From Octopus bimaculoides (Eukaryota), in assembly GCF_001194135.2 (NCBI RefSeq), contig NC_068984.1:104227187-104291186 (forward strand): a DNA stretch of 64,000 bases. Direction: 5' to 3'. Shown in pieces: positions 1 through 64,000 of this stretch. The translations under genes were made by a program, and so were the position numbers. How positions within the stretch are numbered: position 1 is the first letter of the stretch; each line of letters begins with the position of its first letter. A model generated the notes under the pieces. It was not told where the DNA came from, ran no database searches, and was given only the letters and a program-made list of their open reading frames with translations.

Positions 1-280
1 GCCGGACTGGCTCCTGTGCAGGTGGCACATAGAATACACCGTTTTGAGTGTGGCCATTGCCAGTACCGCCTGACTGGCCTTCGTGCCGATGGCACGTAAC
101 AGCACCCACTACACTCTTGGAGTGGTTGGCGTTAGGAAGGGCATACAGCTGTAGAAACTCTGCCAAATCAGATTGGAGTCTGCTGTAGCCATCTGGTTTG
201 CTCGTCCTCAGTCAAATAGTCCAACCCATGCTAGCGTGGAAAGCGGACGTTAAACGACGACGACGACGATGATGATGATT
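1..280 (+). mobile_element. 3' tail of abundant RTE-related LINE/SINE ending in (GAC/GAT)n
   Basis: ...ccaacccatgctagcgtggaaagcggacgttaaacgacgacgatgatgat; same tail recurs at about 9770-9912, 11780-11960, 17540-17700 (+) and 40331-40428, 44672-44829 (-). Confidence 0.8.
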
Positions 281-323
281 ATATATATATATATTTGTTT
301 ATATATATTTATCGTCCTCTAAA

Positions 324-609
324 NNNNNNNNNNNNNNNNNNNNNNNNNNNNNNNNNNNNNNNNNNNNNNNNNNNNNNNNNNNNNNNNNNNNNNNNNNNNN
401 NNNNNNNNNNNNNNNNNNNNNNNNNNNNNNNNNNNNNNNNNNNNNNNNNNNNNNNNNNNNNNNNNNNNNNNNNNNNNNNNNNNNNNNNNNNNNNNNNNNN
501 NNNNNNNNNNNNNNNNNNNNNNNNNNNNNNNNNNNNNNNNNNNNNNNNNNNNNNNNNNNNNNNNNNNNNNNNNNNNNNNNNNNNNNNNNNNNNNNNNNNN
601 NNNNNNNNN
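324..609. other. Assembly gap (N run) between (TA)n and (CT)n microsatellites
   Basis: N run seen directly. Confidence 0.99.
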
Positions 610-629
610 ACACACTCTCTCTCTCTCTA

Positions 630-668
<39 letters not shown>

Positions 669-739
669 CTCTCTCTATGATCAGATGTGTATAGGTTTGG
701 TAGTACAAACAGGAATACATATATTTTGATTGGCAGAAG

Positions 740-1400
740 TTACAAAGTGACTTAGGCTAGTAGGCTTTTTAACTTCTTTATGAAATTGAAAGATTTTTTA
801 ATGTCTTTAGCATGGATATGCACAGACTTGATTGGTTCAAGATTTCAACAGAGCTGTAGAGTGTTATGAAGATGTAGCTAGTATTAAGAAAGGAGAAAGT
901 ACTTGCACTATCTTGTAATCACTCTTAAAAACTGCGTAAAGAAACATGTCTCAAATGACCATCGAATTCCACAAGCTGTTTAACAAAAACAGATTAAGAT
1001 GAGCTATATCTGTATGAAAATTATGTTTAAATATCATCAAGAGCCACATTTTAAAAGCACATCAGCTATAGAGGTTAAGAAAGCCAACATGTAATTGTCT
1101 AGATGTAGACCGTTGCTCTTAAAAGGTAAATACTTAGAGAAAAGCATTGTATTTTGGGCTGATGTCTCTACCATAAATACATGTTATATAGGACTTAGAA
1201 GACATTCTTTCAAAAGTTGCCTGCTTCATCACAACAGTTCTATCATCACTATATGAAAAAAATTTATTTGAAAGCAAAGCAGATTTCGATACCACTAGAC
1301 TAAGTAGAGCCAACCAGCATCTTATAGGAGTATTAGATAAAAAATTTAAGAAGGAATAAAAGTCCTCGTACTTCTGCCTCACATTCTACTTCAGTCTTAA
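740..1400 (+). mobile_element. Decayed Penelope-like element (end of RT region plus GIY-YIG endonuclease)
   Basis: Broken frames read FHKLFNKN/IKMSYICM, TCNCLDVDRC-KGK and SIVFWADVSTINTCYIGLRRHSFKSCLLHHNSS. Confidence 0.65.
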
Positions 1401-1610
1401 AAAAAAAAAATAGATGAACTAATTTTGACTAACTGACACTCCCACTAAATTCCTCCTTGATAATTTCAAAGAAGGTCCCCTCCTTGATGCATGATAGAAA
1501 GCAACTAAGATCTGTTCCACTTACATTGCCTACAGTCATTTTGTCACATTCAAAATTGCTAAGTGAGGTCAACTGACTGAATGAAATTGCAGTTTAGGTT
1601 ATGTAATCCC

Positions 1611-1883
1611 TTGTGGTTCCAAAAGTGGGTGGTACTGCCCCTCTGAGGGAAGTAGAAAGATCCAGGGGCCCGCTGGAAAAAAATGGGGTGGCCAAAAGGG
1701 GGGCAGTGGATGTAAAAACAACAAAATGATTGGTTAATTAATTTAAGTTTTATTTGTGAAATGCAGTTGTTTTGAATTTGATGCAGAAATTCGTCTTTGT
1801 GGTGTTGAGTGGGGAGGGGGTGGACTAGGAATGTGGTCCGGGTGCCAAGGGAGTGGCAGTCCCCAAAAGTTTGGGAACCACTG
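1611..1883. mobile_element. hAT-type MITE
   Basis: Ends TGTGGTTCCAAAAGT ... AGTTTGGGAACCACTG form imperfect TIRs; no clear TSD. Confidence 0.55.
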
Positions 1884-1939
1884 CTGTGCACAAAGTTCCA
1901 TTGAGTACTTTTGTGTTTTTGTACCACAACATAAATTAA

Positions 1940-1973
<34 letters not shown>

Positions 1974-2165
1974 GTAAGATCCAGGGATCAAGGTGTAGGA
2001 AGAAAGCTAGCTTCAAGCAATTCGTAGTAAATATAGAAAACAACTTTCGAGGACAATAGTGGTTGTGGATTTTTTTTCATATTGAAGAATGATAAGCAGA
2101 AAGAGAAGTTCTTTCTATATTCCACGGTAGGCGACTAGGGTTGCCTGATGTGTGAATAAGAATAT

Positions 2166-2370
2166 AAGAGTTACAGAATGGAGGAGGGAAGATCCAGGCT
2201 ACATATGTTTCATAGTTGGTGGAACCTCAGAAGTAGTAAAAATTAATATATCCTTGGCCTGAAGAGTAGCCAGCAGTATACACCTTGCTTGGATTTTTAC
2301 CATTTCTGAGGTTCCGCCTCCTATGAAACATATGTAGCCCGGATCTTACCTACTCCATTCCGTAACTCTT
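2166..2370. repeat. Foldback: 67-bp inverted repeat arms with 71-bp spacer
   Basis: 2166-2232 is the reverse complement of 2304-2370 with 7 mismatches. Confidence 0.9.
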
Positions 2371-2382
2371 GTGTGTGTGTAT

Positions 2383-2520
2383 GCAGGTATGGCTGTGTGG
2401 TAAGAAGCTTACTTCCCAAGCATATCACCTTGGGCAAGTGTCTTCTACTATAGCCCCAAACCAACTGAAGTCTTGTGACAGAAACTGAAAGAAGCCTGTC
2501 ATTGATATATACACATACAT
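2383..2520 (+). mobile_element. tRNA-derived SINE, internally deleted
   Basis: ggctgtgtggtaagaagc head, caccttgggcaagtgtcttc core, gaaactgaaagaagcc, then TA/CA tail. Family recurs at 10530-10700 (-), 11030-11220 (-), 15212-15650 (+), 31770-32070 (-), 54395-54770 (+). Confidence 0.8.
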
Positions 2521-2899
2521 ACATATATAACAAGTAAAAGAAGAAAGGAAAGATAGAAGGTACATATATATATATATATATGCATGTGCAAGTGTGAAGA
2601 CACACATCAATATCTAGTTTTATGTTTCTTTGAATTGAGACATTGTTAAAATGTAGCTTAATATTGCAGAATTTCACAGCCAAAATTGCACAGAAAAAGT
2701 ATGAACCACTCTTGTTGCTTGGCTGTTCCCCAAAATTTGAAGTTCCTTACAAGGCATCTTGTTTTATTATTATGCACAAAAGAAAGAAATTGGGTAGTTT
2801 ATTTTTACATTCTAGAGGGTTTCTGATTTTTTCACTTGTGCAGCAATTTTTTCAAGTTTTGAACTGAAGTAATTTAAGAAAGCAAATATTAATTCAGAA

Positions 2900-3420
2900 A
2901 TCTGGTGAAATTATAGCATCATGCAAGCAATGAAAGATATTAAAGATGCTTAGGAAGAAGTTAAACCTACATATTTTATTGGGGTCTGGACAAAATTGTG
3001 TCTGAATGTAGACCATAGGATAGAAGATAAAAGTGTCAATCAACAATAACTTTGTGTAAATGGCATAGGAAGTGGGATTTGAAGAAGTTGATGCAGGTAA
3101 CATTCAGGATTTAGTGCATGCTGATAACAATACTTACACCTATGAAGACCTTGAAAGGTTTATAGGCCTGCAAGTTCTAGCTCAGATACTAAAGAAGAAA
3201 CTCCTCCACAACTTCTTTTAACAACAGATTTTATCTAAAAGTCTTTGTGAAATAACTTGTGTTTAAGAGTGTCTTTTAGAATATGATTTGTTTTAAATGA
3301 AAAATAAAAGGATTTGTATTTGTAGCACTGAATTGTTGTAAGGAAGTATTGTTATATAGGAAGAATGCAAAGCATTCAACCTTCAATACCTTGTTTTTTT
3401 ATAAAAATAAAAATTTATCA
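2900..3420 (+). mobile_element. Tigger/pogo transposase C-terminal remnant
   Basis: IKDA*EEVKPTYFIGVWTKLC and MA*EVGFEEVDAGNIQDLV...YEDLE resemble Tigger transposase. Confidence 0.55.
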
Positions 3421-3902
3421 GAACCAGTAGTAGCATATTCTTTATTGTTTTGTATTTTTATTTGTTGCATAAATAAAAGAAAGTATATTTTCTTCATTAA
3501 ATTATAATTTTGTTGGAAGGATATTGTCTAAATATGTCATTTTAGGTTTAGTGTATTTGAAATATATGTGTATATGTGTTTAGTGTATTTGAAATATATG
3601 TGAGCTTATTTGCTTCAATAATTGAAAGTATTTATTTGCATAAGAATTATGTGTTACTATTCTCTGGTAACAAATTTCCTACTTATGAAATAAGTGTGGG
3701 ACATTAATTCTGTTAATTGAGGTAATGATGTGTGTTTATGTGTACACATACAAACACTAATTTTAATAAATTTAGCTTTCATCTGTTGGCACTCAACTAA
3801 TGCTTGCTTATTTATTGTTTTATTTTATTTTTAGTTGGAGTGGATAGTTCAAGTAATGGTTATAACAACAATAGAATTAACCAGCGTATCCATAGCAACA
3901 TA

Positions 3903-3982
3903 ATGGACAACCAAGATTTAGCAAAACTGGACTTTATTGATAATGCCCAACCACTTGGAGGTAGTTTTACCCACTCCTACAG
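3903..3982 (+). CDS. TBC1D5: TBC1D5 first coding exon in window (exon 3835-3982; MDNQDLAKLDFIDNAQPLGGSFTHSY)
   Basis: Acceptor ttttag at 3834, donor AG|gtgaaa, phase 2. SFTHSY resembles human TFNSY. The frame is open from 3835, so the true start may lie in an upstream exon. Confidence 0.75.
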
Positions 3983-6900
3983 GTGAAAATATATTTATCC
4001 TTTTCATATTTTTTTTCTGTTTTAAATTCATATTGATATTGCTTTTCCTTTTAAAAAATTCATTGTCTTTTACCAATTTTGAATTCTTATCCTTGTCTCC
4101 AAAACATTTCTACTGTCCAGACTATACTTCATATTCTAACTTTTGTCTGTGTAGAATCTCTATCTTTATTTTCCATCCATTTCATTAGGCTGATTCAAGT
4201 ACTCACTGCCCCAGTCTTAGAAATTCATGAAATCTCTATTTCTCCAATCACCAGCTGTTTGACTACCTTTCATCCTGTATTGAGAATATATCTACTAATT
4301 TTTTTTCTTTTGAAATTATCCTTGATGAGTTCAGTATGTGCTAATCCTCTTGGCCTAAAATAAATTCTCTCATTCTGCCACATTGTAGAGGCTTACTCCA
4401 TTTTCTATCCTCAACTGTTTGTACCAGTTGGTCTCTTCACTTACTAGTATCCTCAACTGAGACAATCATTATCATTACCACCTACCATCTAGTCATTTCC
4501 TAAGTTGTAATGGGTCGGATGGTTTGACATTCAACCCATGCCAGCTCGACATGGGTCAAACTACTCTGACAGGTCAGAGTACTATGACTTTCTCTAATAT
4601 CTTAGTTTCTACTATTGAATGCTCTTCCTAACATCAATATCTTTACAGAGTATACTGGGTGCATTTTTTGTTGCACTAGCACTATAGAGGTTGCCTTATT
4701 GTCAGCAGGACTAAAGAGTCTTCTGAAGTCTTACATTGCTTTTTGCTTGATTTTATTTACCAGCCATTTACAGAATGTACTGGGTGCTTTTTGTGGCACC
4801 AGCTTTAATGGAGTCATCTTGTAGATTGCAAAGCAAAGGATCCCCTTGATGGATGAAAGAATCCCCATTGGTCATTATCATCAATTGTATCTGTGTTGAA
4901 CATACTTTATCACCAAACATTCTTCAAAGATCTTTTACCATTTTCTAATCTCCAAACATAGCCTTTCCTCTGTGTACACATTTTCTGCTCCTTCAGATCA
5001 TTTAATCACTGCTTAATTAAGGGAACCCATTCCATTATTCTGCTGCACAACAATTCCAGCCTCTGTTCAAACTGTTAGGGATTTCAAACCTGCTAACTGG
5101 TTGGAATTCTGCCATTTTGTTACTGTCTCCCCTTGATAAAAAGTATAGGTGACTGATACCATTCACTTAGATATACATTCCGACACTTCTCACAGCCAAA
5201 GTTTACCACCCCTAAATCACTAAGTGAGCCACTCATAGCAATGTTGCACCAATACAGGTGAGGGATATGGTTTCAATACTTGGAGTAAGTTATCCATATG
5301 CTGCAAGATGGCTCTCAGAAGATCAAGTGATGTTTTCATTGATTGCATGGTGTGAAAACTCGCAAGCTTCTCAAATTTCAGCTAGATCTCTCGTTAAGGA
5401 ATTTTTTACTAATTTTCCAGAAGCCTCCTCCTATTACTCATTAATTGAGACGACTTTGTAAGTAGCTCTTTTGCAGATAAAGCTGTTGGTAATTCACAGA
5501 GCAAAATTCTTATTGAATTTTATTGCTTGACCTTACCACCATGAACCTACAGTTACTAAGTGTATGCAGTATAATTGCTCTTAACAGTATTCCTTTCATT
5601 AAACACTCATTCTGCACCTTGTTGGATCCTAACATCACCATACTCTTCACTATGTCCCACTGTACCCCGTACTCTGAGAATGCAAAACAATATCTCATTT
5701 CCAATCTCAAAATAGAACTCATAACCAAGCTGGAAGAGAACTGTTAATCAATAGCATTGTATCTCAACATCCAGGATGTGCTAGAACATCTTTTGTCGAA
5801 ATGTAGAATTAAAACATTCCCTCTTTTGTAAAGAAATAAAATTCCTAATGAACTATTAAGATTTAAATTTAGTAATAATATATTACTATAACTCTAATCT
5901 AAAATCAAATTTGTCTATATTGTAAAATAATACTGATGCTTCAAATTAAGTCCTACAAGTTGTTTGATAGTTGAAGGACTTCATTTTCTGGCAAGTCTTG
6001 GTGGAATAATTTTTTGACTATGGCTATTGATTAGTTTCCCCTCTTAAGTAATAGTATTGTTGTGGGAAAAAAATAAGGGCCAGGAGTGTTCTTGAACTCT
6101 GTCAGCAATTAATAAGTTTGATTCTGTAAGTTGATGTTGGGCACTATGACAAATTATGAAGAGAGACAGTATTTACGACTCAGTAACTTTTCAGACACAG
6201 GCAAACATATCATTATTTTCCAGTTGTTTGGCTTCTGCATTAGAGTCACTTTTATATATTTCTCTTATAGCCTGGACCAGAAGAAATTAGCCAAGTAGGT
6301 AGAAGGATACCATTTAGAAAATGGTGTCTTATATAAAAAGTAAAAATAAACCTAGAGGAGTCTTATAGTAGTTAAGAGAGTGAATTGAATGAAGTATTCC
6401 AAAAAGACCATCTTCCTAATGAGATTTTGGAACAGTACCATCTTCCATATTCTCTGACTGGTTTTTCATATCGTAATGGATAATTCTCCTTGTTGTGTTA
6501 GAAAATGTCATATTTCCATAGATATGATTTGGGCTTTTTTGTTACTCTGGATAGTGTTGGTAGTTCCAACTTGAGAGAATGGCTCTTTGGGACATTGGTA
6601 ATATCAGCACCAAGGAAATTAAGAGGGGAACATCACTATTCATCAACTGCCATTAAAAGAAATTTTTTGTGATATTGACTGTTTAGGTCTTCCATAGACT
6701 GAGTAGCTCTTACAGCATGTTAGTCCATAAGATTGTAAAATTAAGGTTTTATAGTTCAGAGCATATTCTCAGCCATAACAGATTTTACAAACATCCTTTG
6801 TAGAAAATCAAAGATTTTTTTCTTCCGCCATTTCATAATAAAGCAATCTTCTCGTGTCTGAGTAACATGGTTCTTTGTGAATACATTGAAAAAATTTATA

Positions 6901-9900
6901 CTCTAGTTGAACAGAACATTATATTTGAGACAAAATATTAGTACTGACATTCTCTTTTCCATATCAATAGAAAATGTTAAACCTATATGTAGTACTGTGG
7001 TGCTCTGGCTGTGATATGGCTGTTTCTAATTTCTAGTAGTCTAAGCTTTAGACTTGTCAAAATTATTTTGAAATTAAAGGCAGTCATTATTAAATTATTC
7101 ACTGCCTTGAAGTTGCATTCTTTAGCCAGGAGTTTTAAGGCTTGAAGACATTATTTCAGGTGTTCTATAGCTTGTTGCTTGTGAGTTATGAGTGATGTCT
7201 TGCAAAAACCTCATTCATTGGTTTAATGTTGATATCCTTTATGGTAATTTGTGTTCTTTTAAATGTCACAATATGCTAAAGATTCAAATACTTCTTGTGA
7301 TATGAAGCTTATGAAGGCATGATGTCTTTTGAGGTCTGGAATACTGGTAAGAAAATCAATGTGTAATCAATGTTTGAATTCGTAAGAGACAAGGCCAATT
7401 GAAAAGGAATTGTGTTGGGTCTTCTGGGATACAAATCTTTGTTCATATTTGATTCATTGAATAAATGGTAATAAAAAGTAATGATTAGATTCTTGCACTT
7501 GACTTAATTTAACAAATGTCCACAAGTGGACATTTAGCTAAGAGGGACAACTCACACATTACATGATAAGCTATTAATAGAATCCCAGCAGAAATAGATG
7601 TATACAACAAACTCCTTTATCTCTTTCAGGATCTTCCTTTTCAGTGATTATCAGTATACTTTCTGTAGAGCCATGTCGATTTAGAATTGGTCTCTCTCTT
7701 TGATATGTCTGGCATTTGAATCTTCTAGCAATATATCTTCTTGGATTGAAGGTTTTTTAAAAATCATATCCCTCTGTTGCACTGTAATTCTGTCAACTTT
7801 GACATGCAACAGGATTTGGTTATTCTTCATTCTGTTTGTTAATGACTTTTCACTGTTGCTTTTACTTGTAAATACACCCTAGACTAATGATACAGCTTTG
7901 TACTTATTCTTAACCATTTTCACAAATGGAGGTCAACTATGTGCAACCTAGATACCTCAAACCAGATTTGCACAGCTTCCATGAATAGTAGCAGAGAAAA
8001 CATCCTCCAACAGTGATATGATGACCTAGTGTCTAACAACAACACAAAAACATAGTCATTACATGTCATGAAATACTCTAGCACCACACTCTCCTTATAC
8101 ATTAATAAAACAGTTAAAAATATCAAAATGCTACAACTCAATGCCCAACAGTCTCTGAAGACTTTTTCACAGCAATCGCATACCTATAATATTGCAAAAC
8201 TATATTCTAAAGATTCAGTTAGAAAATGCTTCACTCTTGATAATTTACCAATTCTCTACTAATGTTAAGTGTGACCATATAAACATCCTAGATTATTTAT
8301 ATATATAAAAAAGGTATAGATCAGTGGTTCTCCACTGAAAGTCCGTATGACCCTTGGGGACCCATATACAATTTTGTTAAAATTTGTGAGCAATAAATTG
8401 GTTATATTTCTACAGTATACAAAATATTTCAATTTTTTAAATACAATCTTAATATTTAAGTATAAATATACAATGTTTCTTTCAAACATTGAATGGCTAT
8501 GAGGGTGCACCTGAATAAAATAGGACTCAAAGGGGTCCATAAGCAAAAAATGGTCGAGTACCACTAGTATACATGGTACCACATAAACCTCCTAGATTAT
8601 ATATAAGGTTACTGGCTGATTAGCAAACATTCCCTTTCCAGCATGAGAGATAATATTTTTGAGTTAGTCATTGTAGCTTGTAACCCCAAAATTCTTTGTC
8701 TCTTCTGCTGACATTATAGTGGTTTCTTAAAACTGTCAAGCTGTGCACCAGTTCTGCTTTGCCCACATGATATATTGACCTTCTTCTTGTCAGCCATTGT
8801 TATTATTACTGTCTTGATTTCACTAGGAATTTCTCTCTGACCATGTTTACCCTAAAGCCTGAGAATTGACAGCATTAATTGATATAGGAAAACAACTTGT
8901 AAAGATCATGACACTAACTCTCTGCTAACTAAATAATAAGAGAAGTTTCAGGTGTGGAAGCAAGGTCTAGAATTGAAGGGCCTTAGAGTCAATCTTGTAA
9001 AAACCAAAGTCTTAGCAAGTAGGAAAGCAGATAAATCACAAATCCCTTCAGACAGATGGCCTAGCTCGATCTGTAGAAAAGGCATAGGTAGAAACTCCAT
9101 AAGATGTACCCGATGTAAGCAATAAAAACATAAGAGGTGCAGCAATATCAAAGGAAGGTTAACTGGGAAGATAGTTTTTGTGTGTGGCAGATGCACAGGG
9201 GCAATAAACACCGAAGATGTACAGAAAACAGATTCCATCATATGCCAGGGGAAAAACTAGAAGTATTAGATAGCTTCTGTTACCTAGGTGTCCAAGTCAG
9301 CAGTGGCGGGCGGACACTCTGAGAGCATAGTTGCTAGATTAAGAATCGCCTGGGCGAAGATCATAGCTGTGGCCGATGCCAGTGTCACATAACTGGCCCA
9401 TTTAAAAGTACCCTTCAATCGTCGGGATGCCTGACTGGTAGCATGTAAAAAGCACCTTTGAGTGTGGCCGATGCTAGGGCTGGTGGCATGTAAGTACCAT
9501 CTGAGCATGGTTGATGCCAATGCCACCTGATTGTCTCTTGTGCTTGTCGTGTAAAAAGCACCATTTGAGCGTGGTTGATGCAAGTGCCGCCTGATTGGCT
9601 CCCATGCCAGTCACATAAAAAGCACCATTCGAACATGGTTGATGCCAGTGCCGCCTGACTGACTCCTGTGTCAGTCACATGTAAAAAGCACCATTCAAGC
9701 ATGGTTGTTGCCAGTGCTGCCTGACTGGCCCCCATGCTGGTGCACATAAAAAGCACCCATTACACTTTCAGAGTGGTTGGTGTTTGGAAGGGCATCCATC
9801 TGTAGAAACCTTGCCAGGTCAGATTGCAGCCTGGTACAGCCTCCTGGCTTGCCAGTCCTCAGTCAATTTGTCCAATCCATGCCAGCACGGTAAGTGGACG

Positions 9901-10531
9901 TTAAATGATGATGTAATTATAAAGTTACAATAAAATAGAAAGTAGTTAAATGATGATGAGTTAGGCAGAAAGCTAGTGATTTTGAGGAATGGGGGCTAGT
10001 TGACACCATTGACCCCTGGTACTGAAAGGTAAACATTTACCTTGGTGGGATTTGAACTTGAAATATATAAAGTCAGTACAAAAACTGCATTTCTTCTGAT
10101 GCTCTGAGGTTCTCAGCTCACCAACTTCTGCTTGCTAAATAATAAAAATGTGTGTTGTTTGATATTAAACCAAAAAGTCTATTGAAACTTGGTTTCAAAG
10201 TATTTATAAACTGGGAATGTTCAAGATGTGTCAAATTAATTTCAAGAAGCCAAGTTGCGACTAATATAAAGTTACAATAAAATAGAAAGTAGTTTTGTTT
10301 TCATGTATGTTTTTTCATGCTAGCATGGATTGGACAAATATGATAGCAAGGCATTATATTGCAGCCAAATACCCTTCCTGTCACCAACCCATATGTTTTC
10401 AAGGAAGGGTTTCTCATTGCATACTTTTTTGAAGGCATGATCTGAATGAGGGGATGATTTGTTGGCTGAAGAAATGACTTTGCTCTTCGCTTGTGACTTT
10501 ATGTATGGCAGATTTGTATAGCTACAACATG

Positions 10532-10565
<34 letters not shown>

Positions 10566-11028
10566 CACAGAGAAAGAGTAATGTTTGTTTCTGTTTTTGT
10601 CTACCAAATCTGCTCAAAGTTTTGGTCAGCCTTGGGGACTGAACCTCGAACCACATGGTTAGAGAGTGAACTTCTTAACCACACAGCCATACCTGTATGT
10701 ACATATGTAAACAAATTGAAGGATACTCGACTGGGAGGGACAGGTCTTGTGTTTTTGCAGCAATAAATATAAGTATTGACTCGTGCAGTACAATTGTGAA
10801 GAATGATCTGGGATATGTCCAAAGTCAATCATCATCTTCATTGTTTTATTGTTCACTTTTCCATGTTTGAATGGGCCAGATGGAATTTGTTGAGATAGAC
10901 AGATACCCTGCCTGTCACCAACTCACACCTGATTCCAAGTAGTGTAATATTTCCTTCTGGTTAGGCATGTTTTCATGAAAGATTGGTAAGGCTCATTTAC
11001 GACTACTGTGCAATGTCAGGACTACGAC

Positions 11029-11063
<35 letters not shown>

Positions 11064-11490
11064 TCTTTCAGTTTCTGTCTACCAAATCCACTCACAAGGG
11101 GCTTTGGTTAGCCCAGGGCCATAATAGAGGGCACTTGCTTAAGACACTATGCAGTAGGGTTGAATCTGAGATCATGTGTTCGGGAAGCAAACTTCTCAAC
11201 CATGCAGCCATGCCTGTAGTTGTAAATATTGCTCATCACTAAATAATAACAATAAGAGAAACTAATTCTTTTTTTATTTAAAAACATTTTTTCAGCACTG
11301 AGTGGGAACGATTGTTCGGGAAACCTAACTTTTTGAAGGCTTTGCGGAACCATGGCTTACGTGGAAATTTACGAAGTAGCAGATTTCGCAGTATTTGTTG
11401 GAAGGTATGTATTTCATAATCTGAAAATAAAAATTTATATATATGCCTTGCAAGCAAAATTAGCAGATAGAAGTTGCATAGAAGCTTATC

Positions 11491-11525
<35 letters not shown>

Positions 11526-13008
11526 CATCATCTTTTAATGTCCATGTTGGCATGGGTTGTAAGATTTAAGATCTGAAGGGTCAGAGGACTGCATTGTGCA
11601 CCAATGTCTGCTTTGGTATGGTTTCTATAGTTGAATTCTCATCTTTAGGCTAGCCACTTTACTGTGTTACTTTTTTTGTGGCACCAGTGGTGGTGAGGTG
11701 ATTACGCTCTGTCTTTTTTAGACACTATAAATATAAACAATATATTTATACTCACCCACTCATAAGTGCCATTATCATGAAAAAAAAAAACCCATCCAAT
11801 ACACTTTGTAAAAGTAGTTGGTGTTAGAAGAGGGCATCCAGCTGTAGAAAACATATCAAAATAGAGACTGGAGCTCAGCTCAATCTTCTGCTCATTTGAT
11901 CTTGTCAAGTCCTCTAACTCATGCCAGAATGGAAGGCAGACATTATATGATGATGATGACAGCTGAAATGTAAACGCTATATGTAGTCTACTACAAATAA
12001 AAACACAGTATACATGTTTATACTCCTGAAATGTAAACAAAATATATTTATATAAAAAAGGTGACAGTGGTTGCTGTAGCTGTAAATTTGACTCTTTTCA
12101 GTTTTTGATTAAAAAAAAAAAAAGAAAATGAAAATAAAAAGATAGAGCAATGTTAATAAAATTGATGCTTAAGCAAATAAATGCCGTGACATAATTATTA
12201 ATATTGAATACCCAGAATTTGTGTGTAAATGGTATTTAATTACTTCCTGCCATTTTTAATTACTAACAAAAGACAATTCCACAAAATGGAAAGTAAACAG
12301 TTAAAAGAAAATCTGCCAGAGTTTTGGATATCTTCAATGAATTTTGTCACAAGATAACAGTTACATCTCTTTTGAACTTGACATACTCAAAATAAAAACA
12401 GATAATTAAACTTTACAATAGAAATTAAACAAATTTCAGTGTTGTAAACATTTCCTAATGACTAACAATAAAATTAATGTGATCTATGGTCCATAAGTAA
12501 TTGTTTTTACCAGAAATTAACTTTCTTTAATTTTACCTTTACCCTTCAGCATTCAATGTAATGCTTATTTATTCATATTGTTTCAAATTAATGATGTATT
12601 ATCCCATAGTTTCCAGATTTTGAAGATGTAATTAATTTTAGAATGACATTGTAGGGTAGGTGTGAGACGCTGGATCTGGCTGGATTGAGCATAAAATGAG
12701 AAAATGGGTAGAATATTTTGGTTGTATATGGCCGATTTAAATGCTAAAGGGTTAAAGGTGTCATACATTTTGTACTGAAATGCTTATTTTAAAAATCTTT
12801 TTGTATCTGAAATGTTTGTGTGAATTTATTTCTCTTTACCTTTGTTATTTTACTTTTATTCACTGTTAGTAATAACAATTAAATTTATCTTGTTAATTAG
12901 GCAAGGTCAGCCATCTTTTATACTTGCATTTTTTTTCATCTTGTTATCTAAGAAGAATCAATGAATCCGTTTATATATACACATACTTACAATCAGATTC
13001 ATTGATTT

Positions 13009-13069
<61 letters not shown>

Positions 13070-15372
13070 AAAATTTTATTTTGTGCTTGGAAATTTCACC
13101 CAAGGAATTTTACTCTATTCATTTTAATATTTTTCTTTAATCTAGCTCTATTTAGAAGTTTTGCTTGAAGACAAATCAAACTGGCTGATAAAAACTAGAG
13201 AATGGCGGCAAAAATATGATGATTTAAAGAATAATGTAAGTTTTCAATGTTCTACACTCTCCTAATGGACAAAAATCTACAGATTTACACTTGTCACTTA
13301 TTTTATTTGAATTCTGTAATTCTCTGCTTATCTTTTTTAAGTCTATATTCATAACATATATTCCAATAATTCCCAGTCTTTGTTTCTCGTTTATCTTTGT
13401 TATTCCATGTTCCATACATGCAAACTGTGTTAAAGTTTTCCATTAATAAATGTCCTTCTACAAATATTAACTATACTGAATCACTGAAAAATTGTGGGGG
13501 TTTTTTTTATGCTTAAAGTATTTACCTTTCACTTCTGTATTAATAAAAAAGTACCAATCTAGTGGAGTGGATTGGTAGAACTATAAGAATATCAGACTGG
13601 CTGCCCTGTGGTATTTTTTCCAGTTCTTTGATTTCTAAGTTTAAATCCTACCAAGGTCTAACTGGGTGAGAGATTTAATCCATCATCTGGTTAATGCCAC
13701 CACCAGACATGTTGAGTGGAATTAGCAGAGTTCTCTCTGTTGCAAGTTGTTGGATTCAACGTTAGGTTTGAGCAGATCTTTGTCTGTCTTTCCAACTTGT
13801 CTCAGAGACCTGTAAAGGGTCATGCATGAGCCCTGCCTTCCCTCGGCTAAAAGATTAAAAAAAAATTCAGTGTATGCAATTGAAACAGCATTAAATTAAA
13901 ATAACCGTGTACTGTAGTTAATGTATTATTACTGGCACTCCGTCGCTTACGACGTCGAGGGTTCCAGTTGATCCGATCAACGGAACAGCCTGCTCATGAA
14001 ATTAACGTGCAAGTGGCTGAGCACTCCACAGACACGTGTACCCTTAACGTAGTTCTCGGGGATATTCAGCGTGACACGGTGTGACAAGGCTGGCCCTTTG
14101 AATTACAGGTACAACAGAAACAGGAAGTAAGAGTGAGAGAAAGTTGTGGTGGAAGAGTACAGCAGGGTTCGCCACCATCCCCTGCCGGAGCCTCATGGAG
14201 CTTTAAGTGTTTTCGCTCAATAAACAATCGCAACGTTCAGTCTGGGAATCGAAACTGCGATCCTATGACAGCGAGTCTGCTGCCCTAACCACTGGGCCAT
14301 TGCGCCTCCACAGTTAATGTATACATGCCAGTGAAAAGCAAGATGTCTTGCGAAGTCATATTGTGTTGGTCTTATTTATATATAATGGGGTGTATGTATT
14401 ATATTTCATCTTTATATAGATTAGTTGAACCAAAATATATGTAGATTACATTTGACATTTCAGTTGAAATTTAAGTTTACTTACCTGTTGAAATTGTGTA
14501 AAACTGGTTCTGAAGTTGAGATACCCTAAAAACCTTGTGACTGTCATGTACTAGTGAATGAGATATAAACTCGGTATATTTCAAGTAGGCATATCTATAT
14601 AGTCACTTTAATTTTTCTCTGAACCACCAATATAGAATGCAGGTGTATACCATAAACTCACATGGCCTGATATTAATGTTTGCACAGAATGAAGAAGACT
14701 CTGAAGCTAACAAGAGAACTACTCTTACACTAATGTCATAACAAACATACTTAACTGGTTCTTTGTTGGTGATGAATTGATTTACTTGAAACTTGGCGAA
14801 ATACAGTCTTGGATCAAAATACATTGGAGGATGCTGCATTGTAGTCTTAACTAATTAGTGATGATTTAGAGAATTGCATGTAAAATTAGTTTGATAATCA
14901 CTAAATGCTAATGTTTTCCTGATTTTGTTTTAATCTAAGGTATAATGTAAAGAAAACATTAATTTTTTCTTTCTTGAAGCTCATAATAAATCCACGCAAA
15001 GCTGTTGACTCTGCCCATGACCTGTCTTTGAACAATCCGCTGTCTCAGGCTGAAGAAGTAAGTTTCTTGTATTGTAAGCATCAAAATGTATGTATTGTAT
15101 ATCACATAAACATTCATATAAGACTAAAAATTAATGTGCTTTGGTATTTGTAGCTACTGAAAGTTAATAATCTTTGTTTTATCTTTCTTTTCAGTTTTAA
15201 TTTTTGTACTCACAGGCATGGCTGTGTGGTTGAGAAGTTTGCTTTTCAACCACTGGGTTTTGGGTTCAACCCCATTGTGTGGCACCTTTGGCAAGTGTCA
15301 CCTATTGTAGCTCCAGGCTAACCAAAGCCTTGTGAGTGGATTTGGTAGATAGAAACTGAAAGAAGCCCACTG

Positions 15373-15406
<34 letters not shown>

Positions 15407-16463
15407 GTTGTCTCTTTGTCTTGACATTGCCTGGTAGTTGTAAATGAGTGTCATCATCATATAAACGGTGTCTTTCATTTCCAATTTTCAAAAACCTGTC
15501 CAGCCAGAGAAAAAATATTACCTTACTCGGGAACAAGTGAGGGATGGTGACAGGAAGAATACCTGGATATAGACAACTTACCTCAATGAATTTCACCTGA
15601 TCCATACAAACATTTAAAAATGGACATTAAAACAGTGATGCTATTGATGACTGAGATGCGAACATTGTTTTACTGGACTTCTAAATTAAAGATATTAAAA
15701 AAAATATCAATGTTGTTAATCACAGATGCATAATGTATATAAAGATATAATGACAGTAAAGCCAACATTGAAATCCTAATGTGCTATACTGTTTCTCTTC
15801 TCCAATTTGTGTGACAAATGAAGTAGGTTCCAAATCTTACTTAACAGTGGAAAGCATATAAATGCAGTATTCCTACAAAAATGAAATTAAAAAAATAATA
15901 ACTTCCATGTTTTCCATCTCCAATCTTTTGTTAATTTGAATTCAGCCATTTAGTATAGCAGACATTATGATCTATGGGGTAGTAATTGTATGTACATCAT
16001 GAAATTTATTTATATACATCATTGCTGAATGGCTGCTTAACCTTTATAGAATATAGTTATTTTTACTATGACACCGCTAATGTAATATTAGGACAGTGTA
16101 ATATGCTTATTAAAAACTTGATATTATAATATCACTGTAAAAGGTTTATCCAAAAGAAAGTCATATTTGCATGAGGTCATTTATTTCCAGCAAAGACCAG
16201 ATTGTCTTTATCAACATGGTAGCTATCTTAAATAGTAGTCAATTGATATAGCAAACAAGTAAATTGAGAGAAGCTTGCTACCAATTTAACTTATGTAAGT
16301 GTTCTTATCAGACACTTGAACTTTGTTAATTGCATCACTGTTTATCTAAAGTCAAGTATATGTTTACAAAGATTTAATCTACATCCTGGATGCACCTACT
16401 TTCAGTCTCTTATACTGCTATTCTAATGGTTTTTGTTCTTCTGAATTTGTATTGTGTATCTTC

Positions 16464-16507
<44 letters not shown>

Positions 16508-18880
16508 CCACTTTTACGCTTGTCACTGTCATTTTTACTATTGTTTCTATCAGCACCATTTCAAATGTTATTCTATCTTTTCCAAGATGCTAGTGAGCAA
16601 TAGTGGTACACTATTTTAGATATAATAGCAATATACTCTAGTGGGTAGCATTTAAAGAGGTGAAGTAACTGTTTAGGGATAACGTATAGGAGCAACAAAA
16701 ATCTAAGAAAATCGAATTTTGTTTTGTATTTTGTGACTGTGACAATGAATATAATGACAAATGTTTTATGGAATGCAATGTATTGAAAATGAGGTAAATA
16801 TAGTATTAAGATGAGCTGAGGGTGCATAATTTAAGGTAAATAAGCATGATAATTGGTTAACATGGAAAATGTTTTGAGGAATATTCCACTTTCTTTAAAG
16901 AAAGCAAAAACAATATTCTACTCCCAGAAAAATTAGAGTTTTGAATTTAATTTGTTTGTATTTATAAAAGACCTGAATATTTTGAAATCAGTGTTCAGTT
17001 TTAATATTAGATGAAATAAAGAAAACGATTTATCAATTTTTATTTGAAAAATATGGCATTACTTAATCATTTCTGACCTTTCACTATTTTAGAGTCCCTG
17101 GAATCGGTTTTTTCAAGACAATGAATTGCGGCTTACCATCAAGCAAGATGTTATCCGAACGTAAGATATTTAACATTCTATTAAGAGAGATAATTTCGAT
17201 TTTGGTTGCTTTACGGTGTAAATAAACTGATTTTTTTTTTTTTGTGTGCTCCTGTTAAGGATTGTTCAGCTACAGTGGATGCTTAATATTAATGTACAGG
17301 CAGTATTGTTAGAACATTGGATAGAACTTGTTGGTTCAGACCCTGCTGAGGTTAGCCTTGCCTTTTGTCAGGGTTATCATCCCTCTGCTTAGAATCATTG
17401 CTCACTCTCCCTTCTGTTCTTCCTCATTTATAGGGACCACTTTAGGGTCTTATTATGAAGCAATGATCTTAAGAACTGGTGCCATGAAATTATGAAGCAA
17501 TGATCTTAAGAGCTGGTGCCATGAAAAAGCACCCAGTGTCCTCTGTAAAGTAGTTGGAGTTAGAAAGCTGTAGAAACCATGCCAAAATAGACGTTGGAAC
17601 ATGAGGTAGTCCTTCAGCTTATCAGACTCTGTCAAACTATCCTATCCATGCTAGCATGGAAGATGGATATTAAATAATAATGAGGATGATGCTAGTGTGA
17701 GATGGAATGCCTCATGTTATTTGTTCTAGTTCATATCCTGATGGTAATACTAGTGATAACATTGGAGCCAAACTGGGTTGGTCCTTGCCTTTGTCTGGAT
17801 AGCTGTTTGTCTGCCATACAACTTTGCCCAATCATGCACCATGAAGAGAGGCTGTCTAGATCCATTTCCCAGAATGAAATACTCAAAACACTGAAATTAT
17901 TGTTGGGATTTTAACAGGAAATAAGAATGTGTGTGTTTGTGTGTGATGGAGAGATAAGATATTTATGTCTACCAAAATAATTAATAAGAATAAAGTTAAA
18001 CAATTTGGTAATGTGCTGCATATATTAAAAAAAAGAAAAAGTTTCATATTTTCTAAGCCGTAATGTTTTGTTGGGGTCTGCATTGTATGCAAAAAGGCAA
18101 TTTGATGTTATAATGTGGGTGTTTGATGTATGGGAGCCTGCAGTTTCGTTATTCTCAGCTTAATGGGGCTGTGCAAGTGAGAGCCATATGGAGAGATTTT
18201 GGACTGACACTGTCTAATAGAAGTTGTAAGCCAGATTTTGTAAAGCTGATGTGCTGCGTATAGGCACACAGCTGGTTTGCAAATAGAGAAAGTAGCAAGA
18301 ACTAAATCCATATCAGGCTTACTAGAGAAACTGCTTGGAGAGATCTGATCTTCTCACAAAACAATGGCACCAAAATTAAGGTTATAAGGCCTTGTTATAG
18401 TCATGGTTGCAGTTCCTGGACAAGGAGTGTTTTGACAAGTATTTGGTAAGGTGTTTGTTGTCCAGTGACCATGAACAACACAATGTTTGTTGCTTTAGTC
18501 AATGTCCTATTTGAAGAGAAGGCGAATACAACTGTAGCATTTGGTTTACCCTATGCTTACTAATTTGTGCTTACTAATAGAAGTATTTCATCAAAGTGAG
18601 GATTCTGTATCTGGATAGCCAAACGTTTCTGGAAACAAAAACTCTGCACCACTGTCTTATACAGCAAGACATGTAAAAATGAATCTATGCACACTTAGCA
18701 GTTCAGTAATTTTTATCTTTTCATTGTGTTGATAAAACTGAAAAGCTGATATTCCTTGAAACATTGTCACTTATTTAAAATATTTTCTAAGCTGGTTGCT
18801 GCTGGCTAATTGATGTAGTTTTAACATACAAGTAAAGTAGTTTTGCTTTTAGCCCACTATCAGTATAGATTCAGCCTTAG

Positions 18881-18925
<45 letters not shown>

Positions 18926-21900
18926 NNNNNNNNNNNNNNNNNNNNNNNNNNNNNNNNNNNNNNNNNNNNNNNNNNNNNNNNNNNNNNNNNNNNNNNNNNN
19001 NNNNNNNNNNNNNNNNNNNNNNNNNNNNNNNNNNNNNNNNNNNNNNNNNNNNNNNNNNNNNNNNNNNNNNNNNNNNNNNNNNNNNNNNNNNNNNNNNNNN
19101 NNNNNNNNNNNNNNNNNNNNNNNNNNNNNNNNNNNNNNNNNNNNNNNNNNNNNNNNNNNNNNNNNNNNNNNNNNNNNNNNNNNNNNNNNNNNNNNNNNNN
19201 NNNNNNNNNNNNNNNNNNNNNNNNNNNNNNNNNNNNNNNNNNNNNNNNNNNNNNNNNNNNNNNNNNNNNNNNNNNNNNNNNNNNNNNNNNNNNNNNNNNN
19301 NNNNNNNAACTTTTCTACTGTGTCTTTAAAATCTATCTGATCTCAAAGGAAAGATCTTACTCATTTCATACTCATTATTTTAGTAAAATTATTTTCACTT
19401 TTAATTAGATCTATTATCATCATCAATTATTAATAATTTTTTAACCTTTCAAGAAAGAAAATATTTGTTTGTCTCAAAGACTATTAATGAAGAAAAACTT
19501 GTCTTTTAATTCTGTACAGTTCAGTACTCCTTCCTTTATTCCTTATTGAATCAAAGAAGATTGTCTGTATATAGTGCACTTCTGCTATTAATGAAAATGA
19601 ATATTTTGGCTCATTCATGTGATGATCGGTAGTTTTTGAATTCCAAACAAAGCAGGTAGTGAACATAAAATAAATACTTTTCGAATTTCTTTGAACTGTT
19701 AAAATGATAGATTAAGAAATATCTGAGAGAAAGTTAAATTTTATCTATTTATTTGATGATTATCAAGTAATTTTCGAAGAATGAAGTTAGGCACAAGGTA
19801 AGTTTTGTTTTTGTTCTCAAATAATTCAGTATAATCTTTTTAATTTTATATTCTGGAACATGCTTATTATACTTATATTATATTCTGGAACATGCTTATT
19901 GATTTAAGCTTAAAGCTTATATTGTCAATAAAGACATCCATTTCATCATTTTATAGTGTGCTTTAAATGCTTTGTTTTGTATTTTTTTTTTTTGTTTTTA
20001 AAGTTTTGATTTTTAATTCCATTGTATATTTTAACTGAATTCTAAGAAAAGCTTTTTCATTATTGAGCAATAATGTACAGTAATGAAATTATATATTGAA
20101 GAACATCTCTGATAATACTTTTTGTTTATCGACTATTTTTCTTCATAGTGTAACTTAATCATACTGATCTTCTATAATGTTCATTCGTTACTTTTAGGGA
20201 AGTTTGTTAAACTGTCCTCTTTGAAGTCAGACTAATTTTAATAATTCTAGAGCAGTTTTCTTTTGGTTTTAGATTAGCAAATTGTCTTTATATTTTTATT
20301 ATTTTTTTGTTTTAGTTACCATTTTGGTTTTTACAACTTTTGGTCAGACTCAGTACTAGCTCCCCAAACTCGTAAACATTTATATCTTCACTCATTTGTC
20401 ACCATTCTCATAGTTTCATACAATTGTGATTTTTGATGCATACCAATATTTCTTGGTGCATCTAACCTAATAATATACATTCAACAGTGAAGAAAAAATC
20501 TTCATGCAAATTATTTCCTTGAATCGCTTTTACATTTTTCCTTTTAAATGTGCTGTGTTTTTATTGAAAATTATGGTTGTTGGATGGTTTTGATCTTGTC
20601 TACTTCAAATGTTTGTTTTCAAGATAGACCAATTTTTAGAGTTAGTCCGTGTCATTATTTCCTTAGGATAGTCAGTTATATAACTTTGATACATCAATTC
20701 CTGCACTTGGATTGTTAGCTTCAAAATTTGATTTAGCTTTTAATTATTACAACTTAATTTTCAAACTACATTTATTTGTGTAAGACATGCTCCATAATTT
20801 GAGTCTCTTAAATTCGAGAGAACATTAAATTCAATTAGTGTGTAACAAGTGTATGTTACCTTCATTTCAAGTGTGACGTAGTATATTTTATTTTAGATGT
20901 ATGAAGTGGGGGAAATAAAACCAAAAGTAACTCAAAATGCTACACTTAATTTTAGATCATTTGTCAGGACAAAGGCTCTGTAAATTGAAAATATGTAAGT
21001 TGAGAATATTTCAATTGAGAGAAATTTATACACCTAAAATATAAAGGTATTATGAAGAAAATTTAATAGTTTATACTCTGGAGTCTACAGGCTACTATTT
21101 AAAAAGAAACAGTTTTTAATACTTTCTCACTACTCATACTAAATTCTGATTTGTAATAGGAATGATGTTCTATTTTACTTGCATAAAATATTTTGAACAA
21201 CATTGTTGAGTAAGTGATATATGCATTCTTTAATGTGAAATGCAACCTATTATGAAATTTTAGTGACTTGCTCTTTTGAGTTATAAAATTATTTAGAAGT
21301 TCTTCTTGCTAAGTTGAGAGGGGAACTTCCAAACTTAGGGACACAAAATAATAGCTGCTGTAGTAGTTGTAGTAGTGGGAATGATGATGTTTGCACTCAT
21401 GGGTCATGTAGCCAAGTAATCTAATAAACACCTCAACCACTGTGCATCTCAATATATCCAAAACACTCTGCATACGTTTAACCAACTCTTCCTTGAGTTT
21501 TGAAGGAAAACAAATCTAATTTGGTAGACCTTTGATTAAAAAAAAAAAAAAAATTTTATGGTTTCTTTTGAAATGAAAGAAATTTTGTTTTCGAGCAGTG
21601 ATATATATATATTTCAGTTTTATCAACCATCTTGTTGAGTGAGGATTTAAAAATATGAATCCTTTCTATGGTGCTCTAGCCTCTTCATTACATCATTGAC
21701 TTATGTCATTTTTTTTGCTTCTGTTCCAGTTATCCTCGAATAGAATTTTTTCAGTCTAATCAAGTGCGAAACATGATGGTTGATATTCTGTTTATTTATG
21801 CCAAGCTGAACGTTGACTTGTCCTATAGACAGGTTACTATTTCTTCATTTTTATTTCTCTTCTCTTCTCAAAGCTAAGTCTGCCATTCTTGTGTCTATTG

Positions 21901-24900
21901 CCATTGTAGCTAGCTGCACATTGTACAGCAGCATGTCTCCTATCAATGTTTAGTTTTTTGCATGCATATGTCCCTATCACTTTTCAGCATGGGGTGGTTA
22001 TACATCGAGGGAATTTACTTCAGATTTACTCTCAAATATCTTGAACATTGTCTAATATTTAACATTTCACTTAGAGTATAAATATTTAGAAAAAGGTATA
22101 TCTTAAAAGTGATAAAATTTGATAAACCTACTTCAAATTAAAAGTGAAAGTTTGATTGCAAAGTTTGAATAAACTTTGTGTAAAGATTATATATTATTAT
22201 TAGATATATCAGTAATAAATTACTGTTACATTTTATAGTTAACTAGTTTTGTTAAATATTAAACTAAAATTGTTGGGATTGTATCTTTGCAAACTGTGTA
22301 GTCATTTACCTTAAATTCTTATTAATGACAGTTAAATATATTAATTCATTTATAATAATAATAATTTTTGTTATTGTAGTTTAAGTTGTAGAATGTAAAT
22401 CATGATTTGTGACTAATGTTGACAAATAAATCTTTGTTTAGAGTTTTAGTCTATATTTTCTGCTTTTCCAATTTTAAGAAATTATTGTATGATATATAGT
22501 TAATAACTTATACAGAGTATATAGTTAATAACTTATACAGAGTAATCCCCTCTGAATTTGTTTCAAGGTATTTCATATATTTCCATGAAAATCTTATTTC
22601 CTCATTATAATTTGCTACTCAAAATATAATTTAGCTCTAAGGTTTTGTTGTTAAACCTTTACAAGAACATGCTGTCAACTTCTTTCACTATTTTGGATAA
22701 TGCTATCTGTTAATTATTAACACCCAGAGAAAAATCCTGATTAGCAACTTTTCCCTTTATAATTACTAGTCATGTTTGAGCCATTTTATATGGTATTTAA
22801 TATTAAAAGTAGTCATTTCCACATAAACATTATTTTTTTGAAACTTATTTTCTGCTCAATTACTGACCCAAACTACTTCCAATTAATGTAACTGATGAGG
22901 TTCTATGCATGTCATAGTTAATTCATTAAAAGTCTGCATTTCTGTAATAACTATGCATAAAGTTTTCTTTTTGTTTGCATATCTAAATATTTAAAAAGCT
23001 TTTATGTAAAACAAAATTATCTTCAACTCCTACTGAATATAAGTTGAAAAATAGACTTAGGATTATTTACTTGAAATAACCTCTAAAAGTTGTGGCTTTT
23101 CTTATGAAAGCATAGTCATTTTAAAAACATTTAAGAGAGCCTTGTTGTAATGTTAATATTATAACCACAAATTACATAATTAATTTTTAATATACTGGAA
23201 GATTGTGTGGGTAAGTGATTTCTGTTATAGCCTCAGGGTCAGTAAAAACTTGCAAATGAAACTGGGTAGATGGAAACTATAAAGAAATTTGTCAGATATG
23301 TGTTTGTGGGTGTGGGTTGAATAAAATCAGTGTGTCCAAGTAAAAAAAAGTCAAAATATAACCTTGCATCTCCTTATATCCAGTAAACCCTTTCTTCGTT
23401 ATGAGATAAGTATGAAGTTCACTATAAATGACTAAAAACCCTTGAAGCTGCTGCCTTAGCATGTACTTAACTGAAAACAACAAAAGAATAAAAGAACATA
23501 CTAAGATTTTGCTTCTTTCCTACCAACATAAGCTATGGACGTTTTATATACTGTTTGGATTTTAGTCCATTGTTTGTTTTTATATGCCATGCATATTTTG
23601 TATTGACTGCCCATCAGCATCTTCATTGTTATCAACTATTGATGAGGATCTTTCCAAATCATTCTTGTTCTTCTCTGGAAAATCCTTAGGTTTGTAGAAA
23701 AAAAATCCTGTGTTTTTTACGTGCCACCTACACAGGAATCAGTCCAGCGGCACTGGCAACAACCTCACTCAAATGCTTTTTCACATGCCACCGGCACAAG
23801 TGCCAATAAGGCAACACTGGTAATGAACATGGTCGAATGGTGCTTTTTATGTGCCACCGGCATAGAAGCAAGTCAGCTGCTCTGGCAGTGATCATGGTGC
23901 TCTTAACGTTCCACTGGCACGGATGCCAGTCATTGAATTTGCGAATTTGATTTGATGTCGATTTCACTTGCCTCAACAGGTCTTTGCAAGCAGAGTTTAG
24001 TGTCCAATGAAGGAAAGGTATGCATAAGTGGGCTGGTTACACCCCTGGCATAGGCCATGTGTTATGGTCTCATTTGGCTTGCACTCTTCTCATGCACAGC
24101 ATATTTCCAAAGGTCTCGGTCACTAATCATTGTCTCGGTGAGGCCTAATGTTCAAAGGTCATGCTTCACCACCTCATTCCAGGTCTTCCTCTTCCACAGG
24201 TTCCCTCAACTGCTAGAGTGTGGCACTTTTTACACAGCTATCCTCATCCATTCTCGCCACATGACCATACCAGCGCAGTCGTCTCTCTTGCACACCACAT
24301 CTGATGCTTCTTAGGTCCAACTTTTCTTTCAAGGTACTTACACTCTATCGAGTATGCACACTGACATTACACATCCATTGAAGCATACTGGCTTCATTCC
24401 TTGTGAGCTTATGCATGTCCTCAGCAATCACAGCCCATGTTTCACTGCCATGTAGCATGGCTGTTCGTACACATGTGTCACTGCCATGTAGCATGGCTGT
24501 TCGTACACGTGTCACACAGTCTGCCTTTTACTCTGAGCGAGAGGCCCTGTAACCAATATTTGCAGACTAAAGTAATTCTTATGAAATATTTTCATATTAG
24601 ATTATAATAAAAAAGACCATTTTATGGTTTATTTTTCTGTTGAGAGAAAAATAGATTTCATTGTTTAATATTTATTATGTAATCTCTGCTGAGGTTTACT
24701 TTGCCTTTCATCTTTTCAGGGTTAATGAATACTAGTTAATCGACTTACCTCCCCACAAACTTGCTGGTTTCTTGCCAGAATTTGAAACCAATATTTATTA
24801 TGTAATTTGATGTGATAAAGAATTGAAAATAGCAATTGCTGATCAAATGAGATTCTGGTTTGTTCTGCACAAATTCTGCTTTAAGTCTTAAAGAAACTTG

Positions 24901-27900
24901 GATTTTTGGCTCTGTCAAGAGACAGAACATTATATAATAGTACCTGTGGAAAGAAAATGAGAGTTTGATCTGACTAGTCTATGTTGCCATTTGTCTCAGC
25001 AATAATACCTGATAATGACTGCTAAAATTACAACTTAGATATTGTAGTTCATCTGTTAAAATGTTATGGCTTCTTGTAATAAATTGCAAAGAAGTAGTCT
25101 ATTTAGAATAATTGATTTATTAAATGACTATTGCTTGATTGGTGTATGACCTCTATGTTGCATAGCCTGCTAATACCCCAGTGAGAAAGAGAGTGTAGCT
25201 GTAAGATTGAAAAAGTGAAACCAATAATACTAAGTTTATAAACTTTAAATGATTGCAAATTTGTTAACAGCAAAAGATGTTAGTTTATTATTTCTGATTA
25301 TATTACTTGTGAGTATATTAGTGTTTGAATATTGATTAGAGCAAAGCTTTTTGCTTTCAGGATTTCTTTACTGCATATTTTACATATTTGTGTAATTGGA
25401 ATAGTTCCCTAACTACTAAAAGCAGCAGTGACTTGTGGTAGTCATCACCCTTCCTCATGATAATTATCATCAGTAACTATTTAACATCTATTTCCATGAT
25501 GCTGAGATGCAATATATGTTTGTATGTCATCTGCAAGTAATCCAGTGCATTTTTAACATCTTCAAGTGTAAAGTTGAATAAGTCTTCAGAATACTAAGCA
25601 GTCTTTTGGTATTTCTTCTGTTAACTCCAACTCAAAATTTTTTGGTGATTCTTGTTTCAATTTATTTCTTCATTTGGCAGAACTCTAATCTGAGATTTAA
25701 TTGCTGGTCACATTTATGTCTTAACCACTGATTATAATTTCATGCAACTGAAATCTTTTCCAGTGTCTATGAAAAGCACATCATTTGCTATTGTTAATAA
25801 TTAAAATAAAAAAGAAAAAGAAAATTGCTTTTCAGTGTTTCTAGATATTGAAATCCTCACCGATTCCATTTTAATAAATATATATTTCTTCTTTTTAGTG
25901 TTGTAATCTTCCATGTTGTTTGTTGTCATTTTTTCTTTTTTGTTTTTGTTGTAGCATGCCTTGAATATTGTGGACTTAGTCAAATTTCTACAACTGCCTC
26001 TTGTTGCTTCTGTTTTTGTTGGTGTCCAGGGATATGCTTTGTTTATTTTCTTTTCTTTTCCTTCTAGTTTTCCTGAGATTCCTTTCTTCCAATCAGACCA
26101 GGTTCATCAACTGATGGTTAATGTGTTGTTCTTATATTGTCGCAATGATCAGATGAAAACTCATTTGTCATACCGACAGGTTGGTTTCACTCCTCTTTAT
26201 ATGAGTTCATGATATCCTACAACAGGACGAGTGATGTTACATTCTTTCAGTAACATTTCTTTATCACTGTACTACTTAACTGGATTTTTACTAAAGAAAC
26301 ATTATTAAACAAAGATATTTTTATGTTTGTCTATTTGGCTCTCTCTCTCTCTCTCTCTCCCAAAATGAAATGAAAAAAAAAGCAACTCAAAGTAACCTGA
26401 GACACCCAGTGAACAGTTTATTTTCCAAGCATAATGTCATTTTGTTTTATTAATAATGGTTTACAGTAAAACCCTACAAAAATATCTTCTTTAGTAAACA
26501 ATATTGTAGCTTTAATTATGTTGTAAATATCACTGAAATTTGTCTAACGCTGGATATTGAGACAAATGGTTACAAGTACAAAAAATGTTTGTTTAAAAGA
26601 GAGAGAGAGCTGCATCTTCTAGAAAAATAGGCACAATTTTGTTTAATCTTTGTTTCTTGATTTTATTTCTGAACTTTCCAAAAAATTGTTTTTGAAACCA
26701 CGTTTAATGGGTAATATTTTATTGGGGCCATTTCAATACCCTTAACAGCAATAGGTATGTTTATAGATACAAACCCTTTCAAAATCCTAAATGTGATTTT
26801 GTACTGAATTCTTTAAACTAGCAAGTGAAATATATAAATGGAGTACTGTTATTTTATAATAAATTTATTTGGCAATGTGGAGTGATTTTTCTTATACTAC
26901 ATATTCCTATTTTCTGCAAGCATTATTGCTTAGCTTATTAAGTGATGGTCAGAATGATAATTAAATTATTGATATAATTAATTTCCTTAGCCTTTATAAT
27001 CATCACAAATTTATCACAGTGTGCTGAAGTAAATTTTTGTATATTAGAAAGAATAGCATTTAACATACATGCATGTTTTCTGTAAAACTACAAAACTCTA
27101 AGCAAAGCACCAATTATTTCTGAGGATTATGATGATTTTAGAAGTAAGTTCCGTCATGGATTGTAACCATTTAATCCTTTCCCCAATGCCCTTTCTAGTG
27201 TTTGTAGTTGGTTACTATGTTAAACTAACACAAGTGTGTGCACAATAACTTAAACCATTCTCAGCTATGAGACTAGTGGTGGTCTGCATTTGTAAAATTC
27301 TGTTCAGTAAAAACAAAAAATTTAAGTATGTTATAGTGCTGTGAGTTGAGGAACTGAGGTATGAAATATTTCTTTTCCTTACGGCACCCTAATATACTGT
27401 AGTTTTTTTCACTTTTTGCTGAATCCAGACTTGGTTTGGTACGTATATTATTTTCTTCAAATTCTCTTTTCAAAGATGATTAATCTACTAATCCTTAAAA
27501 GACCAATTGCCTATAAGACATTCTAATAATTTTTTTAAAAAAACAGTTTATTATGTCAATTATCTCCATCAACCCTATTGTACAAATATACGTAAATAAA
27601 ACTGAATGTTGGGTGGACTATTCACTAAAAATTTACTTTTTCTTCTTCTTTAAATTTACAATTTATAGCTGAGAGTGTCTAATTAATCTAATCATTAGCA
27701 AAATCTTTCTCTGTCCAGTTTCTTTGTGGAAAATGAAATATAGTTGTTTCTTGTACAAACATATATTAATTTCTAATATAGCTGTTTCTTGTACAAACAT
27801 ATGTTAATTTCATATACATATTGTAAAGAGAGTGACTTTGTGGTTTGATTCCTTAGTATGGAGCTAATGACTTGCATTTAAAGTGCAAGAGTAAGTACAA

Positions 27901-28699
27901 TAATACTGTGTAATTGGATAGGAGGTGATTGGTGGTAGTGGGAACTGAGTGTTGCCAATATTAATGAAAATCTTGAACGACTTGGACCCAATCCACAGCA
28001 TAGAAATAATGTAGTGTCCACAATAGATAGGGCCACTATGCTGGCCATCACAATACAGTCATATGACTCATCTGTCTTTATGAAATCACAAGAAACTAAT
28101 AAGGCATCCTCTTTGAAGCCTCCAGGAATTTACTCACATTTTAAAAGTAGGTAAAGAAAATTCTTGATTTTTATCTTCTGATTTAACATTCTACCTATTT
28201 TTTTTTAGTTTCTTTTCTAAAATCTTGTGATGACAAATTTTAGCTGATTAATATTCTAACCCTAACCCTCTCAAAATATCCATTTCACATTTGCTAATTT
28301 AAATGATACCTAAATAGTGTTCAGATTTTTTTCAGATCACACCCTTACTGTTAAAAGAAACCATTGAGTATTGAATAATGTAGTCCTAGATGGACATAGA
28401 TGGAATAATTTATAATTAAGTTTGTAGGATTGAGGTTGACTTGGGGCTAAAGAACAAAATGTAAAAATTATATTTCAAACAAAATGTAGCACTGCTACAA
28501 TGATTAACTAAATGTTTTGCTTCAATATTTTTAGAATTTTAGGAGTAAATGTATTCAATAATTTGTTTTCATGTCCTATTGTACATTGTACACTGTTGGT
28601 CACATGATAATATCTAAAAGCCCAAACTCATTCTTTAAGGTTCTTGTTTGAAAAGAGGTTTATAATATAATTTTATCTTTAATTCTTAAACTAGCATTA

Positions 28700-28735
<36 letters not shown>

Positions 28736-31700
28736 GAATACATTTTGTTTACATGATTTTGTTTGAAAAGTTTTAAGCTAAAGAGACAGCAGCAGCAGCA
28801 TGTGTTTAATTTTTGCTGTAGAATAATTTATAACTTGCTTGCATGGTCCTTATTTGGACATGTGCATGTTTTGGTTGGAATCATACTTAAAAGTAGTTAA
28901 ATGAAATTAATTAATTTTCTGACCTTGCTAGTCTGTTTTCTTAAAAAATTTTTTTTTGTAAATTTTGTGATGATAATTTTTAGCCAATATATTAAATACA
29001 TGAATTCAAAAATTTATGGATCAAAAATGTATTTAATAAACCATACCCAATTTTATGTTCTCAAATTTAAATGATATCAAAATAATGGGATACAAATAAA
29101 CATATTGAACTTAATTAAAAATCAAATCATTGTTGATTAGTGATTGTAATTTAATTTTTTTAACAGATAATTAATATTATAATGAACACTTTGCTTGCAT
29201 TGTAGAGTAATTGGCTGGGTAGAATGTTGTCATATGGCTTTTGTTTCATTCTGTCATCATTCAGATTACCTACAAACTATTGCTCAAGTTCCTTTGTTGT
29301 AAATGAAACTATAAGAAATTTATCATAGTAATGTTTTTACAGTGTCTTTAATTTAGATTGGGTTTATTTCTAAACCTGATTCAACTGAAATTTAAAGTGA
29401 AGATTTAATAGGAGTGGGTGTTTAGATCTCTTTATTGTATTGTTTCTCTCTTCAGTTTTAACATATAAAGTTTAGCCTTTAAATAATATACGACAAAGAG
29501 AAATAAATAAATTTGTATTTTTGAAGTTTGTGGTCTTGTCTGCCTGTTTCTCTAAATTTCAACTAATATAAAACTTTTAATATAATATTTGAATATAACC
29601 AAAGGGTATGTTAAATATTCTTTGTCATTCCCTTGTTTTTAGTATATTAATGTTTATACATCTACATGTTTTAATGTAGTCAATGAAATAGTTATAATGA
29701 AAGTACACTTACAGTTTGTATATATAGTGTTTTCTTGCTAGAAAATGTATTTGTGGCTTATGATGAATAAGTTTTCATCCGTTTTTCAAAGTGTGACAAC
29801 AATTTAAAAAACAAAACAAAACAAACTGAAGGCAACAAATATGTCTCTTGTGAAGTTTTCATCAGAACATCCCATGACTTTTTGATGACCTGGTCAGACA
29901 TTTAGTGTTTTTCCTTCCTGCATGTATTGTTGTAGTTATGTCACACTGTTTTTGATGCATGTGAGTTGTTTATCAAATTTATTCACATTTTGCATAGATA
30001 TGTTGCAGATTTATTATTATCATTATTATAAGTGTATGTTTTAAATTCCTATATCATTAAATAATCTATAAGGGATTAATGCCCTCTTTGTTGTGTTAAT
30101 GAATTAACTGTCTATTGAATGTAAGTATATGTGTCATATTTTGCCTGATGCTTTTCTTCTATCACTTTTTCAGAAAATAAATAAATAAATAAAATTTCTT
30201 TAAGTTTGTTAATGTGAACATACTGAAATGTATTTGGTGAAATAATTTATTTTATTACAGAATCACTTATTGTTTAGTGAAACAACTTAGTCATTAAACT
30301 AGTGTTTAGAATGTAAATTAACATGAAATTTTGACTCTAAAACAAGGAATTTGTATTATAGAACCTGGGGCAGCTTTGGGCAGGTTGGTATCAAATGGGT
30401 TTAATCAACTATTTCAAAATCTATGACTTATACTTTATTGGAGTAATGGGTGGGGGAATCAGTAGAGTGCCAGACAAAATGTGCTGCAAGTTATATCCCT
30501 TTACATTCTACTTTCAAACACCTAAAGTTCATTTTGACATTCCATCCTGCCTTCTGAGATTGATATGATATACCAGTCAAATTGCATAATCAATGAAATG
30601 AGGGAGTATATCCCTTATCAAAAATTTATGGCCTTTTGTCAATTTAAACTGATACAATATTTAGTTTTGATCGTTTTGGCTGAGTTCAAATGTCATTAGA
30701 AATTATTTCTGTTGTTTCTTCTCAAATCAGCAAATTAATGTTAATATATCATCATCAATTCAATTCTTTGTAAAACATCCAATAAAACCTAAATTTTTGT
30801 GCTCTAATGAAAATGTCATAAGCATTCTTAGTTTGAATTATTGCAGGTTAGAAGATGGAGAAAAAAACAAAGTAATCATTCAATGACTATTATTTTTAAT
30901 GGAATACATTAGTTGTATATTTCAATTAGTTTTGAATATATTCTGGAATTTTTGTGAAAAACTAATGTTTTTCATTATTAAGTTGTTAACAATGTGTTTT
31001 ACATAAAATTATGAGAGGCTTTAACTAGGAATGCTTAAAAATGAGAAGTTTTAGTATCAGAACTGAGGCTTGTATCAATGGGTGAGGCTACCAGAATCCA
31101 CCTCCAATTATACTGAAGTCACACAGTTGCACATACATAAGTATCCCTAGGCATTGTTCTACCCTTCTCTTCAGCTTCACTTCTTTCTTATTTTCTTTCC
31201 TTGTTGCAGGTTTTTTTTTTTTCACTTTCCCTTTATTCTCTCTCTCTCTCTCTCTTTTTTTTAGTTTAACACCTAACACTTTTGATGCTAACCTTTCTGA
31301 AACTCAACACCCCAAGTTCTATGTTAAAAATCTTCCTATGATCTAAGTTAAAACCTAAATTAAAACCTACCAACATATTTCATGTTAATTTATATTCCAA
31401 CTTGATAATGACAGTTATTTTATTAAATTTTTTGTTTTTTAATAAATTAATTGATAGATAGGCTGTGTATTTGAACAGAAATATTTTGACAAAAGCATTA
31501 AAATAAATTATTGAAATAAGTTATTAATGTGTTAAATAAAATTATATTTGGTACACTTTAAGTTATATTAATGAATTCTGTACAAAAGTGACTTTGACTT
31601 ACATTTTTACTATTGTCATTTTACTGTTTATAAAACAATTTTTGAATTTGTCTTGTTTCATTTGACAGTGGTTCACAAAAAAAAAAAAAAATTCTTTAAA

Positions 31701-34700
31701 TGCTAACACTGTAATGATAAAGGGATTTTAAAGAATTAAAAAAATTGTTTTTATTCAAACTAGGGAATACTAGTCTCATTGGTTATGGGTTTCCAATGTG
31801 CCAATCACTTATTCACTGCTTTTCTGATGGTGAAAATGACAAGGAAGTGCCTGTATCTTGATTCAGAACAAATATCCCAGAGGACGGTGTTCACAAAGCA
31901 CAATTTTATATCCTTCACTAAAATGCACAGATGCACTCAGTTGGCTTCTACACAGTTTCCATCCAAGACATTGGTTAACCCAAAGCTATAACAGAACATA
32001 CTTGCCCAAGGTACCATACTGTAGGATTGAACTCAGGGCCATATGGGTATGAAGCAAGCTTCTTAGCTGCACAGTTGTGTTGCTTGTTGTTGCAAACAAC
32101 TTATGTAATATATATAAATTGGATTCTATAAATTAGGTTAACTTTAATCTAATTATGCTAACATAATTAGCCTATGTTAATTATATATCAGTAATTAATG
32201 ATTATATACTTACAATCTTTATTTATAACATTTAAATACAAAGAAATAGGAAAAAAGAGGGATAAGAAAGGAAAAGAAAACAAGGTTAGGGTGTAAAGCA
32301 GCAGGGGAGAGGGTAATGGGCCACATACCCTAGAACAAATGGTGTGGTTAGTCATGGAGAATGGCTGGCGGCATTTGCTGCAGCAGCCATTCCACCTCAC
32401 AGGGCTCATTTCTTCAATGGGCCACTGTCATCCCTATTTTTCAGAGGAAACCCTATACTATGAGATCCACTATATCATATATTGAGGAGTAGAACAAATA
32501 CAAGATAACAAACTGGTTTAGTCAAGTTTTTGTTTTGTATGTTTGCGGGAAGAGTGAACTGGGAGAGGGATAACTGAAGAAGAAAAAATAGTCCTTCAGA
32601 TAAATGTTACTATTATAGTCTTCCAAACTCAAGATGTTTGATGTTTTATTAGGCTGTGTGACTTTTTTTTATATTATGATACTTTTGATTAGGTAAGAGA
32701 TGCTGCCTTAAATGTCTGAATTTATATTGAAGTATTTTTTCATATAATCAATCTGGTATAAAAAAAAAAAGGCAATGGGAATAAATTAATATGTAATCTA
32801 TTGCAGTTAATATTACATGTTTGATTCTAGAAATGTTTGTTAATTATACTTACCTGAATTATTGTAATGATGTTCTTGATTAGAAATATCTTACTTACCA
32901 AACATGCTTTCTTCAGGGTATGCACGAACTTTTAGCACCATTAATATTTGTACTACACTGTGATCATCAAGCATTCCTCCATGCGTGTGAAATAGAAAGT
33001 ATTGGGTAAGTAATTTTTTTGTTACTTTTAATTGGTTTTATTTTATTCAAATTACAATATGATAAGACCATCTTGTGGGTTTGCTTTCTGGATTATTATT
33101 GTTGCAGTTTGAGCTGGAGTGGCCAATAGCTTTAACTTAAATTGAAATAGGATTACCCTGTCTTTTCCAGGGTACTTAAGCAATTTGAAATAGTTGCCCT
33201 GTTTTGGATATTTTACAGACAACATTGATTATAATAATTGGAACCTTTAATGTAAAATCTTTCAGTGTAATTAACTAATTATACTAACTTCTCATGAATA
33301 CTTTGAAATGTCAAGTATTCCAATCAAATCAAATGTTATATTGTTGGATTTCCTTTATCCTAACATTATTATTACCTCCTTCTATTGTGTTCAAATCTCT
33401 TTTATGTTGCCTTTCTTTTGAAAGCTTGATTTATCTAACCCTTTAGCATTTAAACTGGCCATTTCTGGCCCAAAATGTTCTACCTGTTTTGTGGTCAAAG
33501 TGGTCAAATCTGGCCTCTTACACCTACCTGACAGTGTCATTCAAATCATATTTACATCATCAAAATCTCAAAGCTATGATTAATTCAAAACAATGTGAAT
33601 GAATAAGTATTACAATTGACAGAAACCTGAATGCTAAAGGGTTAAACATTCATTCTATAAAGTCATTGTTCTCATTCACTTCCTAAAACTTAACACAGGT
33701 ACTTTACTAGTGATGAAACATAATTTAATTTTGTTTCTTTTTAATAGTCATTAATCATTGCACTGTAAACTATTTGCTCAAATTTCCAGTTCAGTGTCTT
33801 GTAAATAGGGTAGAAGTAGTTTATAAACCTTACTCAAAGGAACTAAAGAGAAAATGTTGAGTTTTGAATTTCTTGGACTAAGGCACCAAAACCCTATTCA
33901 TTTAGATTTTTGTTTTTGACATTTCAATTTCTTAATTGTAAATTATAACTCAACAGTTGTTACAAGATTTATGTGATTCTTAGTGTTAAAAGTATATTTT
34001 TTCTTTTGTTGGTAAAGAATGTTTGAGAAAGTTGGTAACTGTATTGGATGACAGAATGTAAACTTATTTATTGCTTTTTATTGCTGATAATTTGTAGCTT
34101 GATTTTTTTTTTCTTCAGTTGCTTAATTTTTTTTTTTGTTTTTTTTTTTTTGTGATCGTTGTTTTAACATCTTTCAGCCTTACACAAATTACCGAGAGGT
34201 TAGCATTTTGATTCTAATTGCTTTCTTTCATTTATGCTGCTTTGCTGGTTCTGGACTTTAACAACATTTCTTGACAAAAACATGTTTTCCTATGATGAAT
34301 GTCTTTTCTGAAGAATTACCTGAATGCACTGGAATTAGTTACCAATTTTCTCTGAATTTTTTAATCTTATTGTTTATGTCAAAACTACTAGGAATTTTAG
34401 GTTTATTTTTTTTCTTTGCATGCCTATTTTTTCTTTACAAGTGCCTTGTTTTCCTTCCATTTCCTGGTAGACTCTTCAAACTATCTTTCATATATAAAAA
34501 CACTACAATATTCACATAAGCTTTTTTATATTTAGTTATTTTTTGGTTAACTTTTGTTTTTAAACCTTTACTTTAGAAATTACTTTTAAATATTTGAATA
34601 TTAATAACTTAGTAAATAATAATAATGCATTTGATTGAATACAAATTCTTAAAAATAAATTTATAAATAAAAGTAAACATTAATTTTCCTAAAATCTAGG

Positions 34701-37700
34701 GTACATCATTTAAACTTGTTTGTATTGAGATATTTGGAAGAATCCACATACAAACAATTGAATTAACTTTCTGATTATAAATGAGGTTTAACAATTTTTT
34801 GTGTATTAGTTATTGGAGTGGGGGTCATAGATAAGTTGTATATCAAATACTTATGGGAAAAATAATTTTTCACGAGAAGTTAACTCTTTCATTACATTCT
34901 TAGTCAAATATACTTCATGTATTTTACTTAACTTTGGAAATAATCAAGAATTTTAAGAGATTTAGTAAATTATCAATCAGTTTTATATTACATTGATGAT
35001 TGGAAACAAAGTTTCATGTATGATATTATGGTGGAATGTTTTGTATGGTAAAAACACAATCTCAGGCTGGTTGGTATCAAAAGGTTTAGAAACATTTTTA
35101 AATGTTGATATTAAAATTTTTCACATTTTGAAGGGTTCTGTGTATGTTTTTGGAAGGATTATATCTTTAAAAAGATTGGAAATGCCAGTATTTCTCTCTC
35201 CATCTATCTGTTTCTCTGATTTTCATTTTGAAAATATCAAGTTACTTTCATTTGATATTTTTAGAAGAAAGCATGCAATTTTTATATGTCTATTGTAAAA
35301 TAAGCCCATTCTATTTGTTTTAAACATAAATATACTTCAGCAACCTGAACAAAATTTTTAGATGAAAATCATTTAAAATCCATCCATCTTTTCTACTTAT
35401 TATTTCTGGGATGATCATGGGGGTAAAGTCTTCAGGTACTTCTTTCATAGGTTCTTGTCAGAAATAACCATCTTTAGATTTTCCCGCTGGATTCCCAAGA
35501 GTGACCAACTGAGACTATGGATATTATCCAACCGTCTTGTTTTTGGTCTACCACAAAGTCTCCTGCTGGTTGGCTCATCTTGAAGAATCGGTTTTGCAAG
35601 TCTTTTCTTTGACATTCTAATCACATGTCCATTGTGTTGGAGCTGTAACCTCTCAGTGCTGAGAAGTAACAGCTCGACCCAGAGAAACTCCCTGATCTCG
35701 GAGTTATGTATCCTGTTGAGTAATGTTAATCCAGAGATCATTCAAAGGAACTCCATTTTGGCTGTTTGTATTTGCAATTGTACACTTTTGGTCATTACCC
35801 AATGAAGATAGTGTGTTTGGTTTTTCTTTTCCAACCTTGTCTCTTCTGAGGATTGATTGCTGGAACTGGTGCATTACTATGCCAGCCCCTGCAATTCTAG
35901 CATCCACTTCAGCCTCCTGCTTCTTATCACTCAAGGATACAGCCTTGAGGTACTTATACTTCGCTGCTTGTCTCAGTGATGTTGAATTAACATGCAGAGT
36001 GCACTGGGAAGACTTTCATGAGGGGAACCAATGTCTCAGTCTTTGCAATACTAATTCTCATCCCTCCCTACCTCACAGTATTTCAAAATAATAATAATGA
36101 GTGGGTGCAAACTCTTAGAAGTTGAAGTTTATTATTTCCCTATTATTTGATTTCCACAAACAGTTTACATTACTGCAGTTCTGAGGCTGGGCTTCAGCAC
36201 TTTCTTTATAAATTTCTTTCTAGATAAACAAAATTGAAGTAAATAAAAGTAAATTTCCTTACTTTTTTGAAATAAAATTCTCTGCATGTTATTGCTAGTA
36301 TGAGAAAGTAAAAGTAGATATTAGGATTAAAGCATCAGTGGTGATGATATACAAAACCCCATAATTTATTTTAAAATATATATATCTATTTTATTGTATG
36401 GTATATCTTCAATCTTCTTTCTTTGTTATATTATTTCCTCTTTTATTGAGATCATCAATTACTCATTCTCTTTATTTTTACAACACTCCAAACTGTATTC
36501 ACATTAGTTGCAATAGGATGATGTTTCAGACCTTTTAGTTTGTATTTTAACTCTTGTAGCTGCACTGGTTGATGGGATTGCTTATTAAATTTGCTTTCGT
36601 TGACAATACATCTTGACATTTCAACCATTCATCACATCTTGTCAAGTTGATAATTTTTTAACATAATCCTAACTATAAAAATTGAATCTTTAGGCTTCTT
36701 AAATTATTGCTTAGTTATTACTGTCATTAATATTCAATCATTGAACTGTGGTCAGGCTGGAGCATTGCATTCTATGGATATGTTGATTACAGTGGTTCCA
36801 GTACTTTTAGTAATTGGCACTTTCTTCAAAAATCTTGGAAGGATGGCAGGCAAAGTAAACCCGGGCAGAATTTAAGCTCAAAACATAAAGGGATGTAACT
36901 AAATACTATGAGATATTTTGTTTGCTGCTCTACTGCTTGTGCCATTCTGACATGTTAAATAATTTAATAAAGATGTTTTTTATTTGCCCATGATACATGA
37001 TGAGATGGTTCTGGCAAAGTAAACCTTTGTATCAGAACAGACATCCTGCAGTTAGAAATGCTCCAGTCCATTATTTATTGATATTATCTCTGTCCTTTCT
37101 GTAATCTCACAAAGGATCCATTTATACACATAAGATCATATTGTGCATTATATTGAATGTATTCCTCTTTATCTGTTGCATCTTCTGCCACTTTACTGTA
37201 CAATTTTCAAAAGGAATTGTGTGTGATTGCAATAACAAGAAAATAGAGTTGTAATAGTTATGCATGATAGGGAGTTAAAGAAGGGAGTAGGGTGGGAGAG
37301 AGATCATCATCATAACATCTACATTTCCATGCTTGTATGGGTCAGCTGGAGTTTATGAGGGCAGTTTTTCTACAACCAGATGCGTTTCTTGTCACCAATC
37401 CTTACCTGTTTCAGAGTAAGGTAATATTTCCCTATGGCAAGACATTTTTCCACAGAATATTGAATAACATTCATTTATAATAATCACTTGCTGTCTGTCC
37501 AAGGAGAGAGAGAGAGAGAGACAGACACACACACACACACACACACACACCTACCTACCTTTCAGTTTCCAATCACTTTGTCCAAGATGCCACACAATGG
37601 GACTGAAAATGGAATCACTCAGCCATGCCTGTGCCTAGATCAATATTATTTGAAAACTTAAGCCTATTTTAAATTTAGCTGGTTAAGTGCATTGCTTTAT

Positions 37701-40700
37701 GGCAGAAACAACTGTAAGCTAATGAAGCCAATTAGTCTATGATGGGGGTGGGGTTACATTTTTCACCAGGGAGGGTCCTTGTATTTAAGAGCAACCATGC
37801 ATCCCGCTGTCTGGTGAGAATGAAATCGATCTGGCTAGCAAAGTCACCGGATTGATAGGTTATCAGGTAGCTAGCTGGCTTCCCGAAGTTGGTATTGCAG
37901 ATTAATAGGTTATTTGCATTGCAGAACTCCAGGAGCCTAGTTCCCTCTTCATTTCTGGTACCAACTCCATGGCTCCCATGTACACCATGGAAGATACCAG
38001 ATTGCTGTCTGATATGCCCATTAAAATCTCCAGCTACAAAGATGAGGTCATTGTCACTCATCTTTGAGGTAGCCTACAGAAGAATATCATAAAAGTGATC
38101 CTTCTGTTCATTTGGTAGGCCTGCTTGTGGAGCATGGGCAGAGATAATTGTAGCTATACCATTCTGCAAGACTAGCCTGAGTTTAAGTACTCTATCATAC
38201 AACCTCACTACTTCTATGACCTTATCCACCCATTTCTCTGCAAGAAGTATGCCCACACTCCCTATTCCATCACTATTACCTTTCCAGAAGAGTTTATACC
38301 TATGTGCTTTGCCTGTGAGGACTCCTCTCCATCTTACCTCTTGTGCGCAACATACATCAACACGTCTCCATTCAAGCATCTCTACAATCTCGCTAGATCT
38401 ACCTTTCAATGTACCTATATTTAGAGTGCCAACTCTGAAAACTGGGAAAGAGATATGGGAGGTAACAGAGAGGAGAGATGTTATTCAGTACCTGAAAAGA
38501 AGGTTCTTGTGAATGTTTGGTAATAGGTATCATAATAGTTGTTCTTGCTTTTAACTTGCCGTCATTCAAACATGTTAGAGTTAAGGTTGTTACCTCTACT
38601 GGGGGTGGGGGGAGTGAGGAAGCATTGTATATGAAAAGGTTTGGAGCATTGTAAATATAAGCGTTATGAGCCTAGTGGGTGAAGCATTACTGATGCTGCA
38701 CATATAAATGTGTAAATAAATGAATAAATAAAAAATGGGCTACTATCTGGTTTAGTTAGTCTAGAGATGGTGGGGATAGAAAGGAGAGAGGGGAAGGGAC
38801 ACCTGAATGTCCAGTAAGAGAAAGATTTCTGGTAAGAGTGCAAGAGAAAGAGAATTCTGGTGTTGGTGGTGGGAGTGGGAAAAGGTGGTGCAACCACTGA
38901 TACGAAAGGTCATTTTAAGGGCTAGTACAAACAAGGAGTTATTTTATAGAAAAGTATGAAATAAGTATATACATGTAGCTAAGAAACAAGGTTAGTCATT
39001 GTAGGGTTAGAACAAACAAGAAAGAATTATTTTAGAGAATAAATGAGTTTGAATGAATGAATTATTTTAGAGAATAGATGAGTTTGAATGAATGAGGCAA
39101 TTAAAAAACAAGAGAGATTCTTAGTTTAGCTGTGCATATTTTCGAGTGTCATCAGCCGCCGAGCACATGGAATAAACTAACGAAAGTCTGAGAGAGGGGT
39201 AGGGGGACAGGTGTGGAGGTGACAGCTGGAAATGAAGAAGGTAGCCTTTGCCCTAAACTTCAAAGAGAAATAGCAGGGAGTAGCCATTGCAACAAGAGAT
39301 AAGAGAGATATAGACAGAAAAGAAAGAAATTTTAGTGAATGCTACAGAATACCTATATATATGTAGTCAAGAAACAAGGGAAGGGATTATTACTTTAGAG
39401 GGGGAGAGTACAAATTTGGAAGTTATTTGATGAGTTAATATAGAGGTTTACAGTTTATGAAAGGTCATTTTAAGGGCTAGAAAGAACAAGGAGTTATTTT
39501 AGAGAAAAGTACGAAATAAGTATATACATGTAGTATACATGTAGCCAAGAAACAAGTTTAGTCATTGTAGGGTTAGCACAAACAAGAAAGAGTTATTTTA
39601 GAGAATAGATGAGTTTGAATGAATGAGGAGATTAAAAACAAGAGAGATTCTTAGCTTAGCTGTACATATTTTTGAGTGTCATCAGCAAATAATTATAGTA
39701 TTTTTGTACACGTTACAAGTGGAGTTTAAATGTTGAATGACCAGTATTTATTTTCAAATTTTAATATTCAAATCAGAACCAGCATTTTTCAGCAGTTTTA
39801 CTAACTCTAATTCAACAAATCCTAATTGTATTTTATGAAAAGGTTTATTATAGATTGTATGGAGGTAAAGTGAGTAAATGGATAAGGACTCATGAGCTGT
39901 TAGTTCAAATCCCGTTGCAAGCATCTCGTGTTTCTGGCATTGATGCATAATTCTTCAAGCTTTAGTTTACTGGCTATTGATAACAAATCTTTCAGAAAGA
40001 AAACTCATGTTCAGCGGGAATTGTCTCTTATTCAGTTAGTGCTGCAATAACTGTAGTACAATAACATTATTGATAATCAACAAAGAACTAATTTTTTTTC
40101 TATTTTACAATTGTTGGTATAAACTGGAAGTTCCTTAAAAATCAGTAAATTCAACCAGCACCAACAGGCTTATTGGTTGTTTCAATCAGCTTTACATCAA
40201 CTGACCTAAGGTGTAAAATTAACCACCTGGACATTAGGGAATAACTGTCAAGTCTAGCTTACTAAACATGTCTTATTCAGTTTGGTTGACAACTATTTAA
40301 CACATTCTCTCATTCAGTGCTAAATAATATTCATCATCATCATCATCTTTTAACGTCCGCTTTCCATGCTAGCATGGGTTGGACAATTTGACTGAGGACT
40401 GGCAAGCCAGAAGGCTGCACCAGGCTCCACCCATTCGAAGACTTGTTACCTTCTAGAATTAGATTTACTTCCCAACACCAACATTCAGTTGTAGTGTGGA
40501 AGCAGTATGTAGTTTTTCAGTTTGACTTGAACAAATATTGTACTATATTGTACCTAAATTTGTTCTCTGTAACCTGTACTCTGTACCGCTTAATATGGTA
40601 CTGTACTCCAACATAAATTTGTTCCATCTCTAACCCTTATACTACACCATTTCATATGCTATGCCTGAACAAAGAATTTAAAATTTCTAAAAGTAGACTT

Positions 40701-43700
40701 CGTATGCTTAATTCCAATTAAACAAAACATTTGAATTGACATCCCTGTTCAAATAATTTTGTGTTTTGCTCCTGTTCAACTACTAACATTTGCTTTGTTC
40801 CTGTGGAGTTTTTCTTTTTCATTTGCACAATTAATTTTTCTTAACATTTTCTTTTCTTTTATATTTTTACATTCAGTTAATTACAAATGTTTTATTTTTA
40901 CCCCTATAATTTCCTCAGGATTATTTTCAGTTTTAATGTTTATTTAATGTAGTGAGTACATATCCCTCTTTAAAAATAAGCCAAACAAATTTTAATTTAT
41001 CTTTTACAGTTTATTAATTTTCCAATTAAACATTTACATTCTTGATGCTCTTATCTAAAATTTTTGTTTGCTATGTAAAGAACAGTTGTTTACTTATATT
41101 TTGTGTATGCTACTTATAAAGCATGTACACATTTTTGAGAGAGTGTAGGTAGGTGACTTTTTTTTTTTAATATGCTAAATTGGGTTGAGTTCAGATCTAA
41201 TACTTGATTTCTTTTCTAAGATTTGAATTTATAGATTTAAAAAATAATTTCATCTGGGAACATTTTCCACAATCACACAGGGGAACAACTCTTCCTCTCT
41301 TTAGTCTATACTATTAGAGATAAGTGAAAACCTATTGCTAATATGTTTATGGAGTGACACCATAGCTATGTGGAGATCTTGGAATAGCCTTATGTTTTAA
41401 ATTAGATATTTCCTAATATTTTGTTTATTTAGAATATTAAATAAAGGTCAATGACAGTCAGTGAGTATACATTTGTATCAATCTTAAAGATAAAAAGTTA
41501 AAATTTGTTTGAACTAAAATAACCTGAATATTTTTATTTTCTTTCAGTGAAATGATTCGAGAATTGATGGATCCAATGTTTTTAGAACATGATGCTTAGT
41601 GAGTATTGTATCTTATTTTGGCATTTCTGTTGATTTAAGAATAACAACTCCTTAATTTTAACATCATTTTTTTTTATCATGTTACAATGGTACACATGTT
41701 TAAATAGCTTAATGGATAAGTTATGTTGACTTTCAGTTCATAGGCCTTCATTTCATCATATCCACTGTGTGAATTTCATTGTGTAACCTTGTTTTCAATG
41801 ACAAATGTCAGATCTTGTAGAATATTGTCTCAAGAACTGGTGGTCAAATTCAGAAGAAATATGATAGTGATTGTTATCCAAATTATTCAATTGATCTGAA
41901 TAAAATGGTAAAGGCTTTTTGTTGGATTCCATTATATCTACCATGGAAAGATAAAGGCAAAGTAATTTCTAAAGGAATTTCAAATTGGAATGAAATGCAA
42001 TTCCACTGCCTTGCATTCCTAAAATAATCATCAATTCACTTCTTGTTCCTTAATAATATTATTTTAAATATTTCTGTTCTTTAGTGCTATGTTCTGTCAG
42101 GTAATGGCAACAGTAGAACCTTGGTATACAACCAAAGATGCTCCAACACCTAAAGTAAGTTAAATTTATTTTTTCATTTTCATTTCATTTAGTTAATGGT
42201 CATTTATCTTTATGGGTAGCTTCATTTCTAGCTTTTAGTTTCACCTGCAGGTTTCCACTCTATTCCTTTAATCACTATCTGAATTTATTGACTACTTTTA
42301 AGATTATTTAAAATTTTCTTTTATTTTGGATTTCCTGGAAAATTCTAATATTTTAATGCTTTGATCTTTATCTGCATATCAACAATGCTGCATAGAGACT
42401 TTAGTTCAGTTTTGAGAGCAGCATGAAGAGGAGAAAGGACATTATGCAGAGAGGAGAACGGTTTGCAGTGGGGTGGAAAAGAAAATAAGTTACTCTGATT
42501 GTCACTACAGTATTTCTTGAGAAATCTAAAATAAGAGGGAAGATTTCAAGTTGAAATATCATTCTATTTTTTGTGAAGAAAAAGTTTAATAGAAAATATT
42601 TGTAATTTTTTTTGATTCCTTGCAGGGTAAAGATATTTTTAATGTGCAACCATTTGCTAGGCCTCAAGATTTGAATCCTTCCAATGTCATAATTACCAAA
42701 CTTACTCGAATTCAAGATTATATCTTAAAAAAATATGACGTGGAGTTACATTTACATCTTGAACGACTGGAAATAGTCCCACAAATTTATGGAATGTAAG
42801 TTTTGAACCATTCTCTTTATATATAATTGCTATGTTGATGATATATGATATACAGGGATAGTTGATTTATAGGGAAACAAATTGTTACAGGATCTCATAC
42901 AGAGTTTTGAAAGATGTAACAAAGTGTATTTGCTAACTGTTGTATACTAATCTTCTTAGAAGATAGAAGTAGCAGCTTTTATTTTTATTTATTTATTTAT
43001 TAAATATTTAATTAATCTGGTGTGTATGTGTGTGTGTGTATACACACACACACACAAACATCTTGTGGGTGAATTTGGTTGATGGAAACAAGAAAACCTG
43101 CTGGATGTGTCTGTGTGAATGTTTACATTCTGCATTTTGGATGAAAAGTGCTGAGGGTGATGTTTATTAAACTCTCTATCAACAAATTGTCCACAGTTCC
43201 TGCACTTTCAAAGACAAGTGGAATGAAAAATTCACTATGTTAGGCTTTGAATTTATATGTATTCATTTGACAAGGTAGTTTCCATTAGTTTCTGTTACTT
43301 GAATTGGAATCTACCAAGTTAGGAAATAATAACAGGTAAAACAGATAAGCAATTAATCCACACTTAGTAATACTCATCTTCATTATCATCATTTTAATGT
43401 CCACTGTTCCACACTTGTCTGGGGTCAAACAAAATTTGTTGAGGCAGATTTTCTATAGCCCAATGCTCTTGTTGTTGCCAGTCCTTACCTATTTTGAATT
43501 GGGTAATATTTTCCTTAGTCTTTTCAACATAACCAGCACAATGGCTGGACACAATTTCGAAGAAGACTATAAACAAACATCACTTGTAGGACAGTAATGC
43601 CTATTTACAAGTAGCACACAATATCAAATAAGGACATACAAACACCTGGCCTCTCCTGCATATATGACAAACTTCTTTCAGTTTCTATATACCAAATTCA

Positions 43701-46700
43701 CTCACAAGACTTTGATTGATTTGGAGCGTTAGTGGAAGTCAGTTGTTAAAGGTGCCATGCAATGGTACTGAAATTGAAGCCATGTGGTTGGGGAGTGAAA
43801 TTCTTTACTGCACATTTTTTTTTTTCTTCAAATAATTCTTTTTGTAAGATAGAATTCTAATCTTAGAAGCCATATGGTTTGTATCAATTTCTGAAAATCG
43901 ATTCATTGATACAGTTTCACATTTTAAAAGGATTTTAGTTTCAATTTCATCCCATGATTTTGTATCTTTCAGTCGCTGGGTGAGACTTCTATTTGGCAGA
44001 GAGTTTCCAATGCAAGATCTATTAATGCTGTGGGATGCCATTTTTTCTGATGGAATTGGCTTTGATCTAGTTGATTATGTATTTGTCAGCATGTTGCTAT
44101 ACGTACGTGATCTATGTAAGTCTATTTCTTCTTCTTTCAATCAGAATAATTATGAAATGGCATGTATCAATAATAGCCTGTAAATATTGGGTTGAAAATC
44201 TTTTTTGGATTGAAAAAATTGTAGGCTACTTGTGGGACTTGAACCATGTTAGAATGCCTGTCATGTTTACAACTGTCGGTTTGAGCAGCCTTCAATTTTT
44301 CACATCCAAAAAGGATTTTCAACACAACATTTACATGCTATTTATTTATAGCTTTGTGTGTGTGCTTTGAGATATTCCAAAAAAGAATTCATGTTCTCTT
44401 GAAAGTTTATAAAATTCTTATGAATGCAACTGTGTGTGTGTGTGTGTGCACATACGTGCTCATATTTGTATTTAATTAGTAGATGCGTAATCAATCATTA
44501 TGTAACTGATGTTTGTTTCACCATGATTTGGCTCTTCAAGTATTACTTTATTATTTTATATTCCATTTATTTATGTTGCCACTTTAAAACACAAACGAAA
44601 GTCATATTTTTTCACTAATTTTGAATTGCACTATATGCTTCATTGCCAGTTATATTAGTGTTATTATTGTATCATCATCATCATCATCATCGTTTAACGT
44701 CCGCTTTCCATGCTAGCATGGGTTGGACGACTTGACTGAGGATTGGTGAAACCGGATGGCAACACCAGGCTCCAATCTAAATTTGGCAGAGTTTCTACAG
44801 CTGGATGCCCTTCCTAATGCCAACCACTGTGTTATTTCTACGTGTGTGATTAAGCATGTGCACAACATTATAAACACAGAAATTATAACACTAACATAAC
44901 AAGCAATGAAAACATTATGCAATTCAAAAATAGAGAAAACAACCTCCTTTATTTTCATTTGTATTTTTAAAAAGCAACTTAAATGGATTACAAAGTAATA
45001 TCTGTAGAGTCGAATCACAAGGAAACCAATGGTAGTAATGTAGTAATCAACTGTCCAGTGTGTATATGTGTGTACATACACACACACACACACACACACA
45101 CATATAATTAATCCAAAAAAACAATACGTTTCAAGCAAAGCTCTTCTTCAGAAACAGGAGACAGTAAAGTCTAAGAGAAAAGGAAAACGGAGGAAAAGCA
45201 CACACACATACACACAGATATATTTATACATACTGCTCCTTATTATTATAGCTTATGATAAAAAATGTTCATTTTCCTAAATAATTGTAGTACTGACCAG
45301 TGATTATCCAAACTGTATGAACACTTTAATGCGATACCCTCCTGTTGGTGATGTACATTATTTTGTTGACAAGGCCCTTTATCTGCGAGAACCAAATGTA
45401 AGTATTTGAAACCTTTATTTTCATAATTTTCTTTAGAATGTCATTGTTTAACATCCACTTTTCCATACTTGCACATGTCAGATGGAAATCATCGAAGCAG
45501 ATGTCTTTTCTGTTGTCAACCCCTACCTGTTTTCAAGCAAGATAATATTTCTCTTTGATCTGACATGTTTTTTACAGAAGATTGAAAACATCACTTCTAT
45601 AATAGTGATGATTGTTCACAAGCATCGTGTAATGTCAAGACAAGGGTACACCTATGCAAACACATGCATACATAATAGACTCCCTTCAGTTTTTGTTTAG
45701 CATTTATAAGATTTGGTCAGTCTGGGACTATAATAGAATACACTTTTCCAAGGTTCAATGGGTCTGAACTTGAAACCACATGGTTGGGAAGCTTACTATA
45801 TAAAACAGTAAAAAATACCAGTAATGAAAGTTTTTATTAGACCAAAAACATTTATCTAGTTTTGTTATTCTTGATATAAAATGAATGTTGTTACTCAGCA
45901 TGACCTGATTGGAAAGTGGTTCTGATAGAAATTTTGTGAATCAGTTTTATTTATAACCAAATTATATATACCTACATATATGTATGTGTGTGGCATAACT
46001 ATATGGTTTGCTTTTATATTGTACAATATCAGTGAAACCCAGATTATGAACATCTAAGATTTAATGTTTCTCTAGAAATAGTAATACTCTTTGGTATATC
46101 TACCCTGTTGATCTTTTCAAACAAAATTCAAGACTAGAGTGAAAAGCCCCACTTTAGTCTTTTCTAATTTTATGTGGTTGTCTAGTGGAATGTTGTGAAA
46201 GTTGTGATGATTTAGTCATGTCCAGCATATGAATGAGTAGAGGTAGTCAAAGATGGCACTCAATATGTCCAAAGGACATTTATATATTCACACACTCAGC
46301 TGTAATTGAAAGGGGCCAGCCTTGTCACATTCTGTGTGAGGCTGGATTTCCCTGAGAATTATGTTAATGGTATGCCTGTCTGTGGAGTACTCATCCACTT
46401 GTGAGTTAATTTTTCAAGCAGACTGTTCCCTTGATCAGATAAACAGGAACCTCGTTGTCGTAACTGACGGAGCGCCATCTTTTAAAAAGAGTGAAAGAAA
46501 AGGAAATGTTCCATATCATAAGGCAAGAATGTCGTGTTTAGTATAAGCAGTGAAAGCTAAGATGAAATAATTGCTATTCTGTCATGTAGTGACTTCACCT
46601 TCGACTCATGCTCAATTTAATAAACAGCCTGTGCATCTGTGTTTATCTGGAGGCTTGACTTCCAGATCTGTGAGACTCACAAATGCTGCTGTCAGGACCG

Positions 46701-49700
46701 GATTAACATCCATAGTGACCCTAATGACTAAAATGATTTTCCTGCCCCTATATTGAATCTTTTTTCATTTTCTTCCAACCACTTGAAGGTTTATCTTGCT
46801 CTAGTCCACTCATTTGGTCAAAATGAGTTGTAGCTGTAATTCAAAGGATCCAGCCTTATCACATTTTGTGTGAGGCTGAGTCTTGCCGAGAACTATGTTA
46901 ATGGTATGCATGTCTGTGGAGTACTCAATCACTTGTGCATTAATTTTATCCTGTATTTTGACCCCAGTATTTCACTGGTATTAAATTTATCCTGAAAGGA
47001 TGAAAGGCAATGTTGACCTCGGTGAAATTTGAACTCAGAACGTAGTGGCAGATGAAGTACCATTAAGTATTTCATCCAGCATGTTAATGATTCTGCCAGC
47101 TTGCCACCTTACATATTCAATTAATAATAAATTAATGGTAATCAGTTTGGTCTATTTGAAAGTCATGCAGTTAAGTAACAGTAGACTGCACTAACTTTTA
47201 GTCTTTCATGGAAAAACAAATGCTTAAATCTGATATAATGGTCAAAATTATTTTAAAAACTATTTTATGCAGCAATATCCTAAACCACCAGCTTACAGTT
47301 ACCAAACGGTCAACCAAGCCCAGCCTAGCAGAAATAAAGGTATGTTAAGAAACATAGTTTATGAAACTTTTGTTTTTAAATTTTCTATTGTATATAATCA
47401 GGTTTCTTTTTGTGATGTGTTAAAAAGCAAGCAAAAAGAAAAAAAAGTTTTTTTCATGTACACACACAGCTTTTCTCTATTGACTTAATTCAAAATATGT
47501 TTTATTTTAAAATTGGTTTATGTATACTTAGCAATGAATTTTTATACTTTTATTTGTTAAGTACCTTGAAAATACACAATCTGTAGAAATGTGTATCACC
47601 ACAAAATGATCTGAGAATCTGTTTATGATCCACAAATAATATGTATACAATGTTGAATAGAATTAGATAGTGACTACAATTTAGTAATTGACTTTGTTTT
47701 GCAGTTTTTTTTTAATGAAATGACTTTTGGCATAAACTGTCTTTATTTTCTTAATGATAACTGTCAATATTTACATAAAAATATGTCTATTTGAATTGAA
47801 AGCTACTACTAGTAACTAAGTGTTAATACTTAATCTTAGATTTGCTTAGCTATATCTGATTTTAAAGATGAATTTATTGAAAGGTTATGGATTCTGTTTA
47901 GATTATAATATTGTTTACAGTTTTTAGTTTCATCTGTTTTCAACAAAGTCCGTGAGTCAGTTAACCAGTCAACTTCAAATGGAAAAGTTGTTACATTCTT
48001 GGAGATTGGAACTTTTAAGTGATAAAACTTGAAACTTGTCATTCTAAAAAAATAAATCTATAGTTTTGGAAATTAATTTTTTTCTTGGCATTAATGTTAT
48101 AACCTAAAGTTTTTTAAGAAAAAAAAGTTATAGTTTTGTTTTATTAATTGTTCTGCTTGCATGTTCTTCAACTAATCTCCTGCTAACTTGCTTTCTAGTC
48201 ATCATCCTTATGTTGCTAGATCCTCACATCTGTGAGGATACATTGTCTAGTAGTTAGCACTCATGATCGCAAAATCATGGTTTCAATTCCTAGACTGGGT
48301 GGTGCATTGTGTTCTTGAGCAAAAACACTTCATCTCACATTACTCTGCAATCACTTTGGCACCTGACATGTGGTACACTGTGCACCTGTTCAGGCAACAC
48401 CGATTTGATGGAGGGAGTGAGCTAATGTACGGCACATTTTTTATCACTATAAACAAATCATTTGTTGAATATTTATGTCATCTTCGACATGAGTGTCTAT
48501 CGTGTTACTAGATGCTCTTGATGAGGTTTTTAATTCCTGGGTGAAATTAAAAAGCTGCCTAGTAATTTGTTGATGTCTCTCTTGCACATGTTTTGTAAAT
48601 TTAAGAAGTTCTTTCAGTATCTACTTTTCCTATTAGGGACCTCAATACTAAGAACAAGTTACTGATTGACCATCAGTTATTGGTTAATCTGATTATTCTA
48701 AAAGCATCATCATTTGTGCTCTTCATTAAAGTAACATTTTCCCTAACTTTGCGTGGATTAATGGGCCACTTTCTTAAAATATGCAGTTTTCGTGATACAG
48801 TAAACCATCTTACAATTCATATGTCAGTACTTTATAGTGTTATCTAGTTTAAATTGTTAGAATAGCAAACACAATTGTTAAAAAAAATAAAAAAGCTGTA
48901 TTGAGAAATAATTGTAAATCATTTTATGAGCCTATTCCTAATGAAATGTACAACTTTCTATTCATGTTAAAAATAATCAAGAATTTTGACAGGTTCAGGA
49001 AGTGATGTTTTTCATTATTAAGCTGTGTATTTGGTGAATAAATGGATCTTTTATAAAATTATGGTAGAAGATTTTAATTTAAATATAAATATTTTAAATT
49101 GGAAGATTTTGTATCTTAGAACCAGAGTTCTCAAAACATATCTCAAAAAGGTCTGAATAGGACAACATGAGATTGATTTCAAACTTTGGTACAAGGCCAC
49201 CAATTTCTGGTTGGTGGATATGTTAATTACATCAATGCCAGTGCTCAGCTGGTACTTATTTTATTGATCCTGAAAGGGTGAAAGGCAAAGCTGACCTTAA
49301 TGGAATTGGAACTTAGAACATAAAAACGGACAAGATGTTGTTAAGCATTTTGCCCAGTCTGCTAGCGATTCTGCCAGCTTGCCACCTTAACAAAAGATTG
49401 TATATTTCCACAGAAACTGGTCAAGACAAAAATTAAGGACACATTTCTAGATCTAATTAGTCTCTTTAGTGTATTGTTTTTCTTTTTAATCTTATGGAAA
49501 TACCACAAATATGTAACTTGTTAGTATATATTTTTATGCCAATATCAGGTTATGATGTAAGATTATTCTAAGAAAATGGTCTTTGATGAATATTTTTGGC
49601 AATAATTTCAGAAATAGATAAGAAATATTTTAAAGTATTATCTGAAACTAATTATTTCATCTGACTCAGCACGTAATGATTATTTTGTTGGAGAATCAGT

Positions 49701-52700
49701 TTCAGCATATTGTTGGTAATTATTTTATTCATATTCCTAATTTTCAAATAACATTGGAAATGTTGTTTAATCTCTATGTCTGCAGCTTCATAATTAGTTG
49801 ACTTCCATGAATCTTTTTGAAAAGCAATTATTTTCATTCTTAACACTAACTGCTTACATTGTAATTTTCCTCAATATATTTAACCTTAATTTTAAAATAG
49901 TTACAAAAGGTTTAACCTACTAACCCTAGGTGTACAAAATGTCTGTCTTTATAGAAATTAGACTTATTCTAATATTGGGGACTTGTCGTAATCTGTACAG
50001 AAACTGGAGCCTTGTCTGAAGTTTGAGAGATTTCACATTATGCTATAGAACCAAGACAATATTTGCTTGTATTGAAAATATAACAAATCCTAACAACCAT
50101 TTTGCATAAATTGTTAATAACACAAAGCTTTCTTTTTTTTCTTAAAACAAAACCTATTAACATTTCTTTCCTGATCTGCTTTAACTATTTGCACTAACAA
50201 CACTTGACTGCAGTTTCTACCAACAACAATGCTTCAGCTAACAAATCTCGCAGCTCTGTGATGACTGGCTTTTCTTCCTTGACTCGTAAGATCAATAACC
50301 GTCCACGAACTCTCTCTGTAAGAAATAGTCCAAAAAAAATGACCAAATCGTCCAGTGAGCCAATGAATCTTCAAACTGACATATCTCCAGGTAAATTTGC
50401 TATCTCTTGCAGTGCTACCATATTCCATGTGCTTTCAAATGCAATTAGAAAAGAAAATGTTCGTTGATTCGTTCATGTTTATGTTGGTTTTATTTTGTAT
50501 GTTTTATTTTGTATGTTTTATTTCAGATGCTATTTACAAAAGAGATTCTGTGATTAGAAGGCTAGTTAATAAAGGATTTTGGTTTCTGGATTTGTCATTT
50601 GTTGATGCCTCTGTTACAAATGTTTGGTAAATCCTAGAAGTTCCTTTCAATAGCTTCTCTTGGTGGTATGGATCTCAGTTTTGGCAAGTGTAGAAGTACC
50701 AGTTATTGTTTGAGAACATTTGCCATCATTTACCTCCGGTTATTGGTTAATAAACATCTACATGAGTACATTAAATATCTTAGAAAGTCTAACACTGAAT
50801 CCTGCAGCTTGGTTAAGATATGAAGATGATATCTTTGTACTCTGGTTACACTATGATGATGTCCAAGTTCTTGCAGACCACTTAAATTCGCATCTATCTA
50901 TAATAGACAATATTACCATCTGTGGTACCAATCGCACAGAACATGACAAGAATTTAGAAAATTTCCTTGCTGTTGCTAAGAAGTATGGACTTACCTTTAA
51001 TGAAAGTAAAAGCATCATTGCTACTGATTGGATAACTCTGTTGGGGTATGAGATTTCTAAGGGTAACATCAAACCAGATCCAGAAAGATTAAGACCCCTT
51101 GTAGATTTTCCACCCTCAACAGATATGAAAGCTCAAAAGCAAGTTGTGGGAATGTTTGCTTATTACTCTCCTTGGATCTTTCATTTTTCCAACAGAATTC
51201 ATCCACTCGTTCATCACACAACATTCTCCCCCACTAGATTTCCCCTTCCTGAGAGAGCCAAACAAAGCTTTGAAAACCTGAAGAAGGAACTTGAGCACTC
51301 CGTCATAACTACAGTGAAGCCTGACTTTCCATTAGTGGTTGAAACAGATGCTTCCGCCATCGCCATTGCTGCAACTCTAAACCAAGAAGGTCGTCCAGTA
51401 ACTTTCTTCTCAAGGGCTCTAACTCCCAGTGAGCAACATCACTCTGCCGTTGAGAAGGAAGCTTATGCTATTGTGGAAGCAACAAGGAAATGGAGACACT
51501 TCCTATTGGGAAACCATTTCAAACTTATCACTGACCAGAAATCAGTTGCCTTCATCTATGACACCCATCAAAAGGGTAAAGTCAAAAATGACAAAATACA
51601 AAGGTGGAAGATAGAACTCTCCTGTTTTAGCTATGAAACTGTTTACCGACCTGGGACAGATAACAAGGGATCCGACTGTTTGTCTCGTACTTATTGTGCA
51701 GCATCATTATCGGTAGATCTGAAAAGCTTACATGAAACATTGTCATCCAGGTGTTATGAGAATGTTTCATTTTGTCAAATGAAAAAGGCTCCCGTTTTCA
51801 CTGGAAGATGTTAAGATGATGACATCTAATTGTAAAGTCTGTGCTGAACTAAAACCAGCATTTTTTCAAGCCTCCCCAATCTCATCTGCTCAAGGCTACT
51901 CAACTGTTTGAGAGACTCAGTCTGGATTTCAAGGGTCCTCTACCATCAGTGACACTTGACAAATACCTGCTAACTATTGTTGACGAATACTCACATTTCC
52001 CATTTGCATTTGCCTGTGCTGATACTTCTGCTTCTACTGTCATTTGTTGCCTCTCTCAACTGTTTGCTATTTTTGGAATGCCATCATACATCCACAGTGA
52101 TAGAGGACCTGCATTTATGTCAGAGGAATTGAGATCTTTCCTACTACAGAAAGGAGTAGCAACAAGTTGCACAACTCCATACAATCTTCATTGCAACGGT
52201 CAGGTGGAGAGACTGAATGGTACGCTTTGGAAAGCCATTAACCTATCCCTCAAATCCCGTGCTTTGCCAATCAGTCATTGGGAGCAAGTACTTACAGACG
52301 CTCTGCACTCTATCAGATCGCTGCTCTGCACAGCTACAAATGAAACACCACACGAATACCTATTTTCCTACAACCACAAATCTACAATGAGAACAACACT
52401 GCCCAACTGGCTTCTGACTCCCGGACCTGTGTACTTGAAAAGGAATGTCAGATCATCCAAGTATGACCCCGCTGGTTGATGAAATAGAACTTTTAGACTG
52501 TAACCCTCAATATGCACATGTATGTTTATCTGATGGATGGGAGACGAGTGTCTCACTGAGACAGCTGGCTCTAATCCCCGAGACTTTGATCGATCAACAA
52601 AACCATGAAGAGATTGTGCAAACTGACGAAACTCCTAACACATGTACTTTGAAACTACAAACTACGAAATCACCTGAAAGTAATGAAGTAAACATTGAAC

Positions 52701-54547
52701 ATACTTCCCAAGACACTCCAGAGACTGATAATATTAATCAGTGTTGAGTAGCAGGAACAAGAAACACCTCATGAACTGTATGTTCGGAAAAGAGAATTTA
52801 TCAGTTACTTCAGAACCAGAGCGTATAATCTACGCAAGTAGAGAAATTTGAAACATTCTGTGCCTATCCATTCAACCTCTGGACTTCTGTTTTCTAGTGG
52901 GGAAGAATGTTGTGAGAATGCAAGAACTGTGTGTATGCATGTTTATGTTGTTTGCGTATACATGTTTATACGAAAATATACATGCTGTTCATGTATGTAT
53001 TTTTTATATGTAACTATTTTGGCTAGCTTTCATTACCAAACTGCATCATGTCGTTGTCATTAACTCATTCTCAACTCGTTGGCGAAAATTATTATTTGTC
53101 TACTGTATCTGTCAAAGAAGTTGAATAAAGCTTTATTTCCAATACGGCAATTCTGTTCTCCTCACAAATGCTCGTCAGTCTGAAATTGTCCGTTCTGTAC
53201 TCTGGTATTTACATTTCAATACTAGCACTTTCAAGTAGCCTAAATCCTAAACTAGAAGCAGCAAACATTATAAGTAATGCTTCTTTGATCTCTATAAGTT
53301 TCTACTATGGTCTCCATAAATTTCATTCCATAGCAACAATATAGGATTTCCTTTTCATGTTGCATATATTCAGCCATTCCTGACTTATACTTTTTCCTTT
53401 TTAAGGCTTTTTGGAGTTCAATTATTCTGACTTTTAGGGACTTCCCAGTTTCTCCTAAGACCTGCAAATACATGATATGTTACAGATGTAGTCTTTATGT
53501 ACTAGAATCAAAGTAAAGCTAATACATATGTATAACCTTCCAGAAATACATAAACCTGAAGCCTGCCTAAGACCTAACTTCAGATGCAGAGACTTAATAT
53601 GCAATCTTTTTTTAGCCCCGAGTTTAGAAGTAAAGGTTCTTGTGTCCAGTACAGTCTGGTGCAATGTACAAATCCAGGAACAAGACACTTCATGACAATT
53701 GCAGATCAGGCTAATTGAAACAGTGTATATGTATATATTGTTTCTTCTCTAAACATGTAGTTCATAGTTGTAAAATTTATAATATTGATTATAGTGTGTA
53801 CTGCTCCACTGCCTCTGTCATATACGAAACTTACTTCATATGAAATTTTATAATGGTATAAGCTCATCATATTGACCTGGCTGTTTCTCACAGCACTATC
53901 TTAACCACTTCTATCTGAGTGTGATTTACTGTGAAATATATATTGTTATAAGTTGTTGTAATGACTTCTTCATTTCAGTTACCCCTCCTTGTCAAGAGAA
54001 GAGAGGATCAACTGCAAGCCTGTCCAAAGTAGAGGATACAATGCTGCGATCAACCCCTTCAGCATCAAGCTTAATGCCTCGTTCTGTGGCTTCTACTCCT
54101 GCTGGTTATAGTCCAGATGATAGTCATACTAGTAGTCCAACACGTTATGCTTCCTTGCCTTCAAAGGGACGAATGAAATCAAAGAGAGCCACAAGACATG
54201 TAATATTTCTAATTTTTTTTTTTTATTCATTTCTATTTTCTGCTGTTTTTATTACTCAACAGTTTGGAGCAAGTTTGAGAAAAATGGCTTTTGAACAGTC
54301 ACTGAGAAGCAAATGACATAAAAATAATTCAGATCCATGAGGGTTTATCAAAGCAGTTATTCATTTTAGTGTCTGTGTTGGATGGATAAAGGTTCAGGAG
54401 TGGCTGTGTGATAAGTAGCTTGCTTTCCAACCACATGGTTCCAGGTTCAGTCCCACTGCAAGGCACCTTGGGCAAGTGTCTTCTAATATAGCCTCAGGCT
54501 GACCAAAGCTTTGTGAGTGGATTTGGTAGACGGAAACTGAAAGAAGC

Positions 54548-54588
<41 letters not shown>

Positions 54589-57500
54589 CTGTTTGACCCC
54601 CCACCGTCACTTGACAACCGATGCTGGTGTGTTTACGTCCCCGTAACTTAGCGGTTCGGCAACAAGAAGCCGATAGAATAAGTACTAGGCCTGGGGTCGA
54701 TTTGCTCAACTAAAGGCGGTGCTCCAGCATGGCCGCAGTCAAATGACTGAAACAAGTAAAAGAGTTCCCAATAAAGATGTCTGGTATGGCAAGCCATTAC
54801 GATCTAAATTTATCGTTGTTTTTATTTTCATGGTATGTATGAACGACACATTTTCAAAAATATATCTGAAAGATTACCAAATTCTGTTGGAAAGACTATT
54901 TAGCCAGTGCTTCTCAGACTTTTTAAACTCTTGCTCTTTTTCTTTAACTAACATCTTTTCAGTGCCCTTTTGCTAAGATCCAATGGTCCCCTCCCCGTTT
55001 ATGTATACATAATTTAGTTCTGGGTACTAGTCTGACTGCTTACCACAGCACCACCCTACTATAAGTGAGTACTATAAATATTAGGTGGTCTATGTATGTA
55101 TGTATGAATGTTTAAGCCTAAAAACTTTTCGCTGTTTATTTATTCACATTTCAAAATTTATTATTATGGTTGACATTGCTGTAGTTAATGTGATTGTGGC
55201 CATCAAGCAGCCTATCTTAATATTTCAGTAAAAAAAAAATTTTAAGTTAATATTTGAACACAAGAAAGACTTGAAAACTGTAGAGATGCATTGAGCACCT
55301 CATATTACCCCACTTTATTCTCAGTACCTGAATAAAATTTTCACTGTTCACCAAGGGGTAATATTGCATGAAGTATAGAAGATGGCGGGGATTTAGAAGT
55401 TATTAATATTGTAGTAATATCATACTTTTATTTTTCAAAATTAAGATAAAGTTCTTTTTTAATCTAATCTAAAATATACTTTCCTTCATTTTCTACAATG
55501 CTCTTCCATCTATCTGGTAGACTTGCAAAGCCTCTCTTCCAAAATTCACTTGACTTTGACAAAAAATACTCTTCCAGTACTTTTCTGACCTCATCTACAG
55601 AATTCATATCTTTTCTGTCCAAATGATTTTGAAGACTGCAGAATAAATGATAATCAGATGAGGCAGTGTCCAGCAAATATAGTTGGTGGGGCATCATTTC
55701 CCTTTCAAACTGCTCCAGCTTTTGGAATGTCATCCTCGCTTAATGTGGCCAAACATTATCCTGATGGAAGAACACCTTTCGTCTTGAAATCAAAGATGGT
55801 CGTTTTTCTTCTAACGCTGACTTAAACCGTTTGGAGTAGATCTCCTTTGTTATTGTTTGGTTTGGGTTTAAAAGTTCAAAGTGGACTAAACCTTTCATAT
55901 CCCACCAAACAGATAACACCTTACACCTCCTTTAGCCTGAGGTGCTGGTGTTTCTCCTTTCCCTGCCCACTTTATTTGGCACTCGACATTTTTATAGAGA
56001 ACCCATTTCTCATTACCAGTTACTATTTGGTCCAAAAAAAGGTTCATTCCTGAGACGTGACAGCAAAGAGGAGTATACATTCATTCTCTGTACGTGATTA
56101 GACTTGGGAGAGTGTGTGAGGAACCCATTGTCCCAATTTGCTGACTTTTCTGATGGGATGCAGATGTTGATGAATGGTTGAATGACCAAGTTTCTCTGCT
56201 AGTTCCTCAACAGTTATGATGGGATTTTGTTCCACCAGGATGTTCTCATCAAGCTCTACAGATCTTCCAGGACGAGGCTTGTTTTCTAGGCTGTAGTTTC
56301 TGGCTCAGAATTTCAGGGACCATCATTAACACTGGCTTTCGTTTATTGTCCAATCCTATATATTGCATTAATATTCCTTGCACTTTCCATTGTGTTGTTG
56401 CCTTTATTGAACTCATAAAGCAAAATATGCCAAATATGCTACTTTGTCACATCCATTACAGCTTTGAAAAAATAACTGTTAAAATTAAACTACACTCTTC
56501 AAAACTTGCACTAAGAATAAGTACTAGGTAAAATTACTACCTGCTTTTATTGCAAGTTGATGCAGGTAGTTTATCCTGTCATTCTCCAACTTTTAGTTCA
56601 TGCAATTGAAAAAAACTCATTATGGGATGACCCAATATTTTCACAATTTAATTTGTTACTGTTACTAAAATATCCCTCATTGTTACAATAATTTGCTATT
56701 ATGTCATTATCTTCCATTTTCTTTTGATACTGTACCAGAGAAAATGATTAATTTTAATTTTAAGATATTGGTTTTTTTTCTTTCCTTTTTAAATTGCTGC
56801 AGAATTTAAAATGAGACAAACTCTTAATCATTCTGAATATATATTGATCTTATTAACAAAATATCTTATCTATTTATTCAGGAGCAAGATATCAGTACCA
56901 AGATGGCTTATGTTCAAGGTAAACTGAATGAGTTTGAAGCAATGTGCAAATATTGTGCTAGTAAACTAGATATTCACATTGGTAAGTAGCTTATAGAAAA
57001 TACTTTTATAATCTTTATATAGTTAATTTTAAAATTTACATCAGATTGAATAATGACTTGTGCAGTGATTTAATAAAATTTGTCATAAATAGAATTCAAC
57101 ATTGCTTTTTGCTGAACAAAACATATAATTTTGTGGTACAATTTGACATTAGTATATGATAAACAAGAACAGTTTAACAATATTTATGTTATGTTTTACT
57201 TAAAAAATAACAACAAAACATTAAATTAGTAAAAGTAATATTTTTAGATGATTTATTATTATTTTTTTTGTTATTTTTCAGAAAATTTACAAGACATATT
57301 ACATGCACAAACACTTTCTGTAGGAGAGGATGAAGTATTGTTATCAATTGCTGGAGTAAAACAGGTAATACTCCTTCACATTAATATCTATTACATGTAA
57401 TAATTATCAGTGAGTCTTTTGTAAAATAATGACTTTGGATTGTCAATTTCCTGTGTGGGGAAATCTTTGGAAAAGTGAACATCCATCAAAAACTTCACAC

Positions 57501-58581
57501 TTCTGTGTTGTTGTGTGTCCATTGTTTTATGTTTGTTCTCTTATGCTGGCATGAGTTTGAGGCATTGTTTTACAGCTGCCTCCTTGATTCTAACCTTTAC
57601 CTGTTTTTCAAGTAAGAGATCTCTTATTTAATCCAGCTTCAAAAGCATGAAGTGAGCAGATGATTTATTGACAAGAGAAGTGCCAACAACAACACCACCT
57701 CATGGATGGTGTGACCTTTGAATAAACAGATGCATATGTAAACAAATGGACAAACACATCTGCCTGTGCATACACACACATAACAGGCTTCCTTTTCAGT
57801 TTACCTCTACCAAATCCATTTGAGAGGCTTTCATTGGTTTGCAGCTGTAGTAATCACCTGCCCAAGGTGCTGTGCATTAAGGCTGAACCAAAAAACATGT
57901 AGTTTAGAAGTGAACTTGTCAATGCATAACCATGCCTGTGTGTGTGTGAATATTTTGTATGTAACTCACAATGCTTACACGATCCCTAACTTAGTTCTAC
58001 CAAAGAAATGACTCACGATTGCTTGCTTTAATTGTGCAATTCCAAATAACTTCACCAATGTCTAAAAGAAAATGCCACCACTATATTTTCTTTAACATTA
58101 AATGTTGTGTATACTTTGCTTTTATTTACATACAATGTCTTCCTTTTGTGTCTAGGTACGAGATATTTTGAAAGGAACCTTGAAGTTTTCACGTAATTTG
58201 TTGGATGAAGATAAAATTGAGATTACAGATAATCACTACAGGGAAGAACCTTGTATATTGACGCCAGATTCCGATGTTGTTGATTCCGCTGCTGCTGCTG
58301 CTACACATCGAGAGAATGAACTGTTTGGTCGAGCATCTCTCTACGACTATAAAAGAATGTCTCGTTTGAAAGGGGTTTACAGTAATGACAACTCCCCATC
58401 TCACATGAATGAAATAACTAGCCGTGAAGTTGAACTTGTTTCTTATGTTCCTCAAGATCAAAATGGCGCTGCCGATCCTGTGAATTGTGTTGATGCTGAC
58501 ACAGGAGCCTATCAGAGGACTAGACACTCAGAATATGGCTGTCATTCACATCAATATGATACAAACACCAGAACTTCATGA
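3903..58581 (+). CDS. TBC1D5: TBC1 domain family member 5 (Rab7 GAP), spliced CDS of 18 exons, about 743 aa with exon A or 746 aa with exon B
   Basis: Exons joined by hand give one open frame with GT-AG introns and matching phases. Translation matches human TBC1D5 motifs recalled from memory: EWERLF, LRSSRFRSICWK, NNPLSQ, QDVIRT (Arg finger), YRQGMHELLAP (Gln finger), LHCDHQAFLHA, RWVRLLFGREF, AMCKYC, QVRDILKG. Confidence 0.95.
4800..5760 (-). mobile_element. Highly decayed RTE LINE (AP endonuclease region)
   Basis: Minus-strand remnants resembling TIISAYAP and EFC...TNT motifs, as in the better-preserved copy at 37720-38520. Confidence 0.45.
6040..7500 (-). mobile_element. Decayed, internally deleted Ty3/Gypsy element (gag plus integrase; PR-RT missing)
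   Basis: KPMNEVFARH/KQQ..LQALKLLAKECNFKAV (gag), YGKENVS (RNase H end), IKP*FY..RATQSMEDLN..LLMAVDE and ILHSIHSL (integrase). Confidence 0.75.
8322..8566. mobile_element. hAT (Charlie-like) MITE with 8-bp TSD
   Basis: TIRs CAGTGGTTCTC ... GAGTACCACTA; flanks GTATAGAT (8314-8321) and GTATACAT (8567-8574). Confidence 0.8.
8945..9912 (+). mobile_element. RTE LINE 3' fragment: RT C-terminus with Cys-rich insert, then tandem ~67-bp units and (GAT)n tail
   Basis: WKQGLELKGLRVNLVKTKVL...ICRKGIGRNSIRCTRC..HKRC..FVCGRC...VLDSFCYLG; repeated units gcatggttgatgccagtgccgcctgactggct...taaaaagcacc. Confidence 0.8.
11296..11404 (+). CDS. TBC1D5: TBC1D5 exon (TEWERLFGKPNFLKALRNHGLRGNLRSSRFRSICWK)
   Basis: ttcag| ... 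AAG|gtatgt; 109 nt, phase 2-0; carries the N-terminal LIR-like W-E-R-L. Confidence 0.95.
13146..13235 (+). CDS. TBC1D5: TBC1D5 exon (LYLEVLLEDKSNWLIKTREWRQKYDDLKNN)
   Basis: tctag| ... |gtaagt; 90 nt, phase 0-0. Confidence 0.92.
13927..14311 (-). mobile_element. Young full-length tRNA-derived SINE with 11-bp TSD
   Basis: Head GTGGAGGCGCAATGGCCCAGTGGTTAGGG...GTTTCGATTCCC; TSD AGTTAATGTAT at 13916-13926 and 14312-14322; older copies near 46290-46500 and 46840-46940. Confidence 0.9.
14980..15057 (+). CDS. TBC1D5: TBC1D5 exon (LIINPRKAVDSAHDLSLNNPLSQAEE), VPS29-binding NPL loop
   Basis: aag| ... GAA|gtaagt; 78 nt; NPRK and NNPLSQ conserved. Confidence 0.95.
15212..15650 (+). mobile_element. tRNA-derived SINE with (GT)n and RTE-related tail
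   Basis: A/B-box-like head, ggcacctttggcaag core, (GT)n, tail. Confidence 0.8.
17093..17160 (+). CDS. TBC1D5: TBC1D5 exon (SPWNRFFQDNELRLTIKQDVIRT), arginine finger
   Basis: tttag| ... AC|gtaaga; 68 nt, phase 0-2; IxxDxxR motif. Confidence 0.95.
18926..19307. other. Assembly gap (N run) after (TA)n
   Basis: N run seen directly. Confidence 0.99.
21730..21832 (+). CDS. TBC1D5: TBC1D5 alternative exon A (YPRIEFFQSNQVRNMMVDILFIYAKLNVDLSYRQ)
   Basis: ttccag| ... CAG|gttact; 103 nt, phase 2-0; same number of residues as the human segment FPEMQFFQ...LYKQ. Confidence 0.92.
23715..24553 (-). mobile_element. RTE LINE 3' fragment (RT C-terminus plus 3' UTR units)
   Basis: Minus strand encodes RVKGRL..VRTAMLHGSETWAV..RNEASMLQW..RRLRWYGHVARM..; includes a local ~35-bp duplication near 24450-24515. 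Confidence 0.85.
26068..26179 (+). CDS. TBC1D5: TBC1D5 alternative exon B (FPEIPFFQSDQVHQLMVNVLFLYCRNDQMKTHLSYRQ)
   Basis: Long pyrimidine tract, ttctag| ... CAG|gttggt; 112 nt, phase 2-0; intact paralog of exon A with 3 extra residues. Confidence 0.88.
32917..33005 (+). CDS. TBC1D5: TBC1D5 exon (GMHELLAPLIFVLHCDHQAFLHACEIESI)
   Basis: cttcag| ... GG|gtaagt; 89 nt, phase 0-2. Confidence 0.96.
34178..34198 (+). CDS. TBC1D5: Candidate 21-nt alternative microexon (adds LTQITES)
   Basis: Very long U-rich tract, ctttcag|CCTTACACAAATTACCGAGAG|gttagc; symmetric and stop-free in the required phase 2. No transcript evidence. Confidence 0.5.
35400..36080 (-). mobile_element. RTE-clade LINE RT C-terminal remnant
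   Basis: ORFs EAEVDARIAGAG and NSEIREFLWVELLLLSTERLQL..GHVIRM...GRPKTR. Confidence 0.8.
37720..38520 (-). mobile_element. RTE LINE AP-endonuclease region, frameshifted
   Basis: DVCCAQEVRWRG, IISAHAPQAG, VAGDFNGH, LLEFCNANNLLICNTNF, SQIDFILTR. Confidence 0.9.
38904..39686. repeat. Two direct repeats (38904-39156 and 39459-39686) with ~300-bp spacer
   Basis: Both begin gaaaggtcattttaagggctag and end gagtgtcatcagc; copy 1 has an extra internal ~33-bp duplication. Confidence 0.9.
41548..41598 (+). CDS. TBC1D5: TBC1D5 exon (EMIRELMDPMFLEHDAY)
   Basis: ttcag| ... TA|gtgagt; 51 nt, phase 2-2. Confidence 0.93.
42085..42154 (+). CDS. TBC1D5: TBC1D5 exon (AMFCQVMATVEPWYTTKDAPTPK)
   Basis: ttag| ... 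AAA|gtaagt; 70 nt, phase 2-0. Confidence 0.92.
42626..42795 (+). CDS. TBC1D5: TBC1D5 exon (GKDIFNVQPFARPQDLNPS...LEIVPQIYG)
   Basis: tgcag| ... AT|gtaagt; 170 nt, phase 0-2. Confidence 0.96.
43973..44115 (+). CDS. TBC1D5: TBC1D5 exon (RWVRLLFGREFPMQDLLMLWDAIFSDG...LLYVRDL)
   Basis: ttcag| ... T|gtaagt; 143 nt, phase 2-1. Confidence 0.97.
45291..45397 (+). CDS. TBC1D5: TBC1D5 exon (LLTSDYPNCMNTLMRYPPVGDVHYFVDKALYLREPN)
   Basis: tgtag| ... AAT|gtaagt; 107 nt, phase 1-0. Confidence 0.95.
47273..47339 (+). CDS. TBC1D5: TBC1D5 exon (QYPKPPAYSYQTVNQAQPSRNK)
   Basis: tgcag| ... G|gtatgt; 67 nt, phase 0-1. Confidence 0.85.
48232..48480 (+). mobile_element. Old tRNA-derived SINE
   Basis: tctagtagttagcactcatgatcgc...ggtttcaattcctagactggg...gttcttgagcaaaaacactt. 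Confidence 0.6.
50214..50390 (+). CDS. TBC1D5: TBC1D5 exon (VSTNNNASANKSRSS...MTKSSSEPMNLQTDISP)
   Basis: Branch point cactaac, ctgcag| ... CAG|gtaaat; 177 nt, phase 1-1; MTKSSSEP resembles human LMKSESMP. Confidence 0.88.
50740..50890 (+). mobile_element. Penelope-like RT fragment (YxDD region) fused to the Gypsy ORF
   Basis: INIYMS...PAAWLRYEDDIFVLW...LADHLNS matches the Penelope pattern WxRYVDDIFxxW...FLxHLNS. Confidence 0.75.
50890..53166 (+). mobile_element. 5'-truncated Ty3/Gypsy LTR retrotransposon (RT C-half, RNase H, integrase, PPT, 3' LTR)
   Basis: IDNITICG, LLGYEIS, VETDAS, EKEAYAI, TDQKS, DEYS..HSDRG..NGQVERLNG; frameshifts present; PPT AGTGGGGAAGAA at 52896-52907; LTR TGTTGTGAG...CTCACA at 52908 to about 53166. 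No 5' LTR seen. Confidence 0.92.
53200..53900 (-). mobile_element. Penelope-like element remnant (GIY-YIG endonuclease and upstream region)
   Basis: LGETGKSLKVRIIELQKALK...SGMAEY. Confidence 0.7.
53979..54199 (+). CDS. TBC1D5: TBC1D5 Ser/Pro-rich exon (VTPPCQEKRG...MKSKRATRH)
   Basis: tttcag| ... CAT|gtaata; 221 nt, phase 1-0; keeps the frame. Confidence 0.82.
54395..54770 (+). mobile_element. tRNA-derived SINE with internal (TA)n
   Basis: ggagtggctgtgtga...ggttcagtcccactgcaaggcaccttgggcaagtgtc...gaaactgaaagaagccc. Confidence 0.85.
55440..56637 (-). mobile_element. Mariner (Tc1/mariner) transposon remnant
   Basis: IVTGNEKWVLY, FHQDNVWPH, DTASSDYHLFCSLQNHL...SLPDRWKSIVENEGKY; TIR-like end ttatgggatgacccaata near 56620-56637. 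Confidence 0.85.
56882..56981 (+). CDS. TBC1D5: TBC1D5 exon (EQDISTKMAYVQGKLNEFEAMCKYCASKLDIHI)
   Basis: ttcag| ... G|gtaagt; 100 nt; matches the human QGQLNDLDAMCKYC region. Confidence 0.95.
57282..57364 (+). CDS. TBC1D5: TBC1D5 exon (ENLQDILHAQTLSVGEDEVLLSIAGVKQ)
   Basis: tttcag| ... CAG|gtaata; 83 nt, phase 1-0. Confidence 0.94.
58156..58581 (+). CDS. TBC1D5: TBC1D5 last coding exon (VRDILKGTLKFS...ITDNHY...TRTS*)
   Basis: tctag| acceptor; DILKG and DNHY conserved; TGA stop at 58579-58581. Confidence 0.93.
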   Translation, partial: VRDILKGTLKFSRNLLDEDKIEITDNHYREEPCILTPDSDVVDSAAAAATHRENELFGRASLYDYKRMSRLKGVYSNDNSPSHMNEITSREVELVSYVPQDQNGAADPVNCVDADTGAYQRTRHSEYGCHSHQYDTNTRTS

Positions 58582-61500
58582 AGAGTTTTTTTGTTTTCTT
58601 CACCAGTTTTGTTTTATTACTGTTCATGATGGTTTCTTATAAGCTTGAACAGATGGCTTCATCATTTCTAAAGTATCAGTTCCTCTATTGTTCTTTTTTT
58701 TTTTTTTTTTTTTGAAAAAGAGATTCAGCAACTTTCCTTTTTAATGTTTTTAAAATGAAGGTATTTGTTAGAGTTTTGATCTTAAAATCATTTAAGCAGC
58801 TTTAAAAATTTTAACTGGTATTTTCATTTAAATTTGAGTAAAAATACATAATTTTTTCATGTTCTACAATTGTTGTTGGTACAGATGGGTCTTATTAAAA
58901 TGGTACACAACCAGATGTATCAGTTGTATAAGTATGCAAAATGAATCCTAAGTTAAATTGTAAAACTATGTTTTGTTTTTCTTGATCATGGAAGTGAAAA
59001 TATCTATCTTGATAAAAAAAAAAATCTTTGTGTTGTATCTCTAGCTATTGTTAATGCTTTAACCAAAGTGTGACAGTAGCTAGCTGTAGATTGTTGTATT
59101 TATTAAACTTGGTCTAAACATTTATTAAATATGTTCAGTGCAATGAGGATCCTCATTGAGTAATAATAGCTATAAACAATATGCCTTTGCTTTGGTTTAA
59201 AATGTGTGAGCTGGCTCTCACTTTTTCCTTGTTATGTGATTAATTTACTCTGATGTACTTGTGAGTTGATGTAATTAAAAAAAAAAGTCCTTAATATTAT
59301 TTGACTTAAATTTCCTTGCACAAAAACTTTCTTTGGGGAAATTAGTTTAAATTTAATATAAAGATGGCCAGTTTGACAGCAGAGTTATTATGACCACTTC
59401 AAGTTGCTTTTTATCTGTGTTAGAAGATAGCAATGAAATGTTTTGTGTCAGACATAATCATTTTGAATTTATGAAATATGAAGCAATATTACTAAAAATA
59501 TAATTTTATAAATAATTTTTTTGTGGGATGGGGGAAGAGGGAACAAAAAATATGAATCCAAATTTGAAAAAAAAAATGAGAGTACAGTATATTTTTTATT
59601 TATTCCACAGCTGATATATATATATATATATATATAAAATCTCATTTTAATATCTATCATGTGAGCTATGTAAACTTTTTAATTTTTATATTTTATTCTA
59701 ATGCCTTTTATATTCCATGTTATTTCTCATTCAATGAGAATATTTTCCTATGACAGCAAAGATTTTGATAATTGCTTCAAGACTTCTGGTTAAAAATTTG
59801 CTGTGATTTTAAGGACAGTCTGTTACTTTTGGAGGAAAATTTAAATTTAAGATGATAAACTACTCTTGTTTGGTCTGATGATCTTACTTCAGATGCTCGA
59901 TGTTTTGATATTTTAATTGCAAAATGCTTCGAGTGATCTTAATTTAGTTGTCTTGGCAGTTTTTTTATTATTATTATTCTATCATAGTTCTGCTGAATAT
60001 GAATTACTGGATTTGTAATGTGGCTCAGTGAATACATTAATGGAATGGTAGAAAAGATTGGTGAATATGGTGAAAATAGATATAAGGGGATGGTGACTGA
60101 AGTATAGATAGGGCTGATAGACCAAGTGAAAAGTCTATAAAACAGGAGTTTAATTGATATGAAAATGAAAGAAGAGGCGCAACAATGATTATTGTCTGTT
60201 AGGAGAAAGTTCTGAAGGATATATATCATCTATCAATTTATAGATAGATAGCTAAATAGATAAAACTGTGTGAACTCTAAATTGAGACCTTGATTATTTT
60301 CTTTATTGTCTGTCTGTTCCTAATGCAACTGAAGACTTAAAAGACAATCTGCCATGTAAGAATTGCAAAATCTAAAATCAATTTGAAGTGAAAATGTTTT
60401 AAGAGATTTTGTATGATGAAATTTATCATTTAAACTTAGAGAGATAAGAAAAAATAATGTTGAATTCAGTCAAAAACTTCTGCAAAATGTTAGTTGCAAT
60501 GATGTATAGACTTGAGTTATTATGGTTAGCTGAATTGCTGTAAAGAATTTGAGAGAGAGAGAATTTGTTGCCATGGAATAATTTTTGGTGCCTCACTGTG
60601 TTGTAGTGACAAAGTATATTAGAATAGTAAAAAATTATAAGAGTACAGAGAAAGCTAACTTAGAATATTTTTTACCATGAGAGTAGGGTGTGAATTGAGG
60701 GAAATTTGACTGCTATTTCAAGACTATTGAATATTAAGGAATATTTGAAACCATTTTCATATTTCATTACAGTGTAAGTACTTTTAACCATATTTTAAAA
60801 AGTGTTTCAGTTGATAAATTACTAGAAAAAAAAGAAGAAATACAATGCTTGGATTAAATACTTAAAATAGAAACAATTATAGTTTACTTCTTTAAAAAAA
60901 TTTTTGCAGATTAAAACAATTTTAGCAGTCTGGAATTTTGTAAATCATTTTATTTACTCTTAAGTAGATATGTTTTTGAAGTCAGTAATTTTCCTTATTG
61001 ACTTTTTGAAAAGATTACTGAAACTTATCTTTCAGTATATGAAAATGGTTGTTTAAAGTGCTTCAAGACTACTTCTTGTTAAGAGCAATCATCATTCTAT
61101 GTCCACTTCACTATCATTCCAGCTATTAAAGCAGTTGGTTTCTTCTTTCCAAATACCAAGTTATTTTTAGAAATGATACTTTTTTAAAACTGAAATGTCA
61201 CTAGAAATTTGTTGTATCCTTTTGCTGTAATTGTTGCCAACCTGATTTTAAATATCAATGTAATAACATTTTCATCTCTTTGTTTTTTTAATTTTTTTTT
61301 ATACATATATATATTTTACGAAACATTTCTAAAATTTGAACAACTATATTATTCATATGAATATAATTTTTTTTTAATGTGAAAAATATTTGCCTTTAAT
61401 CCTTAAACAAAAAGAAACTAAACATTTATCCTGCTGGTCAGGTGTGTTGTAAAAAGTTAAATGTGCTATTTATATCAAGTTTAAAAAAAAAAAAACCCCA

Positions 61501-61730
61501 CAAAAATAGTTGTCAATGTTTTAATTTTTTGGGTTAAAAATTTAAAATTTAGTTTAATAATTTGATTTTCTTGTTAGTATTGATCACTTAATGTTTTTTT
61601 TTTTTTCATGTTGAATCCCTAATTTGCTCATTTGTTCTGCAACAGGGAATCTACCAGTTTATTGCTTTTCTTTTTCATTGGATTCTGTATTCCAAGCAAA
61701 TGTGAAATAAATAAAATCAACAAAATGTTT
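58582..61730 (+). other. Probable long 3' UTR of TBC1D5
   Basis: U-rich stretch with no recognisable SINE or LINE; AATAAA near 61706. The real end is not determinable from sequence. Confidence 0.4.
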
Positions 61731-62138
61731 ATATGTTAAAAAAAAACTAACGGAATTGAACTTTATTCAAAAATATAGAAAGTACAACTGCATTTAATAT
61801 GTGGAGTATATAAAATATTTTTAGTGTATATTGTCTTCAATACATGAACAAACTCAAGATAGCTGGAGTTATCATGTTTAACAAAGCAGCCTGTAATATC
61901 AAGGGCAAGAACATTCCTTCAACAAAAATTTGTAAGGAATGGACCAAAGTTTGTGTACTATTCACATCAAATAAGCTTAGTTTATATATGGAGCATTGCA
62001 AGACATTACTTCTGTTTCAGAAGGTTGATGATTTTTAAACAGCTTGGAAAGGATGCAAATGAACAACATGTGTTATTGGCATTTGCTAAATATAATGGAG
62101 GATACTCACTGTAGAAAGTTTGATGGAGATGGAATATA

Positions 62139-62178
<40 letters not shown>

Positions 62179-62179
62179 C

Positions 62180-63460
62180 ACTGAACCTAGAAGTGGGAGA
62201 CCCAGTAAACCAGTGGGTTAATGGCATGGTGAGGCAGAACAACAGCTAAGATGCGAGATTCTGTCCATGGTTCAATTATCCAACTGTCTCTTTCTTGGGA
62301 AAGGCGAAGGAGCATAGGGGAGCGGGCAAATGAACATTGGAGGGAACTTAAGGAAGGGAAGAGCTCATCAGTTCTGTACCAGCATGCTGAGCAAGAACAT
62401 GGAGGCTCACTCAACAACATAGAAATTAAAATCTTATCCACACATAGCAGAGACGCGGCACTTAGACAAATTACAGAAGCTACACACATAATAGAAGATA
62501 AACCTAGCCTGAATAGGAAACTGGAATGGAACACTAACACACGACAATACATTCACCATAAACCAATAACAATATGAACAAAATATAATACAATACAATA
62601 CATAGATAAACTAATGGAATTAAATACTACATACGTTAACAAAATTAAATTAAAAAACACATGAACAAATAAATAAATAAAAACAAAAACAAACGAACAT
62701 GTATTAACAGAGGATATAGATAATACAGACATTCCCCATACACACATGCACTTACAAAGACACATTGACGGATACGCATGCGTAGACACATACAATAGGA
62801 ATACAAAATACAAAATGGCTGATAGTTAACAAGGTGAGACACACAAAAGAAAGAAGAAAGCAAAGGACCACTGATGAGGTCACTGAAGTGCGACAAAAGA
62901 ACTCTGGCTGAAATACGATTAATGTAATATAAAGCTGAAGCAAATTAACACCAAATATACAGTGTGTGTGTTTTTATTGGCTAAACTGGCGATATGACGA
63001 TCCCCAAGTACAACAACATATATATATTTAATTACATATTTATTTATATATAATTATATTTATTTATATATATATTTATTTATTCATATATATATTTATA
63101 TATAAATTTAAAGAATGGAGTAAACGCATGTTATAACTGCATACTTTTATTCCGACATATGTTTCGAAGAATTACAATTTATGCAATCCATAGGAATCGG
63201 TGATGTTAAAAATGTAAACTTCTCAGGGAAATGTATGGGAACCAGCTTAAACGTAAGACATTATAACCGAGTTACTCAGTTATAATGGGAAGAACCATTT
63301 TAACGATGCGTACTGCCTTAATTCTTCGAAACGCCAGAGTTTTAATGGTGGCAGCTGACGAAGGGGATGTTTCTATGTGGCCTGCTTGTTTGTTGCACCT
63401 TGTTTACCATTTTGTCCTTGTTCTTTTGCCACGTCATGTACCCAGTTATGTATCTATATG
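62180..63460 (+). mobile_element. Penelope-like element 3' end (GIY-YIG remnant) with pLTR-like hammerhead-bearing tail
   Basis: RSIGERANEHWRELK...LYQHAEQEH...IKILS...RQITEATHIIEDKPSLNRKLEW; hammerhead-core motifs at 62871, 63140-63237, 63282-63340 and 63355. Confidence 0.75.
63140..63237 (-). ncRNA. Type I hammerhead ribozyme-like structure with defective core
   Basis: Minus strand: CATAC-AT-TTCC / CTGA / GAAG..long stem II..CTTC / GAAA / CATAT / GTC / GGAA-TAAAA-GTATG. Stems I, II and palindromic stem III pair, but the CUGANGA core is incomplete. Confidence 0.6.
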
Positions 63461-63469
63461 TACATGTAG

Positions 63470-64000
63470 ATGAACATATATACATACATGTACATATATA
63501 TGCATATATATATATATATATTTATTTATTTATTCATATACATATATATTTATTTATATATATATATATTTATTTATAAATGTATATATATTTATTTGTA
63601 TAGATATATATTTATTTATATTTATTTATTTATACATTTTTATTTATTTATTTNNNNNNNNNNNNNNNNNNNNNNNNNNNNNNNNNNNNNNNNNNNNNNN
63701 NNNNNNNNNNNNNNNNNNNNNNNNNNNNNNNNNNNNNNNNNNNNNNNNNNNNNACTAGTCTAATCTTAAGTACTCTGTCACATACTCTAACTACCTCGAT
63801 TATATTTATTTATTTATATATGTATTTTCTTTATTTATTTATATATATGTTTATTTATGTATATATATATATTTATTTATTTATATATATTTATTTTTAT
63901 ATATATATATTTATTTATTTTTATGTATATATATTTATTTATATATATATTTATTTATTCATATATATTTATTTATTTATTTATTTATTTATATATATTT
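63470..64000. repeat. AT-only low-complexity simple repeat with a 100-N gap (63654-63753)
   Basis: (TATATATTTATT)-like units seen directly. Confidence 0.95.

What the first reader, a model, noticed from the sequence alone, without database searches (positions are those of the whole stretch)
21730..26179. Tandemly duplicated, probably mutually exclusive exons in the catalytic TBC domain of TBC1D5
Seen in sequence: two intact homologous exons, A (YPRIEFFQSNQVRNMMVDILFIYAKLNVDLSYRQ) and B (FPEIPFFQSDQVHQLMVNVLFLYCRNDQMKTHLSYRQ). Both have good splice sites and phase 2-0, and both end in the YRQ glutamine-finger codon. Including both or skipping both breaks the frame. The copies differ at many residues and by a 3-aa insertion yet have no stops, which suggests selection on both. 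Established: the segment lies between the Arg finger (DxxR) and the Gln finger of TBC Rab-GAPs, and TBC1D5 is the retromer-associated Rab7 GAP. Inference: two catalytic-core isoforms, possibly differing in Rab specificity or GAP rate and possibly tissue-specific. I know of no report of such a switch in TBC1D5 but cannot check the literature.
Basis: partly seen in the sequence, partly recalled or inferred. Interest (0 to 1): 0.88.

Follow-up and report, generated by a model that had tools for sequence, protein, structure and literature searches.

The report
Alternative catalytic-core exons in octopus TBC1D5
The octopus gene for the retromer-linked Rab-GAP TBC1D5 carries two duplicated exons, used one at a time, that each encode the stretch between its two catalytic fingers; the pair is real, is used differently between samples, and is shared by molluscs, annelids and a nemertean, but both isoforms are already in public gene annotation.

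Summary
Exon A (21730-21832, 103 nt) and exon B (26068-26179, 112 nt) are homologous, have AG/GT borders and are both 3n+1 in length.

Public RNA assemblies join each exon to the same upstream exon (ends 17160) and the same downstream exon (starts 32917). Samples range from A-only through mixed to B-only. Including both exons, or neither, gives an early stop codon.

The window is Octopus bimaculoides TBC1D5. Both isoforms are already in RefSeq and UniProt for three Octopus species. I found no paper that describes the switch.

New here:
- The pair is ancient. The same order (upstream exon, A, B, downstream exon) and the same phases occur in oyster, a nemertean and two annelids. In the two annelid gene models I looked up, the A exon is not part of the annotated product. 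Amphioxus has only a B-type segment.
- A-type exons are far more conserved than B-type exons (82% versus 52% mean identity).
- The two types differ by a fixed charge reversal two residues after the Arg-finger Arg-Thr.
- A 30-nt micro-exon can insert ten residues just before exon A.

Any functional difference between the isoforms is untested. This is a solid new example of a known kind of splicing.

The parts
14980..15057 (+). Constitutive exon encoding LIINPRKAVDSAHDLSLNNPLSQAEE. It holds the conserved NNPLSQ motif of the VPS29-binding Ins1 peptide.
   Evidence: Gene model. Its junction to 17093 is seen in RNA: the loose letters are ..AATCCGCTGTCTCAGGCTGAAGAA. The segment aligns to PDB 5GTU chain B, the TBC1D5 Ins1 peptide, with E = 2.7e-6.
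17093..17160 (+). Constitutive upstream exon encoding SPWNRFFQDNELRLTIKQDVIR plus AC. It carries the Arg-finger motif IxxDxxR and has a strong donor, GTAAGA.
   Evidence: The RNA contig ends exactly at 17160, where the assembly graph branches.
19768..19797 (+). 30-nt cassette micro-exon (T-NFRRMKLGT-S) that inserts 10 residues directly after DVIRT. It has an AG acceptor and a GTAAGT donor.
   Evidence: Found by translating the intron. A 187-nt RNA contig in run X8 reads upstream exon, micro-exon, exon A at depth 9.1. It is present in RefSeq O. bimaculoides X1/X2/X8 and O. sinensis X2/X3/X8/X9, always together with exon A.
21730..21832 (+). Alternative exon A (103 nt, 34 codons plus 1 nt). This is the A-type copy, highly conserved across lophotrochozoans. 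It ends in the Gln finger YRQ and has a weak donor, GTTACT.
26068..26179 (+). Alternative exon B (112 nt, 37 codons plus 1 nt). This is the B-type copy, resembling the single exon of deuterostomes and arthropods, with a 3-residue insertion found in Octopus. It ends in YRQ and has a weak donor, GTTGGT.
32917..33005 (+). Constitutive downstream exon encoding GMHELLAPLIFVLHCDHQAFLHACEIESI plus GG.
   Evidence: The loose letters GTATGCACGAAC.. follow both exon A and exon B.

Best explanation
Exons A and B are an ancient tandem duplicate of the TBC1D5 exon that encodes everything from the residue after the Arg-finger Arg-Thr up to and including the Gln finger. They are spliced in a mutually exclusive way, giving two versions of the catalytic core. 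A third version carries a 10-residue micro-exon insert in front of A.

Shown:
- Each exon is joined to the same two neighbouring exons.
- A and B depths together roughly equal the depth of the shared upstream exon.
- The ratio differs strongly between samples.
- The same upstream-A-B-downstream layout, with the same phases, exists in oyster, a nemertean and two annelids, but not in amphioxus.
- A-type copies are much more conserved than B-type copies.

Inferred:
- Exclusivity is policed by reading frame. Both exons are 3n+1, so double inclusion or double skipping gives an early stop and the transcript should be removed by nonsense-mediated decay.
- The weak 5' splice sites of both exons make the choice dependent on cell-type splicing factors.
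- The two cores differ in GAP properties. The fixed differences are Tyr-Pro-Arg/Lys versus Phe-Pro-Glu just after the Arg finger, and Asn/Thr/Ser versus mostly Glu/Asp at position 14 (Ala, Gln or Gly in four of 18 species).
For: Splicing:
- Searches show both exons bounded exactly at their AG/GT sites in RNA contigs. The 28-30 letters upstream are identical (..GATGTTATCCGAAC) and so are those downstream (GTATGCACGAAC..). The contigs form the short two-branch 'bubble' that a k=31 assembler makes at an alternative exon.
- Contig depths, A/B: X1 16.1/31.6; X2 11.5/11.2; X3 28.2/no spliced B seen; X11 22.6/36.7; X7 29.1/21.8; X5 16.5/0 (within a 3436-nt contig); X25 0/41.4 (3338-nt contig); X26 0/6.2; X27 0/15.3; X28 0/19.6.
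- the upstream exon has depth 37.9 in X1 and 46.3 in X7, close to A+B in those runs.
- no 21832>26068 joint in four runs.
- the early stop codons for A+B and for skipping both.

Conservation:
- both forms are annotated in O. bimaculoides, O. sinensis and O. vulgaris. Another cephalopod's transcripts carry an A form and a 35-residue B form.
- both types are annotated as isoforms in two Haliotis species, Mercenaria, Mytilus, Ostrea, Saccostrea, Crassostrea and Lineus. The one Lingula isoform recovered is A-type.
- the genomic layout and phases are conserved in Magallana, Lineus, Lamellibrachia and Capitella, and all alternative exons there are 103 nt.
- A-to-A identity averages 82% and B-to-B 52%. 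A is the more conserved in 66 of 66 species pairs. A versus B within a species averages 44%.
- the residue sets of A-type and B-type do not overlap at positions 1, 3 and 14.
- alternative-exon donors match 1-3 of 4 consensus positions, against 3-4 of 4 for the upstream exon.
Against: - The RNA data are assembler contigs, which drop rare variants. Low-level A+B or skipped transcripts cannot be excluded or measured, and depth is only a rough proxy for expression.
- Run metadata are coded, so 'tissue-specific' is really 'sample-specific'.
- Nothing here tests nonsense-mediated decay, splicing factors or enzyme activity.
- The AlphaFold model was poor over this segment (pLDDT below 50), so there is no structural support for a Rab-facing position of the residues that differ.
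- No convincing competing RNA structure was found. The inverted repeats are at chance level.
Confidence: 0.9

Rival explanations
1. The two exons are interchangeable in protein function. The duplicate persists only because each copy has become tied to a different splicing or expression context (regulatory subfunctionalisation), or by neutral drift of usage.
For: Both copies keep every TBC-defining residue: P2, F6, L20, F21, Y32 and Q34 are invariant in both sets. Both score above the Pfam threshold. No functional assay exists.
Against: The A and B types have kept non-overlapping residue sets at positions 1, 3 and 14 across four phyla. The copies evolve at very different rates (82% versus 52% identity, 66 of 66 pairs). 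Neither is expected for interchangeable copies. Samples switch completely between A and B.
Confidence: 0.15
2. One copy is a decaying duplicate, or a 'poison' exon whose inclusion only serves to down-regulate the gene.
For: Weak donors on both exons. B is the less conserved copy and carries a lineage-specific indel.
Against: Each exon alone gives an open reading frame through the rest of the model, with no stop. Each is the only form in multi-kilobase mRNA contigs of some samples (X5 for A; X25, X27, X28 for B). Both are intact with the same phase in five genomes from three phyla. pN between A and B is 0.27 while pS is saturated.
Confidence: 0.02
3. An assembly artefact or two paralogous genes, rather than two exons of one gene.
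For: The scaffold has an N gap at 18926-19307, in the intron upstream of exon A.
Against: A and B differ at 39% of aligned nucleotides, so they are not haplotype copies. Both are spliced to the same flanking exons. The same layout occurs in independent chromosome-level assemblies of other phyla.
Confidence: 0.01

Closest known systems
Mutually exclusive exon pairs that arose by tandem exon duplication. From my own knowledge: SNAP25 exons 5a/5b and RAB6A/RAB6A' in membrane traffic. The class is discussed in PMC8373072, of which I saw only the abstract.
   Same: Adjacent homologous exons of nearly equal length and identical phase. One is used per transcript. Each replaces a compact functional segment, and both are conserved over long evolutionary times.
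   Different: Here the swapped segment is the core between the two catalytic fingers of a Rab-GAP. The pair is restricted, as far as sampled, to lophotrochozoans. The means of exclusion is only inferred (reading frame plus weak donors).
Vertebrate and amphioxus TBC1D5, the retromer-associated Rab7 GAP, which has a single form of this segment
   Same: Same gene family. The VPS29-binding NNPLSQ peptide, the Arg finger and the Gln finger are all conserved. Octopus exon B resembles the deuterostome segment (FPEI.FF...LF.Y.R).
   Different: Amphioxus has no A-type exon, and its B-type segment is split by an extra intron. All deuterostome and arthropod proteins seen carry only the B-type.
TBC1D5-like proteins of fungi (Mucoromycota) and Amoebozoa
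   Same: The C-terminal half of exon A (DILFIYAKLNxDxSYRQ) is close to their DILFIYCKLNxDVSYRQ and RILFIYARQNPKLSYKQ.
   Different: Their N-terminal half is FPD or YPE, not YPR/K. With only 34 residues, one cannot tell which copy is the 'original'.

Membership tests
RabGAP-TBC domain (Pfam PF00566) | Profile match above the curated threshold | tested here: met
   Segment with A: 54.6 bits. Segment with B: 45.3 bits. Cut-off: 25.2 bits.
RabGAP-TBC domain (Pfam PF00566) | Dual catalytic fingers: IxxDxxR (Arg) and YxQ (Gln) | tested here: met
   IKQDVIR lies in exon 17093-17160. YRQ ends both exon A and exon B. R, Y and Q are invariant in the 34-sequence alignment.
RabGAP-TBC domain (Pfam PF00566) | GTPase-activating activity on a Rab | not testable with these tools
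   Needs a biochemical assay.
TBC1D5 orthologue | Closest named relatives are TBC1D5, over the full length | tested here: met
   A 604-residue model from the window is 91-95% identical to Octopus 'TBC1 domain family member 5' and 44-65% identical to mollusc through mammal TBC1D5.
TBC1D5 orthologue | VPS29-binding Ins1 peptide with the Pro-Leu motif. Leu142 of human TBC1D5 inserts into the VPS29 pocket (PMC5691146). | tested here: met
   HDLSLNNPLSQAEESPWNRFFQDNE aligns to 5GTU chain B, QDLMINNPLSQDEGSLWNKFFQDKE, with E = 2.7e-6. That the Leu of NNPL is Leu142 is my own count, not checked.
TBC1D5 orthologue | Retromer binding and Rab7 GAP activity | not testable with these tools
   Inferred from orthology only.
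Mutually exclusive exons from tandem exon duplication | Adjacent homologous exons with the same phase and similar length | tested here: met
Mutually exclusive exons from tandem exon duplication | Each exon spliced to the same upstream and downstream exon in separate transcripts | tested here: met
   Long single-isoform contigs appear.
Mutually exclusive exons from tandem exon duplication | Transcripts with both exons or neither are absent or non-productive | tested here: inconclusive
   They are non-productive by reading frame. No A>B joint appears in contigs, and A+B depth roughly equals the upstream-exon depth. But contigs cannot exclude rare forms, and no raw-read runs were available.
Mutually exclusive exons from tandem exon duplication | Both copies kept in related species | tested here: met
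Mutually exclusive exons from tandem exon duplication | A defined mechanism of exclusion (competing RNA pairing, steric block, incompatible spliceosomes, or nonsense-mediated decay) | not tested
   Steric block is unlikely, because the A-B intron is 541-4235 nt. All sites are GT-AG. RNA pairing candidates are at chance level. Nonsense-mediated decay is inferred from the reading frame only.

The most novel reading that the evidence does not exclude
Lophotrochozoans (molluscs, annelids, nemerteans, brachiopods) have kept, since before these phyla diverged, a regulated switch between two catalytic cores of the retromer Rab-GAP TBC1D5. One is an ultra-conserved A core with a charge reversal next to the Arg finger, optionally extended by a 10-residue micro-exon. 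The other is a fast-evolving B core. On this reading the cores differ in Rab substrate, catalytic rate or regulation, giving cell-type-specific control of Rab7 and retromer that deuterostomes lack or achieve by other means.
Probability: 0.4. Interest if true: 0.6.

Novelty: new member of a known kind. Interest (0 to 1): 0.45.

Why it matters
Alternative splicing rarely replaces the active-site core of an enzyme. Where it does, the two forms usually differ in function. Here the swapped piece runs from just after one catalytic finger of a Rab-GAP through the other finger. It sits directly after the retromer (VPS29) docking peptide, and both versions have been kept in at least three animal phyla at the genome level.

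This gives a natural experiment for how the segment between the fingers tunes TBC-domain activity or Rab choice. It also points to a layer of endosomal regulation specific to molluscs, annelids and their relatives.

There is a practical point too. In the two annelid gene models I looked up, the A exon is not part of the product, and the gene models recovered for several other species show only one of the two exon types, so comparative studies of TBC1D5 may be mixing non-equivalent isoforms.

Tried and rejected
I used short stretches and read the partner exons from the loose ends instead.
- Look-ups for Lingula, Owenia and the Haliotis X4 isoform were not on record.
- The prawn gene was too long to return DNA, so ecdysozoan genomes were not checked.

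Searches that misled at first:
- Short protein queries returned only fragments of up to about 155 residues, because targets appear to be limited to roughly 1.75 times the query length. No B-type hit appeared until I used a 604-residue model.
- I first took locus L001 (SRR11004885) for another cephalopod. Its A-type exon is just as close to bivalve sequences, so its origin is unknown and I withdraw that reading.

Analyses that gave no usable result:
- The AlphaFold2 model of the B isoform has mean pLDDT 50, and below 50 across residues 170-247. I did not use it for structural claims and ran no fold search. Its only hint is that the Octopus 3-residue insert falls in a non-helical stretch before YRQ.
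- Rfam found nothing in 17000-33200.
- Inverted repeats: one pairing between A's 5' splice site (21830-21862) and 26367-26399, and one 16-nt local stem (21621-21636 with 21770-21785). Both are of a size expected by chance or only marginally above it, and no cross-species data were available.
- Literature searches for TBC1D5 or 'TBC domain' together with mutually exclusive exons or tandem exon duplication found nothing relevant.
Full report
**What is in the sequence**

Exon A (21730-21832) reads YPRIEFFQSNQVRNMMVDILFIYAKLNVDLSYRQ. Exon B (26068-26179) reads FPEIPFFQSDQVHQLMVNVLFLYCRNDQMKTHLSYRQ.

Each follows a pyrimidine tract and an AG. Each begins with a T that completes the Thr codon started by AC at the end of the upstream exon (17093-17160..IKQDVIRT). 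Each ends on the Gln codon of YRQ and is followed by GT. The downstream exon (32917-33005) starts GMHELLAP.

The lengths are 103 and 112 nt, both 3n+1. Joining A and B puts a stop three codons into B. Skipping both puts a stop six codons into the downstream exon.

The two peptides align at 18/37 identities with E = 1e-12. TBC1D5 fragments from other organisms find only these two copies in the 64-kb window. Between A and B the synonymous sites are saturated (pS 0.89) while pN is 0.27, so the duplication is old and both copies have been under selection.

The donors are weak: GTTACT and GTTGGT, against GTAAGA on the upstream exon.

**Which gene and which organism**

Homologue-guided exon finding gives a plus-strand gene that fills most of the window. 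I traced coding exons from about 3840 to beyond 58250.

A 604-residue model built from those exons matches 'TBC1 domain family member 5' of Octopus sinensis (95%), Argonauta hians (92%) and O. bimaculoides (91%), and TBC1D5 of other molluscs and of vertebrates at 44-65%. Where O. bimaculoides and O. sinensis differ (KRATRHEQDISTK versus KRTTRHEQDINTK), the window agrees with O. bimaculoides.

Both versions of the segment pass the Pfam RabGAP-TBC threshold (54.6 and 45.3 bits against a cut-off of 25.2). The exon at 14980-15057, together with the start of the next exon, encodes HDLSLNNPLSQAEESPWNRFFQDNE. This aligns to the TBC1D5 Ins1 peptide crystallised with VPS29 (5GTU chain B, E = 2.7e-6). 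That peptide's Leu142 fills the VPS29 pocket (PMC5691146). The alternative exon therefore lies directly after the retromer-docking peptide and the Arg finger, and it supplies the Gln finger.

**RNA evidence**

Public RNA assemblies hold both exons. When short stretches around each exon are laid against these assemblies, the contigs match from 21730 to 21832, or from 26068 to 26179, and no further. On both exons the unmatched letters are the same..TTACCATCAAGCAAGATGTTATCCGAAC before, which is the end of the exon at 17160, and GTATGCACGAACTTTTAGCACCAT after, which is the start of the exon at 32917.

In several runs A and B appear as 156-nt and 165-nt (or 141-nt) contigs that share about 30 letters at each end. 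That is what a k=31 assembler produces at an alternative-exon bubble.

Contig depths by run:

| Run | Exon A | Exon B | Note |
|---|---|---|---|
| X1 | 16.1 | 31.6 | |
| X2 | 11.5 | 11.2 | |
| X3 | 28.2 | no spliced B seen | |
| X11 | 22.6 | 36.7 | |
| X7 | 29.1 | 21.8 | |
| X5 | 16.5 | 0 | inside a 3436-nt mRNA contig |
| X25 | 0 | 41.4 | 3338-nt contig |
| X26 | 0 | 6.2 | |
| X27 | 0 | 15.3 | 2397-nt contig |
| X28 | 0 | 19.6 | |

Six of the runs belong to one study of one organism, so the choice is sample-dependent.

The shared upstream exon has depth 37.9 in X1 and 46.3 in X7, close to A+B in those runs. No 21832>26068 joint appears in four runs.

Caveats: these are contigs, which lose rare forms and give only rough depths. 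The run labels are coded, so I cannot name tissues.

**Already annotated**

Both forms are in public protein sets:

| Species | B form | A form | Micro-exon + A |
|---|---|---|---|
| O. bimaculoides (UniProt) | A0A0L8FYN8, A0A0L8FXS2 | A0A0L8FY05, A0A0L8FXL3, A0A0L8FXM0 | |
| O. bimaculoides (RefSeq) | X4 | | X1, X2, X8 |
| O. sinensis (RefSeq) | X6 | X5, X7 | X2, X3, X8, X9 |
| O. vulgaris | CAI9721307 | CAI9721302 | |

Transcripts of another, unnamed cephalopod carry an A form with one substitution and a B form of 35 residues (FPEIPFFQSDVIHLLMINVLFIYSRNDQTHLSYRQ). The length of B therefore varies within cephalopods but stays 3n+1.

Full-text searches found no paper that describes or interprets this switch.

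**How old the pair is**

Extracting the inter-finger segment from about 100 annotated TBC1D5 proteins shows two sharply separate types:
- A-type: YP[RK]IEFFQSNQ.RN.MVDILFI[YF]AK.N..SYRQ.
- B-type: FPE[ILV].FF......M...LF......SY[KR]Q.

Both are annotated as isoforms of one gene in two Haliotis species, Mercenaria, Mytilus, Ostrea, Saccostrea, Crassostrea and the nemertean Lineus. The one isoform recovered from the brachiopod Lingula is A-type.

I fetched genomic loci and located the exons. Magallana gigas, Lineus longissimus, Lamellibrachia satsuma and Capitella teleta all have the order upstream exon, A, B, downstream exon. Both alternative exons are 103 nt, with AG/GT borders and the same phases. 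In the two annelids the A-type exon is intact but is not part of the annotated product I looked up.

Branchiostoma floridae has only a B-type segment, split by an extra intron, with no room for an A exon. All deuterostome, cockroach and prawn proteins seen are B-type. Arthropod genomes could not be inspected.

The pair therefore predates the split of molluscs, annelids and nemerteans. It is absent from the one deuterostome genome I checked.

**How the two copies evolve**

Across 12 species with both copies:
- A-to-A identity averages 82% (minimum 62%).
- B-to-B identity averages 52% (minimum 38%).
- A is the more conserved copy in all 66 species pairs.
- A versus B within a species averages 44%.

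Column by column, the two types have non-overlapping residue sets at three positions:
- Position 1: Tyr/His in A, Phe in B.
- Position 3: Arg/Lys in A, Glu in B. This is a charge reversal two residues after the Arg-finger Arg-Thr.
- Position 14: Asn/Thr/Ser in A; mostly Glu/Asp in B.

Positions 22, 24 and 25 also differ in their commonest residue: Ile/Ala/Lys in A against Cys/Cys/Arg in B.

The C-terminal half of A resembles Mucoromycota and amoebozoan TBC1D5-like proteins. B resembles the deuterostome and arthropod segment. Which copy is the original cannot be decided from 34 residues.

**Mechanism (inferred)**

- In all five genomes both alternative exons are 3n+1. The frame therefore allows exactly one of them, and transcripts with both or neither should be removed by nonsense-mediated decay.
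- Nine of the ten alternative-exon donors in the five genomes match at most 2 of the 4 consensus positions +3 to +6, and the tenth matches 3. The upstream constitutive donors match 3-4. This fits a choice that depends on splicing factors.
- Steric exclusion is unlikely, because the A-B intron is 541-4235 nt.
- All sites are GT-AG.
- The inverted repeats I found are not beyond chance.

A biochemical difference between the isoforms is plausible from the fixed charge differences, but it is untested. The structure model was too poor to help.

**A third form**

A 30-nt micro-exon (19768-19797, with AG and GTAAGT borders) inserts NFRRMKLGTS between DVIRT and exon A. A 187-nt RNA contig in run X8 reads upstream exon, micro-exon, exon A. 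In the RefSeq isoforms listed it always accompanies A. Two panpulmonate snails have a 10-residue insert (TFGKH.WK.C) at the same site, one with an A-type and one with a B-type exon.

**Verdict**

The observation and the main interpretation are correct. This is a well-supported, deeply conserved pair of mutually exclusive exons in the catalytic core of TBC1D5. It is a new, undescribed example of a well-known kind of splicing, and it is already present in automated annotation. Its depth in evolution, the unequal conservation of the two copies and the fixed charge differences next to the Arg finger make it a reasonable target for experiments. No functional claim can be made yet.

Noticed in passing
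window 19768-19797 (+): A 30-nt cassette micro-exon inserts NFRRMKLGTS directly after the Arg-finger motif DVIRT. It is spliced upstream-exon, micro-exon, exon A in run X8. In the RefSeq isoforms listed it occurs only together with exon A. Physella and Biomphalaria TBC1D5 have a 10-residue insert (TFGKH.WK.C) at the same site.
   Followed up: partly
window 34178-34198 (+): A 21-nt micro-exon (adds LTQITES between ..IESIG and EMIREL) with CAG and GTTAGC borders. It is present in some O. bimaculoides, O. sinensis and O. vulgaris isoforms, combined with either A or B. I did not check it in RNA.
   Followed up: partly
window 50214 or 50238 to 50390 (+): A cassette exon (..NKSRSSVMTGFSSLTRKINNRPRTLSVRNSPKKMTKSSSEPMNLQTDISP) is skipped in the O. 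bimaculoides UniProt models and in RefSeq X8, and included in the other RefSeq isoforms listed. There are two candidate acceptors; RefSeq uses 50214.
   Followed up: no
L005 9705-9806 (Lamellibrachia satsuma); L006 3466-3567 (Capitella teleta): Intact A-type exons (YPRIQFFRTEPVRTLMVDTLFIYAKLYPHLSYRQ and YPRIEFYHTDTIRSFMVNILFVYAKLKPEIEYRQ) with AG/GT borders lie upstream of the annotated B-type exon. They are not part of the annotated products I looked up.
   Followed up: yes
window 23600-24800 (intron between A and B): An interspersed repeat whose copies are very abundant in RNA assemblies (contig depth up to about 4500 in several runs, with many variant contigs). It has no Rfam match and no long ORF. 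It is probably a transcribed SINE-like or other transposon family.
   Followed up: partly
window 18884-19307, 324-609 and 63654-63753: Assembly gaps (runs of N). The one at 18926-19307 follows a (TA)20 tract in the intron upstream of exon A. A (GT)15 tract lies at 28702-28731.
   Followed up: partly
window 21621-21636 with 21770-21785; 21830-21862 with 26367-26399: A 16-nt (15/16) inverted repeat pairs the intron about 100 nt upstream of exon A with the inside of exon A. A second pairing (10 nt perfect, 33 nt at 73%) links the 5' splice site of exon A with a site about 190 nt downstream of exon B. Both are at or near chance level, and conservation was not tested.
   Followed up: no
window 32928: Contigs of coded organism C read G where the window has A (GAA to GAG, synonymous Glu in GMHELL). 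The same organism shows no difference in the 215 nt of exons A and B. This could be a species difference or A-to-I editing; the two cannot be told apart here.
   Followed up: no
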